DNA of 64,000 nucleotides from Acidobacteriota bacterium. Lineage in GTDB: Bacteria > Acidobacteriota > Thermoanaerobaculia > UBA5066 > Gp7-AA6. The stretch lies in contig DAHUXD010000019.1 of NCBI GenBank assembly GCA_027307335.1, positions 6,712-70,711 on the forward strand. Direction: 5' to 3'. A model generated the notes under the pieces. That model was not told where the DNA came from and did not search any database. It saw only the letters and a list, made by a program, of their open reading frames with translations. Of the stretch, positions 1 to 64,000 are shown one piece after another (positions within the stretch are counted from its first letter, which is position 1; the number at the start of each line of letters is the position of its first letter). The position numbers were made by a program, and so were the translations under genes.

Positions 1-453
1 CGCCGACACCGTCCGGCGGGGATCGACGACGACCAGCCGCGCCCCGTTGCGGATTCCCCGGAGAACGTGGTGAAAGTAGATGGGGTGCGCCTCTCGCGCG
101 TTCGATCCCCACAGGAGGATGATGTTCGCCTCCTCCGTCTCCCGGTAGGAGCTCGTCCCTCCGCCCGCCCCGAACACCGTCGTCAGACCGACGACGCTGG
201 GGGCGTGTCAGGTTCGATTGCAGCTGTCGATGTGGTTCGTGCCGAGGACCGAGCGCGCGAACTTCTGGGCGAGGTAGTTGACCTCGTTGGTCGCCTTCGA
301 GCAGGAGAAGAGGCCGATCGCGCCCGGCCCCTTCTCCGCCTTCACGCGCCGGAATCCTTCCGCCGCGCGGTCGAGCGCCTCGTCCCAGGACGCGGGGCGC
401 AACCGCCCTCCCTCGCGCACCATGGGTTCCGTCAGCCGGACGTAGGGCTTCAT
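1..453 (-). CDS. Formate dehydrogenase-family (MopB) molybdopterin oxidoreductase alpha subunit, N-terminal ~150 aa only (runs off window start). The in-frame TGA at 208-210 is interpreted as selenocysteine.
   Basis: Translation is MKPYVRLTEPMVREGGRLRPASWDEALD...GAIGLFSCSKATNEVNYLAQKFARSVLGTNHIDSCNRT-(TGA)-HAPSVVGLTTVFGAGGGTSSY. This matches the FdhF motif GTNNVDCCARV-U-HGPSVAGL, so the reading frame continues cleanly past the TGA. A GAGGAG RBS lies 6 nt upstream of the ATG at 453. No N-terminal Cys cluster is present, so this is the YdeP/FdhA-like subgroup. Confidence 0.8.
175..207 (-). promoter_or_regulatory. Candidate bacterial SECIS stem-loop immediately 3' of the UGA codon
   Basis: The mRNA after the UGA reads CAC GCC CCC AGC GUC GUC GGU CUG ACG ACG GUG. 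CGUCGUC pairs perfectly with GACGACG around a GGUCU loop, starting about 11 nt after the UGA. This resembles the E. coli fdhF SECIS apical loop AGGUCU. Confidence 0.55.
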
Positions 454-544
454 GGATCGCTCCTCACGGGAAAAGCCTAGCAGAGAGCCATCGGTTGATT
501 CGATCGCATCTCGCGCCCGGGACGGTTCGGGGGAAGCATGAGGC

Positions 545-1258
545 ATGCGCACCGATAGCGAAATTCACGTGCCCGTGATCGTTCCCGCGGCCGGCGCGAC
601 GCTTCACGGCGACCTGGCGGTTCCCGAGGCGGCGCTCGGAATCGTCCTGTTCGCGCACGGCAGCGGCAGCAGCCGCCGGAGCCCGCGGAATCGCTACGTG
701 GCCGAACACCTGCGCGCCTCGGGGCTCGCGACCCTGCTGCTCGATCTCCTGACCGAGGAGGAGGAGGCCGCCGATTTCGAGAGCGGGCACCTGCGCTTCG
801 ACGTTCCGTTCCTCGCGGGGCGGCTCCTGGCGGCGATGCGGTGGACGCTCGGCCGAAGCGAGACCGCGCGGCTGCCGCTCGGACTGTTCGGCGCCTCGAC
901 CGGCGCCGCGGCGGCGCTCGTGGCGGCGGCGCAGGCTCCCGAGGTCGTTCGCGCCGTCGTATCGCGAGGAGGCCGGCCCGATCTCGCCGGAGACGCGCTC
1001 GAGCGCGTCCACGCGCCCACGCTCCTGATCGTCGGCGACCGCGACGCCGACGTGCTCGCGCTGAATCGCGCGGCGAAGAAGCGGCTCGGCGGAGAGGTGC
1101 GGCTCTCCGTCGTCTCCGGCGCGTCCCACCTCTTCGAGGAACCGGGGACGCTCGCCGAGGTCGCGCGCCTGGCGGCGGCCTGGTTCCGGGGTCATTGCGG
1201 CGCGCTGTGGGCGCCGTCGGGCGCCGACCTGCTCGACGCCTCGGTCCGGGGAGAGTGA
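545..1258 (+). CDS. Dienelactone hydrolase family alpha/beta hydrolase
   Basis: Carries the DLH-family motifs HGSGSS and LFGASTGAAAAL (nucleophile elbow) and a C-terminal SHLF. It abuts the phosphoribosyltransferase gene as in known DLH-PRTase pairs. Confidence 0.75.
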   Translation: MRTDSEIHVPVIVPAAGATLHGDLAVPEAALGIVLFAHGSGSSRRSPRNRYVAEHLRASGLATLLLDLLTEEEEAADFESGHLRFDVPFLAGRLLAAMRWTLGRSETARLPLGLFGASTGAAAALVAAAQAPEVVRAVVSRGGRPDLAGDALERVHAPTLLIVGDRDADVLALNRAAKKRLGGEVRLSVVSGASHLFEEPGTLAEVARLAAAWFRGHCGALWAPSGADLLDASVRGE

Positions 1259-1260
1259 GC

Positions 1261-1935
1261 GTGTTCTACGTGGATCGCGCGCACGCGGGGCTCGCGCTCG
1301 CCGACGCGCTGCGTGAGTACGCGGGGCGGCCGGACGTGGTCGTCCTCGCCCTGCCGCGCGGCGGCGTCCCCGTCGCCTCCCGGGTGGCCGAGGCGCTCGA
1401 CGCGCCGCTCGACGTCTTTCTCGTCCGCAAGCTCGGCTTTCCCGGTAACGAGGAGTTCGCGATGGGCGCGATCGCCTCGGGCGGCGTTCGGATCCTGAAC
1501 GAGCCGGTGCTCGACCGCTACGGCGTTCCCGACGCGCTGGTCGAGGCGGTCGCCCGCCGGGAGGGACTCGAGCTCGCGCGGCGCGAGAAGTCCTATCGCG
1601 GCCATCTTCCGCCGCTCGAGGTGCGGGGCAAGACCGTGATCGTCGTCGACGACGGGCTCGCGACCGGGTTCTCGATGCGGGCGGCGGTGACCGCCCTGCG
1701 ATCGCTCGGTCCGCGGCGGGTGGTCGTGGCCGTGCCCGTCGGCCCCCGCGAGACCGTCGAGACCCTGCGCCGCCTCGCCGACGAGGTGGTCTGCCCGGCG
1801 ACGCCGGAGCCGTTCCTGGCGGTCGGCCACTTCTACGAGAACTTCGAGCAGACGTCGGACCATGACGTGGTCGATCTCCTGTCGCGGGCGCGTCGCCGCG
1901 AGCCCGCGAACGAGACCGCCGGGAGGGAAGCATGA
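1261..1935 (+). CDS. Phosphoribosyltransferase-domain protein (type I PRTase fold)
   Basis: Has the PRTase motifs VLALPRGGVPVA and VIVVDDGLATG. A GTG start lies 3 nt after the upstream stop. The longer ATG-started ORF 841-1935 overlaps the DLH gene and was rejected. Confidence 0.7.
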   Translation: MFYVDRAHAGLALADALREYAGRPDVVVLALPRGGVPVASRVAEALDAPLDVFLVRKLGFPGNEEFAMGAIASGGVRILNEPVLDRYGVPDALVEAVARREGLELARREKSYRGHLPPLEVRGKTVIVVDDGLATGFSMRAAVTALRSLGPRRVVVAVPVGPRETVETLRRLADEVVCPATPEPFLAVGHFYENFEQTSDHDVVDLLSRARRREPANETAGREA

Positions 1936-2321
1936 AGACGACGGAAATACCGGCGAGCGATTGGACGGCATTCTTCGACTCGTTCAGCCGCATCCATCAG
2001 GGCTGGCTCGTCCGGCTTTCGGTGCTGGATTTCAGACTCGGAGCTCAGGTCGAAGCGGTGGAGCTGCCCCTCCAGGGGATCGTCGCCGATTCTCGCGGAC
2101 GCGGCATCGCGATCCAGCTCGGCATTCGCCCCGACGACCTCGAGCACTCGGTCCGCCAGCCGCGACGCGTCTGGGTGGAATCCGCCGGCGACCGCGACGA
2201 GGCCGAGGAATCCCTCGAGATCGAGTCCGCGGACGGAACGAGGGTGATCCTCGAATTCCGATGCGCCGCCCTGCCCGAGACCGTCGATGGCCTTGCCGCG
2301 ACGGGGACGGGCGCTCAGTAA
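1932..2321 (+). CDS. Hypothetical protein (DUF5335-like)
   Basis: Its ATG overlaps the PRTase stop (ATGA coupling) and the codon usage is coherent. Sequence begins MKTTEIPASDWTAFFDSFSRIHQGWLV. Confidence 0.5.
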   Translation: MKTTEIPASDWTAFFDSFSRIHQGWLVRLSVLDFRLGAQVEAVELPLQGIVADSRGRGIAIQLGIRPDDLEHSVRQPRRVWVESAGDRDEAEESLEIESADGTRVILEFRCAALPETVDGLAATGTGAQ

Positions 2322-2833
2322 CGGAGGGCCGGTCCGAACGGGCCTCCCGGCTTCGCTGGCGGGGCGAGACGCTGCCGCTCGCAGATCGCCTGGTACGTTC
2401 CGACGAGGTCGGCCCACGATGGCCCGTCCTCGCCGCCCGGCGTCGCCTTGAGCGCGAGGTCATCGAGCGTCACGATCCCCCGAAGGTTCCCGTCGACGGC
2501 GAGCACTGGGAGCCGGCGCACGCGCCAGCGCCGCATCAGCTGCAGCGCGCGGGAATGCGTGTCCTCCTCCTTGAGGTAATGGACGTCTCGAGTCATCGCG
2601 CGATCGACCCGGACCTCGGAGGGCTTCTCGTTTGCGCGGGCGAGCGCGAGGCAGATGTCGCGGTCGGTGAGCATTCCGACGATCCGGCTCCCTTCGACGA
2701 CCGGAAGGACGCCGCAGCGCGTCTCGCCCATCGCGAGGGCGGCATCGGCGAGCGTGGTCCCGGGCGTGCAGGTCCGGGGCGTGCGCGTCATCAGGTCCCT
2801 GGCTTTCACGGACACACCTCGAGCGTCGATCAT
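2315..2833 (-). CDS. CBS-domain pair protein
   Basis: Two CBS motifs are present (VKARDLMTRTP...LPVVEGSRIVGMLTDRDI and RLPVLAVDGNLRGIVTLDDL). Confidence 0.7.
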   Translation of the reverse strand: MIDARGVSVKARDLMTRTPRTCTPGTTLADAALAMGETRCGVLPVVEGSRIVGMLTDRDICLALARANEKPSEVRVDRAMTRDVHYLKEEDTHSRALQLMRRWRVRRLPVLAVDGNLRGIVTLDDLALKATPGGEDGPSWADLVGTYQAICERQRLAPPAKPGGPFGPALRY

Positions 2834-2918
2834 CCCGCTCCGAGATCTCCCGGGGTTGATCCGCTTGAATCATTCGTCGCACGGCGCGGAGGGATGGAAT
2901 CGGACGGGAGGTGTTCGA

Positions 2919-3347
2919 ATGAGACTTCAGGACATCATGAAGGAGTCGGTCGAGACGGTCGCTCCCGGCGACGCGGCCGACGTCGCGTTCGAGCGGATGC
3001 GCCAGAAGCGGATCCGGCACCTCGTCGTCATGGAAGGCCGCGTGGTGACGGGAATCCTCTCGCAGCGCGACATCGCGACAGCGGAGGAGCGGCGGGGACG
3101 CGCTGTCGCGGACCTGATGAGCACGCCGGCCGTGACGGCCGAGCCGCGGACCACGGTTCGACAGGCGGCGAACCTTCTGCGCGGACGCACCCTGGGGTGC
3201 CTGCCGGTCGTCGCGGAGGGAAAGCTCCTCGGAATCGTGACGACCACGGACCTTCTCGAGCTCCTCGGCCATGGAGCCGACCATCCGGTGCGGCGTTCCG
3301 GACGCCGTCTCGAGCGCGGGAGTCTCCGCCGCTTGCGAGCGCAGTGA
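2919..3347 (+). CDS. CBS-domain pair protein
   Basis: Starts MRLQDIMKESVETV and contains HLVVMEGRVVTGILSQRDI and LPVVAEGKLLGIVTTTDLL. The upstream extension to 2655 overlaps the convergent CBS gene and was rejected. Confidence 0.7.
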   Translation: MRLQDIMKESVETVAPGDAADVAFERMRQKRIRHLVVMEGRVVTGILSQRDIATAEERRGRAVADLMSTPAVTAEPRTTVRQAANLLRGRTLGCLPVVAEGKLLGIVTTTDLLELLGHGADHPVRRSGRRLERGSLRRLRAQ

Positions 3348-3468
3348 GGAGACACGGAAACGGTCGGCGCCTTTTGATGAATCCGCATCATACGGGTCGG
3401 CGCCTGAGGGGATAGGTTTTCCTCACCGGTTGAACGGCGGCCCGACCCGATCGGAATCGCCGCAACGG

Positions 3469-3501
3469 CAGGAGGCGGAAACCCGCCTCCTATTATTTTG
3501 G
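3469..3501 (+). terminator. Intrinsic terminator hairpin
   Basis: GGAGGCGG-AAAC-CCGCCTCC followed by TATTATTTTGG, about 120 nt downstream of the CBS gene. Confidence 0.5.
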
Positions 3502-3927
3502 GGCGAAGACGACGCTCACTTCGCCTCTCTTTCGGAAGAGGGTCTCGCCCGGCCTATCCGCGTCCAAAGCGCGGCGTGGGCCAGCGGTCGGCCGCGGCGC
3601 AATCGAGGCAGCGGAAGAAGAGGGTGGGCTGCTCGACCATGTCGCGCGACGCGGCGCCGCAGGCGCGGCACGAAAAGGCGCGAAGGCGCACCGCCTGCGC
3701 CTTCAGGCGGACGACGCGCGGCTCCTCGACCGGGACCACCCGGCCGTGCGGGTCGCACGTGCAGCCGTCGCCCGGAGAGTGCACAGCGTCCGCGTCGTCG
3801 CGGCACCACCTCTGCCGGCACCAGGCTCCCGGGAAGACCGCCTCGCCCATGAGATGAGGATGCGCTGCCCGGGTGGACACATGATGTCCGGCCGAAGGTT
3901 GGTATCGTCCTTGCGGGAGGCTCGGGC

Positions 3928-4149
3928 ATGCGAACGATCGGCATCATTCTCCTGGTGGCCGGGCTCGTCGGGTTCGTGGTGACGTCCAGCCGCCGGAGCG
4001 GCTACGACTCGGTCGAGGGGACTCTCAAGTCCACGTTTTCGTCGAGCGAGCGGTCGAAGAAGGAGGGCCTCGAGACCGGCCGCTGGGTGTCGGCGGGCGT
4101 GGCGGTCGTCGGCCTGGTGCTCGTGTTCGTGCCGGGGAAGAAGGCCTAG
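3928..4149 (+). CDS. Small membrane protein with two predicted TM helices
   Basis: Sequence MRTIGIILLVAGLVGFVVTSS...WVSAGVAVVGLVLVFVPGKKA. Arg content is low compared with surrounding junk ORFs. Confidence 0.4.
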   Translation: MRTIGIILLVAGLVGFVVTSSRRSGYDSVEGTLKSTFSSSERSKKEGLETGRWVSAGVAVVGLVLVFVPGKKA

Positions 4150-5651
4150 ACGGGCTTCGGGAGGCCCGCCGCTTCCGCCTTCAGATACGCGTCGATCGCG
4201 CCCGCCGCCTTGCGGCCGTGGCCCATCGCGAGGATGACCGTCGAGGCGCCCGCGACGATGTCGCCGCCCGCGAAGACGCCCTTGCGCGTCGTCATCATCG
4301 TCGCCTCCTCCACGACGAGCGTGCCGTGGCGCGTCGTCGTCAGTCCCCGCGTCGTCTTCGGGATCAGGGGATTCGGGCCGTTCCCGATCGCCTCGATGAC
4401 GATCTGGACCGGCAGCTCCTCGTAGGCGCCCTCGATCGGCATCGGGCGGCGGCGCCCCTTCTCGTCCGGCTCGCCGAGCTCGCACCGCTGGACCCTCAGC
4501 GCGCGCACCCAGCCGTCCGAGCCGGTGAGGATCTCGACCGGCGCCGAGAGCATGCGGAACTCGACGCCCTCCTCCTCGGCGTGATGGACCTCCTCGAGGC
4601 GCGCCGGCATCTCCTCGCGGGAGCGGCGGTAGACGAGGTAGACGCGCTTCGCGCCGAGGCGGAGCGCGGTGCGCGCCGCGTCCATGGCCACGTTGCCGCC
4701 GCCGAGGACGGCGACGTCGTCGCGACGGAGCACCGGCGTGTCCTCCTCGGGGAAACGGTACGCCCCCATCAGGTTCGCGCGCGTCAGGTACTCGTTGGCG
4801 GAGTAGACGCCGTTGGCGTCCTCGCCCGGGATGTTCACGAAGTAGGGGAGGCCCGCCCCCGTCGCGACGTAGACCGCGTCGAAGCCCTCCTCGAAGAGCT
4901 CGTCGAGCGTGAAGGTCTGGCCGACGATCGTGTCGAACTCGAACCGCACGCCCATCCTCTCGAGGTTGTCCACCTCGGCCTGGACGATGTCCTTCGGCAG
5001 GCGGAACTCCGGAATGCCGTAGACGAGGACGCCGCCGGCCTTGTGGAACGCCTCGAACACGACCGCCTCGTGCCCGAAGCGGCGCAGGTCGCCGGCGCAC
5101 GCGAGCCCGGACGGGCCGGCGCCGATGACCGCGACGCGCCGGCCCGTCTCCGCGCCGACCGGCGGCAGCTCCACGCCGCCCTCCTCGCGCTCCCAGTCGG
5201 CGAGGAACGCCTCGATCTTGCCGACCGAGACCGCGAAGCCGAGGTCCTTGTGGACCTTCGCGACCATGCAGTTTTCCTGGCACTGGCTCTCCTGCGGGCA
5301 GACGCGCCCACAGATCGCCGGCAGGAGGTTCGTCTCCTTGATGCGGCGGATCGCGCCGCGGAAGTCGCCGTCGGCGACGAGCTTCAGGAACGCGGGCACG
5401 TCGACGCCGACCGGGCAGCCCGAGACGCACGGCTCGTTCTTGCACGAGAGGCAGCGCACCGCCTCGGCGCGCGCCTGCATCGGCGTGTAGGCGAACGGGA
5501 CCTCGCGGATGTTGCCGACGCGCTCGCCCGGCTCCTGCTCGGCCCAGAAGATCTTGGGGAGCTGGCCGCGCTCCTTGTTCTTGAACTCCCCGCGGCGCTC
5601 GACCCGCGCGGCGAGTTCCTCGGCCGAAGGATTGACGCGGGTATTCGACAT
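4146..5651 (-). CDS. GltD-family NAD(P)H-dependent FAD/FeS oxidoreductase (NfnB/SudA-like; glutamate synthase small-subunit-like)
   Basis: Starts MSNTRVNP (501 aa). It has two N-terminal 4Fe-4S motifs (CLSCKNEPCVSGCP and CGRVCPQESQCQENC), a GAGPSGLACA Rossmann motif and a second dinucleotide fold (VLGGGNVAMD). The long ORF continuing to 6611 is an in-frame artefact. Confidence 0.8.
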   Translation of the reverse strand: MSNTRVNPSAEELAARVERRGEFKNKERGQLPKIFWAEQEPGERVGNIREVPFAYTPMQARAEAVRCLSCKNEPCVSGCPVGVDVPAFLKLVADGDFRGAIRRIKETNLLPAICGRVCPQESQCQENCMVAKVHKDLGFAVSVGKIEAFLADWEREEGGVELPPVGAETGRRVAVIGAGPSGLACAGDLRRFGHEAVVFEAFHKAGGVLVYGIPEFRLPKDIVQAEVDNLERMGVRFEFDTIVGQTFTLDELFEEGFDAVYVATGAGLPYFVNIPGEDANGVYSANEYLTRANLMGAYRFPEEDTPVLRRDDVAVLGGGNVAMDAARTALRLGAKRVYLVYRRSREEMPARLEEVHHAEEEGVEFRMLSAPVEILTGSDGWVRALRVQRCELGEPDEKGRRRPMPIEGAYEELPVQIVIEAIGNGPNPLIPKTTRGLTTTRHGTLVVEEATMMTTRKGVFAGGDIVAGASTVILAMGHGRKAAGAIDAYLKAEAAGLPKPV

Positions 5652-6562
5652 CAGGACGTCCTCTCCGCTGCGGCGGATGGCACCTCGAGGCGGCACGTGT
5701 GGTTCTTCTCGCGGTAGCGCGCGAGGCTCGCCGCCTCCTCGGGCTTGTACATCGCCTGACGGCGCATCATGCCGTCGAAGTCGACCTGGTGCCCGTCGAA
5801 CTCCGGACCGTCGACGCAGACGTAGCGCGCGGCGCCGCCGACCATCACGCGGCAGCCGCCGCACATTCCGGTGCCGTCCACCATGATCGTGTTGAGGCTC
5901 ACGAGCGTCGGCACGCGATAGGGCTCGGTGGTCTTCGAGCAGAACTTCATCATCAGCGGCGGACCGATCGCGATCGCCACGTCCACGTCTCCGCCCGCGG
6001 CGCGCCGCCGCTCGATCAGCCCGCGGAGGACGTCCGTGACGAAGCCCTTCTGGCCGTAGGAACCGTCGTCCGTGCAGACGAGCAGCTCGCTCGAGACCGA
6101 GCCGAGGCGGTCCTCGAAGACGATGAGGTCCTTCCGGCGGGCGCCGAGAACCGTGACGACCTCGTGGCCGGCGTCGCGGAACGCCCGCGCGATCGGGAGC
6201 ATGGGCGCCGCGCCGATGCCGCCGGCGACGCACGCGACGACGCCGCGGAAGTCGTCGGGCTTGCCGGGGACGCCGATGTGCGTCGGGTTGCCGAGGGGGC
6301 CGGCGACGTTGGAGAATTCGTCGCCTTCCTCGAACTCCCCGGTCATCTCGATGGTGGTCTTTCCCACCGCCTGGACGACGAGGGTGATCGTGCCCCGCTC
6401 TTTGTCCACGTCCGCGATCGTCAGCGGGATGCGCTCGGAGGCCGTGTGGGGCCGGACCATGACGAACTGTCCGGCGCGATGCCGTCGAGCGACGCGGGGG
6501 GCCTCGACCTCGAAAAGAGTGACGTTTTCGCCGAGGGTCTCTTTCAGAATGATTGGAAACAC
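5651..6562 (-). CDS. PyrK-family FAD/NAD(P)-binding 2Fe-2S oxidoreductase (NfnA/SudB-like)
   Basis: Has the RIPLTIAD FAD motif, the GGIGAAPMLP NAD motif and a C-terminal GMCGGCRV...C 2Fe-2S motif. Its stop overlaps the start of the downstream GltD-like gene (TGATG). Confidence 0.8.
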   Translation of the reverse strand: MFPIILKETLGENVTLFEVEAPRVARRHRAGQFVMVRPHTASERIPLTIADVDKERGTITLVVQAVGKTTIEMTGEFEEGDEFSNVAGPLGNPTHIGVPGKPDDFRGVVACVAGGIGAAPMLPIARAFRDAGHEVVTVLGARRKDLIVFEDRLGSVSSELLVCTDDGSYGQKGFVTDVLRGLIERRRAAGGDVDVAIAIGPPLMMKFCSKTTEPYRVPTLVSLNTIMVDGTGMCGGCRVMVGGAARYVCVDGPEFDGHQVDFDGMMRRQAMYKPEEAASLARYREKNHTCRLEVPSAAAERTS

Positions 6563-6685
6563 GCGCGAATGGTCGCAGGCGAGCCCCCCTCGCCGGCAGA
6601 TGCGTTTGCATCAGATCCGGCGAAAGTGCGGCAGCCGCCTCCCCTCTCTCACCGGGGGGTGAGGGGAGAACTACTGGCGTGTGTG

Positions 6686-7393
6686 TTACTTCGCCGGAGT
6701 CGGCGCCGCCGGGGGCTTTCCCTCGGTCCCCGAGTAGTAGGCCGCGAGGCCGGCGATCTCCGCGTCCGTCAGGTGTTTGCAGACGTCGCGCATGACCCGG
6801 TAGACGTCGTTGGCGCGTTCGCCCGACCGGAAGGTCGTCAGCTGTGTGGCCATGTCGTCGAATTTCTGCCCGGAGAGCTTCGGCATCCCGTAGGAGCCCG
6901 AATCCCCGGCGCCCCGCGCCCCGTGGCAGGCGTCGCAGGCGGGCATCAGTCGCGCGCCGTCGCCGAGGCGCGCGAGCGGCACGACCGCGCTCGCCTGCGC
7001 CGGAACGGCGGCGGGCGCCCTGGCCGAGGGCAGGGACGCGTAGAAGGCCGCGAGGTCCGCCATGTCCTTCTCGGAGAGCGGTTTGGCCGCCTCGCCCATG
7101 ATCGGGCTTCCCCGCGTGCCCTCCTTGTAGTCGGACAGCTGCTTGAACGTGTAGAGGGCGTCCTGGCCGGCGAGGTTCGGGACGTCCGGCGTGTCGATGA
7201 CGCCGGCGTCTCCGTGGCAGCCGGCGCAGTCCTCGTGGAGCTTCTTGCCGTGCGCGGCGTCGCCCGAACGCACGAGCCTGACCGTCTCGACCGTCCAGGC
7301 GACCTTCGAGGACGGTCCGCTGACGGCGACGGAGGCCGCGAGCGCGCCGGCGGCGGCCGCGAGCGCGGCCCCGCGCTTCAACGGAACCCCCAC
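6686..7393 (-). CDS. Diheme cytochrome c (c4-like) with signal peptide
   Basis: Two CxxCH motifs (CAGCHG and CDACHG) and an N-terminal KRGAALAAAAGALAAS signal. A GTG (7393) or TTG (7381) start overlaps the stop of the oxidase subunit I gene. Confidence 0.7.
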   Translation of the reverse strand: MGVPLKRGAALAAAAGALAASVAVSGPSSKVAWTVETVRLVRSGDAAHGKKLHEDCAGCHGDAGVIDTPDVPNLAGQDALYTFKQLSDYKEGTRGSPIMGEAAKPLSEKDMADLAAFYASLPSARAPAAVPAQASAVVPLARLGDGARLMPACDACHGARGAGDSGSYGMPKLSGQKFDDMATQLTTFRSGERANDVYRVMRDVCKHLTDAEIAGLAAYYSGTEGKPPAAPTPAK

Positions 7394-9021
7394 GCCAGCG
7401 CCTTGTGCACGGTCATCGAGAAGAACTGCCCGATCGGGTACGCCCACGACGCCGCCATCAGCACGACGAGGAGCCAGTTCCAGACGGCGAAGCCGTTCAA
7501 GGGCGCGGGCACGTGGACCACGGGCTCGACGGTCTCGGAGAGGTGAAGCGCCGGATCCGTCTCCCGTTCGGGGTTGCCGTGCGTGCGGAAGAGCACCCAG
7601 ACGAAGAGGAGCGACGAGAGGCCCATCAGCGCGCCGCCGACGATCATCGGCGGGTTCCATTTCGTCCAGCGATCCACGATCGCGGGGTCGTAGGGCATGT
7701 ACGCCACGCGGCGCGGCATGCCGAGGAGGCCCTGCCAGTGCCAGGGGACCGTCAGCACGAGAAGGCCCACGAACCACATCCAGAGCTGCGCGTTGGCGAG
7801 GCCGCGCGAGGAGAGACGCCGCCCGGTGAGCTTCGGCCACAGCGCGTACGCGCCGGCAAAGTACGCGGTGACGACGGTGCCGCCGAGGATCAGGTGGAAG
7901 TGCGCCGTGATCCAGGCGGTGTTGTGGACCATGACGTCCATCGCGTAGGACGCGTTGACGAGGCCGCCGAAGCCGCCGGGCAGCAGGGCGACGAGCGCGA
8001 GGATGCCGCCGAGGGCGACCGGCTCGTTCCACGGGAGCCGGCCGATCCAGCCGAAGAGTCCCTTTCCGCCGCGCAGGCGTCCCGCGGTCTCGAGCGAGGC
8101 GGCGATCGTGAAGCCGGTCAGGAGCGTGGGGAGCGCGACCATGAAGGTGCCGAGCGCGTGCATGAGCTTCCAGCCGGCCGCCTGCTCCGGATCCACGAAC
8201 ACGTGGTGCAGGCCGATCGGCAGGCTGATGACGAGGAGCATCACGAACGCGATGCGCCCGACCTCGTCGGAGAAGAGGTATCCGCCCGCCGCGCGCGGCA
8301 CGATCGAGTAGAGCACGACGTAGGCGGGAATCAGCCAGAAGTAGACGATCGGGTGGAGCGTCCAGGAGAAGAGCGCCCGCGCGAGGCCGACGTCGATCGT
8401 CGGCGTCAGGCCGAGGGAGAGCGGCAGGAGCTGGAAGACGACCTCGACGACGACCCCGACGAGCGTCCACGCCCAGAGGATGGCGTTGGCCGTCATCCCG
8501 AACTGGGCGAGCGGCACCGGCCGTCCCGGGTTCTCGCGCTTCCAGGAAACCGTCTCCGCGATCGTGATCGCCGTCCACGCCAGCGATCCGACGAGGAGCA
8601 GCGCGGCGCCGACGTAGAAGGTCCAGTGCGCCACCATCGGCGGGTAGAAGGTGTAGAGGACGGTCGCCTTGCCCGCGGCGATCGAGACCGCCGCGACGAG
8701 CGAGCCGACGAGCATCGTCCAGAACCCGAGCCACGCGAGCCCCTTGCGCCGGATCGGACGCCGAAGGCTCGCGGCGGTGATCGCGTAGCCGAAGCCGGCG
8801 ATGAAGAAGGTGGTCAGCACGAACGCCTGCACGACGCCGTGCAGGGTGGTGGACTGGTAGTAGAGCTCGGCGGAGATCCTGACGACGTGATCGCGCTCGA
8901 AGAGCTGGTAAACGCCGAGGAGGCTCGCGACCGCGAAGAGCGCGAAGCCGACCCACATGTGCGCGAGCGCTAGGCCGCGCACTCCGGAGAGGCCATCGCG
9001 GGGGGCGGCGGTGTCGCTCAC
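7378..9021 (-). CDS. cbaA: Heme-copper cytochrome c oxidase subunit I (B-family/ba3-type)
   Basis: Carries the motifs WFFGHPEVY-like, HHVFVDPEQ, HFHLILGGTVV and WHWQGLLGMPRRV. Its GTG start (9021) overlaps the subunit II stop (GTGA). The ATG at 9450 gives an Arg-rich extension overlapping the subunit II gene and was rejected. Confidence 0.8.
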   Translation of the reverse strand: MSDTAAPRDGLSGVRGLALAHMWVGFALFAVASLLGVYQLFERDHVVRISAELYYQSTTLHGVVQAFVLTTFFIAGFGYAITAASLRRPIRRKGLAWLGFWTMLVGSLVAAVSIAAGKATVLYTFYPPMVAHWTFYVGAALLLVGSLAWTAITIAETVSWKRENPGRPVPLAQFGMTANAILWAWTLVGVVVEVVFQLLPLSLGLTPTIDVGLARALFSWTLHPIVYFWLIPAYVVLYSIVPRAAGGYLFSDEVGRIAFVMLLVISLPIGLHHVFVDPEQAAGWKLMHALGTFMVALPTLLTGFTIAASLETAGRLRGGKGLFGWIGRLPWNEPVALGGILALVALLPGGFGGLVNASYAMDVMVHNTAWITAHFHLILGGTVVTAYFAGAYALWPKLTGRRLSSRGLANAQLWMWFVGLLVLTVPWHWQGLLGMPRRVAYMPYDPAIVDRWTKWNPPMIVGGALMGLSSLLFVWVLFRTHGNPERETDPALHLSETVEPVVHVPAPLNGFAVWNWLLVVLMAASWAYPIGQFFSMTVHKALAWGFR

Positions 9022-9536
9022 GGCTTCGTCACCCGCACGCGGCCCCACATCGACTGGTGGCCGAGGCCGCAGTACTCGTTGCAGAAGAGCGGCACGGTCA
9101 CGCTGCCGTCGGGGTTCGCGGTGCCGATCGCGGCGACGCGGTCGAAGCGGATCGTCGTCCGCACCTCCGAGACGTAGCCCGGCACGACCTGCGTGCCGAT
9201 GTTCGTTCCCGCGACGTGCAGCCCGTGCAGGACGTCGGCGCTCGCCGCGCGGATGACGATGGGCGTGTCGGCCGGCAGCGTGATCTCCTGCGGGTGGACC
9301 ATGTAGCGCGCCATCACGATGCGGGCGACGACGGTGCCGTCCTTCGTCCGCTCGACGCCGAGGTGGTCCTCGGCGAACTCCGGCGTCAGGTGCAGCCGCG
9401 TCGAGTCGATCGCCTCGACGTTCGAGGGCGGATGGATCCCCGCTGCCCACGCGGTATAGAGGACGAAGAGCCCCATGACCAGGACGAGGAGGATCGATAC
9501 GACGAACCAGCGGCGCTCGAGCGGGTGAATCGCCAC
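9018..9536 (-). CDS. cbaB: Cytochrome c oxidase subunit II, short single-TM ba3-type with a CuA centre
   Basis: It is 172 aa with one N-terminal TM helix and a cupredoxin CuA motif (H...CNEYCGLGHQSM). Confidence 0.8.
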   Translation of the reverse strand: MAIHPLERRWFVVSILLVLVMGLFVLYTAWAAGIHPPSNVEAIDSTRLHLTPEFAEDHLGVERTKDGTVVARIVMARYMVHPQEITLPADTPIVIRAASADVLHGLHVAGTNIGTQVVPGYVSEVRTTIRFDRVAAIGTANPDGSVTVPLFCNEYCGLGHQSMWGRVRVTKP

Positions 9537-9544
9537 CTGCCGCC

Positions 9545-9691
9545 TTACCGGACCGGCCCGTTGCCGAGGAAGCGCCCGAAGTAGAGGAGCGCCCAGCCGA
9601 CGAAGAGAAGCGCCGCGACGACGAGCATCAGCGCGTACGCGCCTCGCGGCGTCGACGCCATCTTCTCGAGCTCTTCCCGACTCGGTGCCAT
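9545..9691 (-). CDS. Putative ba3 oxidase subunit IIa-like single-TM peptide
   Basis: A 48-aa ORF (MAPSREELEKMASTPRGAYALMLVVAALLFVGWALLYFGRF) with a GGAGG RBS 4 nt upstream, sitting directly upstream of subunit II. Confidence 0.45.
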   Translation of the reverse strand: MAPSREELEKMASTPRGAYALMLVVAALLFVGWALLYFGRFLGNGPVR

Positions 9692-9767
9692 GGAGCCTCC
9701 GGCGAGTTTCCGTGGGGTGGCTGTCCGAAGCCTATCCGCGCGAGGCTCCGGATGGCAAGATTCGGGC

Positions 9768-10487
9768 GTGACGGCGCTCCTCGCCACCGCGTTCGTGGTC
9801 GGGCTCCTCGGCGGCGTGCACTGCATGGTGATGTGCGGCGGCGTCGTGGCCGCGCTGGGAATGCGGGCGCCGGACGGCGGACCGGCGGGGCGGCGCGGCG
9901 TGCTCCGGCAACTCGGCTACAACGCGGGACGAATGGCGACGTACGCGGGGCTCGGCGCGGCGGCGGGGGCTCTCGGCGCGCTCGGGCTGACGACGCCGGA
10001 AGCGCGGCCGGTGCAGATCGCCCTCCTCGCGGCGGCGAACGGGATCGTGGTGCTGCTGGGTCTTTCGATCGCGGGCTTCGCCGGCGCGGCGCGCTTTCTC
10101 GAGAAGGCCGGAAACCTCGTCTGGCGCCTCGTGCGGCGGCTCGGCGGCCGCATCACGCCCGCCCACTCGATGGCGGGAGCCGTCGCCGCGGGCCTCGTCT
10201 GGGGATTTCTCCCCTGCGGGCTCGTCTACGGCGTGCTCGCGACCGCCGTGGCGGCCGGAAGCGCGGCGCGCGGCGCGCTGGTGATGGCCGCGTTCGGAGC
10301 GGGGACGCTGCCGAACCTGATCGCCGCCGGTCTCGCGGCCGAGACGCTGCGGCGCTTCGTGCGCGGTCCGCGCGTGCGCCTCGCCGCCGGCGCCGCGATC
10401 GTCTCGATCGGCTTGATCGGGCTGGCGCGCGTCCCGCACCTCGCCGAGCACCTGGAGCACGGGCTACGCGCGGCGGCGATCCGCTAA
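9768..10487 (+). CDS. DsbD_2/UreH-like transmembrane protein (putative metal handling or oxidase biogenesis)
   Basis: Has GGVHCMVMCGG and FLPCGLVYG motifs, is polytopic, and is convergent with and adjacent to the CcoI-type ATPase. The start is uncertain (GTG at 9768 preferred over the ATG at 9690, which would overlap the IIa gene). Confidence 0.55.
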   Translation: MTALLATAFVVGLLGGVHCMVMCGGVVAALGMRAPDGGPAGRRGVLRQLGYNAGRMATYAGLGAAAGALGALGLTTPEARPVQIALLAAANGIVVLLGLSIAGFAGAARFLEKAGNLVWRLVRRLGGRITPAHSMAGAVAAGLVWGFLPCGLVYGVLATAVAAGSAARGALVMAAFGAGTLPNLIAAGLAAETLRRFVRGPRVRLAAGAAIVSIGLIGLARVPHLAEHLEHGLRAAAIR

Positions 10488-12932
10488 CCGCAGCGCGTTG
10501 ACGACCACCAGCAGCGAGCTCGCCGACATCCCGAGCGCGGCGGCCCACGGCGGCACGCGGCCCGCGGCCGCGAGCGGCACGGCCAGGACGTTGTAGGCGA
10601 GCGCCCAGATCAGATTCTGGACGAGCACGTGCTTCGCCCGTCGGGCGATCCCGCGCGCCCGGGCGAGCGCGTCGAGTCCGCGGCCGAGCAGCAGGAAGTC
10701 GCTCGAGGCGCGGGGCGCGCGGGGCGCCTCGGCGAGCGAGACCGAAACGGAGGCGCCTGCGAGCGCCGGCGCGTCGTTCCAGCCGTCGCCGACGAAGAGG
10801 ACCCGGTCGCCCGCCCGAGCGCGCTCGCCGACCCAGGTGAGCTTGTCCGCGGCGGACATTCCGCCGAGGGCTTCGTCGAACCCCAGCGCGCGGCCGATGC
10901 GCGCGGCGCGTTCGGGAGTGTCGCCGGAGAGGAGCGCGACGCGGCGCAGGCCCTCCGCCCGCAGCGCCGCCGCGATCCCGCCGGCGTCGTCGCGCCAGCG
11001 CTCCGCGAGGGCGAAGACGGCGCCGCGGCCGTGCGCGTCCTCGAGCACGACCGGCAGCAGTCCGTCGTCGCGCGCGCGATCGATCGCCGCGATCGCGTCC
11101 GCCGGAAGCTCCGCGCCGGCGGAAGCGAATTCGGGCGTGCCGATTCGCCACCGCTCGCCGTCGACATCTCCGGCGATTCCTTCTCCCGCGGTTTCCGCGG
11201 CGCGGACCGCCGTGGCCGGCGCTCCCGAGTGAGCGGCCGCGATCGCCCGCGCGGCCGGATGCGTCGAGACCGTCTCGAGCGCCGCCGCGATGCGGAGGGC
11301 CTCCGCCTTCGTGAGGCCGCCGAACGCGTCGACGCGTTCGAGGGACGACGTTCCCGCGGTGAGCGTGCCCGTCTTGTCGAAGACCGCGACGTCCGCGGCC
11401 GCGAGGCGCTCGAGCGCGTCGCCGCGCGTTGAGAGGACCCCGATCGCGGTCAGCCGACCCGCCGTGATCGCGAGCGCCACGGGCGCGGCGAGCGCGAGCG
11501 CGCAGGGGCACGTCACGATCAGCACCGCGATGGTCGCGGGCAGCGCGCTCGCCGGCGTCAGGATGAGGCGTCCGGCGAGCGTGGCGGCCGCGGCCACGAG
11601 CACGGTCACGACGAGGACGGCGGCGGCGCGGTCGGCCAGGAGGACGTAGGGAGGCCGGTTCGCGAGGCCTCGCTCGACCAGCCGGCGGATCTGTGCGAGC
11701 GCCGAGTCTCCGGCCGCGGCCGTCACGCGGAGGACTACGGGCGCTCCGCGCGCGACGCTCCCCGCGGCGACCGTCTCTCCCGCCGCCCGCCGCCGGGGCC
11801 AGGGCTCCCCGGTCAGGACCGCCTCGTCGAGCTCCGCGACGGCGAGGAGGACGCCGTCCGCCGGCACGGTCTCGCCCGGAGGGACGCGGATGCGGTCGCC
11901 CGGCGCGAGCGCCGACGCGGGGACCCGCGCCTCGCGTTCTCCCGCGTCGAGGCGTCTGGCGAACGATGCCGACACCGCCGCGTACCGATCGAGGCCCGCC
12001 GCGGCGCGCGTGCGCGCGCGGGTCTCGAACGCGCGCGCGAGGAGCACGGCCGGTACGAGCATCCCGATGGCGTCGAAATACACCGGTCCCGAACCGCCCA
12101 CGGTCGCGACGGCGCTCGCGGAAAACGCCGCGGCGAGGCCGATCGCGATCGGCACGTCCATGCCGGCGCGGCGGTTCCGCAGATCGCGCGCGGCGCCCGA
12201 GAAGAACTCCCGACCGGGATAGAGAAGGAGCGCGAGGGCGGCCGCGAGGCAGCTCCAGCGGGCGTACGTCTCCCAGAGCGGCAGGCGTCCCGCGGCGTCG
12301 GGGCCGCCGACGAGGTACGCCGCGAGCGCGAGGTTCATGACCATCATGCCGACGAAGCCGGCGAAGATCAGCCGGGCTCCGTCATGGCGACGCGCCTCCG
12401 CGTCGAGGCCTTGGCGGTGGCCCGGGTCGACGGGGCGCGCGCGGTAGCCGATCCGCCGCACGGCGGCGAGGATCTGTGCGAGCGCGACCCGTTCCGGGTC
12501 CCAGCGCACCCGAACCGTCTGCGCGGTCCAGTTCGCCTCGGCCGAGGCGACGCCGTCGAGCGCGCGCAGGCGCGACTCGTTCAGCCACAGGCACGCGGGG
12601 CAGCGCGCGCCGTCGAGGTAGAGGCTCGCCTCACGCAGCGCCCCGTGCCACGCCGGCGCGAGCGCCTCGTCCGCGAGCGCGTCGCCCTCGGTATCGTCAT
12701 CGCCAACGACCGGCGGCGGAGCCGGGTCGGTGCGCAGACGGTAATAGTCGTCGAGACCCTCGGTGGCGATCGTCTCGGCGATCGCCCGGCAGCCGGCGCA
12801 GCAGAAGTCGCGCGGCGCGCCGAGGACGACGGCGCGCCAGAGGGCGCGTTCGGGCACCGGAAGACCGCAGTGATAGCAGTCGGCCGCCGCGCTCTCGGGA
12901 GCCGGTACCGCCGCGCTCATGCTCCCGAGCAT
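10464..12932 (-). CDS. Copper-translocating P1B-type ATPase (CcoI/FixI-like)
   Basis: N-terminal CYHCGLP metal-binding motif, CPC motif (TCPCALALA), DKTGTLT phosphorylation site and GDGWNDAPAL. Confidence 0.85.
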   Translation of the reverse strand: MLGSMSAAVPAPESAAADCYHCGLPVPERALWRAVVLGAPRDFCCAGCRAIAETIATEGLDDYYRLRTDPAPPPVVGDDDTEGDALADEALAPAWHGALREASLYLDGARCPACLWLNESRLRALDGVASAEANWTAQTVRVRWDPERVALAQILAAVRRIGYRARPVDPGHRQGLDAEARRHDGARLIFAGFVGMMVMNLALAAYLVGGPDAAGRLPLWETYARWSCLAAALALLLYPGREFFSGAARDLRNRRAGMDVPIAIGLAAAFSASAVATVGGSGPVYFDAIGMLVPAVLLARAFETRARTRAAAGLDRYAAVSASFARRLDAGEREARVPASALAPGDRIRVPPGETVPADGVLLAVAELDEAVLTGEPWPRRRAAGETVAAGSVARGAPVVLRVTAAAGDSALAQIRRLVERGLANRPPYVLLADRAAAVLVVTVLVAAAATLAGRLILTPASALPATIAVLIVTCPCALALAAPVALAITAGRLTAIGVLSTRGDALERLAAADVAVFDKTGTLTAGTSSLERVDAFGGLTKAEALRIAAALETVSTHPAARAIAAAHSGAPATAVRAAETAGEGIAGDVDGERWRIGTPEFASAGAELPADAIAAIDRARDDGLLPVVLEDAHGRGAVFALAERWRDDAGGIAAALRAEGLRRVALLSGDTPERAARIGRALGFDEALGGMSAADKLTWVGERARAGDRVLFVGDGWNDAPALAGASVSVSLAEAPRAPRASSDFLLLGRGLDALARARGIARRAKHVLVQNLIWALAYNVLAVPLAAAGRVPPWAAALGMSASSLLVVVNALRLADRRRA

Positions 12933-12968
12933 ACCGGCCGCGCCCGCTGCCTGATCGCCGGCCGGAAA

Positions 12969-15806
12969 TCAGGGAGCCGACGGGAAGGTCTTGACGATGA
13001 GCGCCGCGGCCTGGCCGCGCGTGACCGGGTTTTCCGGACAGAAGTTGCCGCCCCCGCAGCCTCCGGTGATGCCCTCCTGGGCGGCCGCCTCGATGTAGTC
13101 GGCCGCGAAGGAGTCGGCGGGCACGTCCCCGAAGACGGTACCCGTCGCCGGCGGCGGCAGGTACCCCGGTCCGTGCTCGGCGCGCAGCAGGAAGACCATC
13201 ATCTGGGCGCGGGTCACCGGCGAGAGCGGACAGTAGTCCGGATACCCGCAGCCGGCGGTGATCTGGTCGAGGAGGAACTGCTGAATGTACGGACCGAAGC
13301 CCGAGCAGCGATCGACGTCGGCCATGGGAAGCGTCTGGTTCGGGCCGCCGAAGACCGGATCGAAGGGGTAGCCCGCGCCGCGCATCGCCTTCTCGACCTG
13401 CACCGCGGCCTGACCGCGGTTGAGCGGCGTGCCCGGGCAGAAGTTCCCGCCGCCGCAGCCGCCGGTGACGGCGCGCTGCGTGAGCGCGACGACGCTCTCG
13501 TGGAACGGAGACGCCGGCGGAACGTCGGCGAAGTCGAAGACGAACGCGCGCAGGGAGTCCTGCTGCGGCTCGCCCGTCACGACCTTCACCGCGACGGCGC
13601 CGGCGGCGCCGGCGGGCGTGATCGCGGCGATGTGCGTGTCGTCCACCACCGCGAAGTCGGCGGCGGCGGTCTGCCCGAAGAAGAGGCCGACGACGGACGC
13701 GAAGCCGGTGCCGGAGACGATGACGAGGGAGTCCCCGGAGGCCGGGCCGGAGGGCGGCGCCACGCCGGCGATCGACGGCGGCGGCGTGGCGGACCGGTGG
13801 ATGTGAAAGACGCTGCCGAATCCGGCGAGGTGCAGGAGGCTGCCGTCGCTCGCGATGGCGAGGCTCGAGCCGTTGTCGTTGTCGACGGTCGGAAGCCCGC
13901 GGTCGTACGGGCTCCACGTGAGTCCCGCGTCGGTGCTGACGTACACCGCCCGGCCGTCCGGCGAGAGCGGCAGATTCGTGGCGGCGTAGGCAGTCGAGGG
14001 ATTCGCGGGGTCGAAGACGATCGAAAGGATGCCGTTCGTCTGCGGCATCCCGGAAAACGAGGGCTGCCAGCTCGCGCCGCGATCGGCGCTGCGGTATAGG
14101 GGAGCGATCATCGTGACCGGGTTCCCGCCCCCGCCGCCGAGCATCAGGTTCGGGTCGGTGGGACTCTGGGCGAAGGCGGTCAGCTGCGCCCCCCCGAGAC
14201 CCGTGTCCGACGGACTCCAGGTCGCGCCGTGGTCGGTGCTCACCTGATTCAGCCCGTCCACGAGGCCGTAGAGGCGCCCGTCGACCGTCGCGTCCGCCAT
14301 CATCCAGTCGACGAAGTACGTGCCCGAGCTCGCGGGTGCCCAGGAGTCACCGCCGTCGTCGGAGAAGTAGAGATGGTTGGCGAGCACGTAGACGCGCCCG
14401 GCATCGGTCGGGGGCACGACGAACTCGGTGGCGTCGATGGCCGCACCCGCCGGAAGCGCTCCGGTGGCCGTCCAGCTCGCGCCCGCGTCGGTGCTGCGGT
14501 AGATGCCGCCGCGGTCCATGAGGCAGACGTAGACGGTCTCGGGCGACCCGGGCTGCACGGTCATTGCGGTGATCCGGCCGGTCGGCAGGTCGGTGGAGAC
14601 GTTCGCCCAGGTCGCCCCGGCGTCGAGGCTCCGGAAGACGCCGGCGCCGCCTCCCCAGGGATTCGCATACCAGAGCGTCGCGTCCGCGGCCGGATCGACG
14701 ACGACCCATCCGAAGAGCAGACCGGCGAACGCCTCGCCGGGGCCGGTCCAGGTGGCGCCGCCGTCCGTCGTCCGGAAGACGCCGTTGCCGGCGGAGCCCG
14801 CGAACCAGAGGCCCGCAGCGGCTCCCGGCACGAGCGCGCTCGGTGCGATCGACGGCAGTCCGACGTTGACCGGCGACCAGGTGGCGCCAGAATCCGTGCT
14901 CACGCGGACCCCTCCGGTCATGCTCAAGACGTAGACCCCGGGGCCGAACGGATCGATCGCGACGCCGATGTACGCCTCGCTCGGAAGGGTCGCGACGGCA
15001 TCCCAGGTCACGCCACCGTCGGCGCTGCGGAAGACGGCGCCGCTCGATTCCCCGGTGATCTCGTTGAAGGAGTTGGCCGCTGCCCAGGCGACGAGCGGGT
15101 CGGCGGGGTTGACCGCCACCTGGGACACGTTCTGCGCGAGCGGCGCGAACAGGACCGATGTCCACTGATCGCCCCCGTCGACGCTGCGAAAGAGGCCGTG
15201 GCCCTGCATGTTGGCGAAGAGAATCCGGCCGTCAGCGGGCGAGACGCCGAGGGAAGTGATGCCGAACTGACCCGGCGGAAGGCCCTCGTTGGCGGCCGCG
15301 TTCCACGAACAGCCGCCGTCGTCGGTTCTCCAGACGCCGGCGAGCGTGGCGGCGTAGACGGTCGACGGGGCCTGCGGATCGACCACGATCGCGTACGCTT
15401 CCTCGTAGGCGCTCGTCGGATTGACGATGTCCTGAGAGACCCAGTGATCCCCTCGATCCGTCGACTTTGCGACGAAGGAGCTGTACGTCGAGGCGTACAG
15501 CGTCGAGGGCGACGTCGGGTCGATCGCGAGTCCCGTGATCCACCGCGCCGGCAACCCCGTGTCGATCGTCGTCCACGTCTGGCCGCCGTCCGTCGAGCGG
15601 AAGACGCCCGCGTACTGCGCGGCCGCGTAAACGACTTGCGGGTTCGTCGGGTCGGCCACGAGCGCCGGCACGGCGCCGGCCCAGGGCCCGGTCGTCGTCC
15701 ATTCGTTGACGCCGCCGCGCGCCGTCACGGCGGCGGCGAGACAGACGGCGAAGCCCGCGAACGCCCGGAGCCCCGGGGCCCGAACCGCCCGAATTGTGCG
15801 AATCAT
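12969..15806 (-). CDS. Large secreted BNR/Asp-box repeat (beta-propeller) surface protein with an IPT/TIG domain and a C-terminal triple SLH-like module
   Basis: Has a signal peptide (MIRTIRAVRAPGLRAFAGFAVCLAAAV), more than 10 SxDxGxTW repeats, and three C-terminal repeats of F.DVP...GITGGCGGGNFCP..VTRGQ. Confidence 0.75.
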   Translation of the reverse strand: MIRTIRAVRAPGLRAFAGFAVCLAAAVTARGGVNEWTTTGPWAGAVPALVADPTNPQVVYAAAQYAGVFRSTDGGQTWTTIDTGLPARWITGLAIDPTSPSTLYASTYSSFVAKSTDRGDHWVSQDIVNPTSAYEEAYAIVVDPQAPSTVYAATLAGVWRTDDGGCSWNAAANEGLPPGQFGITSLGVSPADGRILFANMQGHGLFRSVDGGDQWTSVLFAPLAQNVSQVAVNPADPLVAWAAANSFNEITGESSGAVFRSADGGVTWDAVATLPSEAYIGVAIDPFGPGVYVLSMTGGVRVSTDSGATWSPVNVGLPSIAPSALVPGAAAGLWFAGSAGNGVFRTTDGGATWTGPGEAFAGLLFGWVVVDPAADATLWYANPWGGGAGVFRSLDAGATWANVSTDLPTGRITAMTVQPGSPETVYVCLMDRGGIYRSTDAGASWTATGALPAGAAIDATEFVVPPTDAGRVYVLANHLYFSDDGGDSWAPASSGTYFVDWMMADATVDGRLYGLVDGLNQVSTDHGATWSPSDTGLGGAQLTAFAQSPTDPNLMLGGGGGNPVTMIAPLYRSADRGASWQPSFSGMPQTNGILSIVFDPANPSTAYAATNLPLSPDGRAVYVSTDAGLTWSPYDRGLPTVDNDNGSSLAIASDGSLLHLAGFGSVFHIHRSATPPPSIAGVAPPSGPASGDSLVIVSGTGFASVVGLFFGQTAAADFAVVDDTHIAAITPAGAAGAVAVKVVTGEPQQDSLRAFVFDFADVPPASPFHESVVALTQRAVTGGCGGGNFCPGTPLNRGQAAVQVEKAMRGAGYPFDPVFGGPNQTLPMADVDRCSGFGPYIQQFLLDQITAGCGYPDYCPLSPVTRAQMMVFLLRAEHGPGYLPPPATGTVFGDVPADSFAADYIEAAAQEGITGGCGGGNFCPENPVTRGQAAALIVKTFPSAP

Positions 15807-15819
15807 GCGCGAAATCGTA

Positions 15820-16776
15820 TCAGTAACGGCCGCCCACGGGCGCCGGCAGGGCGTCGAGCTCGGCCCGCTCCTCGGGCGTCAGCGCGATCCCGCCGGCGGC
15901 GACGTTCTGCTCGAGGTACCGGCGCCGCTGCGTGCCCGGGATCGCGTGCACGTGCTCGCCCTGCGCGAGCACCCAGGCGAGGGCGATCTGGGCGGCCGTC
16001 GCGCCGCGGCGCTCGGCGATCGCGCGCACGCTCTCGACGAGCCGCTGGTTGGCGGCGACGGCTTCGGGCCGGAAGCGCGGCAGCCTCGAGCGGAAGTCCT
16101 CGGAGCCGAACCGCGCCTCCGCGCCGATCGAGCCCGTGAGAAACCCGCGCCCGAGCGGCGAGAAGGCGACGAACGCCGCGCCGTGCGCCGCGCACCACGG
16201 CACGACGTCCGCGAGGTGGTCGCGCGTCCACAGCGAGAGCTCCGACTGCACGGCGCTCACCGGATGGATGCGCGACACCCGCTCGAGCTCGTCGACGGTC
16301 GGCTCGGAGATGCCGAGCCTCCGCACCTTGCCCGCTTCGACCAGCGCGGCCATCGCGCGCCACGTCTCCTCGACGGGCGTCTGCGGGTCCACGCGGTGGA
16401 GGTAGTAGAGGTCGATGACGTCGGCGCCGAGCCGGCGCAGCGAGCCGTCGCATGCCGTGCGCACGTGCTCGGGCCGTCCGCTCCGTCCGTAACGGTACGT
16501 CGCCCGGTCCTCGAGGACGAGGCCGCACTTGGTCGCGAGCACGACCCGCTCGCGCCGTCCCGCGAGCGCGCGGCCGACCAGCGACTCGTTGGTGAACGGC
16601 CCGTAGACGTCGGCGGTGTCGAGGTGCTGGACGCCGAGATCGATCGCCTCGTGGATGAGGCGGACGCCCGCGGCCTCGTCGACCGCGGGATCGCGATAGG
16701 CCCAGGACAGCCCCATGCAGCCGAGGCCCACGGGGAAGACCGGACGGCCCGCCCCGCCGAGGCGCCGCCGAAGCAT
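15820..16776 (-). CDS. Aldo/keto reductase
   Basis: AKR family motifs (GLGCMGLS, DTADVYG, LGISE). Confidence 0.8.
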   Translation of the reverse strand: MLRRRLGGAGRPVFPVGLGCMGLSWAYRDPAVDEAAGVRLIHEAIDLGVQHLDTADVYGPFTNESLVGRALAGRRERVVLATKCGLVLEDRATYRYGRSGRPEHVRTACDGSLRRLGADVIDLYYLHRVDPQTPVEETWRAMAALVEAGKVRRLGISEPTVDELERVSRIHPVSAVQSELSLWTRDHLADVVPWCAAHGAAFVAFSPLGRGFLTGSIGAEARFGSEDFRSRLPRFRPEAVAANQRLVESVRAIAERRGATAAQIALAWVLAQGEHVHAIPGTQRRRYLEQNVAAGGIALTPEERAELDALPAPVGGRY

Positions 16777-16828
16777 TGGCGCAACATACACCGCCGCCGC
16801 GTTTTCGAACGGCTAAGATGGCTTCTCC

Positions 16829-17542
16829 ATGGCGGAGACCCGCGTCGCGCTCGTCACCGGCGGCACCCGAGGCATCGGCGCGGCGATCGTGCGGCGCCTC
16901 GCCGCCGACGGCTTCGCGGTGTTCCTCTCCGGCCGCACCGACGAATCGGTCCGGACCGCGCTCGCGCGCTTCGCGAAGGAGGGCCTCTCGGTCCGCGGCT
17001 TTCCCGCGGACGCGCGGCGCGAGGAGGACCAGCGGCGCCTCGTCGAGTCGGCGGCGCGCGAGGGCGGGCGTCTCGACGTGCTCGTCAACAACGCCGGCAT
17101 CGGCCACTTCGCGCCCGTCGACCAGATGGAGCCGGAGCGCTTCCGCGAGGTGCTCGAGACGAACCTGTTCGGCCCGTTCTACGCGGTGCGCCACGCGGCG
17201 CCGATCATGAAGAAGGGCGGCGGCGGCTTCATCGTCAACATCGCCTCCCTCGCGGGCGTCAACGCGTTCGCGGGGGGAGCGGCCTACAACGCCTCGAAAT
17301 TCGCGCTCCTCGGATTCTCGGAGGCGGCGATGCTCGACCTCCGCCACGCCGGCGTCCGGATGGCCACCGTCCTGCCGGGCTCCGTCGCCACCGACTGGAA
17401 CCACTCGCACGGCAACCAGGACGCCTCGTGGATGCTCGCGCCCGAGGACGTGGCCGAGGCCGTGGCGGACCTGGTGCGGTTCCCGGACCGCGCGATCGCC
17501 TCGCGCATCGACCTGCGGCCGTCGCGGCCCCCGAAGAAGTAG
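16829..17542 (+). CDS. SDR-family short-chain dehydrogenase/reductase
   Basis: TGGTRGIGAA cofactor motif, NNAG, and the YNASK catalytic motif. Confidence 0.8.
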   Translation: MAETRVALVTGGTRGIGAAIVRRLAADGFAVFLSGRTDESVRTALARFAKEGLSVRGFPADARREEDQRRLVESAAREGGRLDVLVNNAGIGHFAPVDQMEPERFREVLETNLFGPFYAVRHAAPIMKKGGGGFIVNIASLAGVNAFAGGAAYNASKFALLGFSEAAMLDLRHAGVRMATVLPGSVATDWNHSHGNQDASWMLAPEDVAEAVADLVRFPDRAIASRIDLRPSRPPKK

Positions 17543-17560
17543 GGGCTCAGGACCCGGCGT

Positions 17561-18070
17561 TCACGCGCGCCGGAACGCGGCGCGGACCTCGGGCCGACGC
17601 ATCGCCCGGATCGCCGCGACGAGGAGAAGGCCCGCGACGAGAAGCCCGGCCAGGACCGGCGCGAAATTCCCGGAGCGGGGCAGGCGCGCCCAGACCCACG
17701 CGAATCCGGTCCCGAGCGCGACGGTCACCGCGAGCGCCAGCCACGCGACCAGCTCGAGCGCGCGTCGCGCCCACGGGCGAAGCCTCAGGAACTGGATCGA
17801 GATCCCGGCGACGCACGCGGCGATCGTTCCCTGCACGGCGACGACCGTCGGGAAGTGTCCCATGACCCAATCGACGGGAACGAAGCCATGGTCGCCGCGC
17901 GGCAGGAAGAACGCGACCACCGGTCCGGCGTTTCCGAGCTTCCAGACCACCCAGCCGATGAGGTCGAGCAGGAAACGGATCGAGGACAGAGCGAGGAACG
18001 CGCCGCCCACGACGTTGACGGACCGGGGCCGCTCCCCAGCGGACTCGGGCGCGATGCTCGCCGGCCCCAT
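17561..18070 (-). CDS. Hypothetical polytopic membrane protein
   Basis: Four predicted TM segments; sits downstream of the sortase-locus genes on the same strand. Confidence 0.4.
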   Translation of the reverse strand: MGPASIAPESAGERPRSVNVVGGAFLALSSIRFLLDLIGWVVWKLGNAGPVVAFFLPRGDHGFVPVDWVMGHFPTVVAVQGTIAACVAGISIQFLRLRPWARRALELVAWLALAVTVALGTGFAWVWARLPRSGNFAPVLAGLLVAGLLLVAAIRAMRRPEVRAAFRRA

Positions 18071-18098
18071 GCGCGAATCATAGGGCCCCCGGGTACGC

Positions 18099-19577
18099 TC
18101 AGGTCGCCTTGCCGGCGCCCTCCTTCAGGACCTTCGCGTACCACTGCTTCGCGAAGAGCGGCCGGATCTTCGTTCCCGTCGGTCCGATCTCGACACCCAC
18201 GATCAGGATGCCCTGCTCGAACAGGAAGGCGCCGTCGTTCGTCTTCCCGTCGTGGTCGTACTGGCCCTGCACCCGGAACTTGCCGCCGGTCGCCTCGAGC
18301 TCGCGCACCCGGATCTCTCCCGGCGCGGCGGTGACCGCGGCCCCGGCGCTGAGGTCGTCGAGGCTCACGAGTCCCTTCGTCCACGCGGGCAGGTCGACGT
18401 TCAGGAGCGCGAGCAGGGGACGCGCGTCCCGGCAGTGCGCCTCGATGCGGCCGGACGCGGCGCGGCCGATCTTCGCCTGGGGCGCCTCGAACGTGCCCCA
18501 CCACTCCCGCGCGTCGGCCGCGCCGCTCCCGTGGACGTGGGCGAGCGCGACGCGCATGCCGGAAGCATCGAAGGACAGGGGTCCGGTGACGTCCCAGCGG
18601 CGGATCGGGACGCTCGCGTCGAGGTCGCCCGTCAGACGATAGGTTCGCGTGCGGGCGGCGCCGCCGCGCACCGTGAGCGTCACCTTCCCGTTCGCGACGC
18701 CCTCCTCCGATGCGATCGACACGGTTGCCTTCGGACCGTTGCCCTCGAGGCGCACGCCTTCCGGGAAGCGCACGTACTCCTCGATCGCGTGGAGGGCGTC
18801 GGTCGCGAGGTCGATGTCGAGCTGGACGCGGAACTCCCGCAGCGCCCGGGGCATGGGGGCGTTGATGGGCTCGAACGCTCGCGAGGACGTCGCGAGCTTC
18901 CCGGAGAGGGCGACGCGGTCGGGCGAGCGCCCGACGGTCAGCGCCCCGCCGTCCCACTGGAGCACCGCGTCCTCGATCTGCGCGAGGCGCGTCGGCCAGA
19001 GATAGAAGCCGCCAGAGACGCGCGCGGGGCCCCGGTAGTGGAGCTGGTTGACCCAGAGGCTCTCGGCGCGATCGATCGAGACGCCCCGCACGTCGATGTG
19101 AAACGGGTTCGACTCGACGCGGAACTCCTGGCCCGGCTCCTTCAGCGGCGGGTCGGAGAAGCCCGGGATCGGAGGCAGGAGAGGCACGTCCGCCGTCTTG
19201 ACCTGGCCGGGCTCGAGCTTCGAGCGCAGCGCGAACGAGAGGCCGGAGCCGACGAGCCGCGTGCAGCGGAACGTGCGGTGGAGCAGCGCCACGATCGAGT
19301 AGTCGAGCTCGGCCTGCTCGAGATCGATCGCCCACTGCACGTTGGGATCGCTGCCCCGAAGCGAGAGATTGCGCAGCCGCACGTGGCCGGGCCGCGTCGA
19401 CACGGCCTCGCCCCAGTCGATGCGGAAGCTCTGGGGATGCGCGTTGATGATCGCGCGCAGCTTCGGTCCCGAAAGGAGCCAGCGCGTCAGCGGGAAGTAC
19501 GCGGCGTAGAACGCGACCGGCAGGAGGAGGACGAGACCGAGGAGCCACGCGACGAGCCGTCGGCGTCGGCCCCTCAC
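18099..19577 (-). CDS. Hypothetical protein with N-terminal signal-anchor and a large extracytoplasmic domain
   Basis: Starts MRGRRRRLVAWLLGLVLLLPVAFYAAYF; 492 aa; not Arg/Pro-biased. Confidence 0.55.
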   Translation of the reverse strand: MRGRRRRLVAWLLGLVLLLPVAFYAAYFPLTRWLLSGPKLRAIINAHPQSFRIDWGEAVSTRPGHVRLRNLSLRGSDPNVQWAIDLEQAELDYSIVALLHRTFRCTRLVGSGLSFALRSKLEPGQVKTADVPLLPPIPGFSDPPLKEPGQEFRVESNPFHIDVRGVSIDRAESLWVNQLHYRGPARVSGGFYLWPTRLAQIEDAVLQWDGGALTVGRSPDRVALSGKLATSSRAFEPINAPMPRALREFRVQLDIDLATDALHAIEEYVRFPEGVRLEGNGPKATVSIASEEGVANGKVTLTVRGGAARTRTYRLTGDLDASVPIRRWDVTGPLSFDASGMRVALAHVHGSGAADAREWWGTFEAPQAKIGRAASGRIEAHCRDARPLLALLNVDLPAWTKGLVSLDDLSAGAAVTAAPGEIRVRELEATGGKFRVQGQYDHDGKTNDGAFLFEQGILIVGVEIGPTGTKIRPLFAKQWYAKVLKEGAGKAT

Positions 19578-19700
19578 GAGGACGTTTTCCGGGGATCCAG
19601 GGCGCCGAGGCGGCGGTGCGTTTCAACGGGCACGCACGGATCTTAGGCAAGGGACGGGCCAAGACCCGGCGTCTCGACCGGAAAACTCGAAAAAGGCTGC

Positions 19701-20324
19701 CTAACGAAGGCCGCGCGCTTCGAGCTTCGAGCTTCGGATTTCTCTCTGGGCGACGGCGTCCACCCGGCGAGCGGTCCACACCAGCCGGTACGGCGCCGGG
19801 CCGAGGAAGTGAAAGGGATAGCAGGTGACGAGCGTCAGCCGATCTCCCGGGAGCGGGGAAATCGCGCCGAGGTCGTCGGGCTTCACGACTCGTCGGCTCT
19901 CGAGGCGGTAGGTGGCGGCGAGGCCGCCGCCGTGCAGCGTCACGACGTCGCCGGCCCGCGCTCCCTCGAGCCGGCGGAAGAACGTGTCCCGGTGCGCGGA
20001 GATGACGCACGACGACGGCGCGCCGTCGCCGGGCCAGCCGGTTCCACGGAGGTGGCCCGGGCCCTTGCGGAGGGTCTCGTCGGACGTGCCCTCGAAAACG
20101 ACGGCGTCGAGCCCCACGCGGGAGAGCGTCAGTCGTCCGAGCGGCTCGCCTTCGCGCCGGGCCGCGCGGGTCGCCGGAGGGGCGTCGGTTTTCGCGACGA
20201 GTGCGGCCGCGCCGTGCTCCTGGGCGCGCGCAGCGATCCACCAGTGCATCGCGGGCGGGACGAGCAAGAGAGCGCCCGCGAGGATCAGCAGGTCGCCGAG
20301 AGAGCGGAGATACCAGGCGCGCAT
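19701..20324 (-). CDS. Sortase-family transpeptidase
   Basis: N-terminal TM helix, catalytic His in ISAHRDTFF, Cys in LTLVTCYPF, and Arg in YRLVWTARR. Confidence 0.65.
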   Translation of the reverse strand: MRAWYLRSLGDLLILAGALLLVPPAMHWWIAARAQEHGAAALVAKTDAPPATRAARREGEPLGRLTLSRVGLDAVVFEGTSDETLRKGPGHLRGTGWPGDGAPSSCVISAHRDTFFRRLEGARAGDVVTLHGGGLAATYRLESRRVVKPDDLGAISPLPGDRLTLVTCYPFHFLGPAPYRLVWTARRVDAVAQREIRSSKLEARGLR

Positions 20325-20390
20325 CGGATCACCGCGCTTCCGGAGCAGCGGCCGACCCGGGAAGGGCCGGCCGCGAGCCCGGAAACCGCC

Positions 20391-20999
20391 TCAGAAGAAG
20401 CGGCGAGCGAGGAGCCCGCCGGCGATGAGGGCCAGACCGGCGGCCGCGTAGAGCGGGTCGGCGGTGGCCGTCTTCGGCATCTCGACGGGAGCCGGCGCGG
20501 GCGGAGCCGGCGGCGGAACCGCGGCCGGAACATGGGCCGGCGGCGGAACCGGACGGGGCTTGTACACCGTCACGTTCGGGGGCTGCGCCGGAGGCGCCAC
20601 GGCCACGAAGCTGATCTCCTTGCGATCGAACACTTCTCCCGCGCGGTTGATGGCGAGGAAGGTGAGCTTGTGCGGTCCGGGCGTCACGTTCTCGAGCGTG
20701 ACGATGTTGTTCTCGTCCCGCATCCGTCCCTGGCGCGAGTCATCGAGGAACACCTGGACGTCCGGACGCGGCATGGTGTTGACGTCGCGACGCACGTCGT
20801 TGTCGCCCGGGATCTCGGTGTTCACGATGACCTGCACGGTCGGGCCAGTCACCGTTGCGCCTTCGACCGGCTGCATGATCTTGAGGCGGTAGTCGTTGTG
20901 CGTTGGACCGCCCCCATAGACGTTGGCGTTCTGGGCCCAGACGAACGCTGCGGCCGCCAGCCCCAGAACCGCGGCGGCGATCGTTTTGAGGTGTCTCAT
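20391..20999 (-). CDS. Secreted sortase-substrate candidate with an MPKTATA sorting signal
   Basis: Signal peptide MRHLKTIAAAVLGLAAAAFVWAQ, a ~150-aa domain, a Pro-rich linker, then MPKTATADP followed by a hydrophobic segment and RRFF. Confidence 0.65.
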   Translation of the reverse strand: MRHLKTIAAAVLGLAAAAFVWAQNANVYGGGPTHNDYRLKIMQPVEGATVTGPTVQVIVNTEIPGDNDVRRDVNTMPRPDVQVFLDDSRQGRMRDENNIVTLENVTPGPHKLTFLAINRAGEVFDRKEISFVAVAPPAQPPNVTVYKPRPVPPPAHVPAAVPPPAPPAPAPVEMPKTATADPLYAAAGLALIAGGLLARRFF

Positions 21000-21228
21000 C
21001 GGAACCTCCTCCTGACGTGCCGGCCCACCTGCCGGCCACGATGGAAATTGGATCAGTTCGCGACCCCTCCCCGAATCTTCCAGACGCATCAATTCCCTTG
21101 GCCGGCTGGCGGCGATGGCGACGCCAAGTCGCGGCAGCGGCGGTACTTGCAATCCCATGGTGCGGATACATCAGGCGCGGGCGCGGCGCGCATGCGAGTC
21201 TTCTCCCGCAGACAGGAGGGTGCTCTTC

Positions 21229-21480
21229 ATGGCAATGGTGATTCGCGAGGACTGCATCAACTGCGGCAGCTGCGAGCCGAGCTGCCCGAACACGGCGATC
21301 TCGGCGGGCGAGAACATCTACCTCGTCGACCGCGAGCGTTGCACCGAGTGCGTCGGCGCGTTCGACGAGCCGCAGTGCGTGGGCGCGTGCCCGATCGAGG
21401 GATGCATCACGCAGGACACGGAGAACCCCGAGTCCCGCGAGGCGCTCCTCGCGCGGTACCAGCAGCTCCACCCGAACTAG
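21229..21480 (+). CDS. 2x[4Fe-4S] ferredoxin
   Basis: CINCGSCEPSCP and CTECVGAFDEPQCVGACP motifs. An AGGAGG-like RBS lies upstream. The start was chosen at MAMVIRED rather than the ATG at 21115. Confidence 0.7.
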   Translation: MAMVIREDCINCGSCEPSCPNTAISAGENIYLVDRERCTECVGAFDEPQCVGACPIEGCITQDTENPESREALLARYQQLHPN

Positions 21481-21508
21481 ACGACGGCTCGCGCGCCTCG
21501 GCGCCGCG

Positions 21509-23323
21509 TCAGAATCCCGGCGGACGCTCCCCGGCCACGCCGAAAGCGCGCTCCAACGCGATCCCGGCGGTCCCGATCGTCCCCTCGTCGAACATCCGGC
21601 CGATCAGGCACACGCCGTGCGGCACGCGGCGCGGCTTCGCGAAGGTCGGCATCGGGTTCTTCGGGTCCGGCGCCCAGTCGCTCCGCGCCTGCGTGACGCC
21701 GATGAAGCCGGCGCGCACGACGAGCGCGGGGTGCCCGGTGAAATTGGTGATCGTGAGGATCTCGTCGCGGAGCGACGGCACGAGCATCACGTCCACCTTG
21801 TCGAAGATGCGCTGCATCTCGATCGCGACCTTGCGGCGGAGCCGGTCCGCCTGGACGTAGTCGACTGCCGAGAGGAAGCGCGACTGGCGGAACGTGTTCG
21901 GCCACGCGTCGGGGACCTGCGCCTTCAGCTGATTCAGCCCTCCGGAGAGCGTCAGCTCCTCGAACGCGGCCGCGGCCTCGGCGAAGAGCACCGTGTTGAG
22001 CGACCCGTAGGGCCAGTCGGGGAGCGACACCTCGACCGTCTGCATGCCGAGCCGGCGCACCGTCTCGAGCGCGGCGCGGTCGACCTCGGTCGCCGGATCC
22101 TCCTGCATCCACCCGGGGATGAAGCCGACCCTCAGTCCCCTCACCGACCCCGAGGCGTCGAAGTCGAGGTGCGACGGCAGGCTCGACAGGTCGCCGGGGT
22201 CCGGGCCCGTGATCGCGGCGAGCACGAGCATCGTGTCCTCGACGCCGCGCGTCATCGGACCGAGCTTGTCGAGCGACCAGCAGAGCGTCATCGCGCCGGT
22301 GCGCGCGACGCGGCCGAAGGTGGGCCGCAGCCCGGCGAGGCCGCAGCGCATCGCCGGATCGACGATCGAGCCGCCGGTCTCGCTGCCGATCGAGAACGAG
22401 ACGAGGGCGGCGGCGGTCGACGCTCCCGGTCCCGCGCTGGAGCCGCCGGAGCCTTCCTCCGGCAGCCACGGGTTCATCGTCTGTCCGCCGAACCAGATGT
22501 CGTTGAGCGCGAGCGCGCCGAGCGACAGCTTCGCGAGGAGCACGGCGCCGGCGTCGTACAGCCGCTGGACCGCGACGGCGTTCGCGTCGGGGACGCGGTT
22601 GCGGTAGGGCTCGGCGCCGTACGTCGTGAGGATGCCCTTCGTGTCGAGGAGGTCCTTCACGCCGAACGGAATCCCGTGCAGCGGCCCGCGGTGCCTGCCG
22701 GCCGCGATCTCCGCGTCGGCGCGGCGGGCCTGCTCGAGCGCGAGATCCGGCGTGCGCGTGATGATGGCGCGCAGCCTCGGATCGAGGCGGTCCATGCGGG
22801 CGAGATAGATCTTCGTGAGCCGCTCGGAGGAGAGCGCCCGCGACTCGATCCAGCGCGACTGCTCGGCGACGGTGGCGTACGCGATGTCCTCGTCCTTCGA
22901 GGGCAGCGGCCGGACGGGACCGGGGGAGCGCACGAAGCGGTTCTTCGAGGGCCCCGGCGAGACGCCCGGGATCAGAGGGTCCCAGCGCGAGGCGGGCGCG
23001 AGCGTCGTGTCGAAGCTAACCTTGCGGGGCCCCGTCCGCCGCTCCATCGTCGCCGCCATCGACTGCCGCCAGTTCGAGGCGATCTGTTCCTTCTCGGGTG
23101 GCGTGAACTCGATGCGGACGAGCTTCTCGGCCTCCGAGATCGTGGCGACGCCGATCTCCGGGCCGACCGGAGGCGCCGTGCCGAAGGCCGGCGGCGTTCC
23201 GGCGGCGGTGGACGGCGTCGGCTGAGGAGAGGGCTGCTGCTCTCCGATGACCTTGCCGGCGGCCGCGGCGCCGACGAGTCCGGCGGCGGTCCGCGCGAGG
23301 AAATCCCGGCGGGATTCCGACAT
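21509..23323 (-). CDS. Amidase (amidase-signature family) with a Tat signal peptide
   Basis: Starts MSESRRDFLARTAAGLVGAAAAG (twin-arginine motif) and has a GGSSAGPGA... AS-family Ser-cisSer-Lys region. Confidence 0.75.
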   Translation of the reverse strand: MSESRRDFLARTAAGLVGAAAAGKVIGEQQPSPQPTPSTAAGTPPAFGTAPPVGPEIGVATISEAEKLVRIEFTPPEKEQIASNWRQSMAATMERRTGPRKVSFDTTLAPASRWDPLIPGVSPGPSKNRFVRSPGPVRPLPSKDEDIAYATVAEQSRWIESRALSSERLTKIYLARMDRLDPRLRAIITRTPDLALEQARRADAEIAAGRHRGPLHGIPFGVKDLLDTKGILTTYGAEPYRNRVPDANAVAVQRLYDAGAVLLAKLSLGALALNDIWFGGQTMNPWLPEEGSGGSSAGPGASTAAALVSFSIGSETGGSIVDPAMRCGLAGLRPTFGRVARTGAMTLCWSLDKLGPMTRGVEDTMLVLAAITGPDPGDLSSLPSHLDFDASGSVRGLRVGFIPGWMQEDPATEVDRAALETVRRLGMQTVEVSLPDWPYGSLNTVLFAEAAAAFEELTLSGGLNQLKAQVPDAWPNTFRQSRFLSAVDYVQADRLRRKVAIEMQRIFDKVDVMLVPSLRDEILTITNFTGHPALVVRAGFIGVTQARSDWAPDPKNPMPTFAKPRRVPHGVCLIGRMFDEGTIGTAGIALERAFGVAGERPPGF

Positions 23324-23480
23324 GGAGGGCCTCCTTGGGGGCGGATCGTATCCGAGCCCTCTGCCGTGGGAGGCCGGGGACCTGTCAGAAGCTCTGCCGC
23401 GCCGCTCAGCGCCGCGGTGTCGGCGCACCTCGCCCAGGCGCTCCCCGATCCGGTCGAACGGCGCGAGGTCGCGGAAATCT

Positions 23481-23524
23481 GACTTCCAGGAATTTGAAAC
23501 TCACACATTCAGAGACCTGACCCC
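23481..23524. repeat. Partial copy (loop plus right arm) of a ~66-bp palindromic repeat element
   Basis: GACTTCCAGGAATTTGAAACTCACACATTCAGAGACCTGACCCC matches the right half of the copies at 24775 and 57217. Confidence 0.6.
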
Positions 23525-23577
23525 ATTGGAAAATCGCATCTGGCGGGGCCGAACGGCTTCGTGGCAGTCTTTCTTCG

Positions 23578-24798
23578 ATGGCGCGGCACGACGTGATCGT
23601 GGTGGGCGGGGGCGTGAGCGGGACGGCGTTCGCCTTCCACGCCGCGCGCGGGGGGCGGAGCGTGCTCCTGCTCGAGCGCGAGGAGCGGTTCGGCGGCTGC
23701 CTCCACACGGAGCGCGGACCGGGCGACTTCTGGTTCGAGCTCGGCGCGCACACCTGCTACAACTCGTACGGAGCGCTCATCGAGATGCTCGAGGGCTGCG
23801 GCCTCATGGGCTCGCTCCAGCCACGCGCGAAGCCGGTGCTCCGCTTCCTCGACGGCGACCGCGTGCTGCCGGGACAGAACCTCGGGCTGCTGGTGCGCCT
23901 GATGGACAAGTTCGAGCTCGCGCGATCGCTGCCGCACGCCTTCGGCGCGCGCCAGGACGGCCGGACCGTGCGCGCGTACTACGCGTCGATCGTGGGTCCG
24001 AAGAACTACGAGCGCGTCCTCGGACCGATGCTGTCGGCCGTTCCGTCGCAGAAGGCCGACGACCTGCCGGCCGAGATGCTCTTCAAGAAGCGGCCTCGAC
24101 GAAAGGACGTGATCCGGAGCTTCACCCTGCGGGGAGGACTTCAGCGCGTCTGCGAGGCGGCGGCGGCGACGCCCGGAGTGACGTCGCGCCGCGGCGCGGC
24201 GGTGGACGCCGTCGAGAAGACCGTGGCGGGCTTCGCGGTGACGCTCGGCGACGGCACGCGCGAGGAGGCGGGCATCGTCGCGATCGCGACCCCTCCCCGC
24301 GCGGCGGCCGCACTCCTGCGCGAAGGCCTGCCGGAGCTCGCGGGGCGACTCGCCCGGGTCCGCGAAACCTCGGTCGACACGCTCGCGATCGTCCTGCGGG
24401 CGGCGAAGGCGGGACGCGTGCCGCCGTCGACGTTCCTCATTCCCCGGTCGGATGCGTTCTTCTCGGTCGTCACGCGCGACGTCGTTCCCGACGCGACCTT
24501 CCGCGCCTTCACGTTTCACTTCCGGCCCGGCCAGTCCGCCGAGGACCGGATGCGGCGGGCGACGCGGCTCCTCGGCGTGGAGCCGCGGGACCTCGACGCC
24601 GCGGTCGAGCGCCGGACGGTCCTGCCGTCGCCCGTCGTCGGGCACCGGGAGATCGTCGCCGAGCTCGATCGCCTTCTCGCGGGCTCCGACCTCGCGCTGA
24701 CCGGGAACTGGTTCGGGGGACTCTCGATCGAGGACTGCATCCTGCGCTCGCGCGCAGAGTGGGAGCGGATCTCTGGGGTCAGGTCTCTGAAAATGTGA
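23578..24798 (+). CDS. FAD-dependent oxidoreductase (amine oxidase/protoporphyrinogen oxidase-like)
   Basis: N-terminal VIVVGGGVSGTAFAFHAA dinucleotide-binding motif. The last six codons and the stop lie inside the palindromic repeat. Confidence 0.7.
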   Translation: MARHDVIVVGGGVSGTAFAFHAARGGRSVLLLEREERFGGCLHTERGPGDFWFELGAHTCYNSYGALIEMLEGCGLMGSLQPRAKPVLRFLDGDRVLPGQNLGLLVRLMDKFELARSLPHAFGARQDGRTVRAYYASIVGPKNYERVLGPMLSAVPSQKADDLPAEMLFKKRPRRKDVIRSFTLRGGLQRVCEAAAATPGVTSRRGAAVDAVEKTVAGFAVTLGDGTREEAGIVAIATPPRAAAALLREGLPELAGRLARVRETSVDTLAIVLRAAKAGRVPPSTFLIPRSDAFFSVVTRDVVPDATFRAFTFHFRPGQSAEDRMRRATRLLGVEPRDLDAAVERRTVLPSPVVGHREIVAELDRLLAGSDLALTGNWFGGLSIEDCILRSRAEWERISGVRSLKM

Positions 24799-24840
24799 CT
24801 TCCAATAATTTGGAACTCACACATTCAGAGACCTGACCCC
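24775..24840. repeat. 66-bp palindromic repeat element (full copy)
   Basis: GGGGTCAGGTCTCTGAAAATGTGA-CTTCCAATAATTTGGAAC-TCACACATTCAGAGACCTGACCCC. The 24-bp arms are near-perfect inverted repeats around a nested TTCCAA/TTGGAA stem. Confidence 0.7.
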
Positions 24841-26237
24841 TAGTGTCCTTTTCCGTACGCCTCGACGTCCGCGAGCATGCGGTCGAGGTCGGCGCGCGAG
24901 AGATAGCGGCCGTTCGCGACGACGCCGGCGATCCGGCGCGTGCGGCTCACGTCCTCGAGCGGATTCGCGTCGAGGAGGACGAGGTCGGCGATCTTCCCCT
25001 TCTCGACGGCGCCGAAGTCGGCGGTGCGCCCGAGGAAGCGCGCCGGATCGAGTGTCGCCGTCCGCAGCGCCTCGAGCGGCGTGAAGCCCGCCGCGACGAA
25101 ACGTTCGAGCTCGTGATGGAGGCTCGGTCCCGGAATCACGTCGACGCCCGCGGGCGTGTCGGTTCCGGCGAGGAAGGGCACGCCGGCGCGCTGGAGCCGC
25201 GCCACGATCTCGAGCTCGTGCGCGACGAACTTCTCGCGCACCGGCAGCGGATCGGTGTCCATCGTCTTCGCGATGTCCGCGGCGAACCTCGGCCAGGTCT
25301 TCTCGCGCCACGAGGCGGGCGCCCAGCGCAGGTCGGGGTCCCTGGAGATTTCGATCGCGTCGACGAGCCACTGGCCGCGCTCCCAGAAGAGCGTCGGACA
25401 CTGCCAGGTGCGATTCCTGGCGAGGCGCGCGATCAGCCCGGCTTCGAGGGAAGGATCGTAAGTCTCGAGAAAGCGCCCCGGCCCCTTGGGATCACCCTTC
25501 ACGAAAGCGTCCTCCGACGGCGAGCTGCCCTCGAAGACGCCGATCAGGTGCTCGAAGCTCGCCTGGCCCGCGTCGGAGGCGTCGGCGGCCCGGACGGCGT
25601 CCGGCACGTGGCCTTCGAACGGAATCTTCCGGCGCCGGCACTCTTCGGCGACGGCGAAGTACACGTCGCGCGGCACGTACGACTGGATCTTGATGAAGTC
25701 GACGCCGCGCTCCTGGAGCATCGCGACGGCGCGGCGCCCGTCGTCCGGCGTCGCGAGCTTGATGGAGGCGGGGAACGGCGACTTCGGTCCGTCGAGCATC
25801 GGCCCGGAGACGACGAGCCGCGGACCGGCCAGCCGCCCCGCCGCGATGTCGGCCCGCGCGGCGAGGATCGGATCGAGATCGCTGCCCATGTCGCGGGCTC
25901 CCGTCACGCCGTGCGCGAGCAGCAGCGACAGCGTGACCTCGCGGCCGCCCGGCACCCAGTCGCCGAAGAAGGAGTGGATGTGCATGTCCCAGAGGCCGGG
26001 CATGACGAAGCGGAAGGAGGCGTCGACGAGGCGCGCGCCCGGCGGGATCACCGCGGACGCGGCGGGCGAGACGTCCACGATGCGCTCGCCTCGGATCACG
26101 ACGGTCCGGTCCGGGAGCACGGCGCCGGTCGCCATGTCGATGACCGAGACGTGCGTCAGCGCGAGCGCGGACGGCGCCGTCGCCGGGGCCGCCGCCTGGG
26201 TCAGCGCGAGGAGGAGCGCGAGCGGCGTCGGAAACAT
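24840..26237 (-). CDS. Amidohydrolase-family metal-dependent hydrolase with a signal peptide
   Basis: The HIH metal-ligand motif (DMHIHSF) plus later H and D ligands. Starts MFPTPLALLLALTQAAAPA. Confidence 0.7.
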   Translation of the reverse strand: MFPTPLALLLALTQAAAPATAPSALALTHVSVIDMATGAVLPDRTVVIRGERIVDVSPAASAVIPPGARLVDASFRFVMPGLWDMHIHSFFGDWVPGGREVTLSLLLAHGVTGARDMGSDLDPILAARADIAAGRLAGPRLVVSGPMLDGPKSPFPASIKLATPDDGRRAVAMLQERGVDFIKIQSYVPRDVYFAVAEECRRRKIPFEGHVPDAVRAADASDAGQASFEHLIGVFEGSSPSEDAFVKGDPKGPGRFLETYDPSLEAGLIARLARNRTWQCPTLFWERGQWLVDAIEISRDPDLRWAPASWREKTWPRFAADIAKTMDTDPLPVREKFVAHELEIVARLQRAGVPFLAGTDTPAGVDVIPGPSLHHELERFVAAGFTPLEALRTATLDPARFLGRTADFGAVEKGKIADLVLLDANPLEDVSRTRRIAGVVANGRYLSRADLDRMLADVEAYGKGH

Positions 26238-26239
26238 CG

Positions 26240-26932
26240 CTATACCGGGATCGCCGCGCCGCGGATCAGGCGCGCGTCGTCGCCGCACAGAAAGAGGATG
26301 ACGCCCGCGATCTCCTCCGGCTTGGGCCACTTCGAGAAGTCCGCCTTCGGCATCGCGCGGCGGTTCGCCTCGGTGTCGATGATCGACGGCAGGACCGAGT
26401 TTGCGCGCACGTTCGTGCCCGCCAGGTCCGCCGCGAGCGAGTCGACGAGCGCGACCGCGGCCGCCTTGGAGACCGCGTACGCGGCGAGCCCGGCGCCGTG
26501 GTCGACGGCCGCGCGGGACGCGACGTTGACGATCGCGCCGCCCCCCCGCGCCAGCATCGCCGGCACGGCGGCGCGGCAGAGCACGAGGCCCGAGCGGAGG
26601 TTCAGGTCGAGCATCCGGTCGAACGTCTTCGCGTCCGTCTCCCAGAGCTTCGTGCCGCCCGCGAAGCCGCCCACGCAGTTGACGAGCGCGTCGAGGCGGC
26701 CGAGCTCGTTCACGAGGCGCCGCACCGCGGACTCGTCGGTGACATCGACGGCGTGGCCCGACAGGCGCCCGCGCGCCGCATCGCCGGCGGCGGCTTCGAG
26801 GGCGGCGTATTCGTCGGGGTTCCGGTACGTGACGGCGACCCGGGCGCCGGCCTCGAGGAAGGCGAGCGCCACCGCCTTTCCGAGCCCTCCGGTGCCGCCC
26901 GCGACGAGGACGACCTCGCCGGCTCGCGTCAT
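26240..26932 (-). CDS. SDR-family oxidoreductase
   Basis: GGTGGLGKA cofactor motif and the YAVSK catalytic motif. Confidence 0.75.
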   Translation of the reverse strand: MTRAGEVVLVAGGTGGLGKAVALAFLEAGARVAVTYRNPDEYAALEAAAGDAARGRLSGHAVDVTDESAVRRLVNELGRLDALVNCVGGFAGGTKLWETDAKTFDRMLDLNLRSGLVLCRAAVPAMLARGGGAIVNVASRAAVDHGAGLAAYAVSKAAAVALVDSLAADLAGTNVRANSVLPSIIDTEANRRAMPKADFSKWPKPEEIAGVILFLCGDDARLIRGAAIPV

Positions 26933-26997
26933 TTCAGCCCGCATCGTACAGCGGCTCCGGCGGTAGAGTGGCCTCCCACGCTCACGAGGAGGCCGTC

Positions 26998-27528
26998 ATG
27001 TCCGCCACGACTCCGACCGCGACCCGAACCGTTCCAAGTTTCCGGCAGCACCTGCTCGACACGGTCGAGCGCGAGGGCGTGAAGACCATGCGCGTCCTGC
27101 GCGCCTATCCGAGCGACCAGTGGGAGCTCCGGCCGCACGCGAAGTCCAAGACCGCGCGCGAGCTCGCCTTCGCGTTCGTGATGGAGCAGAAGGCGATGCA
27201 GACGATCATGACGACCGGCTTCGACTTCTCGAAGCCGCTGTCGTGGCCGGCCGCTCCGGACTCGGGCGACGCGGTGGTCGCCGCGCTCGAGGAGGCGCAG
27301 GCGAAGACCGCGGGGCTGCTGCGCGGCCTGAGCGACGAGGACCTCGCGAAGGGCACGCCGTTCATGGCCGGCCCGGGCAGGATCGGCGAGCTGCCCGTCT
27401 ACGAGATCCTCTGGAGCATGACCTTCGACCAGATCCACCACCGCGGGCAGTTTTCGATCTACCTGCGCATGGCCGGAGGAAAAGTGCCGTCGATCTACGG
27501 TCCGTCGGCCGACGAGCCCTGGCGGTAG
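26998..27528 (+). CDS. DinB/YfiT-family protein
   Basis: Four-helix-bundle family with His motifs. GAGGAGG RBS upstream of MSATTP. Confidence 0.6.
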   Translation: MSATTPTATRTVPSFRQHLLDTVEREGVKTMRVLRAYPSDQWELRPHAKSKTARELAFAFVMEQKAMQTIMTTGFDFSKPLSWPAAPDSGDAVVAALEEAQAKTAGLLRGLSDEDLAKGTPFMAGPGRIGELPVYEILWSMTFDQIHHRGQFSIYLRMAGGKVPSIYGPSADEPWR

Positions 27529-27588
27529 GCGTCCTCGGCGGCGAGCCGCCCCATCATCCCCGCCGCTCTCCCGGTGGGAGAGGGGAAA

Positions 27589-29763
27589 TCAGTGCGGGGG
27601 GCGCGTCGGCGTGGGCGCCGGCGCGCGCAGGAGCTGCTGGAGCATGTCGATGGCGCCGGAGGTCTTGCCGCCGCCGAGCGCGTCGCCGAGCGCCTTTCCC
27701 GCCGTCCCGCCGACCCGGTCGGCCGCCTCGCGGGCGAGGAGGCGCCGCCCGAGCTCGAGCACCAGGCTCTCGTCGACCGAGACGCTCGGGGAGGTCACGG
27801 GCCCGGTCGCGCGAAAAGGAATCGCGAGCGTCCCGGACGCGTCGGCGAGATAACGCCCGGCGTTTCCGAGGCTCTTCAGCACGGGCGCGCCGAGCACGAC
27901 GCGCCCCTCGTAGGAAATCGTCCGGTCGAGACCGATCGAGCCCTGCGCGGAGCCGGAGACGTCGGGTCCGCTCATCGTCACGTCCGGCGTCGCGAGCCGG
28001 CCGTCCGCGAGCTTCAACGACGTCTCGAGCTTCGTGAAGTGCGTGCGCTCGAGGCTTTCGGGGACCTGGAATCCCGCGACTCGGCCCACGGCGCCGAGCG
28101 CCCGCGAGACGGCCGGCATGAGCTCCACCGTCCGCAGCTCGGCGTCGGTGACCGCGAGGTGTCCGTCGCCGCGCCCCGTCTTCGAGATCGCGTCCCAGCC
28201 GAGGCCGCGGCTGACCAGCGCGAAGTTTCCGTTCAGCGTTCCCGAGAGGACGTTGCGCACCGCCGTCGTCGACTCGACGAGCGGCTGCGCCCGGATCCCG
28301 TGCAGCTCGAACGCGACGCGGGACTCGGCGCCGGGTTTTCCGAAGTCGCTCCGAAGATGCGCGTCGAGCGTGCCGCCGGAGACGCCGGCGGAGGACGCGA
28401 GCGTGAGAACTCCCTTGTCCCAGGTCCAGTCGGCGCGCAGATTTTCGAAGGGCAGCTGCCGGAGGCGTCCCGCCCCGGCGGAGATGCGCCCCGACAGAGG
28501 CGCCGCGCCCTTCGACTCGACCGTGGCGTGAACCGCCGGCGCCTCCAGCAGCGCCTGCCCCTCGCGGGTCACGCGGAGGGACGCCGCGTCCGCCGATCCG
28601 CTCACGTCGAGATCCGAGGCGGTGCCCTGGATCCGCGCCTCGAGGCGGACGCTGCCGGCGAGCTTCGTGCCCTCGGGGAAGCGGCCGGCGATGCCCGGCA
28701 GGCCCGTCACGTGGTCGAGCGGGACGTCGCCGGGCGTGCCGACCCGCAGGTCGACCTCGGGCGTCTCGTGAAAGCGATCGACGCGTCCCTCGATCTGGAT
28801 CGGCAGCTCGGCGACGTCGAAGAGCGAGCGGCCGATCGCGAGCGTTCCCTTCGCCGCGTCGAGCGTGAGCGTGACCGTCCCGTCCGCCGCGGGCATCCGC
28901 GCGCCCGACGCGCCCGAGGGATCGAGCGCGACCTTCCCCGCGATCGCGAGCGCGCCGAGGAGCTTGCCCTGGACGTTCCCCTCCAACGACAGGACGCCGG
29001 GGTCGTTCTCGCGGAACGCGGCCACCCACGGTGCGAGGCGCCCGAGCGCGACGGCCTTCGCCGAGAAGCGTGCATCGAGAGGCGCCTCGCCGACGGGCCC
29101 CGCGCCCGGCGGCGGACCGAGGGTTCCCTGCAGCGTCACGTTGCGCCCCTCGTCCGCGAGGAAGCGAGCGGCGACGTCGAAGCGCGCCGGCGTGCGCGCG
29201 CCGATGTCCCGCAGGTGCGCGGTGAGGTCGTCGAGAGAGAGCGTGTCGGCGCGGCCGGCCCGGTGGTCCACGAAGACCGCGCGGCCGCCTTCGAGATCGA
29301 TGCGAGAGACCAGCAGGACGGCGGCCGCCGTCTGCGATGCCGGCGGGCTCTCGCGCTGCCCCGCGGACACGAAGTCGCTCACGCTCAGCTTGCCGTCGGC
29401 GCCTCGCTCGACGGTCACGGTGACGCCGCGAAGCTCGAGGCGCCGCACCTCGACGCGCCGGGAGAGCAGCGGCCAGAACGCGACCTTGATCGAGGCGCGG
29501 TCCGCCGTCAGGAGCGGGGGCCCGGAAGGGTCGCGGCGGTCGTGCACCACGAGACGCTCGACGCCCGCGCCGAGGCCCGAGAGGATCTGGAGACGCATCG
29601 CGCCGATCTCGACCTTGCGGTGCAGCGAGGACTCCGCGGCGGCGACGACGCGCCCGCGCACGGAGTCGAGCGACACGAGATAGGGAAGCGCGAGGAGAAC
29701 CAGGAGGACGAGCGCCGCGATCGAGGCGGCGGCGATGGCGACGCGGCGGCCGGTGCGGGACAT
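27589..29763 (-). CDS. AsmA-family outer-membrane-assembly-like protein
   Basis: N-terminal signal anchor followed by a long beta-rich region with Gly/Ala-rich repeats typical of the AsmA family. Confidence 0.6.
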   Translation of the reverse strand: MSRTGRRVAIAAASIAALVLLVLLALPYLVSLDSVRGRVVAAAESSLHRKVEIGAMRLQILSGLGAGVERLVVHDRRDPSGPPLLTADRASIKVAFWPLLSRRVEVRRLELRGVTVTVERGADGKLSVSDFVSAGQRESPPASQTAAAVLLVSRIDLEGGRAVFVDHRAGRADTLSLDDLTAHLRDIGARTPARFDVAARFLADEGRNVTLQGTLGPPPGAGPVGEAPLDARFSAKAVALGRLAPWVAAFRENDPGVLSLEGNVQGKLLGALAIAGKVALDPSGASGARMPAADGTVTLTLDAAKGTLAIGRSLFDVAELPIQIEGRVDRFHETPEVDLRVGTPGDVPLDHVTGLPGIAGRFPEGTKLAGSVRLEARIQGTASDLDVSGSADAASLRVTREGQALLEAPAVHATVESKGAAPLSGRISAGAGRLRQLPFENLRADWTWDKGVLTLASSAGVSGGTLDAHLRSDFGKPGAESRVAFELHGIRAQPLVESTTAVRNVLSGTLNGNFALVSRGLGWDAISKTGRGDGHLAVTDAELRTVELMPAVSRALGAVGRVAGFQVPESLERTHFTKLETSLKLADGRLATPDVTMSGPDVSGSAQGSIGLDRTISYEGRVVLGAPVLKSLGNAGRYLADASGTLAIPFRATGPVTSPSVSVDESLVLELGRRLLAREAADRVGGTAGKALGDALGGGKTSGAIDMLQQLLRAPAPTPTRPPH

Positions 29764-29809
29764 GGTGGTCCGGGAGGCTGCAGGATCCGAGCCAGCCGGG
29801 GACCGCTCG

Positions 29810-30229
29810 TCAGTCATCGGAGCTCACGCCCTTACGGGACGCCTTCACGCGTCCGCGGCGCGTCTTGGATTCGAGGCGGCGCTCCCGCGCGGCGGTCGTG
29901 GGTCTCGTCTTCCGGCGCGGCCGCGGAACCACCGCCGCCCGGCGGACGAGCTCGGCGAGCCGCTCCCGCGCGGCCGCGCGGTTCTGCGCCTGCGTGCGGT
30001 GCGAGCGGCTGTCGATCAGAAGAACGCCCTGCTCGCTCACGCGCCGGCCGGCGAGACGCGCGAGTCGCCGCTTGACGTCCTCGGGCAGCGTCGACGCCCG
30101 GAGATCGAGGCGCAGCTCGACGGCCGTGGCGACCTTGTTGACGTTCTGGCCGCCCGGTCCCGACGCGCGCACGAAGCGCTCCTCGAGCTCCGCCTCCGGA
30201 ATCGCGAGCGCGGGCGAGACGGTCAGCAT
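29810..30229 (-). CDS. arfB: Peptidyl-tRNA hydrolase ArfB (alternative ribosome rescue factor B)
   Basis: GGQ motif (ASGPGGQNVNKV) and a basic C-terminal tail. Confidence 0.8.
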   Translation of the reverse strand: MLTVSPALAIPEAELEERFVRASGPGGQNVNKVATAVELRLDLRASTLPEDVKRRLARLAGRRVSEQGVLLIDSRSHRTQAQNRAAARERLAELVRRAAVVPRPRRKTRPTTAARERRLESKTRRGRVKASRKGVSSDD

Positions 30230-30365
30230 GCCGTGACGCCGACGAGCGCGAGCTTCCGGGCGGGCTCGGCCGCCCGGACGTCCGCGGCGGACGCGCCGGG
30301 AGCGAGGGCGAGAGCGGCGACTCGCATGCAGCGCATCCTATCGGGCTGTAGAGTCCGAAGGAATC

Positions 30366-31235
30366 ATGCCCGAAGGCAACACCATTCACTGGCTGGCGCG
30401 CGTGCACACGCGCGACTTCGCGGCACGCCGGGTGCGCGCCGACTCGCCGCAGGGCCGCTTCGCCCGCGAGGCGCGGCGGCTCGACGGCCGTCTCTTCGAA
30501 TCCGCGGAGGCCTACGGCAAGCACCTCTTCCACCACTGGAGCGGCGGACTCGTGGTCCACGTGCACCTCGGGATGGCAGGTTGGTTCTACCGGCACCCCG
30601 CCCCGGCGCCGCCGCCGCGGCCGACCGTCCGCCTGCGCCTGGCGACTCGAGACGTCGCGACGGACCTGATCGGGCCGCCGACGTGCGAGCTGATCCCGGA
30701 GTTCGCGCGCCGGAAGCTTCTCGCGCGTCTCGGCCCCGATCCGCTGCGTCGGGACTTCGACCCGGATCGCGCGCTCGCCGAGCTCGTCCGGCGGCCGCGC
30801 CGCACGATCGGCGACGCCCTCCTCGATCAGCGCGTCCTCGCCGGTGTCGGCAACATCTATCGCGCCGAGGCGCTGTTCCTGACCGGCATCCACCCGAAGC
30901 GGGCGTCCGGGAACGTCTCGGCGGAGGAGTGGGAACGCCTCTGGAAGACGGTGCGCGCGCTCATGCGGCGCGGCGCCGTGCGCGGCCGCATCCGGACGAT
31001 CGAACCGGACGAGCCTCCGGCGCATCCGCTCGCGGGGCGCGCACCCGCGGATGCCTTTTACGTTTACCAGCAGGCGATCTGTCGGCGCTGTGCCTCGCCG
31101 CTCGAGGAGTTCCCGATGTCCGCGCGCCGGATGTTCGCGTGTCCCCGCTGCCAGCCCGAGCCGCGTCGCGGCTCGAAGCGCCGCGCGAAAGAGAAAAACG
31201 GCCGCGATCGGAAACGCCGCGCCGCCGCTCCCTGA
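30366..31235 (+). CDS. Fpg/Nei-family DNA glycosylase (formamidopyrimidine/endonuclease VIII-like)
   Basis: N-terminal MPEGNT catalytic Pro2/Glu3, an H2TH region, and a C-terminal zinc finger CRRC...CPRC. Confidence 0.75.
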   Translation: MPEGNTIHWLARVHTRDFAARRVRADSPQGRFAREARRLDGRLFESAEAYGKHLFHHWSGGLVVHVHLGMAGWFYRHPAPAPPPRPTVRLRLATRDVATDLIGPPTCELIPEFARRKLLARLGPDPLRRDFDPDRALAELVRRPRRTIGDALLDQRVLAGVGNIYRAEALFLTGIHPKRASGNVSAEEWERLWKTVRALMRRGAVRGRIRTIEPDEPPAHPLAGRAPADAFYVYQQAICRRCASPLEEFPMSARRMFACPRCQPEPRRGSKRRAKEKNGRDRKRRAAAP

Positions 31236-31533
31236 CGCCGTTCTCCTTCGGGAGCGGTGAACGCCGGAAACGACAAAAACGGTGCGCGGCACGTCGTCGC
31301 CGTCGCGGCCAGGGAGCTCGAATCGTCGCAACCGGCATGCCACCAGGGACGACGGTGGGTGGCGCGCGCGTTCGCTCGTGACGTTGTGCGGCGCGGGTCG
31401 ATCCGGGTCGTCACGCCGGCGAGGGATACGAAATGAGAGACGACGCGCCGACCCGCCACCGAGAGCCTCCGAAGAGAAGCGAAACGGCTGCGGCCCCGCG
31501 GTGTCCGGGGGGCCGCATCCGTTGCGCTCGAAG

Positions 31534-32298
31534 TCACGCCCTGCGGCGGATCAGGTAAGAACCGAGGAGCAGCGCTCCGCCCGCGAGGAGCAGAGCACCG
31601 TCGTTGGAGGCGGTCGCGGGCATTCTCGGCCGCGTGCGATTCTCCGCGGTCGACAAGCTGCTCGGGGTCGACGGGGAGGTATTGCGATCGGAGGAGGCCT
31701 GCGGCGAGGAATACGTGCTGCCGGAGCTCGAGCTCGTCGGACCCGCGATCGAGCTGTCGCTTCCCGTCGTCTTCGCCATGCTCGACGAGGTCCCGTAGCT
31801 CGAGGCATTGCCGTTCGAGTCGTTCGTCTGCGTGTAGGCGCTGGACTGAGGCGGCGTCGTGCCGCCCGAGTTCGCGCCCTCGACCACCGAACCCGAGCTC
31901 GTGAAGTTGAGCTCCTTCTTGTCGATGATCTCGTTCGACTTGTTCTTGGCGACGAGCGCGAGCTTGTGCGGCCCCGCCGAAACGTTGTCGATCTCGATGA
32001 CGTTCTCCGCATCCTTCATCGTGCCGCGGCGCGTGCCGTCGAGCCAAACGTCGACCAGAGGGCGGGGCATCTTGTTCGGCCCCAGCGTCTGGCCGCCGAC
32101 CTGCTCGGGGACCGTCGTGTCGACGACCACGCGGACGGTCGAACCGGTGATCGCCGCGCCGTCGCTCGGTTCGATCACCTTCAGCCGATAGTCGTTCTTG
32201 GTCGGACCCGCGGTGTTCTCGTCCGCGTTCTGGCCGAGAGCGACAGCCGCGAAGGTACTGACGGCCAGCACCGCGATGGCGAGTCTGGTTCGAGTCAT
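31534..32298 (-). CDS. Secreted sortase-substrate paralog with an MPATAS sorting signal
   Basis: Its N-terminal domain is homologous to that of 20391-20999 (NDYRLK...GPHKL). It then has a Ser/Thr-rich linker and RMPATASNDG followed by a hydrophobic helix and RRRA. GGAGG RBS upstream. Confidence 0.6.
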   Translation of the reverse strand: MTRTRLAIAVLAVSTFAAVALGQNADENTAGPTKNDYRLKVIEPSDGAAITGSTVRVVVDTTVPEQVGGQTLGPNKMPRPLVDVWLDGTRRGTMKDAENVIEIDNVSAGPHKLALVAKNKSNEIIDKKELNFTSSGSVVEGANSGGTTPPQSSAYTQTNDSNGNASSYGTSSSMAKTTGSDSSIAGPTSSSSGSTYSSPQASSDRNTSPSTPSSLSTAENRTRPRMPATASNDGALLLAGGALLLGSYLIRRRA

Positions 32299-32475
32299 AA
32301 ATTCCCTCCTCGGGTAAGGTCGTTCGGCCCTGTTGCCGAACATATCGATGACGTTGCAAGGAAGGTGCCGCGAAAATGCTCTCTGCGCTCTTTGTGCGCG
32401 CGCGGCACGCTTCCTGCAAAGGCGCGGCATCGGGCAATAGAGCCCGCCCAGCCGATTCCACAAAGGAGAAGCCCG

Positions 32476-32727
32476 ATGGAGAACATCGAGGATCGGACCG
32501 AGGAGTTGCCGACCCGTCCCGGCTCGAGCGAGCCGACGACCGACGATGACGATCCGACCGTCCCGGGCGCGCGCACCGAGCCGCGACGCGGCGGCCAGGA
32601 GCCGGTGCAGGAATATCCCGGCGAGGGCGTGCGGTCGCACTATCCGACCGATCCCGTGACGGGCCGCGATGGAGAGGCGTCGGGCCGACTCGGCTCGGAC
32701 GAGTCCGCCGGCGACGAGGGAGTCTGA
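32476..32727 (+). CDS. Small highly acidic, predicted disordered protein
   Basis: AAAGGAG RBS. 83 aa rich in D, E and P (TTDDDDPTVP...DESAGDEGV). Confidence 0.45.
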   Translation: MENIEDRTEELPTRPGSSEPTTDDDDPTVPGARTEPRRGGQEPVQEYPGEGVRSHYPTDPVTGRDGEASGRLGSDESAGDEGV

Positions 32728-32752
32728 GGCTTTTTCTTTTCCAGGAGGAACC

Positions 32753-32995
32753 CTGATGAGGTCGATCCGTAGGCTGATCTCGTTGATCGCTTTCCTGCTT
32801 CTCGCGGTCGCGCTGGCGAGCGGATGCCAGAAGCGGGAGACGACCACGACCGAAACGACGACCACGACGTCCATGTCGACGACGCCGGCCGGGGGCGCGT
32901 TGGACACGACGCCCTCGATGGCGACGACGCCATCCGAGAGCATGTCGACGTCGACCTCTTCGTTGCCCGAGACCACGCCGACCCGCGTTCCCTGA
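32753..32995 (+). CDS. Thr/Ser-rich lipoprotein
   Basis: AGGAGG RBS and a lipobox (LAVALASGC). Confidence 0.5.
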   Translation: MMRSIRRLISLIAFLLLAVALASGCQKRETTTTETTTTTSMSTTPAGGALDTTPSMATTPSESMSTSTSSLPETTPTRVP

Positions 32996-33059
32996 CGCAC
33001 CGCCGCCGGCCGATCGGCGGCGGCCGCCGGCCGGGTCCTGCGCCTCATAGGATGGAGGC

Positions 33060-36000
33060 GTGAGCCGGGATCCGCTCCAGAGCTTCCATGAGGCCGTCCG
33101 CGAGTGGTTCGCGGAGACCTTCGCCGCGGCGACGCTCGCGCAGGCGAAGGGCTGGCCCCCGATCCGCCGCGGGGAGTCGACGCTCCTCCTCGCTCCCACC
33201 GGCTCCGGCAAGACGCTGGCGGCATTTCTGGCCGCGATCGACCGCCTCATGTTCACGCCTGAGCCCGAGCGCGCGGCGCGCTGCCGCGTCGTCTACGTCT
33301 CGCCGCTCAAGGCGCTCGCCGTCGACGTCGAGCGGAATCTCCGCGGCCCGATCGCGGGCATCGCGGCCGTCGCGGCGCGCCGCGGGCTGCCGCATCGGGT
33401 GCCGTCCGTCGCGATGCGCACGGGCGATACGCCCGCCTCCGAGCGCGCGCGCCTGGTCCGCGTGCCGCCGGACATCCTGATCACGACTCCGGAGTCGCTG
33501 TATCTCCTCCTGACGTCCCGCGCCCGGACGACGCTCGCCGGAGTCGAGACGGTGATCGTCGACGAGATCCACTCGGTCGCCGGCAGCAAGCGCGGCGCCC
33601 ACCTCTTCCTCTCGCTCGAGCGCCTCGAGGAGGCGCGGCGCGCCGACGGTCCGGGCCCGCTGCAGCGCATCGGCCTCTCCGCGACGCAGCGCCCCCTCGA
33701 GGAGATCGCGCGCCTGCTCGGCGGGGGCCGCGTCGTGGGGCGCCGCGGCGCGTGGAAGCCGCGTCCGGTCACGATCGTCGACACGCGCGTCCGCAAGGCC
33801 TTCGATCTGCGCGTCGAGGTGCCGGTCGAGGACATGGCCCGGCCGGGCGGCGCGGGCGAGCCGGCGTCCGGCGAGAGGCCCTCGCCGGAGTCGATCTGGC
33901 CGTCGATCTATCCGCGCCTCGTGGAGCTCGTGCGCGCGCACCGCTCGACCATGATTTTCGCGAACAGCCGGCGCCTCGCGGAGCGGCTCGCCGCCGCGAT
34001 CAACGAGACGGCGGGCGAAGAGCTCGCGCTCGCGCACCACGGCTCGGTCGCGCGCGAGCAGCGGCAGGAGATCGAGGAGCGGCTGAAGCGCGGCACGCTG
34101 CCGGCGATCGTCGCCACCTCCTCGCTCGAGCTCGGCATCGACATGGGCGCCGTCGATCTCGTCGTGCAGATCGAGGCGCCGCCGTCCGTCGCATCGGGGG
34201 TGCAGCGGATCGGTCGCGCGGGACACTCGGTCGGCGAGGTGTCGCGCGGCATCGTGTTCCCCAAGTACCGCGGCGACCTCGTGGCGGCGGCCGCCGCGAC
34301 CGCCCGCATGAAAGAGGGACTCGTCGAGGAGACGTTCTATCCGCGCCACCCGCTCGACGTTCTCGCGCAGCAGATCGTTGCGATCGCGTCGGAGGGCGAG
34401 CGGGACGTCGAGTCGCTCTACCATCTCGTGCGCGGAGCGGCGCCCTACGCGGACCTGCCGCGGAACGCCTTCGAGGGCGTCCTCGACATGCTGTCCGGCC
34501 GCTATCCCTCCGACGAGTTCGCGGAGCTCCGGCCCCGCGTGACGTGGGACCGCGCCTCCGGACGGATCCGCGCGCGGGAGGGCGCGCAGCGGATCGCCCT
34601 CGTCAACGCCGGCACGATTCCCGACCGCGGCCTCTACGGCGTGTTCCTCGCCGCCGAGGAGGGCCGCCGCAGCCGACGCGTGGGCGAGCTCGACGAGGAG
34701 ATGGTCTTCGAGTCCTCGCCGGGCGACGTGTTCGTGCTCGGCGCGTCGTCGTGGCGCATCGACGAGATCTCGCACGACCGCGTGCTCGTCTCTCCGGCGC
34801 CGGGCGTGCCCGGCAAGACGCCGTTCTGGCACGGGGACCGGCCGGGCCGCCCGACCGAGTTCGGGCGCGCGATCGGAGCGCTGACGCGGCGACTCGCCGC
34901 GGCGCCCGCGCCCGAGGCGATGCGCCGCCTGCGCGAGGAGCACGGCCTCGACGAGCGGGCGGCGGCCAACTTGGTCGCGTACCTGGCCGAGCAGGTGCGC
35001 GCGACGGGCGAGGTGCCGAGCGACCGCACCCTCGTCGTCGAGCGGTACATGGACGAGATCGGCGACTGGCGCGTCTGCCTCCTCTCGCCCTGGGGGGCGC
35101 GCGTGCACGCGCCGTGGGCGACCGCGATCCTCGCCCGGCTGCGCGAGCGCACCGGCGCGGACGTCGAGGCGCTCTGGTCCGACGACGGCATGGTCTTCCG
35201 CCTGCCGGAGTCGAGCGAGCCGCCCGAGGTCTCGCTCTTCCTGCCCGCGGGCGCGGAGATCGAAGACCTCGTCGTGCGGAGCCTCGGCGAGACGTCCCTC
35301 TTCGCCGCGCGCTTCCGTGAGAACGCGGCCCGCGCGCTGCTGCTGCCGCGGCGCCACCCCGGGCGGCGCAGTCCGCTCTGGGCCCAGCGCAAGCGCGCCG
35401 CCGATCTCCTCGCCGTGGCGTCGCGATACGGGTCGTTCCCGATCCTGCTCGAGACCTACCGCGAGTGCCTGCGCGACGTGTTCGACCTGCCGGCCGCCGT
35501 CGACGTCCTGAGGCGGATCGCCGCGAAGGAGATCCGGGTCCTGACGGTCGACGCCGCCCGGCCGTCCCCGTTCGCGGCCTCGCTCCTCTTCTCCTACGTC
35601 GCGAACTTCATCTACGACGGCGACGCCCCGCTCGCGGAGCGGCGCGCGCAGGCGCTGTCCGTGGACCAGGCGCAGCTGCGCGAGCTCCTCGGCGAGGAGG
35701 AGCTGCGCGAGCTCCTCGACCCCGACGCAATCGCCTCGCTCGAGCGCTCCCTGCAGCGGCTCGAGGGGCGCCGCGTGCGCCACGCCGACGGCGTCCACGA
35801 CCTGCTCCTCGCGCTGGGAGATCTGACGGCTGCCGAAGTCGCGGAGCGCAGCGATCCGCCGGAGGCGGCCGCCGGCTGGCTCGAGGGGCTGCGGACGGAG
35901 CGCCGCGTCTTCGCGGCCGAGATCGGCGGCTCGACGCGCTTCGCCGCGGCCGAGGACGCGGGCCGGCTGCGCGAGGCGCTCGGCGTGTCGCCGCCGTCCG

Positions 36001-37586
36001 ACCTTCCGGCGGCGTTTCTCGCGCCCGTCGACGACCCGCTCGGCGACGTGCTCTCGCGCTACGCGCGCACGCACGGGCCGTTCCGGACGGAGGACGCCGC
36101 GCGGCGCTTCGGGCTGCCGGAGACCGCGGTGCGGCGGACGCTCGCGGAGCTCGCCGCGCGCGGACGGGTCGTCGAGGGAGACTTCCTGCCCGGCGGGCGG
36201 ACGCGCGAGTGGTGCGAGGCCGGCGTGCTGCGGTCGATCAAGCGGCGGTCGCTCGCGCGGCTGCGCCGCGAGGTCGAGCCGGTCGAGCCCGCGGTCTTCG
36301 CGCGCTTCCTGCTCGACTGGCACGGCGTCCTCCGGCCGGCCGTCGGGGGCGATGCGCTGCGGATCGCCGCCGAGGGACTCCACGGCGCGGCCATGCCGGC
36401 GTCGGCGCTCGAAGCCGACGTCCTGCCGGCGCGCGTCATGGGCTATCTCCCCGGCGGCCTCGATCCTCTCCTCGCGGCCGGCGACCTCACCTGGCGCGGC
36501 GTCGAGCCGCTCGGGAAGGCCGACGGGCGGATCGCGATCTATGCCGCGGGCCGCGCGCCCGCGCGTCCGGGACCGGTCGACGACAGCGAAGCGGACGACG
36601 CGCCGGCGGCGGCGGTCCGGGACGCGCTCGCGCGGCGCGGCGCGCTCTTCTTTCCCGACCTGAGGACGGAGACCGGCGTCTTCGCCGGCGACCTCCTCGC
36701 CGCGCTCTGGCGGCTGGTCTGGCGCGGCGAGGTTACCAACGACACGCTCGCGCCGCTGCGCTCCCGGCTCGCCGCGGCCGCCGAGCCGCCGCGCGGCCGC
36801 CGCGGAGCGCCGAAGCGGGGAGGACCTCCGGGCGGCGAGGGCCGCTGGTGGCTCGTGCCGCCGGCGGAGCGCGGCGGCTCGAGCGACACGGCGCGGCTCG
36901 CGGAGCTCGCGAACGACCTGCTCGCCCGTCACGGCGTCGTGACGCGTGAAGCCGTCGCCGCCGAGGGAATCCCGGGCGGCTTCGGCTCGCTCTATCCCGT
37001 CTTCCGCGCGATGGAGGAGGGGGGCCGCGTGCGCCGGGGCTACTTCGTCGCCGGGCTCGGCGCCGCGCAGTTCGCGCTGCCGGGAGCGGCCGACCGGCTC
37101 CGGGCGGTGCGCGCGGAGCATGAGGAAACAACGACGGTCGTCCTCGCGGCGACCGATCCCGCGAATCCCTACGGGGCGGCTCTCCCGTGGCCGCCGGGCG
37201 GTCCCGCCCGCCCCCAGCGCGCGGCCGGTGCGCACGTGGTGATTCGCGACGGCGAGCTGGTCGCCTGGCTCGGCCGGGCCGAGACGAACCTTCTGACGTT
37301 CCTTCCCGCCGAGGAGCCGGGGCGCGCGGCGGCGGCGGCCGATCTCGCTCGCGCGCTCGCGGGTCTCGTGGAGTCGGGACGCAGGCGGGTCGTGCTCGTC
37401 GCGCGCGTGGACGGCGGCGACCCGGACGCCACGCCGCTCGCCGGGCGGCTCGTGGAGGCGGGATTCGTGCGCGGGAGCCGCGGCTACATGAAGCGCCGCG
37501 CCGCGCCGCCGGCCGGTTTGCCGCCCGCGGCCGCCCGAGCCTCGCGGGCTCCGGCGGGGCGGCGGATCCTCCGGCCGATGGGTTGA
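33060..37586 (+). CDS. lhr: Lhr-type large ATP-dependent helicase (DEAD/DEAH superfamily 2)
   Basis: Walker A (APTGSGKT), DEIH box, motif VI (QRIGRAGH), and total length of 1508 aa typical of Lhr. Confidence 0.85.
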   Translation: MSRDPLQSFHEAVREWFAETFAAATLAQAKGWPPIRRGESTLLLAPTGSGKTLAAFLAAIDRLMFTPEPERAARCRVVYVSPLKALAVDVERNLRGPIAGIAAVAARRGLPHRVPSVAMRTGDTPASERARLVRVPPDILITTPESLYLLLTSRARTTLAGVETVIVDEIHSVAGSKRGAHLFLSLERLEEARRADGPGPLQRIGLSATQRPLEEIARLLGGGRVVGRRGAWKPRPVTIVDTRVRKAFDLRVEVPVEDMARPGGAGEPASGERPSPESIWPSIYPRLVELVRAHRSTMIFANSRRLAERLAAAINETAGEELALAHHGSVAREQRQEIEERLKRGTLPAIVATSSLELGIDMGAVDLVVQIEAPPSVASGVQRIGRAGHSVGEVSRGIVFPKYRGDLVAAAAATARMKEGLVEETFYPRHPLDVLAQQIVAIASEGERDVESLYHLVRGAAPYADLPRNAFEGVLDMLSGRYPSDEFAELRPRVTWDRASGRIRAREGAQRIALVNAGTIPDRGLYGVFLAAEEGRRSRRVGELDEEMVFESSPGDVFVLGASSWRIDEISHDRVLVSPAPGVPGKTPFWHGDRPGRPTEFGRAIGALTRRLAAAPAPEAMRRLREEHGLDERAAANLVAYLAEQVRATGEVPSDRTLVVERYMDEIGDWRVCLLSPWGARVHAPWATAILARLRERTGADVEALWSDDGMVFRLPESSEPPEVSLFLPAGAEIEDLVVRSLGETSLFAARFRENAARALLLPRRHPGRRSPLWAQRKRAADLLAVASRYGSFPILLETYRECLRDVFDLPAAVDVLRRIAAKEIRVLTVDAARPSPFAASLLFSYVANFIYDGDAPLAERRAQALSVDQAQLRELLGEEELRELLDPDAIASLERSLQRLEGRRVRHADGVHDLLLALGDLTAAEVAERSDPPEAAAGWLEGLRTERRVFAAEIGGSTRFAAAEDAGRLREALGVSPPSDLPAAFLAPVDDPLGDVLSRYARTHGPFRTEDAARRFGLPETAVRRTLAELAARGRVVEGDFLPGGRTREWCEAGVLRSIKRRSLARLRREVEPVEPAVFARFLLDWHGVLRPAVGGDALRIAAEGLHGAAMPASALEADVLPARVMGYLPGGLDPLLAAGDLTWRGVEPLGKADGRIAIYAAGRAPARPGPVDDSEADDAPAAAVRDALARRGALFFPDLRTETGVFAGDLLAALWRLVWRGEVTNDTLAPLRSRLAAAAEPPRGRRGAPKRGGPPGGEGRWWLVPPAERGGSSDTARLAELANDLLARHGVVTREAVAAEGIPGGFGSLYPVFRAMEEGGRVRRGYFVAGLGAAQFALPGAADRLRAVRAEHEETTTVVLAATDPANPYGAALPWPPGGPARPQRAAGAHVVIRDGELVAWLGRAETNLLTFLPAEEPGRAAAAADLARALAGLVESGRRRVVLVARVDGGDPDATPLAGRLVEAGFVRGSRGYMKRRAAPPAGLPPAAARASRAPAGRRILRPMG

Positions 37587-37593
37587 GTCCGGG

Positions 37594-38064
37594 TTAGGGG
37601 TTGATCTGGACGGTCGTCGACGCGGTGGCGTCGCCGGGGTTGATGCCGTTGCCCGTCAGCTGTGCCTGGATCGCGACGCTCTGCGCGTTCGATCCCGCCG
37701 GCAGAGTTCCCATCAGGTTGACGTGCAGCGTGGACTGGCTGTTCGAGTCGAGCGTCCCGAGAATCCAGGTGACGGTGTTTCCGGAGACCGTCGCGCTCGT
37801 GCCGCTCGACGCATTGGTCGAGAGGATCGTCAGCGGCGCGGGAACCGCGACCGTGACCATGCCGTTCTGGACGTTGTTGATGCCGACGGCCGTGGCGGCG
37901 ACGTCGACGTCGAAGTTCTGACCCGACGCGACCGAGTTCGGGCCCGTCACCGTCACGTTGGCGAGCGATCCCGGCGCCGTCGTCGTGTCGCTGTGATGAC
38001 AGGCGGCGAGGGAACCGACAAACGCGCCCGCGAGGACAATGCGAGAAGTACCGGCGAGTGTCAT
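37594..38064 (-). CDS. DUF11-like lipoprotein
   Basis: GGAGG RBS, lipobox (SLAAC), and beta-rich repeats such as ANVTVTGPNSV. Confidence 0.55.
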   Translation of the reverse strand: MTLAGTSRIVLAGAFVGSLAACHHSDTTTAPGSLANVTVTGPNSVASGQNFDVDVAATAVGINNVQNGMVTVAVPAPLTILSTNASSGTSATVSGNTVTWILGTLDSNSQSTLHVNLMGTLPAGSNAQSVAIQAQLTGNGINPGDATASTTVQINP

Positions 38065-38172
38065 GAAACCTCCTTGAAAGCGGGCGCATGCCGCGCCCCT
38101 CGGTGCGAGGAGCAAGGCGGGTGCCATACGGGCACCGCTCTTGCTAGTCAGGTCCTCGGGAGGTTTGAAGTC

Positions 38173-38349
38173 ATGATCAAGTGGGCGTTGACGTTTCTCG
38201 TGGTCGGTCTGATCGCCGCCCTGCTCGGGTTCACCGGAATTGCGGGGGCCTCTTTCGCGATCGCGAAGGTGCTGGCCCTGATCTTCGCCGCACTCTTCCT
38301 CGTGTTCCTGCTGCTCGGTCTGGCGGGCGCGAGCCGCATCGCGACGTAG
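38173..38349 (+). CDS. DUF1328 small membrane protein
   Basis: Starts MIKWALTFLVVGLIAALLGFTGIAGAS. GGGAGG RBS upstream and a terminator downstream. Confidence 0.7.
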   Translation: MIKWALTFLVVGLIAALLGFTGIAGASFAIAKVLALIFAALFLVFLLLGLAGASRIAT

Positions 38350-38368
38350 CGGGTATTTTTCGAGGATC

Positions 38369-38410
38369 GAAACGGCCCTCCGGCGAAAGCCGGGGGGCCG
38401 TTTTCTTTCC
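38369..38410 (+). terminator. Rho-independent terminator
   Basis: AACGGCCCTCCGGC-GAAA-GCCGGGGGGCCGTT followed by TTTCTTTCC. Confidence 0.65.
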
Positions 38411-38962
38411 TGATGGCGAGGCAGAAGGGCGAAGCGAAGCGATCCGTTCGCGACCCTCGACGTCGCCGTTGCGGCGGCGCGGTTCCGAGGTCGAATCGGC
38501 CGCTCGGAGTCCGAGGCAAAAAAAAGAAGGGGTGCCGCCATGTCCGGGGTAGCAGACGCTGGCGGCACCGTGAAAGAGGGGATTTGGTGGTGCCCGCCGG
38601 AATGGAGAAGCAAACGGTCTGCCAAAGTGAGGCCACTCGGGCAGCCCTTTCGGCGTCAGACCCGTGGCGCGATTCTTGCTCCAAAGTGGGAACAAGGTTC
38701 TGTGGAAGACTCGAACCGTTCTCACCAACTGGCCCCACCCCAATCCGGACCCGCCCCTTCGGGGGCGGTAGTCCCTTTTCTGTAGCGCGAATCGCCCTCC
38801 GGCAGGACAGTCCCGCGGACGCGGTCCGCCTCCGGGACTCTCGAGCCCGTTTCGCCTCTGTGGCACGGACGATGCAATTTCGCAGTGGGACGACCCGCGC
38901 CGTGCTCGGCCCGTTCGCTCGGAGCCGCCCTGAAAGCGAGGAAAGACGATGACGGTCGCGCG

Positions 38963-40117
38963 ATGAGCGCCGAATCGAGAGTCCGCGCGGATAGCGAGGA
39001 CGCCCGGCCCGAGGTTCGCGCGCCTTCTTCCTGGCGGCTGGTCGCTCTGTCGACGAGCGCCCAGATCCTCCTCGCCCTCACGCTCCTCTTCGCGGGGCTG
39101 TGGATCCTCCACAAGATCGCGACCGTCCTGCTGCTGCTCGCGCTCGCGATCCTGTTCTCCTACATGGTCGCCCCGCTCGTCGCCTTATTCCGGCGGCCGA
39201 TCGGGTGGTTCGGCGGACGCTCGCTCGGACTCCTGCCGGCGATCTGGGCCGCGTACTTGAGCCTCACCGCGGTCGCGGCGCTCGCGATCTGGCTCGTGTG
39301 GCCCGCGCTCAATGCCCAGTTCGGCGAGCTTCGCGCCCAGCTTCCCGACTATGTCGTTCGCATCCAGACGAGCTGGAAGACCTGGAAAGCGGGTCAGACG
39401 CGGATGATGCCGCGCGGCGCGCGGGCGATGATCGAGGACCTCGTCGACCAGGCGTCGAGCGGCGCGATCGGCTACATCCACAAAGACCTGCTGCCGCGCG
39501 TCGCGGGCTGGCTGCTCGCGTTGCCGTGGCTGATCCTCGTTCCGATCTTCGCGTTCTTCTTCCTGAAGGACGCGGAGCTCTTTCGCCAGAGGGCGCTGAA
39601 GCTCCTGCTCGAACGCCGGCTCCGCTGGCGCGGCGATCTCTTCTTCGAGGAGGTCAGCCGCACCCTGGCGGCCTACATTCGGGCACTCGTTGCCGGCTGC
39701 CTCGTGGTCGCGACCCTCAGCACGGTCGGATTCCTCGCGATCGGAATTCCCTACCCGATGCTCTTCGGCGTGGCCGCGGGGCTCTTCGAGTTTCTGCCGC
39801 TCGTCGGACCGCTCGTGATCGCCCTGATCGTCGTCGCGGTCGCCGGGATGCAGGCGCTCTCGAAGGCCATCCTCGTCGCGGGCTTTCTGCTGCTCCTGCG
39901 GATCGCCGAGGATTACGTGATCTATCCGCGCCTCGTCGGGCGCGAGCTGCCTCTGCATCCCATGGCGGTGATCCTCGCGATCCTCTGCGGCGCGGAGCTC
40001 GGCGGCGTTGCGGGCGTCTTTCTCGCGGTGCCGACGCTCGCGATTCTCACGGTCGCGTTCCGGCACTGGCGCGCGCACCAGAACGCGGCGCCGCCGCCGA
40101 GACCCTCCGCGGCGTGA
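38963..40117 (+). CDS. AI-2E family transporter (PerM/YhhT-like)
   Basis: Eight TM segments with the conserved AI-2E architecture. Start chosen at MSAESRV. Confidence 0.7.
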   Translation: MSAESRVRADSEDARPEVRAPSSWRLVALSTSAQILLALTLLFAGLWILHKIATVLLLLALAILFSYMVAPLVALFRRPIGWFGGRSLGLLPAIWAAYLSLTAVAALAIWLVWPALNAQFGELRAQLPDYVVRIQTSWKTWKAGQTRMMPRGARAMIEDLVDQASSGAIGYIHKDLLPRVAGWLLALPWLILVPIFAFFFLKDAELFRQRALKLLLERRLRWRGDLFFEEVSRTLAAYIRALVAGCLVVATLSTVGFLAIGIPYPMLFGVAAGLFEFLPLVGPLVIALIVVAVAGMQALSKAILVAGFLLLLRIAEDYVIYPRLVGRELPLHPMAVILAILCGAELGGVAGVFLAVPTLAILTVAFRHWRAHQNAAPPPRPSAA

Positions 40118-40172
40118 GGCCGGGACGGGTCACTGGCATGTCACTTGCTGCGACAGCGCCCCGGAGGAAAAC

Positions 40173-40769
40173 ATGAACAGCCACGGTTCTCGCATGTTTC
40201 GATGCTTTGGAATTCTCTTTGCCGCGGCGGCGACGGCCGTGCTCGCGCAGAGCGATTCGTCGATGACGGATCGCAGCTCTGCCTCCACCTCGAGCAAGAG
40301 CATGACGACCTCGAAGACGAAGGGCGGCTCCGATCAGGCCTTCGTGCAGGAAGCCGGCGTCGGCGGGCTGGCCGAGGTGGAGATGGGACAGTTGGCGGTC
40401 CAGAAGGCCAAGGACGATCGCGTCCGCCAGTTCGGCCAGAAGATGATCGACGACCACTCCAGGGCGAACGAGCAGCTGAAGCAGGCCGCGTCGGAGGAGG
40501 GCCTCAACGTGCCGGCCACGCTCGACGAGAAGCACAAGCAGACGATGAATCGCCTGGAGAAGCTCTCGGGCGACGAGTTCGACGATGCGTACTCCAAGCT
40601 GATGGTCAAGGACCACAAGGAGGACGTGAGTCTCTTCGAAAAGCATTCGAACGAGGGTGGCTCCGCGGTCCAGAAGTTCGCGGCGGAGACCGTGCCCACG
40701 CTGAAGAACCACCTGCAGATGGCCGAGCAGCTCCCCTCGGGATCCCATTCGGGGAACTCCGTTCACTGA
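40173..40769 (+). CDS. DUF4142-domain secreted protein
   Basis: GGAGG RBS, a signal peptide, and a helical DUF4142 domain (QFGQKMIDDHSRANEQL... twice). Confidence 0.65.
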   Translation: MNSHGSRMFRCFGILFAAAATAVLAQSDSSMTDRSSASTSSKSMTTSKTKGGSDQAFVQEAGVGGLAEVEMGQLAVQKAKDDRVRQFGQKMIDDHSRANEQLKQAASEEGLNVPATLDEKHKQTMNRLEKLSGDEFDDAYSKLMVKDHKEDVSLFEKHSNEGGSAVQKFAAETVPTLKNHLQMAEQLPSGSHSGNSVH

Positions 40770-40852
40770 CCTTCGTTCGGGTCGTCTTGCGCCGGGACGG
40801 GTCGCCGCCGACGCCTCCGGACGCATCCGGGAAGAGAGGGGAGGAGAGTTCC

Positions 40853-41014
40853 ATGGGCAGGAAGAAGGCGTTCTATTGCCCCCGCTGCCGCCACCGCGAC
40901 GAGGAGACGGTGCCTTCCCGTCTGCGATGCCCCAAGTGCGGCTCGGCGATTCCGCAGCCCGACGACGGGCAGATCCTTGATCTCGGCGGACGCCGGCCGG
41001 CGCCGCACTTCTGA
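40853..41014 (+). CDS. Small zinc-ribbon protein
   Basis: GGAGGAG RBS and CPRC-x13-CPKC. Confidence 0.55.
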   Translation: MGRKKAFYCPRCRHRDEETVPSRLRCPKCGSAIPQPDDGQILDLGGRRPAPHF

Positions 41015-41026
41015 GATTCCCGGCCT

Positions 41027-41054
41027 CGAAGAATCAGAGGGCCGCGGCGATCGC
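41027..41054. terminator. Perfect 28-bp GC-rich palindrome between convergent genes (candidate bidirectional terminator)
   Basis: GAGGGCCGCGGCGATCGCCGCGGCCCTC. Confidence 0.4.
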
Positions 41055-41095
41055 CGCGGCCCTCGTCGTGAGCGGACATCGAAAAGGCGGCCGTC

Positions 41096-43408
41096 TCACT
41101 CCGGCCGCGGGGTCGGACGCGGAGTCGGACGGCGCCCGCGGTTCGGCGATGGCTGCGGGGGGTGCGCCTGGGCGCCGCGCGCTGGCGGGGCCTCCCGCAC
41201 CTCTCCCCGATTCGGCGTGGGCGGCACCCTTCCGGGAGGGGCCGACTCGCGCTCGGCGGCGGACCGCGGCGGCGCGGCCTCGCGCGCCTCGGGGTTCTCT
41301 CGTGCCGGCGGAGCGGCCTCCCGTTGCGGATGGACGCGCGACGGCGGCGTGGGCATCGGACTCCGCGGCGCGGCGTTCTCTCTCTGTCCCGCCGCGGGCG
41401 GACGGTCGTCGGGATGCAGATACGCCGGCGTCGGGCGCAACCCGCGCGGCGGCGCCTCGGCCGTCTCACGCTGCGGCTGCGGAGGGACCGCGGCCGGAGG
41501 CGCGCTCTCGCGATCGCGCCAGTTCGCGGGCGGCGTCGCTCTCGTGAAGGAGGGCGTCGGACGCAGGTCCTCGCGAGGCACCGCGAGCGCCGGCTCGTCC
41601 GGACGACGCCCCTCGAGAGCGGGCGCGGTCGGGCGGCCGAGCGGCGCGGACTGCGGACGCGCTTCGGCGCCCGTGTTCGGCCGCGTCTCCGCGCCGGGCT
41701 GAGGCCGCGCCGGCGCGGGCGTGGGACGGAGCGGCTGTGTCTCGCGCGCCGCGGCGGCGGGGGGTGCGCCCCGGCTCGCCGTCACCGGCTGGACCTGTTT
41801 CTGCCGCGCGGCGTTCGGCTGCGCCGGGGAGAGGCGAACGTTGCCGGCCTCGGCCGCGACGGAACGAACCGGGACGACCGACGCGGCCGCGTTCGGCACG
41901 AGACGTGCCGCGGCCGCCGGGGCGACGGGCGCCTTGTTCTCGCGGATCGTCGCGAGCTTCTGATCGAATCGCGGCGGCGCGGGCGGCGGCGCGGAGCGCG
42001 TCACGACGGAGCGCGACACGACCGCGGCGGGAGGTCGCGGCGCCGGAGCGGAACCGGGGCGCGCGGCCAGGCGCACCGACGACGCCGTCGGCAGAACCGG
42101 GACGCGTCCCGCGACGACCGGGGCGGCGGAGACCTGCCGCACGATCGCCGTCTCGCGAACGACGGCGGGCGCGACGAGATTCCCGGAGACGAAGGTGTTC
42201 TGGTTGACGACCGTCACGTACGTGCGATTGACGTACGTCACGTTGGTGACCTGCGTGACGTTGACCTGCGCGCGGCGCGGTCCCCACCACGGGACGAGCG
42301 GGTCGGCCGGCGCGAGCGGAAACCATCCGACGTAGGACGGCGCGGCCGTGACCGCGACGCCCACGCCGCCGAGGGGCCCGCCGACGAACGCGACGAGAGC
42401 CGGCGCGTAGGCGACGGTCGTGACCGCCGGCGCCACCGGCACCCAGTACCAGCGCGACGAGTAGGTCACCCACCGGCCGTAGTGATAGGGCGCCCAACCC
42501 CAGGGTTCGGTCGAGACCCACGTCCATCCCCACGGGTCCTGCCAGGTCCAGCGCCCGTCGCGATACGGCGCCCAGCCGGCCTCGACCGACGCCGGCGTCC
42601 ACACGTGTCCGTATCCGGGGACGTCGTCCCAGCGCCCGTAGGCGTCGAGGTCGGCCGCGCCGACGATGCCGGGGCTCACGTAGCGCACCGACGCCGCTCG
42701 GAGCTCGCGATCCTGGCGCGTGTCCGCCCAGCCGTCCCAGCGGTCGGGCGGGGGAGTCGCCACGACCTCGTAGCGCGGCGCGTCGGTGCCCTCGATCATG
42801 ATCGCCTCGCCGTCGCCGAGGGCCAGCTGACCCCCGCCCGCCGCCACCGTCGCGTCGCCGCGGCGGACGACGACGCGCGTCTGGCCCGACTCGTCGACGT
42901 CGACGCGGTAGCGTCCCGGCCGGTCGAACGTGACCGCCGCGTTCGGCGTGTCCACCTCGAAGATCTCGCCGGGCGCGAGCCGCGGCACCGCGAAGGAGGC
43001 GATGCCCGACTTGACGGCGAACTGCGATACCTGCTCGGTCAGGTTCAGCGTCGCGAGGTCGGTGCGCGCGCCGAGATCCACGAGCGCGCCGTGTTCGAGC
43101 TGGAGCTCGAGGCTGCCTTCGCCCGTGTAGACGCGATCGCCGATCGTCATCGGGACGTTGACGTCCGCGTCCTGCCACTCATCCGGGTCGTCGCCCCGCG
43201 CGAACGAGACGTTCCCGTTCAGGTACGAGATGCGCGCGACCGACTGGGAGATCCCGGAGTCGGCGGCGTCGTACGCGCCGGGCTGCTCGAGGGGATAGCC
43301 CTGCTGGGGCGGGTAGCCGGACTGCTGGGCGCCGAGCGGCAGCGCGAATCCTCCGAGCAGCCCGAGCAGGGTGCGGCGCCAGCGCCGCCAACGCCTTCCT
43401 CCGTTCAT
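41096..43408 (-). CDS. Secreted FecR-domain protein with a Trp/Tyr-rich region and a long Pro/Ala/Arg-rich tail
   Basis: Signal peptide, FecR-like sequence (ISYLNGNVSFARGDD), then WGWTWVSTEPWGWAPYHYGRWVTYSSRWYWVP. The C-terminal extent is uncertain because the frame runs on as low complexity. Confidence 0.55.
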   Translation of the reverse strand: MNGGRRWRRWRRTLLGLLGGFALPLGAQQSGYPPQQGYPLEQPGAYDAADSGISQSVARISYLNGNVSFARGDDPDEWQDADVNVPMTIGDRVYTGEGSLELQLEHGALVDLGARTDLATLNLTEQVSQFAVKSGIASFAVPRLAPGEIFEVDTPNAAVTFDRPGRYRVDVDESGQTRVVVRRGDATVAAGGGQLALGDGEAIMIEGTDAPRYEVVATPPPDRWDGWADTRQDRELRAASVRYVSPGIVGAADLDAYGRWDDVPGYGHVWTPASVEAGWAPYRDGRWTWQDPWGWTWVSTEPWGWAPYHYGRWVTYSSRWYWVPVAPAVTTVAYAPALVAFVGGPLGGVGVAVTAAPSYVGWFPLAPADPLVPWWGPRRAQVNVTQVTNVTYVNRTYVTVVNQNTFVSGNLVAPAVVRETAIVRQVSAAPVVAGRVPVLPTASSVRLAARPGSAPAPRPPAAVVSRSVVTRSAPPPAPPRFDQKLATIRENKAPVAPAAAARLVPNAAASVVPVRSVAAEAGNVRLSPAQPNAARQKQVQPVTASRGAPPAAAARETQPLRPTPAPARPQPGAETRPNTGAEARPQSAPLGRPTAPALEGRRPDEPALAVPREDLRPTPSFTRATPPANWRDRESAPPAAVPPQPQRETAEAPPRGLRPTPAYLHPDDRPPAAGQRENAAPRSPMPTPPSRVHPQREAAPPARENPEAREAAPPRSAAERESAPPGRVPPTPNRGEVREAPPARGAQAHPPQPSPNRGRRPTPRPTPRPE

Positions 43409-44151
43409 CGCGACCTCCCGGAGAGCGCGGGACCGCCGCCGGTGCGGACCGGGCCGGTGCGGTCGCCGCGGATCGTAATGTCGGTGTCGCCGCGGCGGCG
43501 CGCGAGGCGCGTCACGACGATCAGCACCGCGATGATGAAGCCCAGGACGAGGAGCCAGATCGACCGGGAAGCCGTGTGCGCATTCGCCGTCGCGGCATCG
43601 TTCACCACGACGGGGCGCTGTTCGGAAACGGGCTCCGGGGGAACCGCGGACTGGGCCGCCGCGGTGGACGTGCTCTGCGTCGTCGCGGGTTCGCCGGTCG
43701 TGCCGGGTCCCGACGTCGGCGGCTGCTGGTCGGCCGAGGTCGATCCGGCGGCGGCCGCCGCGGCCGCGCCCTGATCGGACTTGTCCGCGTCGGCCGATGG
43801 AGGCGCCGCCTTCGGCGTCTTCGCGCTGCGGCGGGCGCGGCGCGAAGCCGCGCTCTTGTCGGAGGAAGACGAGCGCGACGTCGAGGGCGCGGCCTCGGCC
43901 GGCGGATTCGCGTTCACCGGAGGCGCGGGAGCCACGCCGCTGTCCGGCGGGACCGGGACCGGCGCGGCGCTCGTGTCCGACGACGGGTTCGCCGCCGACG
44001 GATTCGGCGCCGGCGCCGGCGCGGCGGACGAAGTGGGCTGGCCGGTGACGCCGGGCGTCACCGGCGGCGGCGCGTTCTGATCCTGCGCCGCGGCATAACC
44101 CGCGAACGCCAGGGCGCTCGCGATGATCAGCGCTCGAGAGACAGTCTTCAC
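43405..44151 (-). CDS. Secreted Pro/Ala/Ser-rich protein with a C-terminal TM anchor
   Basis: AAGGAGG RBS 6 nt before the GTG start. Has a signal peptide (KTVSRALIIASALAFAGYAAAQ) and a C-terminal IWLLVLGFIIAVLIVV helix. Its stop overlaps the downstream start (ATGA). Confidence 0.5.
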   Translation of the reverse strand: MKTVSRALIIASALAFAGYAAAQDQNAPPPVTPGVTGQPTSSAAPAPAPNPSAANPSSDTSAAPVPVPPDSGVAPAPPVNANPPAEAAPSTSRSSSSDKSAASRRARRSAKTPKAAPPSADADKSDQGAAAAAAAGSTSADQQPPTSGPGTTGEPATTQSTSTAAAQSAVPPEPVSEQRPVVVNDAATANAHTASRSIWLLVLGFIIAVLIVVTRLARRRGDTDITIRGDRTGPVRTGGGPALSGRSR

Positions 44152-44457
44152 GGTAAGCCTCCTTGTTCGTTGGTCGTCAGCGGCGCGAGAGCCGCGCACC
44201 CGACGAACATGAAAGGAGCATGTTCCGTGCCATTTTCGGAGACTCGCCGTTTCGCGACGGCACAAGGACTTGCAGATGCCGCGCGCGCTTCCGACTCGGC
44301 GTCTTCTCGACACGCGTCCTCGCGAAGCGACGCGCCGGCCTCGAGAAAGAACGACGGTTTCGACTAGGAGGGCTTCCGGACTCCCGCCCGGGAGGAGCTT
44401 CCGGTGCCGTTCGGCGCCGCGTTCGGCGGCGGCTCGACGCGCACCGTCTGGCCGCGC

Positions 44458-46917
44458 TCACTGCAGGTTGAATGTCTTCGTGATGAACACCGCCATCTGG
44501 CCGCGCGTGTTCGGGTTGCCCGGGCAGTAATTGCCGCCGCCGCACCCGCCCGTGATGCTCTCCGTCGCGAGCTGCTCGATCCAGTTGGCGAAGGTCGACG
44601 GACAGGCCACGTCCATGAATGCGCCGACGCATTCGGGAGGCACGTAGGCGGATCCGTGCTCGGCCTTCAGGAGGAACACGGCCATCTGATCGCGGCGGAC
44701 CAGATTCTGAGGGCAGAAGTTGCCGCCGCCGCAGCCGCCGGTGATGCCCTCGTTGGCCATGGCCTCGATCCAGTTGGCGAAGGTCGAGGGGCAGGGGACG
44801 TCGCCGAACATGCCGCTGCAGGGCGGCGGCGTGTAACAGAGCCCGTGCTTGGCCTTGAGGATGAAGACCGCCATCTGCTGGCGCAGCGTGTCGTCGGCCA
44901 CGCCGTACAGCCCGCCCCCGATGCCCGCGGTGATGCCGTTCGAGACGAGCTTCGTGACGTAGGAGTAGAACTGGTTGGCGTTGGGGACGTCGGTGAAGTC
45001 CGCGACGAACGCCTTGACCAGGGTGCCCTTCGAGCCGTCCGTGTTGGAAACGACGAGGTCGTTGGCGGTTCCCGGGGCGAGCGCGGGCGTCGTGGCATTC
45101 ATGTCGTTGTAATCCGTGACGCTGACTCCGGTCGCCGAGATGCCCCCGATCGTGACGGTCGCGCCCGCCAGGAAGTTGGTTCCATGGATGGTCAGGGCCG
45201 TGCCGCCGGACGGCGGCCCCGACTGAGCGCTGATCGAGAAGGGCAGGCGCTGGGAGAACTCGGAGGTGTTGCCGTTGGGATCGGTCGCGGTGACGGAAAT
45301 GCGATCTCCGCTCACCGTCGCGCCCAGCCCCGAGACGTTGAAGGTGACGTTGCCCGAGCCGTCGGTCGTGGCAGGGCCGGAGCCGAGGTAGGCCGCGCCC
45401 TGGACGTATTCGCGCGGGAAGTTCGAGCAGCCCGGGCTCGAGTAGAAGTCGAGCTGGAAGGTCGTGTTCGCGGTCGAGTTGAGAACGCCGGCGACGGTCG
45501 TGCTGGCCCCGTAGGTCACCGAAGAGACGACCGGAAAGTTCTGAAGGTTGTTCGGTCCCGTGTCCGCGTCGCCGAAGTCATTCGCCGTTGCGCCGTCGTC
45601 GTTGAGGTCGATGCCGGTCCCTGCGTTGTCGTGAATCGAGTTGCCGCGGATCGCGGTGCCGGCAACCGGTCCGGTGACTACCACGCCGGTCCCGGCGTTG
45701 AAGGCGATCAGGTTCCCGGCGCCCGGATCGGTGCCGCCGACGGTTACGTTGTCGGCCTGGAGCAGGACGCCCGGACCCTGGTTGCCGAGAGCGATCGTCC
45801 CGGTCACGTCCGTGCCGATGAAATTACCCTCGATCGTCGAGCCCTCCGCGTAAGTCATCGAGATTCCGGAGGTGGTGTTTCCCGAGATGACGTTCCCCGC
45901 GCCGGCGGCTGAGCCGCCGATCGTGTTGTTCCAGCCGCCGGAGGCGATGCCCGAGCTCGCGTTGCCGAGGGGCAAGGTGCCGGTGACGTCGGTGCCGATG
46001 AAGTTGCCCTGGATCACGTTGTTCGTGACCGTGTTGTCGTTCAGGCTGTTGCTGAGGGAGATGCCCCCGAGGTTCCCGGAGATGACGTTGCGCTCGGCCG
46101 GTGTCGTGCCGCCGATGTGGACGCCGGAGGTGACGTGACCGAGCACGATCCCCGGATAGACCCCCGGCAACGCGCCCGTGCCCAGTGCGTTGGTGCCGAT
46201 GAGGTTGCCCTGGATGACGTGGTTCGTGCCGCCGTTCGTCTCGATCCCCACGAAGTTGCCGGAGATGAGGTTGCGCGCCGCCGGCGTCGTGCCGCCGACG
46301 AGGACGTTGGTGATGGCGCCGTCGATCGCGATGCCATAGCCGAGGTTACCCTCGGCCGTCATTCCAGAGGGATCGACGCCGATGAAGTTGCCCTCGATCA
46401 CCATGTTCGACACGTCGACCTGGATCCCGGCGCTCCTGCCGCGGTTGAACACGAGCCCGCGGACGATGCTGCCCTGGCTCGTCCCGGTGAAGAGGAATAT
46501 TCCGAAGCCAAACGATGGGGTCAGGTTGACCCCGTCGAGCTCGATGAGCAGGACGGCGTTCGTTGCCTCCGTCGGCCCGTTCGTGTTCGCGCTCGTGCCC
46601 GGCTGCGTGTAGCCGTCGATCGTGACGGGGACCAGGATGTTGGGATAGTCCGCGGCCGGTGTGATCGTGTGGACGCCGGTCCCGGAAATGTTGAACGCGA
46701 TGGTCGAGCCGGAGTTCGCGTTCGCGAACGTGATCGCGTCGCGCAGCGTGCAGGTTCCCGTTCCGGTCGTCGCGCAGGCGCCCATGGAATCGCCCGTATC
46801 GGTGACCGTCACGGTCGCGGCGTTCGCGGCGCATGCGAGGAGAAGCAGGAGCGTGCCGGAGAGCCACACCGCGACGCGGGGATATCCGACCCGGGACTCC
46901 GGAGTCGAAGCACTCAT
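44458..46917 (-). CDS. Large secreted right-handed beta-helix (pectate-lyase/NosD-like) surface protein with an IPT/TIG domain and a C-terminal triple SLH-like module
   Basis: Signal peptide, many GNxIxGN beta-helix rungs, and three C-terminal repeats of F.DVP..FANWIE...GITGGCGGGNFCP...MAVFL. Confidence 0.75.
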   Translation of the reverse strand: MSASTPESRVGYPRVAVWLSGTLLLLLACAANAATVTVTDTGDSMGACATTGTGTCTLRDAITFANANSGSTIAFNISGTGVHTITPAADYPNILVPVTIDGYTQPGTSANTNGPTEATNAVLLIELDGVNLTPSFGFGIFLFTGTSQGSIVRGLVFNRGRSAGIQVDVSNMVIEGNFIGVDPSGMTAEGNLGYGIAIDGAITNVLVGGTTPAARNLISGNFVGIETNGGTNHVIQGNLIGTNALGTGALPGVYPGIVLGHVTSGVHIGGTTPAERNVISGNLGGISLSNSLNDNTVTNNVIQGNFIGTDVTGTLPLGNASSGIASGGWNNTIGGSAAGAGNVISGNTTSGISMTYAEGSTIEGNFIGTDVTGTIALGNQGPGVLLQADNVTVGGTDPGAGNLIAFNAGTGVVVTGPVAGTAIRGNSIHDNAGTGIDLNDDGATANDFGDADTGPNNLQNFPVVSSVTYGASTTVAGVLNSTANTTFQLDFYSSPGCSNFPREYVQGAAYLGSGPATTDGSGNVTFNVSGLGATVSGDRISVTATDPNGNTSEFSQRLPFSISAQSGPPSGGTALTIHGTNFLAGATVTIGGISATGVSVTDYNDMNATTPALAPGTANDLVVSNTDGSKGTLVKAFVADFTDVPNANQFYSYVTKLVSNGITAGIGGGLYGVADDTLRQQMAVFILKAKHGLCYTPPPCSGMFGDVPCPSTFANWIEAMANEGITGGCGGGNFCPQNLVRRDQMAVFLLKAEHGSAYVPPECVGAFMDVACPSTFANWIEQLATESITGGCGGGNYCPGNPNTRGQMAVFITKTFNLQ

Positions 46918-46986
46918 TTTGCCTCCACGTTTGCGAGGCGCAATCTATCCCACGCGCGAGAAGGGCCGCCGGCGGCGCGGAGAAGC

Positions 46987-47003
46987 TGGTGGAGGCGTTC
47001 GCA
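46987..47003 (-). repeat. tmRNA 3'-end-like direct repeat (att-like scar); extended similarity runs to about 47035
   Basis: TGGTGGAGGCGTTCGCA is identical to 48935-48951. The downstream GGCGGGACGTGAACCGCGTCCGG matches the ssrA 3' end GGCGGGAGTTGAACCCGCGTCCGG. Confidence 0.6.
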
Positions 47004-47042
47004 GGGCGGCGGCGGGACGTGAACCGCGTCCGGGCGCCGGCT

Positions 47043-47324
47043 CTATCGGTAAGCGTCCTTTCGATGGTCGGCGGCCGTCAGGAACACGACACGCTTGTCG
47101 TCGTCGATCTCGTAGAAGATCCGCCAGGCGCCGATCCGGATTCTCCATGTCGGAGGGTCCCACTCCTTGAGGCGCGCCGCGGACGGCACCTCGCGAGGCG
47201 CGGCCCTGAGGACCGGGTAAACGCGTTCCGTCAGAGTGTTCTGGATTCGCCGGGCCGCCTCCGCTCCGAGGCCGTCGAGGTCGCGCCGGAAGCCCGAGGT
47301 CTCGAAGAGCCGATACTCAGACAA
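47043..47324 (-). CDS. RelE/ParE-family type II toxin
   Basis: 93 aa, with WRIRIGAWRIFYEIDDDKRVVFLTAADHRKDAY matching the RelE/ParE fold consensus. It overlaps the upstream antitoxin by 8 nt. Confidence 0.7.
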   Translation of the reverse strand: MSEYRLFETSGFRRDLDGLGAEAARRIQNTLTERVYPVLRAAPREVPSAARLKEWDPPTWRIRIGAWRIFYEIDDDKRVVFLTAADHRKDAYR

Positions 47325-47556
47325 ACCGGCCCTTGCGGGAAGCCGCTTCGCGATGACCTCTCTTCAGGCGTTTCCGAAGAGCGGAATCCGAACGAATCCC
47401 GGCCATCTCGGAATCGGAGACGAAAATCTCCGAGGCGGCGCGTTGCAGGGCGGCCGTCTCGATGAAGTTCGAAACCGAGCGGTTCTGGGCGGCGGCCGCT
47501 TCCGCGATGAGGCGGTATGCCGCGTCGTCGATGCGGACGGTCAACGATTTGGGCAT
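47317..47556 (-). CDS. Ribbon-helix-helix type II antitoxin (ParD/CopG-like)
   Basis: 79 aa, beginning MPKSLTVRIDDAAYRLIAEAAA. Sits immediately upstream of and overlapping the toxin. Confidence 0.6.
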   Translation of the reverse strand: MPKSLTVRIDDAAYRLIAEAAAAQNRSVSNFIETAALQRAASEIFVSDSEMAGIRSDSALRKRLKRGHREAASRKGRFV

Positions 47557-47614
47557 TGCATCACTCCGATGTCATTTTAACATCACAGTGATGCACTCGG
47601 TCAGGACGGAAAAT

Positions 47615-47640
47615 TGGCGGAGGCAGCGGGAGTGGAACCC
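47615..47640 (-). repeat. tmRNA 3'-end-like direct repeat (att-like scar)
   Basis: TTGGCGGAGGCAGCGGGAGTGGAACCC compared with the ssrA TGGTGGAGGCGGCGGGAGTTGAACCC. It lies in a lower-GC stretch. Confidence 0.5.
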
Positions 47641-47777
47641 ATGGAATTCTTGCCAATTCCTGAGTGATTTCGAGCTACCCCCCCGAATTATCCGTCTCTT
47701 TGTCCGCGTTTCCCGGCCGCATCTGGGTTGCTGGCCACTTTGGGGGATTTCCTTCCATACTCCGAGTCGGAGGCACC

Positions 47778-48116
47778 ATGTCGCAAGATCAAGCAGTCGC
47801 TCCCGGACTCGAAGGCGTCGTATTCGCCTCGGCTCTCGTTACCTGCCAGCCCGGAACCGTGGTCAGCCGTACGCTCGTACGGAAGCCGGCCGGCACGGTG
47901 ACGGCCTTCGCGTTTGATGCCGGTGAGGGCTTGAGCGAGCACACGGCGCCGTTCGATGCCTTGGCCCTGGACCTCGAAGGCGAAGCCGAGATTTCCATTG
48001 CCGGCACGCCCCACCGTCTCAGCGCAGGTCAACTTCTAAGGCTCCCTGCTCAACAGCCGCACGCCGTGAAGGCAATCACCCCGTTCAAGATGTTGCTCGT
48101 CATGATCAAAGCATGA
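47778..48116 (+). CDS. Cupin-domain protein
   Basis: GGAGG RBS. Cupin motifs (G..HTAPFDALALDLEGEAEI and P...PHAV). Confidence 0.55.
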   Translation: MSQDQAVAPGLEGVVFASALVTCQPGTVVSRTLVRKPAGTVTAFAFDAGEGLSEHTAPFDALALDLEGEAEISIAGTPHRLSAGQLLRLPAQQPHAVKAITPFKMLLVMIKA

Positions 48117-48174
48117 GACTCCTCCTCGAACGAGGGAGTGAAGCCATGGAGCTCTCGCCGGCAGAGCATTCTCA

Positions 48175-48855
48175 ATGACCGAAACCAGCCGCTGGGACGA
48201 GGCCGGGACCGTCGGGAGCTTCTCCACAGCCGCCGCCAACAGGGTCCTCCTGGAGTTCGTTCGCACCGAAATGGCTCGTTGCCCGAGGCTGCGCATCCTG
48301 GACCTCGGTTGCGGTGCGGCCCGCAACGCCGCACCCATGGCGGCACAGGGGGGCACCGTGGTCGGCACGGACGTGTCCTGGCCGATGCTGGTCGCCGCAC
48401 GCCGGCGGGTCGCAAGAGAAGGCGTGGCCGGACGGGTCGCACTCGTGCGGGGGTCCATGGATTACCTGCCACTGCGCGACGCGAACGTCGACCTCGTGAT
48501 CGCGCACGGGATCTGGAACCTCGCGCGCTCGGCCGCCGAGTTTCGCCGCGCGGTCGCCGAGGCGGCCCGCGTCGCTCGGCCGGGCGCGGGTCTCTTCTTG
48601 TTCACCTTCTCCCGCACCACGCTCCCCCCCGAGGACCGGCCCATCCCGGGCGAGCCCTTCGTGTTCACCCGGTTCGCCGGCGAACCGCAGTGTTTCCTGA
48701 CCGAGGCGCAGGTGAAGGAGGAGCTGCTCCGGGCCGGATGGGAGAAGGACCCGCCCGGGCCTCTCATCGAGTACAACCGACCCGTCGCCGGGAGCGCCAT
48801 CCCACAGGGCGGTCCCGTGATCTACGAGGGGACTTTCCGCCGGCTGGGTCGTTAG
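48175..48855 (+). CDS. Class I SAM-dependent methyltransferase
   Basis: Motif I (ILDLGCGAARNA) and the post-I acidic residue (GTDVS). Confidence 0.7.
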   Translation: MTETSRWDEAGTVGSFSTAAANRVLLEFVRTEMARCPRLRILDLGCGAARNAAPMAAQGGTVVGTDVSWPMLVAARRRVAREGVAGRVALVRGSMDYLPLRDANVDLVIAHGIWNLARSAAEFRRAVAEAARVARPGAGLFLFTFSRTTLPPEDRPIPGEPFVFTRFAGEPQCFLTEAQVKEELLRAGWEKDPPGPLIEYNRPVAGSAIPQGGPVIYEGTFRRLGR

Positions 48856-48934
48856 TCGGCCGCGCTTCGCGCGGCGACCCTGGCAACCCAGCAACGGGCC
48901 GAGAAGCCCAGCCCTCACTTCGATGAATTTGAAT

Positions 48935-48951
48935 TGGTGGAGGCGTTCGCA
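48935..48951 (-). repeat. tmRNA 3'-end-like direct repeat (att-like scar)
   Basis: TTGAATTGGTGGAGGCGTTCGCA. This shares a 17-mer with 46987 and shares TTGAA.TGGTGGAGGCG with the ssrA 3' end. Confidence 0.6.
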
Positions 48952-49153
48952 AAGGATTAGAGCCGCGAGAGACTCTTTGGAGGCAGCCTCGTTCGACGCC
49001 AGAATCCCGCCCCACCAACGCATCGCGGCTGACGCCGCCCGCGGCGTGCCCTCGAGCCGGTCGCCCCCGCGCGCCCCAAGCGCGGGGTGCCTGATGCCTC
49101 TACATCTCGTGGGGAGGACCTTCCCCGGCTAGTGTCGGGCTTCGGAGGCCACC

Positions 49154-50410
49154 ATGCTCGCGTGCAGGTCCTTCATTTGCGCGTTCGCTCTTCTCGCTCC
49201 GCTCGTCCCCGGGACCAACGGGGCGCTCGGACAGGCCTTGCCTCCCGAAAGCGCCAGGGTGCGGCTGGGCGAGAAGCTCTTCTTCGACACGTCGCTCTCC
49301 CGGCCGCCCGGCCAGTCCTGCGCCGACTGTCATGGGCCCGCCGTCGGCTTCACCGGTCCCGACGAGAAGATCAATCGGGGCGGGGCCGTCTACGAGGGCG
49401 CCTTCCACGGGCGCTTCGGCAACCGCAAGCCGCCGAGTATCGCCTACGCCGACGCGCCGGCCTTCGGCATGCGGAAGGAAGACGGCGAAGCCGTGTTCTA
49501 CGGGGGAAGCTTCTGGGACGGCCGCGCCACGGGATCGCGGCTCGGCAGCGCGCTCGCCGAGCAGGCCCTCGGACCGTTCCTCAACCCTCTCGAGCAGAAC
49601 CTCGCCGACGGCGCCGCCGTCGTCGCGAGGGTCTGCGCGGGCAACTACGTATCTCTGCTCAACGAGGTCGCCCAAAAGGAGAAGGGTATCCAGGATGCCT
49701 GCGCGCCCGGAAACGCCGCGGTCGTCTACGACGTCATCGGCCTCTCGATCGCCGCGTACGAGACGTCTCGGAAAGTGCAGCCCTTCTCATCCCGATACGA
49801 CTCCTTTCTCGCCGGCAAGGCTGAGCTCAACGAGCAGGAGAAACTGGGGCTCGCCCTCTTCGCCGGCAAAGGCCGTTGCAGCCGGTGTCATCCGCACGAG
49901 CGCGGTCCGAAGGGAGAGCCTCCCCTCTTCACCGACTTCACTTACGACAACATCGGCCTGCCGCCCAACCCGGCCAATCCCTTCTACAGGATGGGTCCCG
50001 AGCACAACCCGGCCGGCGCGGCGTGGAAGGACCCGGGACTGGCCGGCTTCCTGAAAGAGGATCCGCGCTATGCCCGGTTCGCGGACGAGAACGTCGGCAA
50101 GTTCAAGGTTCCCACGCTGCGCAACGTCGACCGGCGGCCGTCGCCCGGGTTTGTCAAGGCGTACGGCCACAACGGCTTCTTCAAGAGCCTCGAGGAGCTC
50201 GTCCACTTCTACAACACGCGCGACGTCTTTCCCGCCTGCGGCGCGACGAGCGAACCGAAACCGGGGCGCAACTGCTGGCCGGCTCCGGAAGAGCCGCGCC
50301 AAGTCGAGCACGAGAACACCGGGAAGCTCGGCCTGACGGCGAGCGAAGAGGCCGCGATCGTCGTGTTCCTGAAGACGCTCGACGACCAGCCGTCGCCGCC
50401 GGCTCGCTAA
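49154..50410 (+). CDS. Diheme cytochrome c peroxidase (CCP/MauG family)
   Basis: Signal peptide, two heme motifs (CADCHG and CSRCHP), and a conserved Trp/PHN region. Confidence 0.8.
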   Translation: MLACRSFICAFALLAPLVPGTNGALGQALPPESARVRLGEKLFFDTSLSRPPGQSCADCHGPAVGFTGPDEKINRGGAVYEGAFHGRFGNRKPPSIAYADAPAFGMRKEDGEAVFYGGSFWDGRATGSRLGSALAEQALGPFLNPLEQNLADGAAVVARVCAGNYVSLLNEVAQKEKGIQDACAPGNAAVVYDVIGLSIAAYETSRKVQPFSSRYDSFLAGKAELNEQEKLGLALFAGKGRCSRCHPHERGPKGEPPLFTDFTYDNIGLPPNPANPFYRMGPEHNPAGAAWKDPGLAGFLKEDPRYARFADENVGKFKVPTLRNVDRRPSPGFVKAYGHNGFFKSLEELVHFYNTRDVFPACGATSEPKPGRNCWPAPEEPRQVEHENTGKLGLTASEEAAIVVFLKTLDDQPSPPAR

Positions 50411-50736
50411 CCGGGGCCGACCGCCGGGAAGCCGCGACAGCGCGGCCGCGTCCCAAGCCGCTCGTGGAGGGCCCTGGCTATGTTGGCTCGTCGCGAGATG
50501 ACGAGGTTGAACCTCGAGAAGGAACCTGAACGGCCGGTGGCTCCAGGGTCCAGGAAGTCCTGGAGCGACGTACCGAGCTGCTCCTGAGAGCGCTCCTCGG
50601 GAAGATCCTGCTGAAAGCGGCCACGCGGGAGAACGGGAGGTCCTACTCCCGAGCGGTGTCGAAGCTGCAGGTCCTGGCGCTGCTCGACGTCCCATCGACG
50701 CCAGACAGTGCGGAGCCCGGTTCTACGTCATTGAAA

Positions 50737-51097
50737 TGGTGGAGGCGGCGGGAGTTGAACCCGCGTCCGGAAGCGCGACGGGAGAGGCCACTCCATGCTC
50801 AGCCTCTTCTTGGTTCTCGCCCCGCCGCCTCGAGAAGAGGCAAAACGGCGGAAGGGCAACCCCGGATTCGTTTCGCACGAGCGGCCGGGGGACCGCGCGC
50901 GCTACACCCGAATTTCGCGACGTCGGCCGGAGCGCGTCGGGTGCGCTCACCGTCCAACGAGGCTACTTAATTAAGCAGCCAGAGCGAAGTTGCTGTTGTT
51001 CGCAGCTACTATTTTTCACCCTGCTTTTACGAGGAGGGGTGAGACCTCGGCATGCAACCTCTCGCGCCGACGTCCCCGTCGAAGCCGTTTCGCCCCC
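50737..51097 (-). ncRNA. ssrA: tmRNA (SsrA)
   Basis: 5' end GGGGGCGAAACGGCTTCGACGGGGACG and 3' end GGACGCGGGTTCAACTCCCGCCGCCTCCACCA. The internal tag reading frame GCG AAC AAC AGC AAC TTC GCT CTG GCT GCT TAA gives ANNSNFALAA followed by a stop. Confidence 0.9.
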
Positions 51098-51197
51098 ACG
51101 GTGATCTGCGCGAGACTCAAAGATCGGACTGGTAATTTTACCATCCCCTTCATGAATTCTTGACTTGGTCCTCCCGCGAGCATGGAATGCGACGCCT

Positions 51198-51587
51198 ATG
51201 GCCAAGTCCGAAGAGCTCATCGTCGTCGTCACGTCGGTCGGCACCGAGGAGCAGGCGCTCGACGTCGCGCACGCGCTCGTGCGCGGCCGCCGCGCCGCCT
51301 GCGTCAACATCGTGCCGAACATCCACTCGGTCTACCGCTGGAAAGGCCGCGTCTGCGACGACGGCGAGATGCTCCTCATCATCAAGACCCGCGCGTCCCA
51401 GTTCGAGGGCGTGCGCGACACGATCCAGCGCGTCAACACTTACGAGCTCCCCGAGGTCCTCGGGTACCGCGTCGACAAGGCCTCTCCCGGGTTCGCGCAG
51501 TGGATCGAGAAGATGACCGCGGCGCCCAGGGCCGCCGCGAAGCCCAAGCCGCGCCGTCGCGCGGTGAAGCCTCGCAAGAAGAAATAG
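51198..51587 (+). CDS. cutA: Divalent-cation tolerance protein CutA
   Basis: CutA1 fold consensus (VVVTSVGTEEQA...ACVNIVPNIHSVYRWKG...) with a basic C-terminal tail. Confidence 0.75.
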   Translation: MAKSEELIVVVTSVGTEEQALDVAHALVRGRRAACVNIVPNIHSVYRWKGRVCDDGEMLLIIKTRASQFEGVRDTIQRVNTYELPEVLGYRVDKASPGFAQWIEKMTAAPRAAAKPKPRRRAVKPRKKK

Positions 51588-51620
51588 GACCGATGCGACC
51601 GGAAGGGTTCCGGTCCGGCC

Positions 51621-52763
51621 CTACCGCACCGCCGCGAGCGCCTGGTCGAGGTCCGCGATCAGGTCTTCGAGGTCCTCGATCCCGACGGAGATCCGCACGA
51701 GCCCCGGCGTGACGCCGAGCCGGTTGCGCTCCTCCTCGGGAATCGACGCGTGGGTCATCGTGGCCGGGTGCGAGATCAACGTCTCGACGCCGCCGAGGCT
51801 CTCGCCGAGCGAGCAGAGCCGCACCTTCGCGAGGAAGGACTTCGCGTTGTCGAACGAGCCGAGGTCGAAGGAGATCATCGCGCCGAAGCCGGACATCTGC
51901 TTTTTCGCGAGCGCGTGCTGCGGGTGGGTGGGGAGTCCCGGGTAGTTCACCTTCTTCACCTTCGGGTGCCGCGCGAGGTGCTCGGCGATCGCCCGCCCGT
52001 TCTTCTCGTGTCGTTCCATGCGCACGACGAGCGTCTTGATGCCCCGGAGCACGAGCCACGAGTCCATGGGCGAGAGGATCGCCCCCGAGCTGTTCTGCAC
52101 GAAGCCGAGCCACTCGACGTGCTCCTTCGACTTCGCGATCGCCGCGCCGCCGACCGTGTCCGAGTGGCCGCCGAGGAACTTGGTCGTCGAGTGCATGACG
52201 ATGTCGGCCCCGAGCGCGAGCGGCTTCTGCAGGTAGGGGGAGCAGAAGGTGTTGTCGACGACCACGACGGCGCCGTTGCGGTGGGCGAGCTCGGACAGGA
52301 GCGCGATGTCGCAGAGCTGCATCGTCGGGTTGGTCGGCGACTCGAGGTGGAGGAGGCGCGTCTCGGGACGGATCGCTCGCTCGACGTCTTCCGGCCGCGC
52401 CGTGTCCACGAAGGAGAACGCGACGCCGTAGTTCGCCAGGATCTTCGTGAAGTACCGGTACGTCCCGCCGTACGTCATGTTCGAGCAGACGACGTGGTCG
52501 CCCTGCTTCACGAGCGTCGAGATCGCGGTGATCGCGGCCATGCCGGATGCGAACGCCCGCGCGCCGGCGCCGCCCTCGAGCACCGCGAGGTTCTTCTCGA
52601 GGGCCGAGCGCGTCGGGTTCTGCGTGCGCGCGTACTCCCAGCCCTTGTTCTGGCCGAGTCCCTCCTGCACGTACGTCGAGGTCTGGTAGATCGGGACGGC
52701 CACCGCGCCCGTCGAGGGATCGGGCTCGTTGCCGGCGTGGATGCAGTCGGTGGAGAAGCCCAT
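51621..52763 (-). CDS. PLP-dependent Cys/Met-metabolism enzyme (cystathionine gamma-lyase/gamma-synthase/methionine gamma-lyase family)
   Basis: Begins MGFSTDCIHAG...PIYQTSTY and contains the PLP-lysine region STTKFLGGHSD. AAGAGGA RBS. Confidence 0.8.
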   Translation of the reverse strand: MGFSTDCIHAGNEPDPSTGAVAVPIYQTSTYVQEGLGQNKGWEYARTQNPTRSALEKNLAVLEGGAGARAFASGMAAITAISTLVKQGDHVVCSNMTYGGTYRYFTKILANYGVAFSFVDTARPEDVERAIRPETRLLHLESPTNPTMQLCDIALLSELAHRNGAVVVVDNTFCSPYLQKPLALGADIVMHSTTKFLGGHSDTVGGAAIAKSKEHVEWLGFVQNSSGAILSPMDSWLVLRGIKTLVVRMERHEKNGRAIAEHLARHPKVKKVNYPGLPTHPQHALAKKQMSGFGAMISFDLGSFDNAKSFLAKVRLCSLGESLGGVETLISHPATMTHASIPEEERNRLGVTPGLVRISVGIEDLEDLIADLDQALAAVR

Positions 52764-52777
52764 GCTGTCCTCTTTTC

Positions 52778-53740
52778 TCATCCCTTTGGGCGCGATGCCG
52801 CGAAGAGGCCCTGGTCCGGATAGCGCTCGGCGCCGTCCGGAAAGAGCGTGACGACCGTCCTGCCCGGACCGAGCCGCTCGGCGATGCGCAGCGCCGCCGC
52901 CGCCGCCGCTCCCGAGGAGCCGCCGACGCAGAGGCCCTCCTCGCGCGCGAGCGTGCGGCACGTGTCGAACGCCTCCTTGTCGCGGATCTCGAGGACCTCG
53001 TCGATCACGGAGCGGTCGAGGATCGGCCAGAGCTTCGACAGCCCGATGCCCTCGACCTCGTGGGGACCCGGAGGTCCTCCCCGCAGGATCGAACCCTGCG
53101 GCTCGACCGCGACGCGCAGGACGCCCGGCCGCGCCTCTGTGAGCGCGCGCGCCACGCCGACGAAGGTCCCGGTCGTGCCGACGCCCGCGACCCACGCGTC
53201 GATCGGTCCGTCGATCGCGGCGGCGATCTCCGGCCCGGTCGTCTCGAAGTGCGTGAGGGGGTTGACGGGATTGTGGAACTGGTCGGGGACGTAGGCGCCG
53301 GGCGTCGCCGCGGCGATCTCGCGCGCGCGATCGACCGCTCCCGTCATCATGGCATCGGCCGGCGTCCGGACCACCTCGGCGCCGAGCGCCTGCATGAGCT
53401 TCGCCTTGACGTGACCGTATCCCTCGGGCATCACGATGACGCAGTGGTAGTCCTTGACGGCCGCGACCATGGCCAGCGCGACGCCGGTGTTGCCCGACGT
53501 GGCCTCGACGATCGTCCCGCCGGGGACGAGAAGGCCGCGGGCCTCCGCGTCCTCGACCATCGCCTTCGCGATCCGGTCTTTGACCGAGCCCCCGGGATTG
53601 AACTGTTCGAGCTTCGCGAACACGCGGCCCGCGCCGCGGGAGAACCGCGGCAGCTCCACTAAGGGCGTCCGACCGATGCGCTCGAGCAGCCGCGAGGCGG
53701 CCCCTCGCGTGTCGGCCGTCGAGGACACGTTCGTTGTCAC
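52778..53740 (-). CDS. Cysteine synthase/cystathionine beta-synthase family PLP enzyme (no CBS domains)
   Basis: Has the PLP-lysine motif GSVKDR and the GNTG motif. 320 aa. Confidence 0.75.
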   Translation of the reverse strand: MTTNVSSTADTRGAASRLLERIGRTPLVELPRFSRGAGRVFAKLEQFNPGGSVKDRIAKAMVEDAEARGLLVPGGTIVEATSGNTGVALAMVAAVKDYHCVIVMPEGYGHVKAKLMQALGAEVVRTPADAMMTGAVDRAREIAAATPGAYVPDQFHNPVNPLTHFETTGPEIAAAIDGPIDAWVAGVGTTGTFVGVARALTEARPGVLRVAVEPQGSILRGGPPGPHEVEGIGLSKLWPILDRSVIDEVLEIRDKEAFDTCRTLAREEGLCVGGSSGAAAAAALRIAERLGPGRTVVTLFPDGAERYPDQGLFAASRPKG

Positions 53741-53807
53741 GCGATGCCCGACATTAACAAAAAAAGCCCCGGCTGCGAGGCCGGGGCTCGAGTCGACGAA
53801 GAGCGGC

Positions 53808-54107
53808 TCAGTAGGACTGCTGGGAGCGGCGCGCCGAGTAGCACTCGCGGCAGTAGACCGGCTTGCCGTTGGTCGGATTGAAAGGAACCTGCGTCTGCTT
53901 GCCGCAGCCGTCGCAGGTCACGTCGTAGAAAGTGCGCTCGCGGCCCTCGCCCGACGCCATCTTCCGCTTGTCGCGACAGGGCTTGCAGCGCTTGGGCTCG
54001 TTGGTGAAGCCCTTGCGCGCGTAAAACTCCTGGTCGTCGGCCGAGAAGAGGAACGTGCCGCCACAGTCCACGCAGGTGAGGTTCTTGTCCGTGTATTGCT
54101 GCATCAT
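53808..54107 (-). CDS. zf-trcl-type zinc-ribbon protein
   Basis: Begins MMQQYTDKNLTCVDCGGTFLFSADDQEFYARKGFTNEPKRCKPCR, followed by CDGCG...CRECY (four CxxC motifs). Confidence 0.65.
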   Translation of the reverse strand: MMQQYTDKNLTCVDCGGTFLFSADDQEFYARKGFTNEPKRCKPCRDKRKMASGEGRERTFYDVTCDGCGKQTQVPFNPTNGKPVYCRECYSARRSQQSY

Positions 54108-54195
54108 GGAATTTACAGATCTCCTGGGTTTCATCCCTGGGCCGGAAGTCGGCGATGCCGCTCCCGGCGAAAAAAATGACGAATCGTTGTTTACG

Positions 54196-54225
54196 CAAAC
54201 CGAAAGAAACCCGGCGCCGAGAAGC
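54196..54225 (-). terminator. Rho-independent terminator on the minus strand
   Basis: On the minus strand: CCCGGCGC-TTCTCG-GCGCCGGG followed by TTTCTTTCGGTTTG. Confidence 0.55.
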
Positions 54226-54479
54226 GCCGGGACCAAGCTCTCTCTAGGACCGACCCCCTTTCGAGCGCGCGTACGCCGGCCCGCGATGGCGGACGGATGG
54301 GGGAAGGAAAAACATAAAGAAGCGGCTCTTGGGATGTGCGGGTCTTAATTAAAAGCTGGCGCAACGTAGCACGCGGCTTGTAATCGTTGCAAGGGAAATT
54401 ACTGACCGGAAGGACAGGGGCCGGGGGGCGCCGTCGCGGCGGGCATCGGCGACCTGACTAACCCCTTTGTCGGCGCGGG

Positions 54480-55307
54480 TTAGCTCGACCCGATGACGCC
54501 CTGGACGGGCGAGGAGGCCGTGGCGTAACGCTTCCGCGGAATGCGCCCGGCGAGGTGCGCGTCGCGGCCCGAACGCACGGCGTCGCGCATCGCGCGCGCC
54601 ATGCGGACCGGATCGGTCGCGCCGGCGATGCCGGTGTTCATCAGCACGCCGGCGGCGCCGAGCTCCATCGCGACGCACGCGTCGGAGGCCGTGCCCACAC
54701 CGGCGTCGACGATCACCGGGACCTTCGCCCGCTCGAGGATGATCGAGATCGAGTTCGGGTTCTGGATGCCGAGGCCCGAGCCGATCGGCGCCCCGAGCGG
54801 CATCACCGCCGCGGCGCCCGCTTCCTCGAGGCGGCGGCACACGATCGGATCGTCCGACGTGTACGGAAAGACCACGAAGCCTTCCTGCACGAGCGTCCGC
54901 GTGGCCGAAAGCAATGCCTCGTTGTCCGGCCAGAGCGTCTGCTCGTCGCCGAGCACTTCGAGCTTCACCCAGTTCGAGAGGCCGACCTCGCGCCCGAGCC
55001 TCGCGGCGCGAATCGCGTCGTCCGCGTTGTAGCAGCCGGCCGTGTTCGGCAGGAGCGTCATGCCCTTGGGGATGAAGTCGAGCAGCGACTCCTTCGAGCG
55101 GTCCGTCAGATTCACCCGGCGCACCGCGACCGTCACGATCTCGGCGCCGGACTCCTCGAGGGCCCGCTTCATCAACGGGAACGTCGCGTACTTGCCGGTG
55201 CCGACGATCAGGCGCGAACGGAACGACCGGCCGCCCAGGACGAGCTCGTCCATCTGGCCCGCGGACGGCGCCGCGGTGGGCGCCTCGAGGGTCTCGGGAC
55301 CGTTCAT
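54480..55307 (-). CDS. thiG: Thiazole synthase ThiG
   Basis: Begins [18 protein letters not shown], with a Schiff-base Lys region and C-terminal [12 protein letters not shown]. Confidence 0.85.
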
Positions 55308-55317
55308 CGTCCCGATC

Positions 55318-56172
55318 CTATGCCTTCGCCGGGTCGAGGAGGTACACGTTGTCGATCAGGCGCGTGCCGCCGAGGCGCACGGCCGCGGCCAGGCAGACGC
55401 CGGGACGCGCCTCGGGGGAACGGCGCATCGTGAGCGAATCGACCGCTTCGAGGTAATCGATCTGAAAGCGCGCGGCCTCGAGCTGGCGCAGCGCGTCCTC
55501 CTCGAGCCGGCGCGCGTCGCGGGCGCCATGGATCGCGCGGGCCCGCGCCGCCAGGAGTGTCCGCGCGAGGTCCGGGGCGCGGCGCCGCTCCTCGGGAGAG
55601 AGGTACGCGTTGCGCGAGGACATCGCGAGCCCGTCGGTCTCGCGCACGACCTCCCCGACCACGAGCCGGATCGGCAGGTCGAGGTCGCGGATCATCCGCC
55701 GCACGACGGCGACCTGCTGGAGATCCTTGCGGCCGAACACGGCGGCGTCGGGCAGGACGCGCAGGAACAGCTTGAGGACCACGGTCGCGACGCCGCGGAA
55801 ATGCCCGGGACGGACGGCGCCCTCGCCGCCCTCGGTCACGCCCGCGACGTCGACGATCGTCGAGAAGTCGGGGGGATACAGGCTCGCCTCGGTCGGCATG
55901 TAGAGAACGTCGACGCCCTCGCGCTCGAGGAGGGCGGCGTCCTCCTTCTCCCGGCGCGGATAGCGCGCGAGGTCTTCGCCGGGCGCGAACTGCAGCGGGT
56001 TGACGAAGATCGAGACGACGGTCAGTCCGCCCTCGCGCCGCGCGAGACGCACGAGCGAGAGGTGTCCCTCGTGCAGCGCGCCCATCGTCGGCACGAACGC
56101 GACGGGGCGCGCGGCCCTCCGGGCCTGCGCGACCAGGTCGCGCAACGTGGGGACGTCGCGGACGGTTCTCAT
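55318..56172 (-). CDS. panC: Pantoate--beta-alanine ligase
   Basis: HIGH-like motif ([14 protein letters not shown]) and the C-terminal MSSRN motif. Confidence 0.85.
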
Positions 56173-56258
56173 GGGTGGGAGCCTCTCATGGAGATAGCCC
56201 TGATTTCCTTTTCCAGCGGGAGATGTGGAGTGCGTGGCGTCGTTGACGCCCCTCACCC

Positions 56259-57176
56259 CTACGCCCCTCTCCCGCAGGGAGAGGGGGACTTCGAATGTAC
56301 GCGGCGGAGCGGCGGCTTCGTCCCGGAAAAGCTCTCTTCGCGCGACGGGTACGCGCCGCTCTTGACGTCGTGGGTGAAGGCGCGCGCGGCCTGCTCGATG
56401 ACGGTCGCGAGATCGGCGTAGCGGCGCACGAACTTCGGCCGGTGCCCGCGCGTGAAGCCCATCACGTCGTGGAACACGAGCACCTGCCCGTCGCACGCGG
56501 CGCCGGCGCCGATGCCGATCGTGGGGATCGGCACCTCGCGCGTGATCTCGGCCGCGAGCGAGTCCGGCACGCACTCGAGGACGAGCGCGAAGCAGCCGGC
56601 CTCGGCAAGCGCCTTCGCGTCGTCGGCGATCGCGCGGGCCGACTCGGCCTCGCGGCCCTGCACCTTGAATCCGCCGAACTTCCGGTAGGACTGGGGCGTC
56701 AGCCCCACGTGGCCCATGACCGGGATGTCCGCCGCGAGGATCGCCTCGACGGCGGGCAGGATCCGGCGCCCTCCTTCGACCTTGACGGCCGCGGCGCCGC
56801 CCTCGGCCAGGAAGCGCCCCGCGTTCTCGACGGCCTTCTCGACGCCGGCCTGGTAGGAGAGGAAGGGCATGTCGCCGACGACGACGGCGCGCCGCGTCGC
56901 GCGCGACACGGCCCTCGTGTGCCGCACCATCGCGTCCATCGTGGCCGTCAGCGTGTTCGGCTCGCCATAGACGGTCATCTCGGCGGAGTCTCCGACGAGG
57001 AGCACGTCGATCCCGGCCGCGTCGAGCAGCGCCGCCGAGGGCGCGTCGTAGGCCGTCATCATCGCGATGCGCTCCTGACCCTTCGCGGCGAGAAGCAGGG
57101 GAATCGAGAGGGGTTCGTCTTCCGGCAGGACGGCCACGACTTCGCTCCTTGCCTTTCGGTCGACGTCCCCGACCAT
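56259..57176 (-). CDS. panB: 3-methyl-2-oxobutanoate hydroxymethyltransferase (ketopantoate hydroxymethyltransferase)
   Basis: IAMMTAYDAPSAALLDAAGIDVLLVGDS and GHVGLTPQS motifs. Confidence 0.8.
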   Translation of the reverse strand: MVGDVDRKARSEVVAVLPEDEPLSIPLLLAAKGQERIAMMTAYDAPSAALLDAAGIDVLLVGDSAEMTVYGEPNTLTATMDAMVRHTRAVSRATRRAVVVGDMPFLSYQAGVEKAVENAGRFLAEGGAAAVKVEGGRRILPAVEAILAADIPVMGHVGLTPQSYRKFGGFKVQGREAESARAIADDAKALAEAGCFALVLECVPDSLAAEITREVPIPTIGIGAGAACDGQVLVFHDVMGFTRGHRPKFVRRYADLATVIEQAARAFTHDVKSGAYPSREESFSGTKPPLRRVHSKSPSPCGRGA

Positions 57177-57216
57177 CCGGGAATCGCCGCCGATCAGGGC
57201 GACCCGGGAATTATAT

Positions 57217-57283
57217 GGGGTCAGGTCTCTGAATGTGTGACTTTCAAATTTCTGAAGATCACGCTTTCAGAGACCTGACCCCC
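57217..57283. repeat. ~66-bp palindromic repeat element (full copy)
   Basis: GGGGTCAGGTCTCTGAATGTGTGA-CTTTCAAATTTCTGAAGA-TCACGCTTTCAGAGACCTGACCCC, located between the panB start and the kinase stop. Confidence 0.7.
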
Positions 57284-57284
57284 T

Positions 57285-57950
57285 TCATTTCGGCGTGCTC
57301 GTGGCCGGAACGTAGTACTGGACGCCCTTCTTCACCTTCTGGATCTGGGCGACCAGGTCGTCGAAATCGCCGGGCCGGTTCACGAAGTCGATCTCGTTCG
57401 TGTCGACCACGAGAAGCGGCGTCTCGTCGTAGTGGTAGAAGTAATAGTTGTAAGCCTCGATCAGCTGCGCCAGGTACTCCGGCGTGACGCTCTTCTCGAG
57501 GTTCCCCTTCTTCTTCTTGATCCGTTTGAGGCACGTCTCGAGCGAGCCCTGCAGGTAGATCACGGCGTCGGGCTTGCGCACCGACTCCGCGAGCAGCGTG
57601 TACAGCCGGTCGTAAATCAGGAGCTCCGAATCGTCGAGATTCAGGCACGCGAAGATCTTGTCTTTCGGGAAGTGGTAGTCGGCGACGACGAGCGTCGAGA
57701 AGAGGTCGATCTGCGCGATCTCCTGCTGCTGCTGGTAGCGCGACAGCAGGAAGAAGAGCTGCGTCTGAAAGGCCGATCCCTTCTTCTTCTTGTAGAAGTC
57801 GGGGAGGAACGGGTTGTCGACGTCCTCGAGGATCTTCGTGCCGTGGAAGCGTCGGGAGAGCATCTCGACGAGCGAGGTTTTTCCGACTCCGATCGGCCCG
57901 TCGATCGCGAGATGTCGGAGTTTGACGTCCCCTTCGCTCGGGATGGGCAT
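57285..57950 (-). CDS. Deoxynucleoside kinase (dCK/dGK family)
   Basis: P-loop (IDGPIGVGKTS), an ERS-like region, and an Arg/Lys lid. Confidence 0.8.
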   Translation of the reverse strand: MPIPSEGDVKLRHLAIDGPIGVGKTSLVEMLSRRFHGTKILEDVDNPFLPDFYKKKKGSAFQTQLFFLLSRYQQQQEIAQIDLFSTLVVADYHFPKDKIFACLNLDDSELLIYDRLYTLLAESVRKPDAVIYLQGSLETCLKRIKKKKGNLEKSVTPEYLAQLIEAYNYYFYHYDETPLLVVDTNEIDFVNRPGDFDDLVAQIQKVKKGVQYYVPATSTPK

Positions 57951-57978
57951 TCCGGGGGCCGATTCTAATCCGACCCCG

Positions 57979-58863
57979 TCACGGCGCCGCCCGGCGGGCC
58001 AGGACGTCGGCGATGCCGCAGAGGGCGAGCGTCACCGAAACGAAGCCGTTCGCCGTGAAGAAGGCGGCATTGACGCGCGAGAGGTCGCCGGGCCGCACGA
58101 TCGCGTGCTGATAGACGAGCGCCGCCGCCGTCGCGCCGATGCCCGCAAGGAGGATGCCCCCGCTCCCCGAGAGCCTCCAGACGCCCAGGAGCAGCACCAG
58201 CATGAGGACGTGGAAGAGGGCGGATCCGGCGAGCGCGCGCCGCGCGCCGAATCGAGCGGGAATCGAGCGCAGGCCGGCCCGGCGGTCGTGCTCCTCGTCC
58301 TGCAGCGCATAGATCACGTCGAACCCGGCCGTCCAGAAGAGGACGGCCAGGCCGAGCAGGATCGGGAGCGCGCCGATCGACCCGCGCACGGCGATCCACG
58401 CGCCGACCGGAGCGAGCCCGAGGCAGAGGCCGAGGACGAGATGCGACAGGACCGTGAACCGCTTCGTGTACGAATAGAGGAGGAGCAGCGCGAGCGCCAG
58501 GGGGGAGAGCGCGAGCGTCAGCCGGTTCAGGCTCGCCGCCGCGGCGAGGAAGAGCACGATCGAGGCGCCGAGAAACGCGCGCACGAAGCCGACCGAGAGG
58601 GCGCCGGCGGGCAGCGCGCGCCCGGCCGTGCGCGGATTCGCGGCGTCGAGCGCGCGGTCGGCGAGACGATTGTGCGCCATCGCGGTGCTGCGGGCTCCGA
58701 CCATCGCGAGCAGGATCTTCCCGAGCGTCGCCGGGGTCGGCCAGCCGTCCGCCGCGAGAAACGCCGCATAGATCGCGAACGGCAGCGCGAACAGCGTGTG
58801 GCTGAACTTGATCATCTCGAGCGTCGTTCGCAGCGAATGAACGACGCCCGTTCGGGCGCTCAC
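57979..58863 (-). CDS. UbiA-family aromatic prenyltransferase (UbiA/MqnP-like)
   Basis: LRTTLEMIKFSHTLFALPFA followed by Asp-rich motifs (NRLADRALD; DVIYALQDEEHD). The start is uncertain: a GTG at 58863 overlaps the ubiX stop (GTGA), and the alternative ATG is at 58815. Confidence 0.7.
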   Translation of the reverse strand: MSARTGVVHSLRTTLEMIKFSHTLFALPFAIYAAFLAADGWPTPATLGKILLAMVGARSTAMAHNRLADRALDAANPRTAGRALPAGALSVGFVRAFLGASIVLFLAAAASLNRLTLALSPLALALLLLYSYTKRFTVLSHLVLGLCLGLAPVGAWIAVRGSIGALPILLGLAVLFWTAGFDVIYALQDEEHDRRAGLRSIPARFGARRALAGSALFHVLMLVLLLGVWRLSGSGGILLAGIGATAAALVYQHAIVRPGDLSRVNAAFFTANGFVSVTLALCGIADVLARRAAP

Positions 58864-59501
58864 CGCCGGCGCGGGCGCCCCGGCTTCGGACGGGCGCCCT
58901 CCCAGCGGAACCCCTCCTCGCGCGGAGCGAGGCCGAGCAGCCGGCACGTCCGGACGCAATACGCGTCGAGGAACCGGTCGACCGACGGCGCATCCACGTA
59001 GAAGGCCGGTGTCGGGGGCGCCACGATCGCGCCCGCGCGCGTGACGCGCCGCATGTTCTCGATGTGCACGAGCGAATACGGAGATTCGCGGAGCGCCAGC
59101 ACCAGCGGACGCCTCTCCTTCAGGCAGACGTCGGCGGCGCGCTGCAGCAGGTCGCGCGCGATCCCGTTCGCGATCGCGCCGAGCGTCCCGCCGCTGCAGG
59201 GGACGACCGCCATGCCGGCCGTCGGGTAGCTGCCCGAAGCGATCGAGGCGCCGACGTCGGCGTTCTCGTGGATCACGAGCCGCCGCCGCAGGACCGCCGG
59301 CGCGTCGAGCGCGGCCGCCCAGTCCGACGCGGTCGCGATCGCGGGAGAGATCTCGGTGCGGGCCACCATCAGCGCGGGCTCCGAGATCACCAGATGGAGG
59401 CGGGCGAGGTTCCTCGAGGCGAGCGCGATCTGGACGAATCGCCGGCCGAGACGGGCACCGGAGCCGCCGGAGACGCCGACGGCGATCTCGAGGGAAGCCA
59501 C
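58860..59501 (-). CDS. ubiX: Flavin prenyltransferase UbiX
   Basis: IAVGVSGGSGA P-loop-like FMN site and a conserved SGGTL region. Confidence 0.8.
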   Translation of the reverse strand: MASLEIAVGVSGGSGARLGRRFVQIALASRNLARLHLVISEPALMVARTEISPAIATASDWAAALDAPAVLRRRLVIHENADVGASIASGSYPTAGMAVVPCSGGTLGAIANGIARDLLQRAADVCLKERRPLVLALRESPYSLVHIENMRRVTRAGAIVAPPTPAFYVDAPSVDRFLDAYCVRTCRLLGLAPREEGFRWEGARPKPGRPRRR

Positions 59502-59852
59502 GCCGGCAGTCTATACGGCCGCTGACAAGAACCTGGACACCCGACAGGAGCGCTTGCCGCCGCCGCAAAGTCCGTGCGTGGCGGTCGCTTGCGTCGTCTC
59601 GGACCACGCGCGGCGACCGGAACCACGACATCCGTCCGCGCCGCCGCGCAATCTCCGTTTTCGCTCAACTCGCGCGGCCGCCGTGACTTCGGAGAGAACC
59701 CGGCGCGCGGCACGGCTTTCGCGATTCGTCCCCACCCGAAACGAAAGGAGGTGCCGATGGAGAACGCCTGATCGACATCGACCCGATGAGGACAAGTCCG
59801 TCGCACAGACCCCGAGAAACCGATCGATTCGAAATCGACAAGGAGATTTTCG

Positions 59853-60260
59853 ATGAACCCATCCCGAATTCGCGCCGCCGCTCTCGCCGCGCTGATCTGT
59901 GTCGGCACGGGCGCGCTGCTCTTCGGCGAGAGCATGGAGTCCGGCGCCACGCCGAAGGTCAACATCAACACCGCCACGGCCGTCGAGCTCGCCTACCTGC
60001 CGCGCCTCGGATCCAAGGTCGCCGCCCGCATCGTCGAGCATCGCAAGGAGAAGCCGTTCGCGCGGCCCGAGGACCTCATGGAGGTCAAGGGCATCGGCGA
60101 GAAGCTCTTCACGAAGCTCAAGCCCTACCTCGCCGTCAGCGGCCCGACGACGCTGTCGGCCAAGGTGCGCTCCGGCTCCTCGACCTCCCGCCGTTCCTCC
60201 CCCGCGGCGGCGTCGAAGGAGAAACCCGCCACCACCGTTCCCGTGGGCAAGGGACGGTGA
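59853..60260 (+). CDS. comEA: ComEA-type helix-hairpin-helix DNA-binding protein
   Basis: AAGGAG RBS, an N-terminal TM/signal segment, and VNINTATAVELAYLPRLGSKVAARIVEHR...MEVKGIGEKLFTKLKPYL (tandem HhH). Confidence 0.75.
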   Translation: MNPSRIRAAALAALICVGTGALLFGESMESGATPKVNINTATAVELAYLPRLGSKVAARIVEHRKEKPFARPEDLMEVKGIGEKLFTKLKPYLAVSGPTTLSAKVRSGSSTSRRSSPAAASKEKPATTVPVGKGR

Positions 60261-60886
60261 CCACCTCGCCCGCCCGGGGCCCTCAGGGCCCCGGGCCTCT
60301 TCGCCCGAACGCCGGCCTGTCGATCTTCGAGCTGCTGCTCGGCATGACCACGCTCGCGGGAATGCTCGCGATCGCGACGCCGGGTGTGATGCGCCTGAGG
60401 GAGGAAGTCTCGCTGCGGTCGGCGGTGCACGAGGCGAGCGTCGCCTTCTACCTGGCCAGGTCCTACGCGATTTCACGAAACCGCAACGTCGGCCTGAAGT
60501 TCCGCCGCAACGGCGACCGGTACGAGTGGGCGCTCTACGCCGACGGCAACGGCAACGGTGTCCGGACCGCGGAGATCGCGAGCGGGGTCGACCGCTTCCT
60601 CGGCGTCACGTACCCGTGGACGCGCAACGACGTGAGGCCCGGAATCATGACGGGGACGCGCGTGCCGGACCCGGGCAGTCCGGGCCACTACCTCGATCAT
60701 CCCGAGGATCCGATTCGCTTCAATGCCTCCGACATCTGCTCGTTCTCGGCGATGGGCGAGTCCACGCCGGGGTCCGTCTATCTCTGGAACGCGCACGACG
60801 GCATGGCCGTCCTCCGCGTGTTCGGCCAGACCGCGAAGCTGCGAAGCCTTTACTACCGCCGCGGCGACAGGGAGTGGAAACCATGA
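60257..60886 (+). CDS. Type IV pilin-like pseudopilin (FimT/GspH-like) with a prepilin leader
   Basis: Its GTG start overlaps the comEA stop (GTGA). Has a leader ending in G followed by LSIFELLLGMTTLAGMLAIA (class III signal, Glu at +5). Confidence 0.6.
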   Translation: MTTSPARGPQGPGPLRPNAGLSIFELLLGMTTLAGMLAIATPGVMRLREEVSLRSAVHEASVAFYLARSYAISRNRNVGLKFRRNGDRYEWALYADGNGNGVRTAEIASGVDRFLGVTYPWTRNDVRPGIMTGTRVPDPGSPGHYLDHPEDPIRFNASDICSFSAMGESTPGSVYLWNAHDGMAVLRVFGQTAKLRSLYYRRGDREWKP

Positions 60887-61878
60887 GAATCGTCATCGAG
60901 CCCGGAAAGATCGAGAGCGACGGCCTCGCCGGAACGGTCGGCAGCCCAGAGAAGGGCTTTTTCATAGTGGGCGCCCGCCGGGATGCGGCCGCGAGCCGCG
61001 AGGCAATTCTCGAGGCGCGCGCCCGCGCCCACGGACGTTCCCGCCCAGACGGCGGTGCGCCGAAGGACGGCTCCGTGGCCGATCGCGGCTCCGTCCGCGA
61101 CGACGCTGTCGATCGCATCGACGTCGCCGCGGCCGCCGAGCACGCGCCGTCTCGCGTCGAAGAGTCCCGCGCCGGCGGGGAAGGGCCCTCCGCGAGCGAG
61201 CGCTTCGAGCGACGCGCGGAGGAAATCGCCCGGGCGGCCGAGGTCGGCGAACGGACCGTCGTGAAGGACGAAGCCGATCTCCTCCCGACCCTCGGCGAGC
61301 AGGGGCTGCCAGAGATCGGCGACCAGAGCGGTCTCGCCGGCCGGTATGCGGTCGAGCAGCCTCGGGGCGAGCACACAGACGCCGGTGTAGAGGAGCGGCC
61401 GGTCCCGATTGGTCCCGAATCCCGCGATGCGGTCCCCTTCGGGTTGAAGCGGCGTGTACCGATCGGGATGGCGGTTTTCGGTGACCAGGAGCGTGGCCGC
61501 GCGGCGCGATGCGCGGTGCCGCGCCACGAGTCCGGCGAAGTCCGGAGCGATCGCCGCATCGGAGTTCACGACGAGAAAGTCACCGCCGCCCAGGAACAAT
61601 GCCGCATTGCGCAGCGCGCCCGCGGTGCCCAGGATCTCGGGCTCGAGGAAAAACGCGAGCTCTGGCGCGCGCGGCGCCTCCTCGCGCAGCACGCGCTCGA
61701 CCTCCTCGGGCAGGTGATGGAGATTTACCGCCACCTGAGCGACGCCGGCCTGATCCAGCCGCCGCAGGTGCTGCGCCGCCATCGGGACGTTCAGGAAGGG
61801 TAGGAGCGGCTTGGGAATGCGGTCCGTGACCGGGCGGAAGCGGGTGCCCCTGCCCGCGCAGAGAAGGATCGCCCTCAC
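60853..61878 (-). CDS. Sugar-phosphate nucleotidyltransferase (NTP-transferase family) with a C-terminal left-handed beta-helix
   Basis: GTG-initiated VRAILLCAGRGTRFRPVTDRIPKPLLP nucleotide-binding motif. Confidence 0.7.
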   Translation of the reverse strand: MRAILLCAGRGTRFRPVTDRIPKPLLPFLNVPMAAQHLRRLDQAGVAQVAVNLHHLPEEVERVLREEAPRAPELAFFLEPEILGTAGALRNAALFLGGGDFLVVNSDAAIAPDFAGLVARHRASRRAATLLVTENRHPDRYTPLQPEGDRIAGFGTNRDRPLLYTGVCVLAPRLLDRIPAGETALVADLWQPLLAEGREEIGFVLHDGPFADLGRPGDFLRASLEALARGGPFPAGAGLFDARRRVLGGRGDVDAIDSVVADGAAIGHGAVLRRTAVWAGTSVGAGARLENCLAARGRIPAGAHYEKALLWAADRSGEAVALDLSGLDDDSHGFHSLSPRR

Positions 61879-61900
61879 GGGAGCGAGGGGCGCGGGAGGC

Positions 61901-62482
61901 TCAGCGTTCCCTCGGCACGAACACCATGTCCGCGGGCAGAGAGGGATCTTCCTTGCGCCGCCGCAGATAGAGCTCCGGATAGGAGTAGGGAACCGCCTCG
62001 CTCGCATCGAGCCCGAGCGCCGCGACCACCCTCCGGATCGCGCCGGGATCGCCCTCGATCTCGACGAAATCCCCGATCGGCGTCTCGTCCAGAGCGACGA
62101 CGCAGCCCTCGGAGGCCCACTCCTCGCGGCGCTTCTCGTATCGGAAGGTCTTCGTCAGGCCGAGTCCCGCGAGGATCGCGTCGGCCTCGCCCGCGTCCGA
62201 GACGTCGACCTCGCGTTCCTCGCGCACGCGCGTGCCGCTATCGAAACGGGACACCCCCTTGTAGGTCAGCACGGCACGCCCGGCGGCGCGGCGGAGGCGC
62301 ACCGTCCGTCCGCTTGCGGAGAGCCTTCGCTCGGGGTCGTCGTAGAGATCGTTCGACTCGTCGTGCCGCGGAGCGTGGAGCCGGGCGCCGGTCCTGGAGA
62401 GGCGGTCCCGGACGGGGGCCAGTTCAGCGACCGGAAGCTTGATCTCGATCTCTTCGCGGCGGCCGGCCTCGCCGGCGCTCAC
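61901..62482 (-). CDS. CYTH-domain protein (class IV adenylate cyclase/triphosphatase fold)
   Basis: N-terminal EIEIKLPV (ExExK) motif. Confidence 0.65.
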   Translation of the reverse strand: MSAGEAGRREEIEIKLPVAELAPVRDRLSRTGARLHAPRHDESNDLYDDPERRLSASGRTVRLRRAAGRAVLTYKGVSRFDSGTRVREEREVDVSDAGEADAILAGLGLTKTFRYEKRREEWASEGCVVALDETPIGDFVEIEGDPGAIRRVVAALGLDASEAVPYSYPELYLRRRKEDPSLPADMVFVPRER

Positions 62483-62916
62483 GGCAGGAGGCGTCGCGCG
62501 ATCGCCTGCGCCTGCTTCCCGTCGACGCGGCCCTTGTGGCGGGCCATCAGCTCCTTCATCGCGAGCCCCACGTCCTTCGAGGAGGAGAGGCCCTTCTCGG
62601 CGATCACATCGCGCAGAGCGGCCTCGATCTCGGCGTCGGCCAGTCCCTTCGGAAGGTAGGCCTCGAGGATGCCGAGCTCCTCCGTCTCCGCGTCCACCAG
62701 ATCCTGGCGGTTGCCCTTCGCGTACTGCTCGATCGAATCCTTGCGCTGCTTGACGGCGCGGCGGAGGACCGCCTCGACGTCCTCGGAGGTCAGCTCCCGC
62801 TGCGCCTGGATGCGCTCGTTCTTCAGGTTGGCGAGTAGCAGGCGCAGCGTCGCGACCCGCCGCTTATCGCCCGCCTTCATGGCCGTCTTGAGGTCCTCTT
62901 CGATGCGGGACTGCAT
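62479..62916 (-). CDS. GatB/YqeY-domain protein
   Basis: YqeY family consensus (LKTAMKAGDKRRVATLRLLLANLKNERI...). Confidence 0.7.
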   Translation of the reverse strand: MQSRIEEDLKTAMKAGDKRRVATLRLLLANLKNERIQAQRELTSEDVEAVLRRAVKQRKDSIEQYAKGNRQDLVDAETEELGILEAYLPKGLADAEIEAALRDVIAEKGLSSSKDVGLAMKELMARHKGRVDGKQAQAIARRLLP

Positions 62917-62976
62917 GGCGCGAGGCTATCAAAGCCCGCTTCCCGTTTGCCGCGGCGCGCCGGCGAAGCGACATAT

Positions 62977-64000
62977 TCTGTCGGCGTGAAGCGATTCCTC
63001 GTCGGCACGGCCGGGCACATCGATCACGGAAAGACCGCGCTCATCAAGGCGCTCACCGGAATCGACGCGGACCGCCTGCCCGAGGAGAAGCGCCGGGGCA
63101 TCACCATCGACCTCGGTTTCGCGCACGCGGAGTGGGAGGGCGTGCGCATTTCGTTCGTGGACGTTCCCGGACACGAGCGGTTCGTGCGCCACATGCTCGC
63201 GGGCGCGGGCGGGATCGACGCGGTGCTCCTCGTCGTGGCCGCCGACGAGTCGGTGATGCCTCAGACCCGCGAGCATTTCGACATCGTGCGGCTGCTCGGG
63301 CTTCCCGCGGGCGTCGTCGCCGTGACGAAGGTAGACCGCGCCGGCCGCGAGCTCGCCGAGGTGACGGCGAGCGACGTGCGCGACCTCGTGCGCGGATCCT
63401 TCCTCGAGGAGGCTCCGATCATCCCGGTGTCCGCCGTGACCGGCGAGGGGCTGCGCGAGCTTCGGTCCGCGCTCGTCGCCGTGGCGGCGCGCGCGCACGC
63501 GGAAGAGCGCGAGCCCCGCGCCATTCGCCTGCCGATCGACCGCGCGTTCCTGATCCCCGGGTTCGGTCCGGTCGTCACCGGCAGCCTCGTGTCCGGGACG
63601 GTCACGCGCGACCAGAAGCTGGAGCTGCTGCCGGAGCGCCGGCCCGTCCGCGTGCGCCGCGTCGAGGTCCACGGGCGCGAGGAAGAGACGGCCCGCGCGG
63701 GGGAACGCGTCAGCGCGAACCTGGTCGGCGTCGAGCTGTCGGACCTTCATCGCGGCATGGTCCTCTCCGCCCCGGACGCGCTTCCGGTGTCGTCGCGCCT
63801 CCTCGTTCGGCTGGAGCTCCTTCCCGGGTCGAAGCCCCTCGAGAGCGGCAGCCGGGTCTCGTTTCATCACTTCGCGAGCGAAGCGCGCGCGAGCGTGCGC
63901 CTCCTCGAGGCGCGATCCGTTCCCCCCGGGGGCACCGCGCTCGCGCAGCTCCGGCTGTCCGCTCCCGTCGCGGCGGCGCCGGGCGACCGCTTCGTGGTCC
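62977..64000 (+). CDS. selB: Selenocysteine-specific elongation factor SelB, N-terminal GTPase part (runs off window end)
   Basis: GTG-initiated [47 protein letters not shown]...VDVPGHERF... The [12 protein letters not shown]1 motif and the [17 protein letters not shown] region are diagnostic of SelB rather than EF-Tu. Confidence 0.8.

Follow-up and report, generated by a model that had tools for sequence, protein, structure and literature searches.

From our analysis of a 64,000-nucleotide stretch of Acidobacteriota DNA (hereafter, the window), the gene at its start was identified, with a high degree of confidence, as encoding the catalytic subunit of a metal-dependent formate dehydrogenase (FDH) that would be recoded to selenocysteine (Sec) at UGA codon 82 and would pass its electrons along a split complex. 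The in-frame UGA is almost certainly read as Sec, aided by a hairpin that is conserved in the RNA. The features that enter the argument are the following, in window coordinates:

1-453, minus strand: 5' part (codons 1-151) of the formate dehydrogenase catalytic subunit gene, from translation, PF00384 and TIGR01591
460-465, minus strand: Shine-Dalgarno sequence GAGGAG, 6 nt 5' of the ATG at 453-451, read from the sequence
208-210, minus strand: UGA codon 82, predicted Sec and predicted Mo/W ligand, aligning with Sec140 of E. coli FdhF
178-196, minus strand: core SECIS hairpin, a 7-bp stem CGUCGUC/GACGACG with loop GGUCU (185-189), from folding and comparative pairing
166-205, minus strand: extended SECIS-like element with a possible lower helix (nt 6-13 with nt 35-45), from the minimum-free-energy structure and less well supported than the core
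62986-64000, plus strand: selB, the Sec-specific elongation factor, with a GTG start at 62986 and cut by the window end, from tblastn and TIGR00475

Read from the ATG at 453-451, the minus-strand frame runs for 81 codons (MKPY...IDSCNRT) and reaches a TGA at 210-208. Past this codon it stays open to window position 1 without a second stop and reads HAPSVVGLTTVFGAGGG..., a continuation that is also given, down to the same position, as HAPSVVGLTTVFGAGGGTSSY.... The translation bears out an earlier note on this DNA, which had placed the TGA inside the frame, followed by H-A-P-S-V-V-G-L, and had likened the site to that of FdhF; the context is DSCNRT-U-HAPSVVGL in the window gene and VDCCARV-U-HGPSVAGL in E. 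coli FdhF. The same note had warned that an ORF finder would truncate the gene at 208, and the mechanical ORF list indeed holds an ORF (208..552) that ends at this TGA. The catalytic-subunit gene is cut off by the window start, full-length orthologues being about 635 aa long, and the orthologue proteins begin at the same residue as the window ORF. The gene 5' of it is a divergent alpha/beta hydrolase. Three neighbouring genes, of which two have Pfam support, end in an ordinary TGA stop, so that the genetic code is standard.

One rival explanation takes the TGA as a true stop (pseudogene, nonsense mutation or assembly error), with only a dead gene or an 81-aa peptide left. Gene callers do stop there, as the ORF list did, and dozens of database entries are stubs of 83-87 aa ending in ...DSCNRT. 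No entry identical to the window's own 81-aa stub was found, and the contig of one close stub (P0049) ends directly after it. We then compared the codon across orthologues, scanning one genome per species, with 80 loci listed. Split FDH genes are common in genomes (at least 548 confirmed matches), and the closest relatives among the matches listed are Acidobacteriota/Thermoanaerobaculia MAGs at 82-89% identity, so that the window probably derives from a bacterium of this group. Among the 83 sites of the matches listed, the homologous codon is TGA in 59 (the window included) and TGC or TGT in 24. The TGA sites are spread over at least seven phyla (Acidobacteriota, Chloroflexota, Planctomycetota, Myxococcota, Actinomycetota, Proteobacteria and Vulcanimicrobiota); the Cys sites used for comparison cover little phylogenetic breadth, as nearly all are from Pseudonocardiales genera. 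A cultured actinomycete (L051) carries a Sec and a Cys copy in tandem. In every full-length TGA case examined, about 553 more open codons with strong homology follow the TGA. A stop kept at one codon across at least seven phyla, replaced by Cys in other orthologues, followed each time by a long homologous frame and accompanied by purifying selection on the synonymous sites of the hairpin, as set out below, leaves the true-stop explanation next to no probability.

Hairpin pairing was scored on 47 distinct Sec-type and 24 Cys-type sequences, with nucleotides counted from the U of the UGA. The six core pairs, from 16-32 to 21-27, are standard pairs in all 47 Sec-type sequences, with pair 20-28 being UA in 28, UG in 15 and CG in 4, and pair 18-30 being CG in 46 and UA in one; the loop GGUCU, including its GGUC, is present in 46/47. 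Of the 24 Cys-type sequences, 2 can form pair 16-32, 14 pair 18-30 and 16 pair 21-27, and the hairpin has been lost in the Cys-type orthologues. The wobble positions within the stem and loop (nt 18, 21, 24, 27 and 30) have an entropy of 0-0.13 bits in the Sec group, in which most flanking wobble positions reach 1.1-2.0 bits; the same five nucleotides reach 0.87-1.86 bits in the Cys group. This contrast between Sec and Cys orthologues, in wobble and in pairing, indicates selection on the hairpin as an RNA, confined to genes in which the codon is UGA. The earlier note had named orthologues with Cys or a stop here and no conserved hairpin as evidence against its claim; what we found does not tell against it in either way, as the TGA orthologues keep the hairpin and it is the Cys orthologues that are without it.

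It could be argued that the hairpin is kept merely as the code for the peptide SVVGLTT, with no function as RNA, given that it lies wholly within conserved coding sequence and that several of its paired columns are codon positions 1 or 2. The Cys orthologues, however, encode a near-identical SVAGLA, and yet their wobble positions vary freely and the stem breaks. In the Sec-type genes, V-to-A and T-to-A changes co-occur, turning U-A into C-G or U-G and never into a mismatch, and the Gly codon is GGU in 56/57 Sec-type sequences despite their high-GC genomes. We give the peptide-only explanation very little credence, and take the hairpin to be an RNA signal.

For the lower helix, the comparison is mixed. 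Its pairing stands at 85% among Sec-type sequences and at 40% among Cys-type ones, and the wobble-wobble pair 9-42 is observed in 27/47 sequences against 18.7 expected (p ~6e-4 by shuffle, uncorrected for phylogeny); pair 12-36 shows no covariation in the 47 Sec-type sequences, and pair 15-33 forms in 31 of them. We consequently make a firm claim only for the core of 6-7 bp.

In the window itself, the perfect 7-bp stem and GGUCU loop that the earlier note had described are present as it had drawn them, with arms CGUCGUC at 196-190 and GACGACG at 184-178 enclosing the loop at 189-185, and with an onset 11 nt past the UGA. The GGUC stands at nt 22-25 in the window gene and in E. coli fdhF alike. 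We compared the element with the bacterial SECIS consensus (PMC13188914, Fig. 2A), and it agrees with all four criteria of this published model. The model calls for 3-9 nt in the apical loop and 4-16 bp in the upper stem (PMC13188914), and the window has a 5-nt loop on a perfect 7-bp stem; it calls for a G in one or both of loop positions 1 and 2, G then G or U (PMC13188914), and the window loop begins GGU; it calls for a minimum free energy of -7.5 kcal/mol or lower (PMC13188914), and the 19-mer core folds at -9.8 kcal/mol and nt 4-45 at -26.3 kcal/mol. On the further criterion (PMC13188914), the window value of 18 nt (nt 4-21) also conforms.

On the window sequence alone, the hairpin is not beyond chance. 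A 66-nt fold gave z = -1.41, with 20 of 200 shuffles folding equally well, and we dropped this non-significant single-sequence statistic as evidence. In this window of 71% GC, a perfect hairpin with 7 bp or more that obeys the bacterial SECIS rules comes after 2.5% of all TGA triplets, and for 0.8% nt 22-25 read GGTC. It is the comparative data across orthologues that make the hairpin significant. The earlier note had proposed a fold and a comparison with the SECIS covariance model; the hairpin does form, and the Rfam SECIS_3 (RF01989) match at 155-213, which spans the full model length in register with the UGA, scores 18.9 bits (E 0.19) against a gathering threshold of 63 bits. We treat this match as a lead only and do not claim membership of SECIS_3, and no SECIS family reached the Rfam gathering threshold anywhere in the 64-kb window.

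The window also carries part of the decoding machinery. E. coli SelB matches the window selB at 41% identity (tblastn, E 1.7e-62), and the gene scores 312.9 bits on TIGR00475, above the cutoff of 242.25, with the EF-Tu models at about 150 bits; the selB component of the Sec-decoding trait is hence found in the window. The earlier note had suggested a search for selC, selA and selD, and within the window none was seen: ARAGORN, tblastn and Rfam found no selA, selD or tRNA-Sec (selC) in the 64 kb, and tblastn with E. coli SelA and SelD gave nothing credible. A SelA-like match at 31024-31215 (E 0.44), beside a CyVA-1 RNA match, was judged to be chance. The absence of these three genes says little, as the window is a 64-kb sample of the genome. 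From the TGA-restricted conservation and the presence of selB, the hairpin is predicted to be a SelB-binding signal that directs Sec insertion, and the central claim of the earlier note, that the gene has a UGA Sec codon and a SECIS hairpin and encodes a formate-dehydrogenase-family selenoprotein, is supported.

The UGA could still be recoded to something other than Sec, either to Cys through a selC*/selB* system, in which a tRNACys(UCA) resembling tRNA-Sec works with a paralogue of SelB, or by near-cognate read-through. Some anaerobes do have such non-Sec recoding systems, and Acidobacteria commonly carry irregular allo-tRNAs (PMC5389517); that selA, selD and selC were not seen in the 64-kb window fits this reading as well. 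In the cases reported there, however, selB* lies directly 3' of selC* (PMC5389517), and no tRNA precedes the window selB. Moreover, selC* was reported from Firmicutes, Thermodesulfobacteria, Nitrospirae and Proteobacteria, and not from Acidobacteria (PMC5389517), the window selB passes the curated equivalog cutoff of TIGR00475, and the canonical SECIS, its GGUC placed as in E. coli, is in keeping with ordinary Sec decoding. Only a slim chance is left for recoding to another residue, and we infer that Sec is the residue actually inserted at codon 82.

We then examined the family to which the protein belongs. The window fragment (151 aa) matches Pfam Molybdopterin (PF00384, E 1.4e-26) and, as its best NCBIfam model, TIGR01591 Fdh-alpha (173 bits). 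The alignment starts from profile position 53, directly after the N-terminal Fe4S4 domain. TIGR01591 is likewise the best model for a full-length orthologue of 87% identity (L005), which scores 658.5 bits over profile positions 52-672 and stays shy of the cutoff of 666.25 only because positions 1-51, the Fe4S4 domain, are absent. A lack of homology to MopB enzymes after the UGA would have spoken against the earlier note; instead, the downstream translation strongly matches MopB formate dehydrogenases, so that homology lies on both sides of the codon. The PDB matches of L005 are led by the FdhF of the hydrogen-dependent CO2 reductase HDCR (E 5e-154) and include archaeal FdhA, E. coli FDH-H (E 1.6e-139) and R. 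capsulatus FdsA. In alignment, U82-H83 falls on U140-H141 in E. coli FdhF and on C-H in HDCR FdhF, and every full-length orthologue that we examined has the catalytic Arg motif RGQNNVQG and, at the C-terminus, a Molydop_binding domain.

The earlier note had observed that the enzyme lacks the N-terminal 4Fe-4S Cys cluster and had assigned it, for that reason, to a YdeP/FdhA-like subgroup. The observation holds, as no Cys-rich Fe4S4 domain is found on this polypeptide, either in the window ORF or in the 90 nt 5' of it, and the orthologues, when read through the TGA, share this start and have no Fe4S4 domain ahead of it. The assignment to YdeP does not hold. On the FdhF/YdeP model TIGR01701, L005 scores 264.9 bits (cutoff 582.15), and on the YdeP model NF007406 it scores 129.8 bits (cutoff 1473), against 658.5 bits on Fdh-alpha; the window fragment scores 106.9 and 56.7 bits on the two models. 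We rejected a YdeP-type identity because the protein is FdhF/FdsA-like by model scores and, judged in this way from sequence, the window gene encodes the catalytic unit of a formate dehydrogenase of the FdhF/FdsA type.

It is unlikely that the enzyme is instead a MopB oxidoreductase acting on some other substrate, such as an assimilatory nitrate reductase (NasC/NasA-like) or a YdeP-like enzyme. L005 scores 406 bits on NasC, 347 on NasA and 265 on the YdeP family, and the RefSeq name of the Cys orthologues goes no further than 'molybdopterin oxidoreductase family protein'. The Fdh-alpha score is nevertheless far higher, and each of the best structural matches is a formate dehydrogenase or a CO2 reductase. 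The Sec/Cys-His dyad occurs together with the RGQNNVQG Arg motif, the gene for FdhD, the sulfurtransferase of FDH cofactor maturation, adjoins the operon in several relatives, and the NuoEF and NuoG-like partners described below mirror FdsABG. We retain formate dehydrogenase as the preferred assignment, in which the putative substrate, metal and electron acceptor of the subfamily rest on homology.

The genes around the orthologues suggest where the missing Fe4S4 domain has gone. In a relative of 71% identity with 10 kb of flank (L081), an 87-aa stub and a 546-aa remainder make up the catalytic subunit, cut at the Sec codon. The next gene encodes a 602-aa NuoE/NuoF-like fusion with the Pfam domains 2Fe-2S_thioredx, Complex1_51K, SLBB and NADH_4Fe-4S. 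The third encodes a 309-aa protein with Fer2_4, Fer4, Fer4_Nqo3 and, at its C-terminus, Molybdop_Fe4S4 (CPYCGVGC...LCIKG), and after this Fe-S subunit gene lies fdhD on the opposite strand. The order catalytic subunit, NuoEF fusion, Fe-S subunit was found in about 60 of the 80 loci listed, wherever the flanking sequence suffices, including the Acidobacteriota relatives L004, L005 and L021 at 83-89% identity. The NuoEF fusion protein matches FDH beta subunits and NuoF. The relatives' Fe-S subunit aligns to residues 24-303 of R. capsulatus FdsA and the catalytic subunit to residues 308-931, so that the two tile one FdsA; the alpha subunit has therefore been split at the boundary of the Fe4S4 and Molybdopterin domains, and the order of its halves has been permuted. 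In an unsplit relative (P0080), the Fe4S4 domain stands directly before the motif RLTEPLIRKNG, and it is at this motif that the window protein begins. The Fe4S4 domain is missing from the window ORF, then, most likely because the gene is split, the domain being carried in relatives by a separate NuoG-like subunit. Synteny suggests that the same split operon would be found in the window's own genome, with the partner genes lying beyond position 1, and the enzyme is probably a split, complex-I-like, NAD-linked formate dehydrogenase.

Several known systems resemble this one in part. E. coli FdhF (1aa6) shares with the window gene the MopB fold and a Sec placed before H-x-P-S-V-x-G-L, and its SelB-dependent SECIS likewise starts right past the UGA; unlike the window subunit, it carries a 4Fe-4S domain at its own N-terminus, and its partner is hydrogenase 3. 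The two hairpins also differ, as the fdhF loop is a GGUC closed by A-U with a bulged U17, whereas the window has the 5-nt GGUCU on an uninterrupted stem. HDCR FdhF (Thermoanaerobacter kivui, 7qv7_S), the best match among solved structures, has a catalytic core that is about the same. It has its own Fe4S4 domain, the alignment starting from chain residue 63, and is partnered by an [FeFe] hydrogenase in filaments, where the relatives have a NuoEF module. The FdsABG(D) enzymes (R. capsulatus 6tg9, C. necator 6vw7) resemble the relatives in the tiling of FdsA, in FdsB and FdsG, which are matched by the NuoE/NuoF-like partner, and in the fdhD of the neighbourhood. FdsA, however, is a single polypeptide with an active-site Cys, whereas the relatives' version consists of two polypeptides with Sec, next to fused E and F modules, and its halves are permuted, with the gene for the C-terminal part first and that for the N-terminal part last. 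The FDH1 of M. extorquens (Fdh1AB; 7e5z, 7vw6) has a beta subunit that is a NuoE-NuoF fusion, like the relatives' 602-aa protein (7e5z_B), and its alpha subunit matches L005 at E 3e-120. This alpha subunit is unsplit and uses Cys and tungsten. Division of a MopB catalytic unit into polypeptides that reassemble has a precedent in FwdB/FwdD of formylmethanofuran dehydrogenase, where the split takes off the C-terminal domain IV and not the N-terminal Fe4S4 domain. The selenoprotein FDHs described from mycobacteria (PMC13449736) are FdoG-type enzymes, a different subfamily from that of the window gene.

On this reading, the enzyme would be made and would work as follows. With the ribosome at UGA 82, SelB carrying GTP and Sec-tRNASec would bind the hairpin at 178-196 and hand Sec to the ribosome, and translation would continue past codon 82; the selB gene about 63 kb away in the same window would supply the factor. 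Sec82 would ligate Mo or W in a bis-molybdopterin-binding subunit and, with His83 and the Arg of LRGQNNVQG (seen in orthologues), would convert formate to CO2, or the reverse. The catalytic polypeptide would have come to be without its own 4Fe-4S domain through the splitting of an ancestral FdsA-type alpha subunit. With that domain on a separate subunit, electrons would most likely pass from Mo/W to a proximal 4Fe-4S cluster supplied in trans, along the NuoG-like Fe-S chain to the FMN of the NuoF module and probably on to NAD+. For NAD+ as the acceptor and for the identity of the metal, we infer from homologous enzymes.

As a selenoprotein gene, the window gene is of an ordinary and well-known kind. 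FdhA is the most widely distributed bacterial selenoprotein (PMC13188914), and the novelty of another Sec-type member is accordingly low; Sec-containing FdhA is textbook knowledge, and current understanding is not overturned. The split gene order is a modest curiosity. We found no description of the split architecture in the literature, which is weak evidence of novelty. Tentatively, and with the balance somewhat against it, the relatives may form a widespread and undescribed subclass of soluble FDH, with the proximal 4Fe-4S on a NuoG-like C-terminus, a permuted order and repeated Sec/Cys switching.

The annotation of these genes has consequences of its own. Many Sec forms stand in databases as mis-annotated stubs of 83-87 aa, and as gene callers break these genes off at the Sec codon in dozens of genomes from soil and sediment, FDH capacity and selenium use are under-counted. 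This would concern formate oxidation or CO2 reduction, and the use of selenium, in Acidobacteriota, Chloroflexota, Planctomycetota and others. The split enzyme is in addition a natural experiment on how a proximal Fe-S domain docks to a MopB core, and the Sec and Cys orthologues, including the tandem pair of L051, offer matched material on why selenium is used.

Among the loci of related formate dehydrogenase catalytic-subunit genes, locus L051 of the cultured actinomycete Actinoallomurus iriomotensis NBRC 103681 carries two such genes in tandem (4001-6300). The first copy has TGA at 4235 and an intact SECIS hairpin, GTCGCCGGTCTGGCGGC, and the second has TGC at 6258; the two copies are a natural Sec/Cys paralogue pair.

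The catalytic-subunit gene directly adjoins the gene for the fused NuoE-like/NuoF-like flavoprotein in L004, L005, and L021. In three acidobacterial loci (L001, L003, and L019), an extra gene of about 500 codons separates the two (at about 5900-7450), and the N-terminus of its product is signal-peptide-like. Two MAG contigs, L015 (record title Candidatus Cryosericum sp.) and L025 (Dongiaceae), carry copies that are 82-83% identical to the window gene and match it no less closely than the Acidobacteriota copies do. Such closeness points to either mis-binned contigs or recent horizontal transfer.

Within the window itself, the following features were located:

545-1258, plus strand, alpha/beta hydrolase gene, divergent from the fdh gene
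1255-1935, plus strand, phosphoribosyltransferase-domain protein gene, likewise divergent
31219-31292, minus strand, match to CyVA-1 RNA (RF02965; Rfam 52.8 bits, gathering threshold 41.4)
50737-51097, minus strand, tmRNA gene (ARAGORN; Rfam 177 bits)
62986-64000, plus strand, selB, selenocysteine-specific elongation factor (GTG start at 62986; truncated by the window end)

Neither selA nor a tRNA is present upstream of selB, and a Pfam search of the preceding ∼1 kb (62007-62985) returned no match. A very weak SelA-like tblastn match (31024-31215, E 0.44), just downstream of the CyVA-1 match, is probably due to chance. The tag peptide of the tmRNA was predicted by ARAGORN as AANNSNFALAA. There is a 4-nt overlap between the hydrolase gene and the phosphoribosyltransferase-domain gene, each of which has TGA as its stop codon.

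Follow-up and report, generated by a model that had tools for sequence, protein, structure and literature searches.

Two proteins of an Acidobacteriota bacterium end in SLH repeats of an undescribed, cysteine-paired and widespread kind

The C-terminal repeats of two proteins (A and B), encoded in the 64,000-nucleotide stretch of DNA analysed here (the window), which comes from an uncultured Thermoanaerobaculia (Acidobacteriota) bacterium, were found to be true SLH domains, and the cysteine-paired form that these repeats take is an undescribed, very widespread version of a known wall-anchoring module. The reading that we favour, and hold to be rather probable, is that of an exported passenger joined through an IPT/TIG spacer to a disulfide-closed SLH trimer, the last of which would act as a non-covalent anchor to a glycan of the cell envelope.

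As a preliminary description of the window had claimed, both proteins end in three tandem SLH-like repeats, with both open reading frames on the minus strand (Table 1), but at the lengths given there they are not the giant proteins that it named. An N-terminal signal peptide was seen in the sequence of each, that of A being read by eye as MIRTIRAVRAPGLRAFAGFAVCLAAAVTA followed by RG. Protein A matched the Pfam families Sortilin-Vps10 (1.2e-37), BNR (8.5e-21), TIG (3.8e-09) and SLH (1.4e-16), and in NCBIfam the F510_1955 family glycosylhydrolase (187.6 bits; cutoff 175). Protein B, whose gene is annotated as 819 aa in GCA_027313945.1, matched SLH (4.4e-13), Beta_helix (4.4e-09), TIG (8.1e-09) and NosD (7.2e-07), together with TIGR03804 and TIGR04214. 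At their C-termini the two are similar over 265 aa (41% identity, E 3e-42); this common cassette includes the TIG domain, the similarity beginning at residue 682 of A and residue 562 of B. That A and B arose by recent duplication, or were made alike by gene conversion, was considered and rejected, the DNA being only ~70% identical over ~230 bp and the proteins only 41%, and the module of B reaching as much as 89% identity with modules of other metagenomes. Gene A lies beside genes for an aldo-keto reductase, a CcoI-type ATPase and a cbb3 oxidase, and gene B beside a ParE/RHH pair, a Pro/Ala-rich membrane protein and FecR/DUF6600; no wall-related genes were found among the neighbours of either.

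Table 1. Positions in the window of proteins A and B, their IPT/TIG domains and their SLH repeats.
Feature	Position	Strand	Description
Protein A	12969..15806	-	945 aa; Sec-type signal peptide, BNR/Sortilin-type propeller, IPT/TIG, three SLH repeats
IPT/TIG domain of A	13557..13778	-	aa 677-750; PF01833; opens the cassette common to A and B
SLH repeat A1	13386..13532	-	aa 759-807; loop GGCGGGNFCP; motif LNRGQ; Pfam SLH 23.5 bits
SLH repeat A2	13179..13325	-	aa 828-876; degenerate loop AGCGYPDYCP; motif VTRAQ; scanned alone, no Pfam match
SLH repeat A3	12987..13133	-	aa 892-940; loop GGCGGGNFCP; motif VTRGQ; Pfam SLH 44.6 bits
Protein B	44458..46917	-	819 aa; signal peptide, CSLREA-like N-terminus, parallel beta-helix, IPT/TIG, three SLH repeats
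IPT/TIG domain of B	45040..45237	-	aa 561-626; PF01833
SLH repeat B1	44851..44997	-	aa 641-689; Cys-free loop AGIGGGLYGV; motif TLRQQ; Pfam SLH 29.1 bits
SLH repeat B2	44662..44808	-	aa 704-752; loop GGCGGGNFCP (C729/C735); linker pair C700/C709; Pfam SLH 20.2 bits
SLH repeat B3	44473..44619	-	aa 767-815; loop GGCGGGNYCP (C792/C798); linker pair C763/C772; Pfam SLH 14.2 bits

Membership of the SLH family, which had been put forward as that of a divergent variant, was borne out by HMM search, with PF00395 (gathering score 20.8 bits) matching protein A at 60.6 bits and protein B at 49.4 bits. Scanned singly, three of the six repeats (A1, A3 and B1) passed this cutoff and B2 fell marginally under it, and the same profile was found in 60 of 62 complete relatives (E<=1e-5). 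Over its full length the module also aligned with the SLH portions of SbsB, Sap and OmpM1. Structure prediction, which the preliminary description had proposed for the triple repeat, likewise pointed to SLH: confident AF2 models (pLDDT 94.4 and pTM 0.87 for the module of B, 91.1 and 0.88 for that of A) displayed six main helices arranged as three helix-loop-helix units, including repeat A2, which in the model of A resembled the remaining repeats. In Foldseek searches of the PDB, all matches at E<=0.001 were SLH trimers of Sap (3PYW, 6BT4) or SpaA, with TM scores of 0.78-0.86. The three tandem repeats are thus predicted by these models to fold as a pseudo-trimeric, three-pronged spindle. Besides aligning to SLH profiles, the repeats were found in thousands of other proteins, the opposite of both outcomes that were to refute the earlier reading.

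The six 49-aa repeat cores aligned without gaps at 33-69% identity and recur with a period of 63-69 aa, not the ~55 aa first given. A C-x5-C pair was present in five of the six, within GGCGGGN[FY]CP in four and AGCGYPDYCP in A2, and when the entire window was searched in six frames, this cysteine motif was found in five places only, all of them in the repeats of A and B; the absence of cysteine from the first repeat of B had been described correctly. The cysteine segment had also been called an insertion, and this did not hold, as it is a same-length substitution: residues 1-43 of A1, A3 and B1 map to Pfam SLH positions 2-44 with zero net indel, and the loop is exactly as long as that of SbsB. 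The two cysteines take the place of the Y in "GY" and the x in "FxP" of the canonical SLH loop, the first sitting immediately after the ligand-pocket glycine. Further conserved cysteines, beyond those described before, were seen in the linker pairs C700/C709 and C763/C772 of B (PPxCxGxFxDVxCP) and at C694 of the same protein, and the loop cysteine columns of B2 and B3 were invariant across 53 homologues.

The pocket of SLH domains is formed by SLH-Arg43, the backbone of SLH-Gly29 and an aromatic residue at SLH-13, with SLH-30 also a pocket residue in SpaA (Blackler 2018, PMC6081394). In the numbering of the repeat core, Gly25 corresponds to SLH-Gly29 and Arg39 to SLH-Arg43. Gly25 was glycine in 461/474 and 465/472 repeats of two repeat sets, and Arg39 was arginine in 460/474 and 462/472, giving a family-wide conservation of ~97-98%; both residues were kept in all six repeats of the window. 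Position 13 was W, F or Y in ~88% of related repeats and, within the window, W in B2 and B3, Y in A2, A3 and B1, and S in A1. In the TRAE motif, Q replaced E in ~89% of related repeats, and TRxQ is a known variant, the third SLH domain of SpaA having TRAQ (PMC6081394).

Across ~950 related repeats the two loop cysteines were either both there or both missing, with 3 exceptions (both 430, neither 34 and single 2 for repeats from genome loci; both 432, neither 30 and single 1 for repeats from 148 independent 50%-identity representatives), and the linker cysteines were both present in 150 cases, both absent in 293 and discordant in 12, the covariation of the cysteines being inflated through common ancestry. 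Of 129 triple modules elsewhere, 28 had a first repeat without the pair, and most Cys-free repeats were repeat 1 of one module subtype. As the loop cysteines are gained and lost as pairs, the pattern fits, but does not prove, a disulfide within the loop C-x5-C. The earlier suggestion of a loop stabilised by either a disulfide or a metal was therefore supported in its first part and weakened in its second. Binding of Zn, Fe or Cu by the cysteines, or a role for them as redox-active thiols, would be accommodated by the Cys- and Gly-rich loop GGCGGGNYCP, which is pliable enough to enclose a metal ion, but we think it very improbable: each loop offers only two thiols, and the alpha1-alpha2 loops lie on separate prongs of an SLH trimer, so the three pairs cannot form one site. 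Moreover, repeat 1 often has neither cysteine and has no compensating ligands there (V/I and G instead), the proteins are exported, and their additional cysteines are likewise paired.

At 50% identity and E<=1e-30 the module family was found to fall into no fewer than 2,801 clusters, carried mainly by Acidobacteriota and Chloroflexota and by some Gammaproteobacteria, with single Acidobacteriota MAGs holding at least 10 copies. In 124 of 127 proteins with at least three repeats and an intact C-terminus, the module lay 6-13 aa from the stop. Passengers among the 62 complete relatives included proteases, glycosidases, beta-helices, FG-GAP, cadherin and Ig domains and others, and an IPT/TIG spacer was present in 16 of them. 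Judged from these sequences, a C-terminal site with varied passengers is what would be expected of a generic anchor, and many paralogues per genome with enzyme passengers argue for anchored exoproteins rather than a single S-layer lattice protein. A 2021 survey of 1,093 genomes had reported SLH and CsaB to be practically absent from Gracilicutes and lost in the Chloroflexi clade (10.1101/2021.05.31.446380). In the literature, no mention was found of the cysteine motif, nor of SLH domains in Thermoanaerobaculia or in Acidobacteria with cysteine or CsaB.

In the mechanism that we propose, a Sec-exported passenger (the BNR/Sortilin-type propeller of A or the parallel beta-helix of B) would be followed by the IPT/TIG spacer and then by the three SLH repeats, which would fold jointly into the classical spindle and keep the passenger, non-covalently, on a cell-envelope glycan. 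We infer that the chemistry would most likely be that of canonical SLH trimers, with a pocket in each inter-repeat groove made up of the arginine of TRxQ (SLH-Arg43), the backbone of the glycine that closes GITGG (SLH-Gly29) and the SLH-13 aromatic, and with an anionic sugar of the pyruvate-ketal type as the probable ligand. One disulfide would close the alpha1-alpha2 loop lining each groove, joining SLH-30, right after Gly29, to the residue preceding the conserved Pro, and a second, often present, would run from PPxC in the linker between two repeats to DVxC, where the following repeat begins. Outside the cytoplasm, where conditions are oxidising, both bonds would form, making the module stiffer.

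Where such a ligand would lie bears on this mechanism. The host is diderm (the relatives of its Lhr place it in Thermoanaerobaculia, and an AsmA-family gene lies within the window), so a wall-bound ligand would confine large passengers that act on glycans to the periplasm, an odd location for such enzymes; and since SLH and CsaB were reported by the survey to be practically absent from Gracilicutes, the canonical ligand may not exist in this host. Neither PS_pyruv_trans/CsaB (PF04230) nor a wall-glycan locus was found among the Pfam-annotated genes of the window, and no pyruvyltransferase was found in the ~1 Mb flanking 119 related loci by phmmer with E. coli WcaK and an N-terminal motif regex, which is a weak single-sequence and regex test. 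It is conceivable, and we would give it some weight while thinking it unlikely, that the same SLH fold binds a ligand outside the outer membrane, such as a pyruvylated or acidic exopolysaccharide, capsule or LPS made with EPS-type pyruvyltransferases, the exo-enzymes being displayed on the diderm surface or matrix and not on a polymer linked to PG. The carriers, which are mostly diderm Acidobacteriota and some Gammaproteobacteria, taken with the survey of Gracilicutes, speak for such a ligand, as do passengers that are typical extracellular hydrolases and adhesins, the frequent exchange of E for Q in the TRAE motif and the lack of csaB near any locus (in the weak search of flanking DNA). Chloroflexota have no outer membrane, and their carriers count against it, as does a pocket of arginine, glycine and aromatic residue that is the one used by canonical SCWP binders. 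Taken further, and tentatively, the Cys-stapled TRxQ triple might be a separate, overlooked surface-display system of Gracilicutes-type diderms (Acidobacteriota and some Gammaproteobacteria) and of Anaerolineae, independent of wall polymer pyruvylated by CsaB and docking dozens of exo-enzymes per cell on some other glycan of the envelope or matrix (acidic or pyruvylated EPS or LPS, for instance), in which the disulfide beside the Gly29 hinge would set a new specificity.

The strict placement of the module at the extreme C-terminus, with its short tail, and the very varied passengers and many paralogues per genome would also suit a module whose main role is to direct sorting or secretion, in the manner of the T9SS CTD or PEP-CTERM, and not to anchor. 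We regard this as highly unlikely, as fold and sequence are those of SLH, the module has no transmembrane segment or known sorting motif, and it occurs in monoderm Chloroflexota as well as in diderm lineages, which have no one secretion system in common; a C-terminal SLH triple is, besides, already a known anchor in the SLAP proteins of Clostridium thermocellum (PMC8559796).

Taken together, the repeats define a distinct SLH subfamily, borne by secreted hydrolases and adhesins of many kinds in soil and sediment bacteria that are abundant and for the most part uncultured. Should the module indeed anchor its passengers, it would point to a so far undescribed envelope or matrix glycan in these bacteria and to a means by which they arrange their exoproteome, and would offer a naturally disulfide-locked SLH scaffold of possible use in display technology; if the ligand is a CsaB-type polymer, a known mechanism would be extended to new phyla. 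To our knowledge, what is understood of SLH anchoring comes almost entirely from Firmicutes, Deinococcus-Thermus and cyanobacteria.

The module resembles the SLH trimers of Gram-positive S-layer proteins (B. anthracis Sap, 3PYW/6BT4; P. alvei SpaA, 6CWC; G. stearothermophilus SbsB, 4AQ1) in its three tandem repeats and the same predicted spindle fold, and it shares with canonical trimers the loop length of SbsB, SLH-Gly29, SLH-Arg43 and the aromatic at position 13. It differs from them in an identity of only 13-23%, in having almost always TRxQ where they have TRAE, and in its hosts, which are Acidobacteriota, Chloroflexota and Gammaproteobacteria and not Firmicutes; unlike Sap and SbsB, which have no loop cysteines in the aligned stretches, it has C-x5-C around the loop and a second pair in the linkers. 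Non-S-layer exoproteins of Firmicutes, such as SLAP1/2 of C. thermocellum and SLH-bearing enzymes, consist of a passenger followed by three C-terminal SLH domains as a generic anchor (PMC8559796; 10.1101/2021.05.31.446380), an architecture which A and B share, whereas the hosts of the module described here are mostly diderm, its loops are Cys-stapled and an IPT/TIG spacer is frequent. The OmpM/SlpA tethers of diderm Terrabacteria likewise place SLH in a diderm envelope, where it binds modified peptidoglycan or SCWP, and the module profile matched the SLH domain of OmpM1 (8BZ2; E 4e-5). No OmpM-type porin domain was found in A or B with Pfam or NCBIfam, the SLH module being C-terminal with the propeller or beta-helix and the TIG domain upstream. 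Whereas OmpM has a single SLH per chain joined to a beta-barrel porin and forms its trimer through a coiled coil, in the module described here one chain carries three SLH, lacks a barrel and has an enzyme or adhesin as passenger.

Both open reading frames of the preliminary description, those of protein A and protein B, were confirmed and found to lie on the minus strand. The two proteins share a 265-residue C-terminal cassette of a TIG domain followed by three repeats (41% identity, E 3e-42), while their N-terminal parts are unrelated, and the six 49-residue repeat cores (A1-A3 and B1-B3) aligned without gaps at 33-69% identity.

Features of proteins A and B and of the sortase gene (nucleotide positions in the window; aa, residue of the protein)
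Feature	Position	Strand	Remarks
Protein A	12969-15806	minus	945 aa ORF
Protein A signal peptide	N-terminus		Sec-type
Protein A BNR/Sortilin-Vps10 propeller			also NCBIfam F510_1955 glycosylhydrolase, 187.6 bits vs cutoff 175
Protein A IPT/TIG domain	aa 677-750		
Protein A SLH repeats	starts aa 759, 828, 892		
Protein B	44458-46917	minus	819 aa ORF
Protein B signal peptide	N-terminus		
Protein B CSLREA-like N-terminus and parallel beta-helix			
Protein B IPT/TIG domain	aa 561-626		
Protein B SLH repeats	starts aa 641, 704, 767		
Sortase gene	about 19701-20324	minus	PF04203; in diderm Thermoanaerobaculia MAG

The repeats had been called SLH-like, with a profile search, structure prediction and a census proposed as checks, and this reading held in all three. 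Both proteins exceeded the gathering score of Pfam SLH (PF00395); scanned as single repeats, A1, A3 and B1 (3/6) passed, B2 (20.2 bits) fell just under the cutoff, B3 scored 14.2 and A2 gave no match. SbsB, Sap and OmpM1 aligned with the module from end to end in their SLH regions, and AlphaFold2 models built from a 53-sequence alignment (pLDDT 94.4 for the B module, 91.1 for the A module) showed a helix-loop-helix pattern three times over, for which every significant Foldseek match in the PDB was an SLH trimer of Sap or SpaA (TM 0.78-0.86). Both modules thus belong to the SLH family.

The Cys-rich segment, earlier taken for an insertion, proved not to be one: in full-length Pfam matches residues 1-43 fall on positions 2-44 of the profile and there is no net indel, and G-I-T-G-G-C-G-G-G-N-F/Y-C-P matches the canonical G-h-h-x-G-Y-x-D-G-T-F-x-P position by position. 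Four repeats carry GGCGGGN[FY]CP and A2 carries AGCGYPDYCP, while B1 is Cys-free, as already described; a six-frame scan of the 64-kb window found the motif nowhere else. In SpaA three repeats contribute to the ligand pocket: one gives SLH-Arg43, the next gives the backbone around SLH-28 to SLH-30, including hinge SLH-Gly29, and the third gives SLH-Trp13; SLH-30 (Lys110) is a pocket residue (Blackler et al. 2018, PMC6081394). Gly29 and Arg43 were present in 6/6 window repeats and position 13 was W or Y in 5/6; the first loop Cys occupies SLH-30, directly after the hinge glycine, and the second directly precedes the conserved Pro.

A 46-position HMM of the repeat was run on two data sets, giving counts that are inflated by shared ancestry: among 474 unique repeats from 119 genome loci, 430 had both loop Cys, 34 neither and 2 one only (8 more were partial matches in which one of the two positions was a gap), and in 148 independent 50%-identity representatives the numbers were 432, 30 and 1. 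Another pair, made up of the Cys of linker PPxC and that of DVxC in the following repeat, was complete in 150, absent in 293 and discordant in 12. Because Cys that occur strictly in pairs in exported proteins are a signature of disulfides, the loop Cys are probably disulfide-bonded. The preliminary description had allowed metal binding as well; this is unlikely, since a loop has no more than two thiols, the prongs that bear the loops are separate, and both Cys are often missing from repeat 1 with no replacement ligands. In protein B, two residues were invariant in 12/12 full-length homologues, Cys497, N-terminal to the TIG domain, and the unpaired Cys694 in the linker from SLH1 to SLH2; this suggests that an inter-domain disulfide may join passenger to anchor.

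We consider it fairly probable that disulfide-stapled SLH repeats form a pseudo-trimer whose conserved Arg/Gly/aromatic pockets would hold an anionic envelope glycan, so that the module would anchor diverse exported proteins non-covalently. In the main rival the fold is still SLH, but the ligand would lie beyond the outer membrane, in EPS, capsule or LPS, independently of CsaB, the pyruvyltransferase of the canonical SLH wall ligand; we regard it as possible but rather doubtful, and a role of the module as a sorting signal as unlikely. No PS_pyruv_trans gene was found in the 64-kb window or, by a weak search, in about 1 Mb around related loci, and the window holds no wall-related operon around either SLH gene. 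The window contains an AsmA-family gene, consistent with a diderm envelope, and the best named relatives of the window's Lhr helicase are in Thermoanaerobaculia (71-96% identity).

The gene just upstream of the sortase gene (window 19701-20999, minus) ends, before its stop codon, in PVEMPKTATADPLYAAAGLALIAGGLLARRFF, with an LPxTG-like 'MPKTAT' motif, a hydrophobic stretch and a basic tail, which make its product a candidate dedicated sortase substrate. LP[QK]T[AS]T signals mark a subfamily of Gram-negative sortases, which this arrangement resembles. Directly upstream of B lies an RHH antitoxin and ParE toxin pair (window 47043-47600 approximately; also at related locus L122:5853-6366). Downstream, on the strand of B (window 41096-44313, minus), there are two genes with a 4-bp overlap at their ends; the products are a protein of 248-302 aa that is rich in Pro, Ala and Ser and has a membrane segment at its C-terminus, and a 770-aa FecR/DUF6600 protein. 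The window is part of a 130,641-bp NCBI contig joining A and B; in GCA_027313945.1 they lie on separate contigs, DAHVCS010000099.1 (A) and DAHVCS010000157.1 (B), the latter ending at the lhr 3' end (window about 37587).

The census recovered the module from many other proteins. Searches with the B module gave at least 4,488 matches among 90%-identity clusters, the few NCBI-named ones being 'S-layer homology domain-containing protein' of Thermoanaerobaculia or Acidobacteriota MAGs, and 37,411, 12,389 and 2,801 50%-identity representatives at E<=1e-3, E<=1e-10 and E<=1e-30. When one genome per species was scanned at the DNA level for GGCGGGN[FY]CP, at least 119 stretches in at least 56 genomes matched; among the matches listed were 37 Acidobacteriota, 11 Chloroflexota (mostly Anaerolineales) and 5 Gammaproteobacteria genomes, and three singletons on short contigs. 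The gammaproteobacterial MAGs (loci L019, L033, L048, L055, L080, L082 and L116) were Chromatiaceae, two Sedimenticola and Arenicellales, and some of the contigs bearing the motif measure 81-189 kb; either horizontal transfer or a binning error may explain the motif there. Witwinowski et al. (preprint 10.1101/2021.05.31.446380) reported that diderm Terrabacteria have SLH and CsaB together, that both are practically absent in Gracilicutes and that the Chloroflexi/CPR clade has lost them; given its carriers, the stapled subfamily, with its C-x5-C loop pair, is thus abundant where SLH was thought rare. The literature searched held no mention of the motif. Proteins A and B are unremarkable representatives of a large family; the novelty, within a kind of module that is already known, is the stapled subfamily and the range of lineages that carry it.

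Single genomes had at least 10 module-bearing ORFs. Genes of this type often form tandem arrays (loci L107, L003, L013, L075 and L111); at L107:1398-7587, in Thermoanaerobaculia MAG SMAG_U5757, less than 8 kb contains three consecutive ones, of which two encode proteins 55-59% identical to B. Exactly three repeats were present in 128/194 ORFs. The canonical TRAE motif has Q for E here, a change already seen in the TRAQ of SpaA SLH3. Between the module and the stop codon lie 6-13 aa, and passengers in 62 complete proteins included TIG, beta-helix/NosD, FG-GAP, cadherin, Ig, GH44, subtilase, M12B metalloprotease, glucose/sorbosone dehydrogenase and galactose-oxidase-like domains. The module's terminal position and varied passengers are what one sees with generic C-terminal anchors, as known from the SLAP proteins of Clostridium thermocellum.

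Follow-up and report, generated by a model that had tools for sequence, protein, structure and literature searches.

In the window, a stretch of 64,000 nucleotides from an Acidobacteriota genome, a sortase gene directly follows the gene of a secreted protein with a C-terminal motif of the sorting-signal type. This raises the question of which genes make up the system, what such a sortase would attach, and to which acceptor, in an outer-membrane bacterium. The sequence-only reading of this DNA had described an expanded anchoring system of four genes and had tied the enzyme to the rare sortases of outer-membrane bacteria. All four open reading frames were found on the same strand and at the positions given there. 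The host genome is of the soil type.

Sortase gene and candidate substrates

The open reading frame at 19701-20324 on the (-) strand encodes a protein of 207 aa that matched the Pfam Sortase model PF04203 with an E-value of 5.7e-22 (78.2 bits, cutoff 26.6) and scored 79.3 with the general sortase model TIGR01076 (cutoff 39.35). Its N-terminus carries a membrane anchor at about residues 9-32, followed by the catalytic domain. An alignment of 20 homologues, with identities down to 37%, shows no variation at His111 (HRD), Cys168 (TLVTC) and Arg180. The PF04203 match and the invariant residues uphold the His, Cys and Arg triad that had been assigned to a sortase beside its substrate; in particular, the Cys and the His are both present on alignment. 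The gene therefore encodes a genuine sortase, and its most likely substrate is encoded next to it; the sortase starts 66 nt downstream of the substrate gene on the same strand.

Substrate 1 (20391-20999, (-) strand, 202 aa) was characterized by its open reading frame and sequence, 27 homologues and an AlphaFold model. A Sec-type signal peptide (residues ~1-23) is followed by an Ig-like beta sandwich (~30-136), a Pro/Ala-rich linker (~137-173) and the sorting motif MPKTAT at residues 174-179 (nt 20463-20480), which stands in the context MPKTATADP and precedes a hydrophobic helix and an RRFF tail. Motif, helix and tail, as well as the position immediately upstream of the sortase, are as first described. 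The C-terminal motif is conserved among the 27 homologues and reads MPKTATN in close relatives.

The orphan paralogue, substrate 2 (31534-32298, (-) strand, 254 aa), was identified by its sequence, by a six-frame scan and by homology to substrate 1, with 38-44% identity in the N-domain. Signal peptide and Ig-like domain are arranged as in substrate 1; then come about 90 aa of Ser/Thr-rich linker, the motif MPATAS at residues 226-231 (nt 31606-31623, context MPATASNDG), a helix and the tail RRRA. A sortase gene is not adjacent. Coordinates and tail of this paralogue, 11 kb away, agree with the sequence-only reading, and the difference between a Pro-rich and a Ser/Thr-rich linker was likewise seen on reading both sequences.

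The six-frame scan of the 64-kb window for a C-terminal [LMIVAN]PxT[AGSN] with a hydrophobic stretch and a basic tail behind it returned exactly two matching open reading frames, substrates 1 and 2, which argues against a chance pattern. The profile scores were marginal, with 15.8 and 13.6 for the two substrates in the LPXTG_anchor model TIGR01167 (cutoff 15.9) and 13.8 in PF00746 (cutoff 20). Their assignment to the LPXTG type comes from the signal peptide and the C-terminal motif, hydrophobic helix and basic tail, which were read directly from both proteins.

In the AlphaFold model of substrate 1, a beta sandwich with strands at residues 38-134 is predicted with a pLDDT of 80-90. The domain had been described as a small beta domain of about 130 aa and of unknown function; the beta fold stands, no Pfam or NCBIfam family was matched, and the strands of the model reduce its size to about 100-110 aa. 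No Pfam model was reached by the window substrates at E <= 0.1, and neither an NCBIfam family nor a VWA domain was detected in the N-domain. A Foldseek search against the PDB returned generic Ig/FN3-like folds alone, e.g., the Fn3 modules of CbhA and the dimerisation domain of sulfite oxidase. The deep profile search of the substrate domain gave no functional lead, as it weakly matched only generic repeats that Pfam places in Big_6, Big_7, Big_13 and DUF4399. The domain resembles these as a generic Ig/FN3-like sandwich and differs from them as a small single-domain family apart. At E <= 1e-30 this family comprises 38 representative clusters (50% identity), and the top matches include about 50 single-domain clusters. 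Its Ig-like domain ends with a 'DRK' motif whose Lys is invariant.

Conservation of the gene pair and its neighbours

Conservation was analyzed in 54 species-level substrate loci from different MAGs, all of which belong to Acidobacteriota/Thermoanaerobaculia. The tripartite signal of LPxT[AG][ST], helix and basic tail is present in 51 of the 54 loci, and the claimed motif thus holds in orthologues. Within the motif, the Thr at position 4 is invariant, position 5 is Ala in 32, Gly in 18 and Ser in one case, and position 6 is Ser or Thr in 51/51. Among the 49 best representative clusters from a library of 1.84 billion proteins, 33 carry the signal, while the remainder appear to be fragments or frameshifted.

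A sortase gene lies immediately downstream of the substrate gene on the same strand in 44 of the 54 loci. In five genomes with two copies, one copy is linked to a sortase and the other is an orphan, an arrangement that the window shares. The position orthologous to that of substrate 2, between an Lhr helicase and a Fapy glycosylase gene, holds a substrate with its own sortase at three loci (L008, L009 and L023). The flanking genes vary by subclade, with amidase and SDR genes here, purC, RadA and aminopeptidase genes in loci of the L034 type and Lhr and Fapy genes in L008. Since the neighbours change between subclades while the pair persists, the substrate-sortase pair alone is conserved. At a Bryobacterales homologue (L010), an upstream VWA protein was considered as a target and rejected, as it has no sorting signal; a separate LPETAS protein of 250 aa located 2 kb upstream has one. 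Literature searches on sortases of Acidobacteria or Thermoanaerobaculia turned up no specific report.

Two further genes follow the sortase on the (-) strand. The first (18099-19577) encodes a protein of 492 aa that combines a membrane helix at the N-terminus with a long, curved beta-sheet and appears AsmA-like (bridge-type lipid transfer). The second (17561-18070, 169 aa) encodes what looks by eye like a multi-helix membrane protein, with four transmembrane helices, and has no Pfam or NCBIfam match. A promoter and terminator scan of positions 17400-21400 gave nothing above the shuffled expectation.

In an alternative explanation, the enzyme is a member of the Gram-negative class GN family and forms an expanded anchoring machine with substrate 1 and these two proteins. 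The four genes share a strand with gaps of just 66, 123 and 28 nt, and at L019, a second sortase locus that has diverged, a 492-aa homologue likewise lies downstream. The signal LP[QK]T[AS]T has been proposed for Gram-negative sortases, and the window motif resembles it. Against this explanation, the 492-aa family occurs without a nearby sortase at L068, L069 and L070 and is missing from about 38 other sortase loci. Only in close relatives does the 492-aa gene follow the sortase, and an OsmC gene (L003, L015 and L016) or a SOD gene (L019) is inserted between the sortase and its homologue. The 169-aa protein has no homologue in any of the relatives examined (L001, which is 80% identical, L003, L004 and L006), in which the 492-aa gene is directly next to the SDR gene; it was found solely on contigs with identical sequence and is thus restricted to this lineage. 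Furthermore, the adjoining target has no VWA domain, unlike the targets of class GN, and the class GN model TIGR03784 reached 75.6 bits against a cutoff of 158, less than the class D models. Because of the synteny, the 492-aa and 4-TM genes were placed outside the system, and the four-gene operon of the sequence-only reading was dropped. The combined class GN and four-gene model appears largely refuted by synteny and is regarded as extremely unlikely.

The locus is instead probably a dedicated two-gene sortase-target cassette of the Thermoanaerobaculia (Acidobacteriota) with a second, unlinked target.

Sortase class and candidate acceptor

The top NCBIfam models for the sortase were those of class D, namely NF058671 ('LPxTATN-specific') with 106.1 (cutoff 140) and NF033746 with 99.9 (cutoff 165), and class D models were the best-scoring ones for all 20 scanned homologues as well. 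The class C model NF033745 reached 80 (cutoff 160) and the class GN equivalog TIGR03784 75.6 (cutoff 158.25); the protein falls under the curated cutoffs of every named class. In PDB searches, the family profile had its top match in the class D sortase of Bacillus anthracis (2LN7, 112 bits), whereas the single sequence had its top matches in class C (8t28, 71.5 bits). By these comparisons the sortase appears closest to class D (LPxTA type), though below the class D cutoffs, and as it is below all class cutoffs, specificity and acceptor are not transferable with confidence. Class GN identity was rejected because of the model scores, and with it the proposed tie to the rare sortases of outer-membrane bacteria; the [LM]PxTA-type motif suits the LPxTA signal of class D just as well. 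Counting against a class D-type reading, about 35% of the family signals have Gly, not Ala, at position 5. Some of the sortase homologues carry the NCBI label 'class D sortase'.

The class C matches of the single-sequence search bear on a second alternative, in which the enzyme is a class C-like polymerase that joins the substrates head to tail via the conserved lysine into a pilus-like fibre. The invariant Lys of the 'DRK' motif and the one to two dedicated substrates per genome would suit such a polymerase, yet the family profile and NCBIfam (106 and 100 bits vs 80) prefer class D over class C. Inspection by eye showed a short, variable pre-catalytic segment with no conserved lid motif and a hydrophilic tail with no C-terminal membrane helix. 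The substrate contains just one small Ig domain and, by eye, no YPKN-type pilin motif, and its long disordered stalk is more like wall-spanning regions than pilins. Taken together, polymerization of this kind is considered very improbable.

In the two-gene cassette, Sec would export both targets, and the C-terminal helix and basic tail would hold them in the inner membrane. The membrane-anchored sortase, via Cys168, His111 and Arg180, would cut LPxT[AG][ST] after the Thr (MPKT/AT and MPAT/AS), with an acyl-enzyme forming on cleavage of the sorting signal, and would pass the protein to an amino group of a cell-wall precursor. In B. anthracis, the class D sortase SrtC joins LPNTA proteins to diaminopimelate cross-bridges (PMC8225981). 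By analogy, the acceptor would most probably be the side chain of meso-diaminopimelate in lipid II or peptidoglycan, and the sortase would most likely attach the Ig-like domain on its Pro- or Ser/Thr-rich stalk to peptidoglycan. The predicted product, covalently linked to peptidoglycan, would consist of the Ig-like domain (about 105 aa) on a low-complexity stalk that is 36-96 aa long and rich in Pro/Ala or Ser/Thr. In a host with an outer membrane, this product would sit in the periplasm, on the outward side of the wall; such an outer-membrane context is supported by the AsmA/DUF748/YhdP gene at 27592-29823.

Transfer to an acceptor other than peptidoglycan, such as a lipid, lipopolysaccharide or a secondary wall polymer, or to water with release of the protein, is considered unlikely. 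No acceptor is known to have been established for a Gram-negative sortase, these systems are described as not well characterized (PMC8225981), the sortase is under all class cutoffs, and the same genome encodes SLH-domain proteins, the usual binders of wall-linked secondary polymers, all of which would leave room for such an acceptor. Nevertheless, characterized sortases whose substrates have a signal, helix and basic tail all use a wall precursor or another protein (PMC8225981; established family knowledge), and the closest relatives of the sortase are wall-anchoring class D enzymes.

Significance and comparison with known systems

Public pipelines already label such genes 'class D sortase' and 'LPXTG cell wall anchor domain-containing protein', and the gain from this analysis is therefore one of refinement rather than discovery. 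A small unnamed protein family of Ig-like domain, stalk and sorting signal is defined, which could receive a family model, and class D-like LPxTA specificity would reach beyond the Firmicutes. To our knowledge, there is no sortase of an outer-membrane bacterium with a demonstrated substrate, acceptor or role. The cassette takes up just two genes and about 1.3 kb and is class-wide, with a clean LPxT[AG][ST] signal and one or two substrates per genome, which makes it a tractable candidate for reconstitution, be it in vitro or in E. coli.

As to function, the sortase-attached stalk protein might be a structural element of the diderm envelope, either a wall-bound spacer or tether that reaches the outer membrane or a sortase-built polymer, which is regarded as quite improbable; a Pro-rich stalk of 40 residues could span about 10 nm. 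If true, the tether or polymer would be the first defined role of a sortase in an outer-membrane bacterium and would add a fourth coupling of wall and outer membrane after Lpp, Pal/OmpA and SLH-OmpM.

Among known systems, the class D sortases (B. anthracis SrtC with BasH/BasI and B. subtilis YhcS with YhcR) provide the best sortase models and the best solved structure, 2LN7. They share with the cassette an LPxT-A-[ST] signal shape, as in MPKTATN of the close relatives, few dedicated substrates per sortase, an N-terminal membrane anchor and the absence of a lid. The differences are the scores below the cutoffs (106 vs 140 and 100 vs 165), the proportion of Gly at signal position 5, the unnamed Ig-like stalk protein as substrate, and an acidobacterial host with outer-membrane genes in place of a spore-forming Firmicute.

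In the class GN or 'marine proteobacterial' system (TIGR03784), a dedicated sortase is encoded beside a single LPXTG-type target in a Gram-negative host (Haft and Varghese, 2011, PMC3237569), and the cassette resembles it in that a dedicated sortase gene adjoins its target in an outer-membrane bacterium. The class GN target family consists of VWA proteins (TIGR03788), whereas the window target lacks this domain and has an Ig-like fold. The cassette also belongs to another sortase clade and another phylum, and a second, orphan target is common.

The sortase-substrate pair

Four ORFs on the reverse strand encode a secreted protein of 202 aa (substrate 1, 20391-20999(-)), a sortase of 207 aa (19701-20324(-)), a 492-aa protein (18099-19577(-)) and a 169-aa product that reads like a membrane protein with several helices (4-TM ORF, 17561-18070(-)). 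Their third-position G+C content of 0.86-0.93 is as expected of real genes in this genome with 71% G+C. A paralogue of substrate 1, termed substrate 2, is located at 31534-32298(-). Substrate 1 has a signal peptide of the Sec type and a C-terminus reading VE-MPKTAT-ADPLYAAAGLALIAGGLLA-RRFF; substrate 2 ends in RPR-MPATAS-NDGALLLAGGALLLGSYLI-RRRA. In a six-frame scan of the whole 64 kb, these two were the only ORFs in which a C-terminal xPxT[AGSN] motif precedes a hydrophobic stretch and a basic tail. The motifs in both ORFs are not a chance pattern, and the sortase, substrate and paralogue described in the sequence-only reading could all be verified.

Substrate loci were scanned in one genome per GTDB species. 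In total, 54 loci were found, all of them in MAGs of Acidobacteriota or Thermoanaerobaculia; in 51, the signal is in frame and precedes a helix and a basic tail. The exceptions are a signal with a longer tail (L036), a frameshifted gene (L019) and a gene cut by the contig edge (L037). Among the 51 signals, position 1 is L (46), M (3) or I (2), position 2 is P in 50, position 3 is variable (K22, A8, H7, E6 and others), position 4 is always T (51), position 5 is mostly A (32) or G (18), and position 6 is S (37) or T (14). The motif is also kept in all direct homologues of substrate 1, so that its proposed conservation in orthologues holds. A same-strand sortase homologue is located directly downstream of the substrate at 44 of the 54 loci. 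The gene neighbourhood varies from subclade to subclade (amidase, ferredoxin, SDR and aldo-keto reductase in the window; purC, RadA and leucyl aminopeptidase in loci of the L034 type; Lhr helicase and Fapy glycosylase in L008/L009), which identifies the substrate-sortase pair as the conserved unit. An intact sortase and canonical tripartite sorting signals in two proteins are thus demonstrated for the window, as is the conserved adjacency of the pair.

Neighbouring genes and the orphan substrate

The two genes downstream of the sortase had been proposed to complete a four-gene anchoring system. Synteny does not support this, as the 492-aa gene occurs without a sortase and related loci lack a homologue of the 4-TM ORF. 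Only in L001 and L014, the nearest relatives, does the 492-aa gene come directly after the sortase. In L003, OsmC is inserted between the two; among more distantly related genomes the inserted stress gene is OsmC in L015 and L016 and a Fe/Mn superoxide dismutase in L019 (3001-6600). At the remaining sortase loci, no 492-aa gene was seen. Homologues with 33-49% identity are found in L068, L069 and L070 with no sortase or substrate nearby, and the neighbours in L068 are OsmC, SDR and AKR. No homologue of the 4-TM ORF was found in related loci, not even in L001, whose 492-aa gene lies directly next to the SDR gene; the ORF matched only contigs with identical sequence (e.g., GCA_027313945.1).

At least five genomes contain two substrate copies, one sortase-linked and one orphan, as in the window. 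In L008, L009 and L023 the gene of the substrate 2 type is located between Lhr helicase and Fapy DNA glycosylase together with its own sortase (5226-6603 in L008/L009). In the window (30366-37586), the same flanks and substrate 2 are present and the sortase is absent from that position, which suggests a duplication of the cassette followed by the loss of one sortase. Divergent from substrate 2, there is a small Thr-rich ORF (32753-32995(+)) with a lipoprotein-like signal (…LLAVALASGC…), which is probably real due to its third-position G+C content of 0.89.

Classification of the sortase and the substrate domain

The sortase is recognised by the Pfam family Sortase with 78 bits (5.7e-22) and by the general sortase model TIGR01076 with 79 bits (cutoff 39). 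The proposed catalytic triad was confirmed, since H111 (HRD), C168 (TLVTC) and R180 are invariant in an alignment with 19 homologues with identities down to 37%. A hydrophobic N-terminal segment (approximately residues 9-32) would serve as membrane anchor. None of the class-specific NCBIfam models applied reached its curated cutoff: the class D models NF058671 ('LPxTATN-specific') and NF033746 scored 106 and 100 bits (cutoffs 140 and 165), class C 80 (160), class GN TIGR03784 76 (158) and class E 64 (160). Membership in class GN, implied by the earlier link to bacteria with outer membranes, was therefore ruled out, as TIGR03784 also scores below the class D models. Class D was the best match across 20 homologues scanned. 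In the PDB, class C sortases rank top for the single sequence, and the family profile retrieves the Bacillus anthracis class D sortase 2LN7 first (112 bits), ahead of a class C enzyme and of 4D70, a class D sortase from Clostridium perfringens. Inspection of the homologue alignment by eye revealed neither a conserved lid motif nor a C-terminal membrane helix. For these reasons, the enzyme is called class D-like and unclassified.

In the AlphaFold model of substrate 1, the helix of the signal peptide precedes an eight-stranded beta sandwich (residues 38-134, pLDDT ~80-90), which a disordered linker connects to a C-terminal helix. The sandwich has no Pfam or NCBIfam match, in line with the small uncharacterised beta-domain noted before, and Foldseek against the PDB returned only generic Ig/FN3-like modules. 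Searching 1.84 billion representative proteins with a domain profile yielded 257 matches at E <= 1e-3, of which 38 reached E <= 1e-30. Strong matches are single-domain proteins of ~200-290 aa, and weaker ones are repeats, assigned by Pfam to Big_6, Big_13, Big_7 and DUF4399, within giant proteins, which identifies a divergent bacterial Ig-like domain without functional label. The sorting signal is intact in 33 of the 49 best matches; by eye, the remainder are mostly truncated or frameshifted gene calls. Linkers in the family span 36-96 aa (median 47) and are Pro/Ala-rich or Ser/Thr-rich.

The Ig-like domain also occurs on its own as a secreted protein: P0328, P0333, P0335, P0336, P0351 and P0363 (~135-145 aa) have a signal peptide, lack stalk and sorting signal, and end in '...DRKEIHFTVLPP'. 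Two short motifs are nearly invariant across the substrate family, 'AQNA' where the signal peptide is predicted to end and 'GPTxN' slightly further on (20900-20935(-), residues 22-35 of substrate 1), a conservation exceeding what a cleavage site usually needs.

Envelope context and relation to known systems

By established sortase chemistry, the enzyme would cleave the signal after Thr, hold the substrate as a thioacyl intermediate at Cys168 and pass it on to an amine. Judging from the closest characterised relatives, the acceptor in the wall precursor would be its meso-diaminopimelate side chain; B. anthracis SrtC joins LPNTA proteins to DAP cross-bridges (PMC8225981). An AsmA/DUF748/YhdP-family protein (27592-29823(-); DUF748 75 bits, cutoff 50), with no detectable sequence similarity to the 492-aa protein, was used as evidence for an outer membrane. 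As Acidobacteriota are also Gram-negative, the anchored protein would lie under this membrane on a stalk of 36-96 residues. Two large secreted proteins combine a TIG domain and C-terminal SLH domains with BNR/Sortilin repeats (12969-15806(-)) or a beta-helix/NosD region (44461-46944(-)); in the SLH repeats of the former, a Cys pair ('GGCGGGNFCP') is unusual. For Acidobacteriota, it is odd to find wall-binding SLH modules alongside a sortase and genes of the AsmA/YhdP type, which raises questions on the envelope of this class.

A more distant sortase homologue (42% identity) was found in a Bryobacterales MAG (GCA_016716385.1, L010 3116-6621). It is directly preceded and overlapped by a VWA-domain protein without sorting signal, and an unrelated 250-aa protein 2 kb upstream, with three small ORFs in between, ends in LPETAS, a helix and the basic tail RRLQ. 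Here, another order of Acidobacteriota may have a different, larger type of sortase locus, and the LPxTA[ST] preference may extend across acidobacterial sortases.

Homologues already carry the NCBI labels 'class D sortase' and 'LPXTG cell wall anchor domain-containing protein', and a literature search found no paper dealing with them. The cassette is well defined and testable, yet unsurprising to a specialist. Dedicated sortase-target cassettes of Gram-negative bacteria are known bioinformatically, with TIGR03784 adjoining a VWA/LPXTG target (PMC3237569; reviewed in PMC8225981). The cassette described here shares their logic of a dedicated sortase and its target, whereas the phylum differs, the target family is a different and unnamed one, and the sortase falls into a different, class D-like clade.

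Follow-up and report, generated by a model that had tools for sequence, protein, structure and literature searches.

Palindromic repeats from an acidobacterial genome are probable REPIN-type elements linked to a RAYT gene

INTRODUCTION

REP-associated tyrosine transposases (RAYTs) and the repeats that accompany them have been described in several bacterial groups. Closest to the repeats studied here are the TIRtrons and TIRYT-associated TIR repeats of Di Nocera et al. (2013; PMC3733652), in which RAYT-like genes are flanked by TIRs sharing the motif GGGGWSAS, a motif also given in PMC6006769. These TIRs make up moderately abundant families that form dimers, and a distinct acidobacterial group is among them (PMC3733652). 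RAYT subclass 2.1 of Quentin et al. (2018; PMC6006769), which is group 1 of Bertels et al. (2017; PMC5581495), carries the signatures NH[YF]H, FQ and Y[IV]HLNP (PMC6006769) and shows weak or no association with repeat populations (PMC5581495, PMC6006769). REP hairpins are also known to stabilise mRNA and to attenuate transcription (PMC3733652).

Here we analyzed a small palindromic repeat family in a 64-kb window, meaning the whole stretch of DNA under study. An earlier note, made from the letters of this window, had described three copies of the family and likened them to a REP/MITE-type intergenic element. We find, with a probability of roughly 0.85, that the repeats are copies of a non-autonomous, RAYT-linked mobile element of the REP/REPIN type. 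Since the same arms flank a RAYT gene in close relatives, the family is an acidobacterial member of the known REP/REPIN-RAYT (TIRtron) kind; it is not a new element type and reveals no new mechanism.

RESULTS

Three copies of one repeat family

The 17-nt arm GGGGTCAGGTCTCTGAA has five exact matches in the 64-kb window, against 0.10 expected, and at least five were obtained in 0 of 100 shuffles. The exact-match search placed them at 23508-23524 (-), 24775-24791 (+), 24824-24840 (-), 57217-57233 (+) and 57266-57282 (-). A repeat search of the window returned the same three-member family (D6, I1, I18). A covariance model, built from the compact copies and then run on the window, matched copy 2 with 95.3 bits, copy 3 with 90 bits and copy 1 with 42.9 bits and found no fourth place, all remaining matches in the window having E > 0.2. 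All three approaches agree on the three-copy palindromic family of the earlier note. The window thus holds two 66-nt hairpin doublets, copies 2 and 3, and one truncated copy, copy 1.

The unit is a doublet, in which two inverted arms of 24-30 nt and a short variable centre between them fold into one hairpin, as in a REPIN. The arm consensus is (A)TGGGGTCAGGTCTCTGAAAATGTGAC(TTTG), and the arm start GGGGTCAG agrees with the GGGGWSAS motif published for TIRYT/TIRtron repeats. Within a single arm we found only a 4-bp TCAG/CTGA stem and no clear imperfect palindrome. Stop codons are present in all three reading frames of the arm. The combination of A-type and B-type arms and the mismatch at position 15 are inherited jointly in unlinked copies. 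Copies typically lie 0-4 nt from a stop codon or overlap one, often between convergent genes; some are located upstream of start codons and one at a deletion scar.

The oxidase/amidohydrolase site

Two convergent genes are separated by nothing but copy 2 (24775..24840; left arm 24775-24798, centre 24799-24816, right arm 24817-24840), from which both take their stop codons. On one side lies a gene for an FAD-dependent amine-oxidase/protoporphyrinogen-oxidase-like protein (23578..24798, + strand; Pfam Amino_oxidase/NAD_binding_8), and on the other an amidohydrolase gene (24840..26330, - strand; Pfam Amidohydro_1), the third base of whose TAG stop (24842-24840) is the last base of the repeat. The earlier note was right that the repeat encodes the end of the oxidase, including its TGA (24775-24798), but the tail counts seven residues, GVRSLKM, rather than the five, RSLKM, that it gave. 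Its inner stem TTCCAA/TTGGAA holds for copy 2 only and is not a family feature, as copy 3 has TTTCA/TGAAG.

The orthologue comparison that the note had proposed bore it out: oxidases of 89% identity or less have no tail from the repeat, end in EWERVARR*, EWERVSTR* or similar and are 401 aa long. In the relatives L032 and L037 the site is empty, with a 12-nt spacer and the native oxidase C termini EWERVARR*/EWERVSTR*; the amidohydrolase stop in relatives with the empty site is TGA. The same site is filled in the window, L025 and L036, by three different family variants of 66, 89 and 77 nt whose outer arms are at consensus, in genomes that differ by only ~15% at 4-fold sites. Between the window and L025, the arms at this site show 3 differences in 48 positions versus ~7 expected, which is not significant alone. 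What separates a filled from an empty site is a replacement of ~23 nt and not a clean insertion, so that the original insertion junction is not recoverable. A pre-existing hairpin as the insertion target was rejected, as the empty sites of L037 and L032 fold like shuffles (z +0.5 and +0.6).

A decayed copy at the scar of a lost MFS gene

Copy 1 (23481..23524, + strand) consists of the centre and the right arm (23501-23524), the left arm being deleted, and shows 93% identity with the right two-thirds of copy 2. It abuts a remnant of an MFS transporter gene (23391..23475, + strand), which matches positions 9527-9610 of L032, inside a 568-aa MFS gene, with 83.5% identity over 85 nt (blastn). In L032 and L037 this MFS gene is intact between an amidase gene (Pfam Amidase) and the oxidase gene; it has been lost in the window. 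The stretch left of copy 1 resembles a mutated left arm (13/18 matches, one base out of register), and we considered copy 1 as a full copy with such an arm. We rejected this, since the L032 alignment shows that the stretch is MFS-gene sequence and the resemblance is thus due to chance.

At the orthologous site, L036 keeps both arms in a full but mutating doublet, and the half copy is therefore a decayed doublet. Among three genomes the arms at this site have diverged by ~12-20%, close to the value of 0.15-0.16 at 4-fold sites. Judged by its sequence, copy 1 is a single, decaying remnant of the sort that REPINs leave behind.

The dNK/panB site

Copy 3 (57217..57282; arms 57217-57240 and 57259-57282) is a full 66-nt doublet that ends one base before the 57283 given earlier. 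As the earlier note had it, this copy lies between panB and a deoxynucleoside kinase gene, identities now supported by Pfam. The kinase gene (57285..57950, - strand; Pfam dNK) has its stop codon 2 nt from the repeat, and panB, encoding ketopantoate hydroxymethyltransferase (56259..57176, - strand; Pfam Pantoate_transf), lies downstream of it. From the alignment with L041, the true start of panB is probably a GTG near 57134. This site is filled in L039 and L040, and L041 has unrelated sequence there.

Copies in other genomes and metagenomes

The family extends beyond the window, contrary to the outcome that the note had named as refuting its reading: copies occur in relatives and in metagenomes, and their arms are conserved. 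A metagenome scan gave 12 further loci with conserved arms and variable centres, 10 of the 12 in one sample (Ga0335076), and exact arms were found on ten contigs of one metagenome. Scanning the GTDB representatives (596 Gb) with the 17-mer yielded 19 single-arm matches, about the number expected by chance, and no genome with many exact arms. Real relatives among these matches are L013, L007, L016 and a Fimbriimonadaceae MAG (three matches). The single one-arm match in a scan of viral contigs was taken as chance.

Inverted arms flank RAYT genes in relatives

An ORF of L028 (323/336 aa) matches the NCBIfam model NF047646, REP-associated tyrosine transposase, with 102.9 bits (cut-off, 80 bits) and Pfam Y1_Tnp with 9.8e-12; its only PDB match is 4ER8 (TnpA_REP; E 5e-4). 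One arm overlaps the stop codon of this RAYT gene, and two arms in the opposite orientation lie upstream. The same layout was found at orthologues from other samples, L033, L034, L035 and L007 (88%, 63%, 56% and 47% identity), so that inverted arms flank a RAYT gene in five independent loci. Moreover, the arm variants track the RAYT lineage, with the same variant at either flank (TCTGTGAAAGTGTGA in L034, TCTCTGGATTTGTGA in L035), and loci whose RAYT has as little as 47% identity still carry the arm core GGGGTCAGGTCTC. All these RAYTs end in arm-encoded tails (TLSET*, TLSQT*, TNPET*, RGET*).

We compared the enzyme with subclass 2.1/group 1, which is defined by the HuH motif NH[YF]H, by FQ (or W[EQ]), by the Y-motif Y[IV]HLNP/YIELNP and by an HTH extension at the C terminus. 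The 323-aa RAYT has the motifs NHYH, FQ and YVVLNP, and Pfam detected no significant C-terminal HTH/DnaA_C domain in it. Its locus is syntenic in L028, L033 and L034, with membrane-protein, T4_deiodinase-like and DUF2127 neighbours, which suggests vertical descent. A tblastn search found no RAYT gene in the 64-kb window, and the assignment of the cognate enzyme thus rests on the relatives; a RAYT gene is presumably present elsewhere in the window's own genome.

Hairpin stability and a possible regulatory role

The fold prediction that the note had proposed showed the full copies to be near-perfect hairpins, very stable on both strands, with RNA folding energies of -46 to -54 kcal/mol and z about -10 to -11. 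For copy 2 the values were -49/-54 kcal/mol (z about -11) as RNA and -28.7 kcal/mol (z -10.3) as single-stranded DNA. Such stability on both strands would suit an element that is primarily a host regulatory hairpin, i.e., a bidirectional terminator, an mRNA 3'-end stabiliser or a protein-binding site, with its spread being secondary, and REP hairpins elsewhere do act on mRNA stability and transcription. A terminator scan of 23300-25000 and 57000-57500 nevertheless gave 0 terminator-like sites, no copy is followed by a U-tract, and at the Rfam gathering threshold the repeats had no match, the only matches of the window being tmRNA and CyVA-1, both elsewhere.

Nor does the regulatory reading gain from the stems, whose covariation is not beyond chance: 23 of 28 pairs are invariant, one is compensatory, and 492 of 500 shuffles match or exceed this. 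By itself, the absence of significant covariation in this shuffle test is evidence neither for nor against selection on structure. The many copies that lie 0-4 nt from stop codons or overlap them, often between convergent genes, fit a function at gene ends, but other copies are found upstream of start codons and at the deletion scar. Likewise, the outer arms of the oxidase site show, by a rough estimate, no departure from consensus in three genomes, and the dead copy 1 is decaying, yet some relatives have these genes with no repeat at the orthologous sites. A regulatory role is compatible with a secondary effect of the repeats and not with their origin, and we regard it as an unlikely primary explanation.

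Arm ends and junctions

By direct reading, no direct repeat of 2-9 nt was found at any junction inspected. Flanks oriented by arm asymmetry showed no clear conserved target tetranucleotide; they are generally AT-rich, and the only preference is for T (often AT) just outside the GGGG. This bears on the possibility that the repeats are conventional MITEs, that is, deletion derivatives of an insertion sequence with a DDE transposase, moved by cut-and-paste or copy-paste through their TIRs with target-site duplication. A MITE would likewise be small and extragenic, with long terminal inverted repeats around a variable interior, and the outer GGGGTC resembles the start of Tn3-family inverted repeats. 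However, no copy inspected is flanked by a 2-9-nt direct duplication, and the only arm-bounded transposase genes, at five independent loci, are of the Y1/RAYT type, and no DDE transposase gene was seen beside an arm. A Tn3-like TIR or TIME, suggested by the GGGGTC and a GAAAA tract, was rejected for similar reasons: the copies lack a 5-bp duplication, and their transposase is of the Y1 type. Because target-site duplications are lacking and relatives carry these arms around Y1 (HUH) transposase genes, a DDE-type MITE is very improbable; from the REP/MITE designation of the earlier note we retain a REP doublet, with a REPIN-like hairpin, of a RAYT/TIRYT system.

The attC sites of integrons are palindromic but imperfect, vary in the centre and overlap the ends of genes. 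The palindromes at gene ends share these features, and copies 1 and 2, two family members, do bracket the 1.2-kb oxidase gene, as noted earlier. The idea that they delimit a mobile unit carrying the oxidase (a composite transposon or integron-like cassette) can be practically dismissed, since in L032 and L037 the oxidase lies at the same locus, between the same amidase-side and amidohydrolase neighbours and repeat-free on both sides. Moreover, copy 1 is truncated and sits at the scar of the lost MFS gene, the arm ends (GGGGTCAG.../...CTGACCCC, direct reading) contain no RYYYAAC/GTTRRRY core sites, and there is no integrase nearby.

DISCUSSION

A RAYT-linked REPIN-type element remains the reading that we favour. 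The arms would be the recognition sequences of a RAYT (HUH/Y1) of a TIRYT/subclass-2.1-like type. As they are inverted around a short centre, a long hairpin forms on either DNA strand. The RAYT may bind and cut this folded single strand, as E. coli TnpA_REP and IS200/IS605 would suggest, and it would disperse doublets in trans to new extragenic places with no target duplication. Copies would survive where genes stay undestroyed, and the stops in three frames could re-terminate a gene, giving the oxidase tail GVRSLKM* and the TAG of the amidohydrolase. A doublet that loses one arm, such as copy 1, would no longer fold and would decay neutrally. The sequences themselves establish the family and its hairpins, the association of the arms with RAYT genes, empty and filled sites among relatives, the lack of target-site duplication and the decay of the single arm; from these we infer that the RAYT is the mobilising enzyme and, by the analogy above, that the mechanism is single-stranded. 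Transposition by any RAYT has, to our knowledge, never been reconstituted, and the copying step is therefore an analogy.

The layout is that of a TIRtron: long inverted repeats starting with GGGGWSAS (in this family GGGGTCAG) lie on both sides of a RAYT-like Y1 gene, the one at the 3' side extends over the end of the gene, and repeats are also dispersed, often as dimers. TIRtrons include a distinct acidobacterial group, and the TIRs of Koribacter ORF1552 form a repeat family. Neither the arm beyond its first 8 nt nor a host of this kind (~70% GC, Thermoanaerobaculia-like Acidobacteriota) was found among the published examples, as far as the accessible text gives them. The compact 66-nt doublets are REPIN-like, with a hairpin unit and decaying singlets, which was not described for that RAYT group. 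The NHYH, FQ and YVVLNP motifs of the enzyme resemble the subclass 2.1 signatures, and it has a long C-terminal extension, but Pfam detects no C-terminal DnaA_C/HTH in it.

With the REPIN-RAYT systems of Pseudomonas and Enterobacteria (Bertels and Rainey 2011; PMC3116915; RAYT groups 2 and 3), the repeats share two inverted REPs with a spacer that form a hairpin, single REPs as immobile, decaying remnants, a repeat-flanked RAYT at a conserved syntenic locus and an extragenic location with no target-site duplication. Unlike in those systems, the arms are not clear imperfect palindromes and have no GTAG/GTGG foot: in 36 arm ends, the foot of classical REPs was absent at either end, the arms beginning with (A)TGGGGTCAGG. 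The RAYT (~320 aa) is from another group, and the phylum is Acidobacteriota. REPINs typically form populations of tens to hundreds of copies per genome beside a single-copy, vertically inherited RAYT; the 64 kb analyzed here contain three copies.

More distantly, E. coli REP/BIME with TnpA_REP (4ER8) also combines an HUH-Y1 core with palindromic extragenic repeats close to stop codons that can influence mRNA fate. The E. coli REPs, however, are GC-rich imperfect palindromes of 35-40 nt with a GTAG foot and are arranged in BIME clusters, and the enzymes share little sequence identity. Other small palindromic repeats, namely Rickettsia palindromic elements (RPE) and the Correia and ERIC elements, can likewise extend over coding ends and so give host proteins extra residues or stop codons, but none has these arms or a link to a RAYT. 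Furthermore, RPE insert in frame inside genes and have no known transposase, and Correia elements have a TA duplication, a promoter and IHF sites.

It is also possible, at clearly less than even odds, that this is a vertically inherited REPIN-RAYT system outside Proteobacteria, run by a subclass-2.1/group-1 (TIRYT) RAYT and with turnover at the level of the locus. If so, the three variants at one orthologous site would point to repeated replacement or re-insertion, or to gene conversion, and not to simple descent. The family extends the host range of REPIN-like populations to a GC-rich lineage of soil acidobacteria and links such populations to a RAYT type thought poor in them. The empty site, the three filled variants, the decaying doublet and the half copy also form a natural series for the origin, turnover and decay of a RAYT-linked hairpin.

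For annotation, the repeats explain an oxidase that is five residues longer, a changed amidohydrolase stop, the pseudogene scar and three spurious ORFs. The latter, beginning MCEFQI or MCDFQI, had been recognised as artefacts of the copies, and indeed each of them runs across a Pfam-supported gene, in a different frame or on the opposite strand: the MCEFQI ORF at 24516..24824 (- strand), with its ATG inside a repeat arm, and its sisters (MCEFQI/MCDFQI) at 22972..23508 (-) and 57233..57487 (+). The repeats also explain contig breaks in short-read assemblies of this lineage, and the Logan contig L039 stops exactly at the end of the copy 3 element.

Three palindromic repeats and their gene context

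The exact 17-nt arm GGGGTCAGGTCTCTGAA was found five times in the window against 0.10 expected, and no shuffled sequence reached five. These arms pair into two 66-nt palindromic units, copy 2 (24775-24840; arms at 24775-24791, + strand, and 24824-24840, - strand) and copy 3 (57217-57282; arms at 57217-57233, +, and 57266-57282, -), and one truncated unit, copy 1 (approximately 23481-23524; exact arm at 23508-23524, -). A covariance model derived from the compact copies matched only these three in the 64 kb. The three-copy family described in the earlier note is correct and non-random. The full units form near-perfect hairpins whichever strand is folded, with RNA folding energies of -46 to -54 kcal/mol (z of about -11) and, for copy 2 as single-stranded DNA, -28.7 kcal/mol. 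Their GC content is about 47 to 48%, compared to about 70% for the genome. A host role as a terminator or mRNA stabilizer is possible but unsupported, as the copies carry no U-tract, correspond to no Rfam family and show no covariation beyond chance.

Copy 2 makes up the entire gap between two convergent genes, encoding an FAD amine-oxidase-like protein (23578..24798, +) and an amidohydrolase (24840..26330, -). As the earlier note had proposed, the oxidase takes its C terminus and stop from the repeat: the last seven codons (GVRSLKM) and the TGA lie within the left arm. On the other side, the third base of the amidohydrolase TAG stop is the final base of copy 2. Copy 1 lies where the amidase and oxidase genes diverge. 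Copy 3 does lie between the deoxynucleoside kinase (dNK) gene (57285..57950, -) and panB, beginning 2 nt past the dNK stop codon and upstream of panB. The three open reading frames starting with MCEFQI or MCDFQI are artefacts, as previously suspected; each takes its ATG from an arm, and all overlap real genes.

Directly after copy 3, on the - strand, which is that of panB, there is a perfect TATAAT (57210-57215). Its conservation as GTATAAT in the element-free relative L041 makes it a candidate for the panB -10 box; the promoter scan called no -35 partner for it.

The arms flank RAYT genes in relatives

A search of JGI metagenomes with the arm combined with the inner GTGA recovered 12 loci, 10 of them from a single sample (Ga0335076). 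The outer 24 to 30 nt of each arm are conserved and the centers vary, from a short AT-rich palindrome in 66-nt units like those of the window to GC-rich non-palindromic inserts in units of up to about 95 nt. Many doublets combine a GAAAATGTGA-type arm with a GAATGTGTGA-type arm, which creates a 2x2 internal loop, and in many of them arm position 15 is asymmetric (C/G). This common pairing and asymmetry point to the doublet, rather than the single arm, as the copied unit.

On contig L028, from the metagenome with most matches, a single gene lies between an arm (982-1005, +) and two inversely oriented arms (1993-2016 and 2031-2054, -). Its product scores 102.9 bits against NCBIfam NF047646, "REP-associated tyrosine transposase" (RAYT; cut-off, 80), matches Pfam Y1_Tnp (9.8e-12) and has E. 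coli TnpA_REP (4ER8) as its sole solved-structure match. The gene has a GC content of 60% on a 70% GC contig. The same layout was found at RAYT orthologues from other samples with 88%, 63% and 56% identity (L033, L034 and L035) and at a 47% identical homologue in another Acidobacteriota MAG (L007). The arm variant is lineage specific and identical on both sides of the gene, TCTGTGAAAGTGTGA in L034 and TCTCTGGATTTGTGA in L035. Each of these RAYT genes runs into its 3' arm, giving the arm-encoded termini TLSET*, TLSQT*, TNPET* and RGET*. RAYT genes are thus flanked by the inverted arms of this dispersed hairpin family, and arms and genes co-vary. L028, L033 and L034 have common downstream neighbors (a small membrane protein, a T4_deiodinase-like gene and DUF2127), suggesting vertical inheritance of the RAYT locus. 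No RAYT gene is present in the 64-kb window.

At L007, the RAYT flanks (1354-1424 and 2420-2555) consist of three and five tandem direct copies of a 13-nt core, GGGGTCAGGTCTC, about 25 to 30 nt apart, which replace the single long arms. L035 has an extra arm (3870-3893) 6 kb from its RAYT gene; beside this arm are a 96-aa open reading frame (4171-4461) with a Bac_DnaA_C match and an IS110-family transposase gene. Here the C-terminal part of a RAYT may be preserved, or this may be the site of a second RAYT locus that has decayed.

Among GTDB representative genomes we obtained 19 single-arm matches, about the number expected by chance. Some of them are real relatives, in Acidobacteriota MAGs (L013, L007 and L016), and three come from one Fimbriimonadaceae (Armatimonadota) MAG, CAYONP01 (L005 at 4217, L014 at 2055 and L019 at 2806). 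The CAYONP01 elements have a common outer 19 nt (GGGGTCAGGTCTCTGAATC), end in ...GACCCC and have unrelated interiors. They probably represent another GGGGWSAS-type RAYT repeat family; no RAYT gene was found within the 8-kb loci. Judged by their source names, the close protein homologues indicate Acidobacteriota, probably Thermoanaerobaculia.

Site histories in related genomes

Contig L025 is syntenic with window positions 18319-25479 (86 to 91% identity), and the oxidase locus is also present in L036, L037 and L032. Divergence from the window at 4-fold sites is 0.15 for L025, 0.16 for L036, 0.26 for L037 and 0.29 for L032. The oxidase/amidohydrolase site is empty in L037 and L032, where the 401-aa oxidase ends in EWERVSTR* or EWERVARR* and is followed by a 12-nt spacer, and the amidohydrolase stop is TGA. 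It is filled in the window (24775-24840), L025 (6342-6430) and L036 (2168-2237), by a different variant in each (66, 89 and 77 nt, respectively) and with slightly different junctions. In these three close genomes (about 15% 4-fold-site divergence), the outer arms fit the consensus and the centers are unrelated; re-insertion, gene conversion and palindrome-center instability are possible causes. L025 lacks 10 nt (TAGTGTCCTT), and its amidohydrolase reading frame consequently runs into the element. Database oxidase homologues tell the same story: those with at least 92% identity have 406 aa and a tail encoded by the repeat, which in some is read in a different frame (SGGQVSQG*). Those with at most 89% identity mostly have about 401 aa, and the C termini inspected among them have no such tail.

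Between filled and empty sites about 23 nt are replaced, without a clean insertion, and the comparison revealed no target-site duplication at this site. A DDE-type MITE was rejected for lack of such a duplication at the junctions inspected.

At the amidase/oxidase site, L032 and L037 carry an intact MFS transporter gene (536 to 568 aa). The gene is gone from the window and from L025 and L036. All that the window retains is an 85-nt remnant (23391-23475), and half copy 1 follows it immediately, at the scar. L036 has a whole, mutating doublet here. Copy 1 is therefore a former doublet whose left arm was deleted. Between genomes, divergence of the arms at this dead site is close to that of neutral sites. 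At the dNK/panB site, the element is present in L039 and L040, and L041 has unrelated sequence. L039 (Logan SRR10333321_74093) encodes a dNK 100% identical to that of the window, and its element (10667-10732) corresponds to window 57217-57282. This short-read contig stops exactly where the element ends, as expected for a repeat, which is indirect evidence for multiple copies in that genome. The family is polymorphic for presence and absence among relatives, and its single arms decay.

Mobilization and classification

By analogy with HUH-Y1 enzymes such as IS200/IS605 TnpA and E. coli TnpA_REP bound to its REP hairpin (PDB 4ER8) (PMC6006769, PMC3116915), the RAYT would recognize the folded single strand, cut and join it, and thus spread doublets in trans. 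Persistence restricted to places where no gene is destroyed explains why at least 12 of the copies examined overlap a stop codon or lie within 0 to 4 nt of one. On direct reading, all three frames of the arm contain a stop (GVRSLKM*, GSGL* and a longer one that terminates in SET*), so that an overlapped gene is re-terminated within a few residues.

The element most closely resembles the TIRtron of Di Nocera et al. (2013), in which RAYT-like "TIRYT" genes lie between long inverted repeats with a common GGGGWSAS, sometimes overlapping the gene 3' end (PMC3733652); GGGGTCAG fits this motif. Dispersed TIR families are moderately abundant and often dimeric, there is a sharply defined acidobacterial TIRYT group, and the TIRs of Koribacter ORF1552 form a repeat family (PMC3733652). 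Most TIRYTs belong to subclass 2.1, equivalent to Bertels group 1, with the signatures NH[YF]H, FQ and Y[IV]HLNP (Quentin et al. 2018, PMC6006769). The corresponding motifs of the RAYT found here, NHYH, FQ and YVVLNP, match these signatures and make it, by motif, a putative member. REPIN-scale repeat populations were reported for groups 2 and 3 only, and group 1 flanking 16-mers occur about 12 times (Bertels et al. 2017, PMC5581495). Like REPINs (PMC3116915), the units are hairpin doublets with decaying singlets; unlike classical REPs, they have no GTAG foot. Overall, the REP/MITE-type reading of the earlier note is supported and can be sharpened: the copies form a family of REPIN-like doublets belonging to a RAYT/TIRYT system of an acidobacterial lineage, with the arm-flanked RAYT known from relatives. 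An attC site was rejected because core sites are absent and because repeat-free relatives show synteny for the genes that lie between copies. A composite transposon around the oxidase gene was also rejected.

Other features of the window

The window also contains a full-length tmRNA gene (50737-51097, -; 177 bits) and a CyVA-1 RNA motif (31219-31292, -; 52.8 bits against a gathering score of 41.4). Two coding regions, at 12987-15608 and 44473-46411, consist of diverged tandem repeats (period, about 135 to 190 nt) and probably encode repeat-domain surface proteins.
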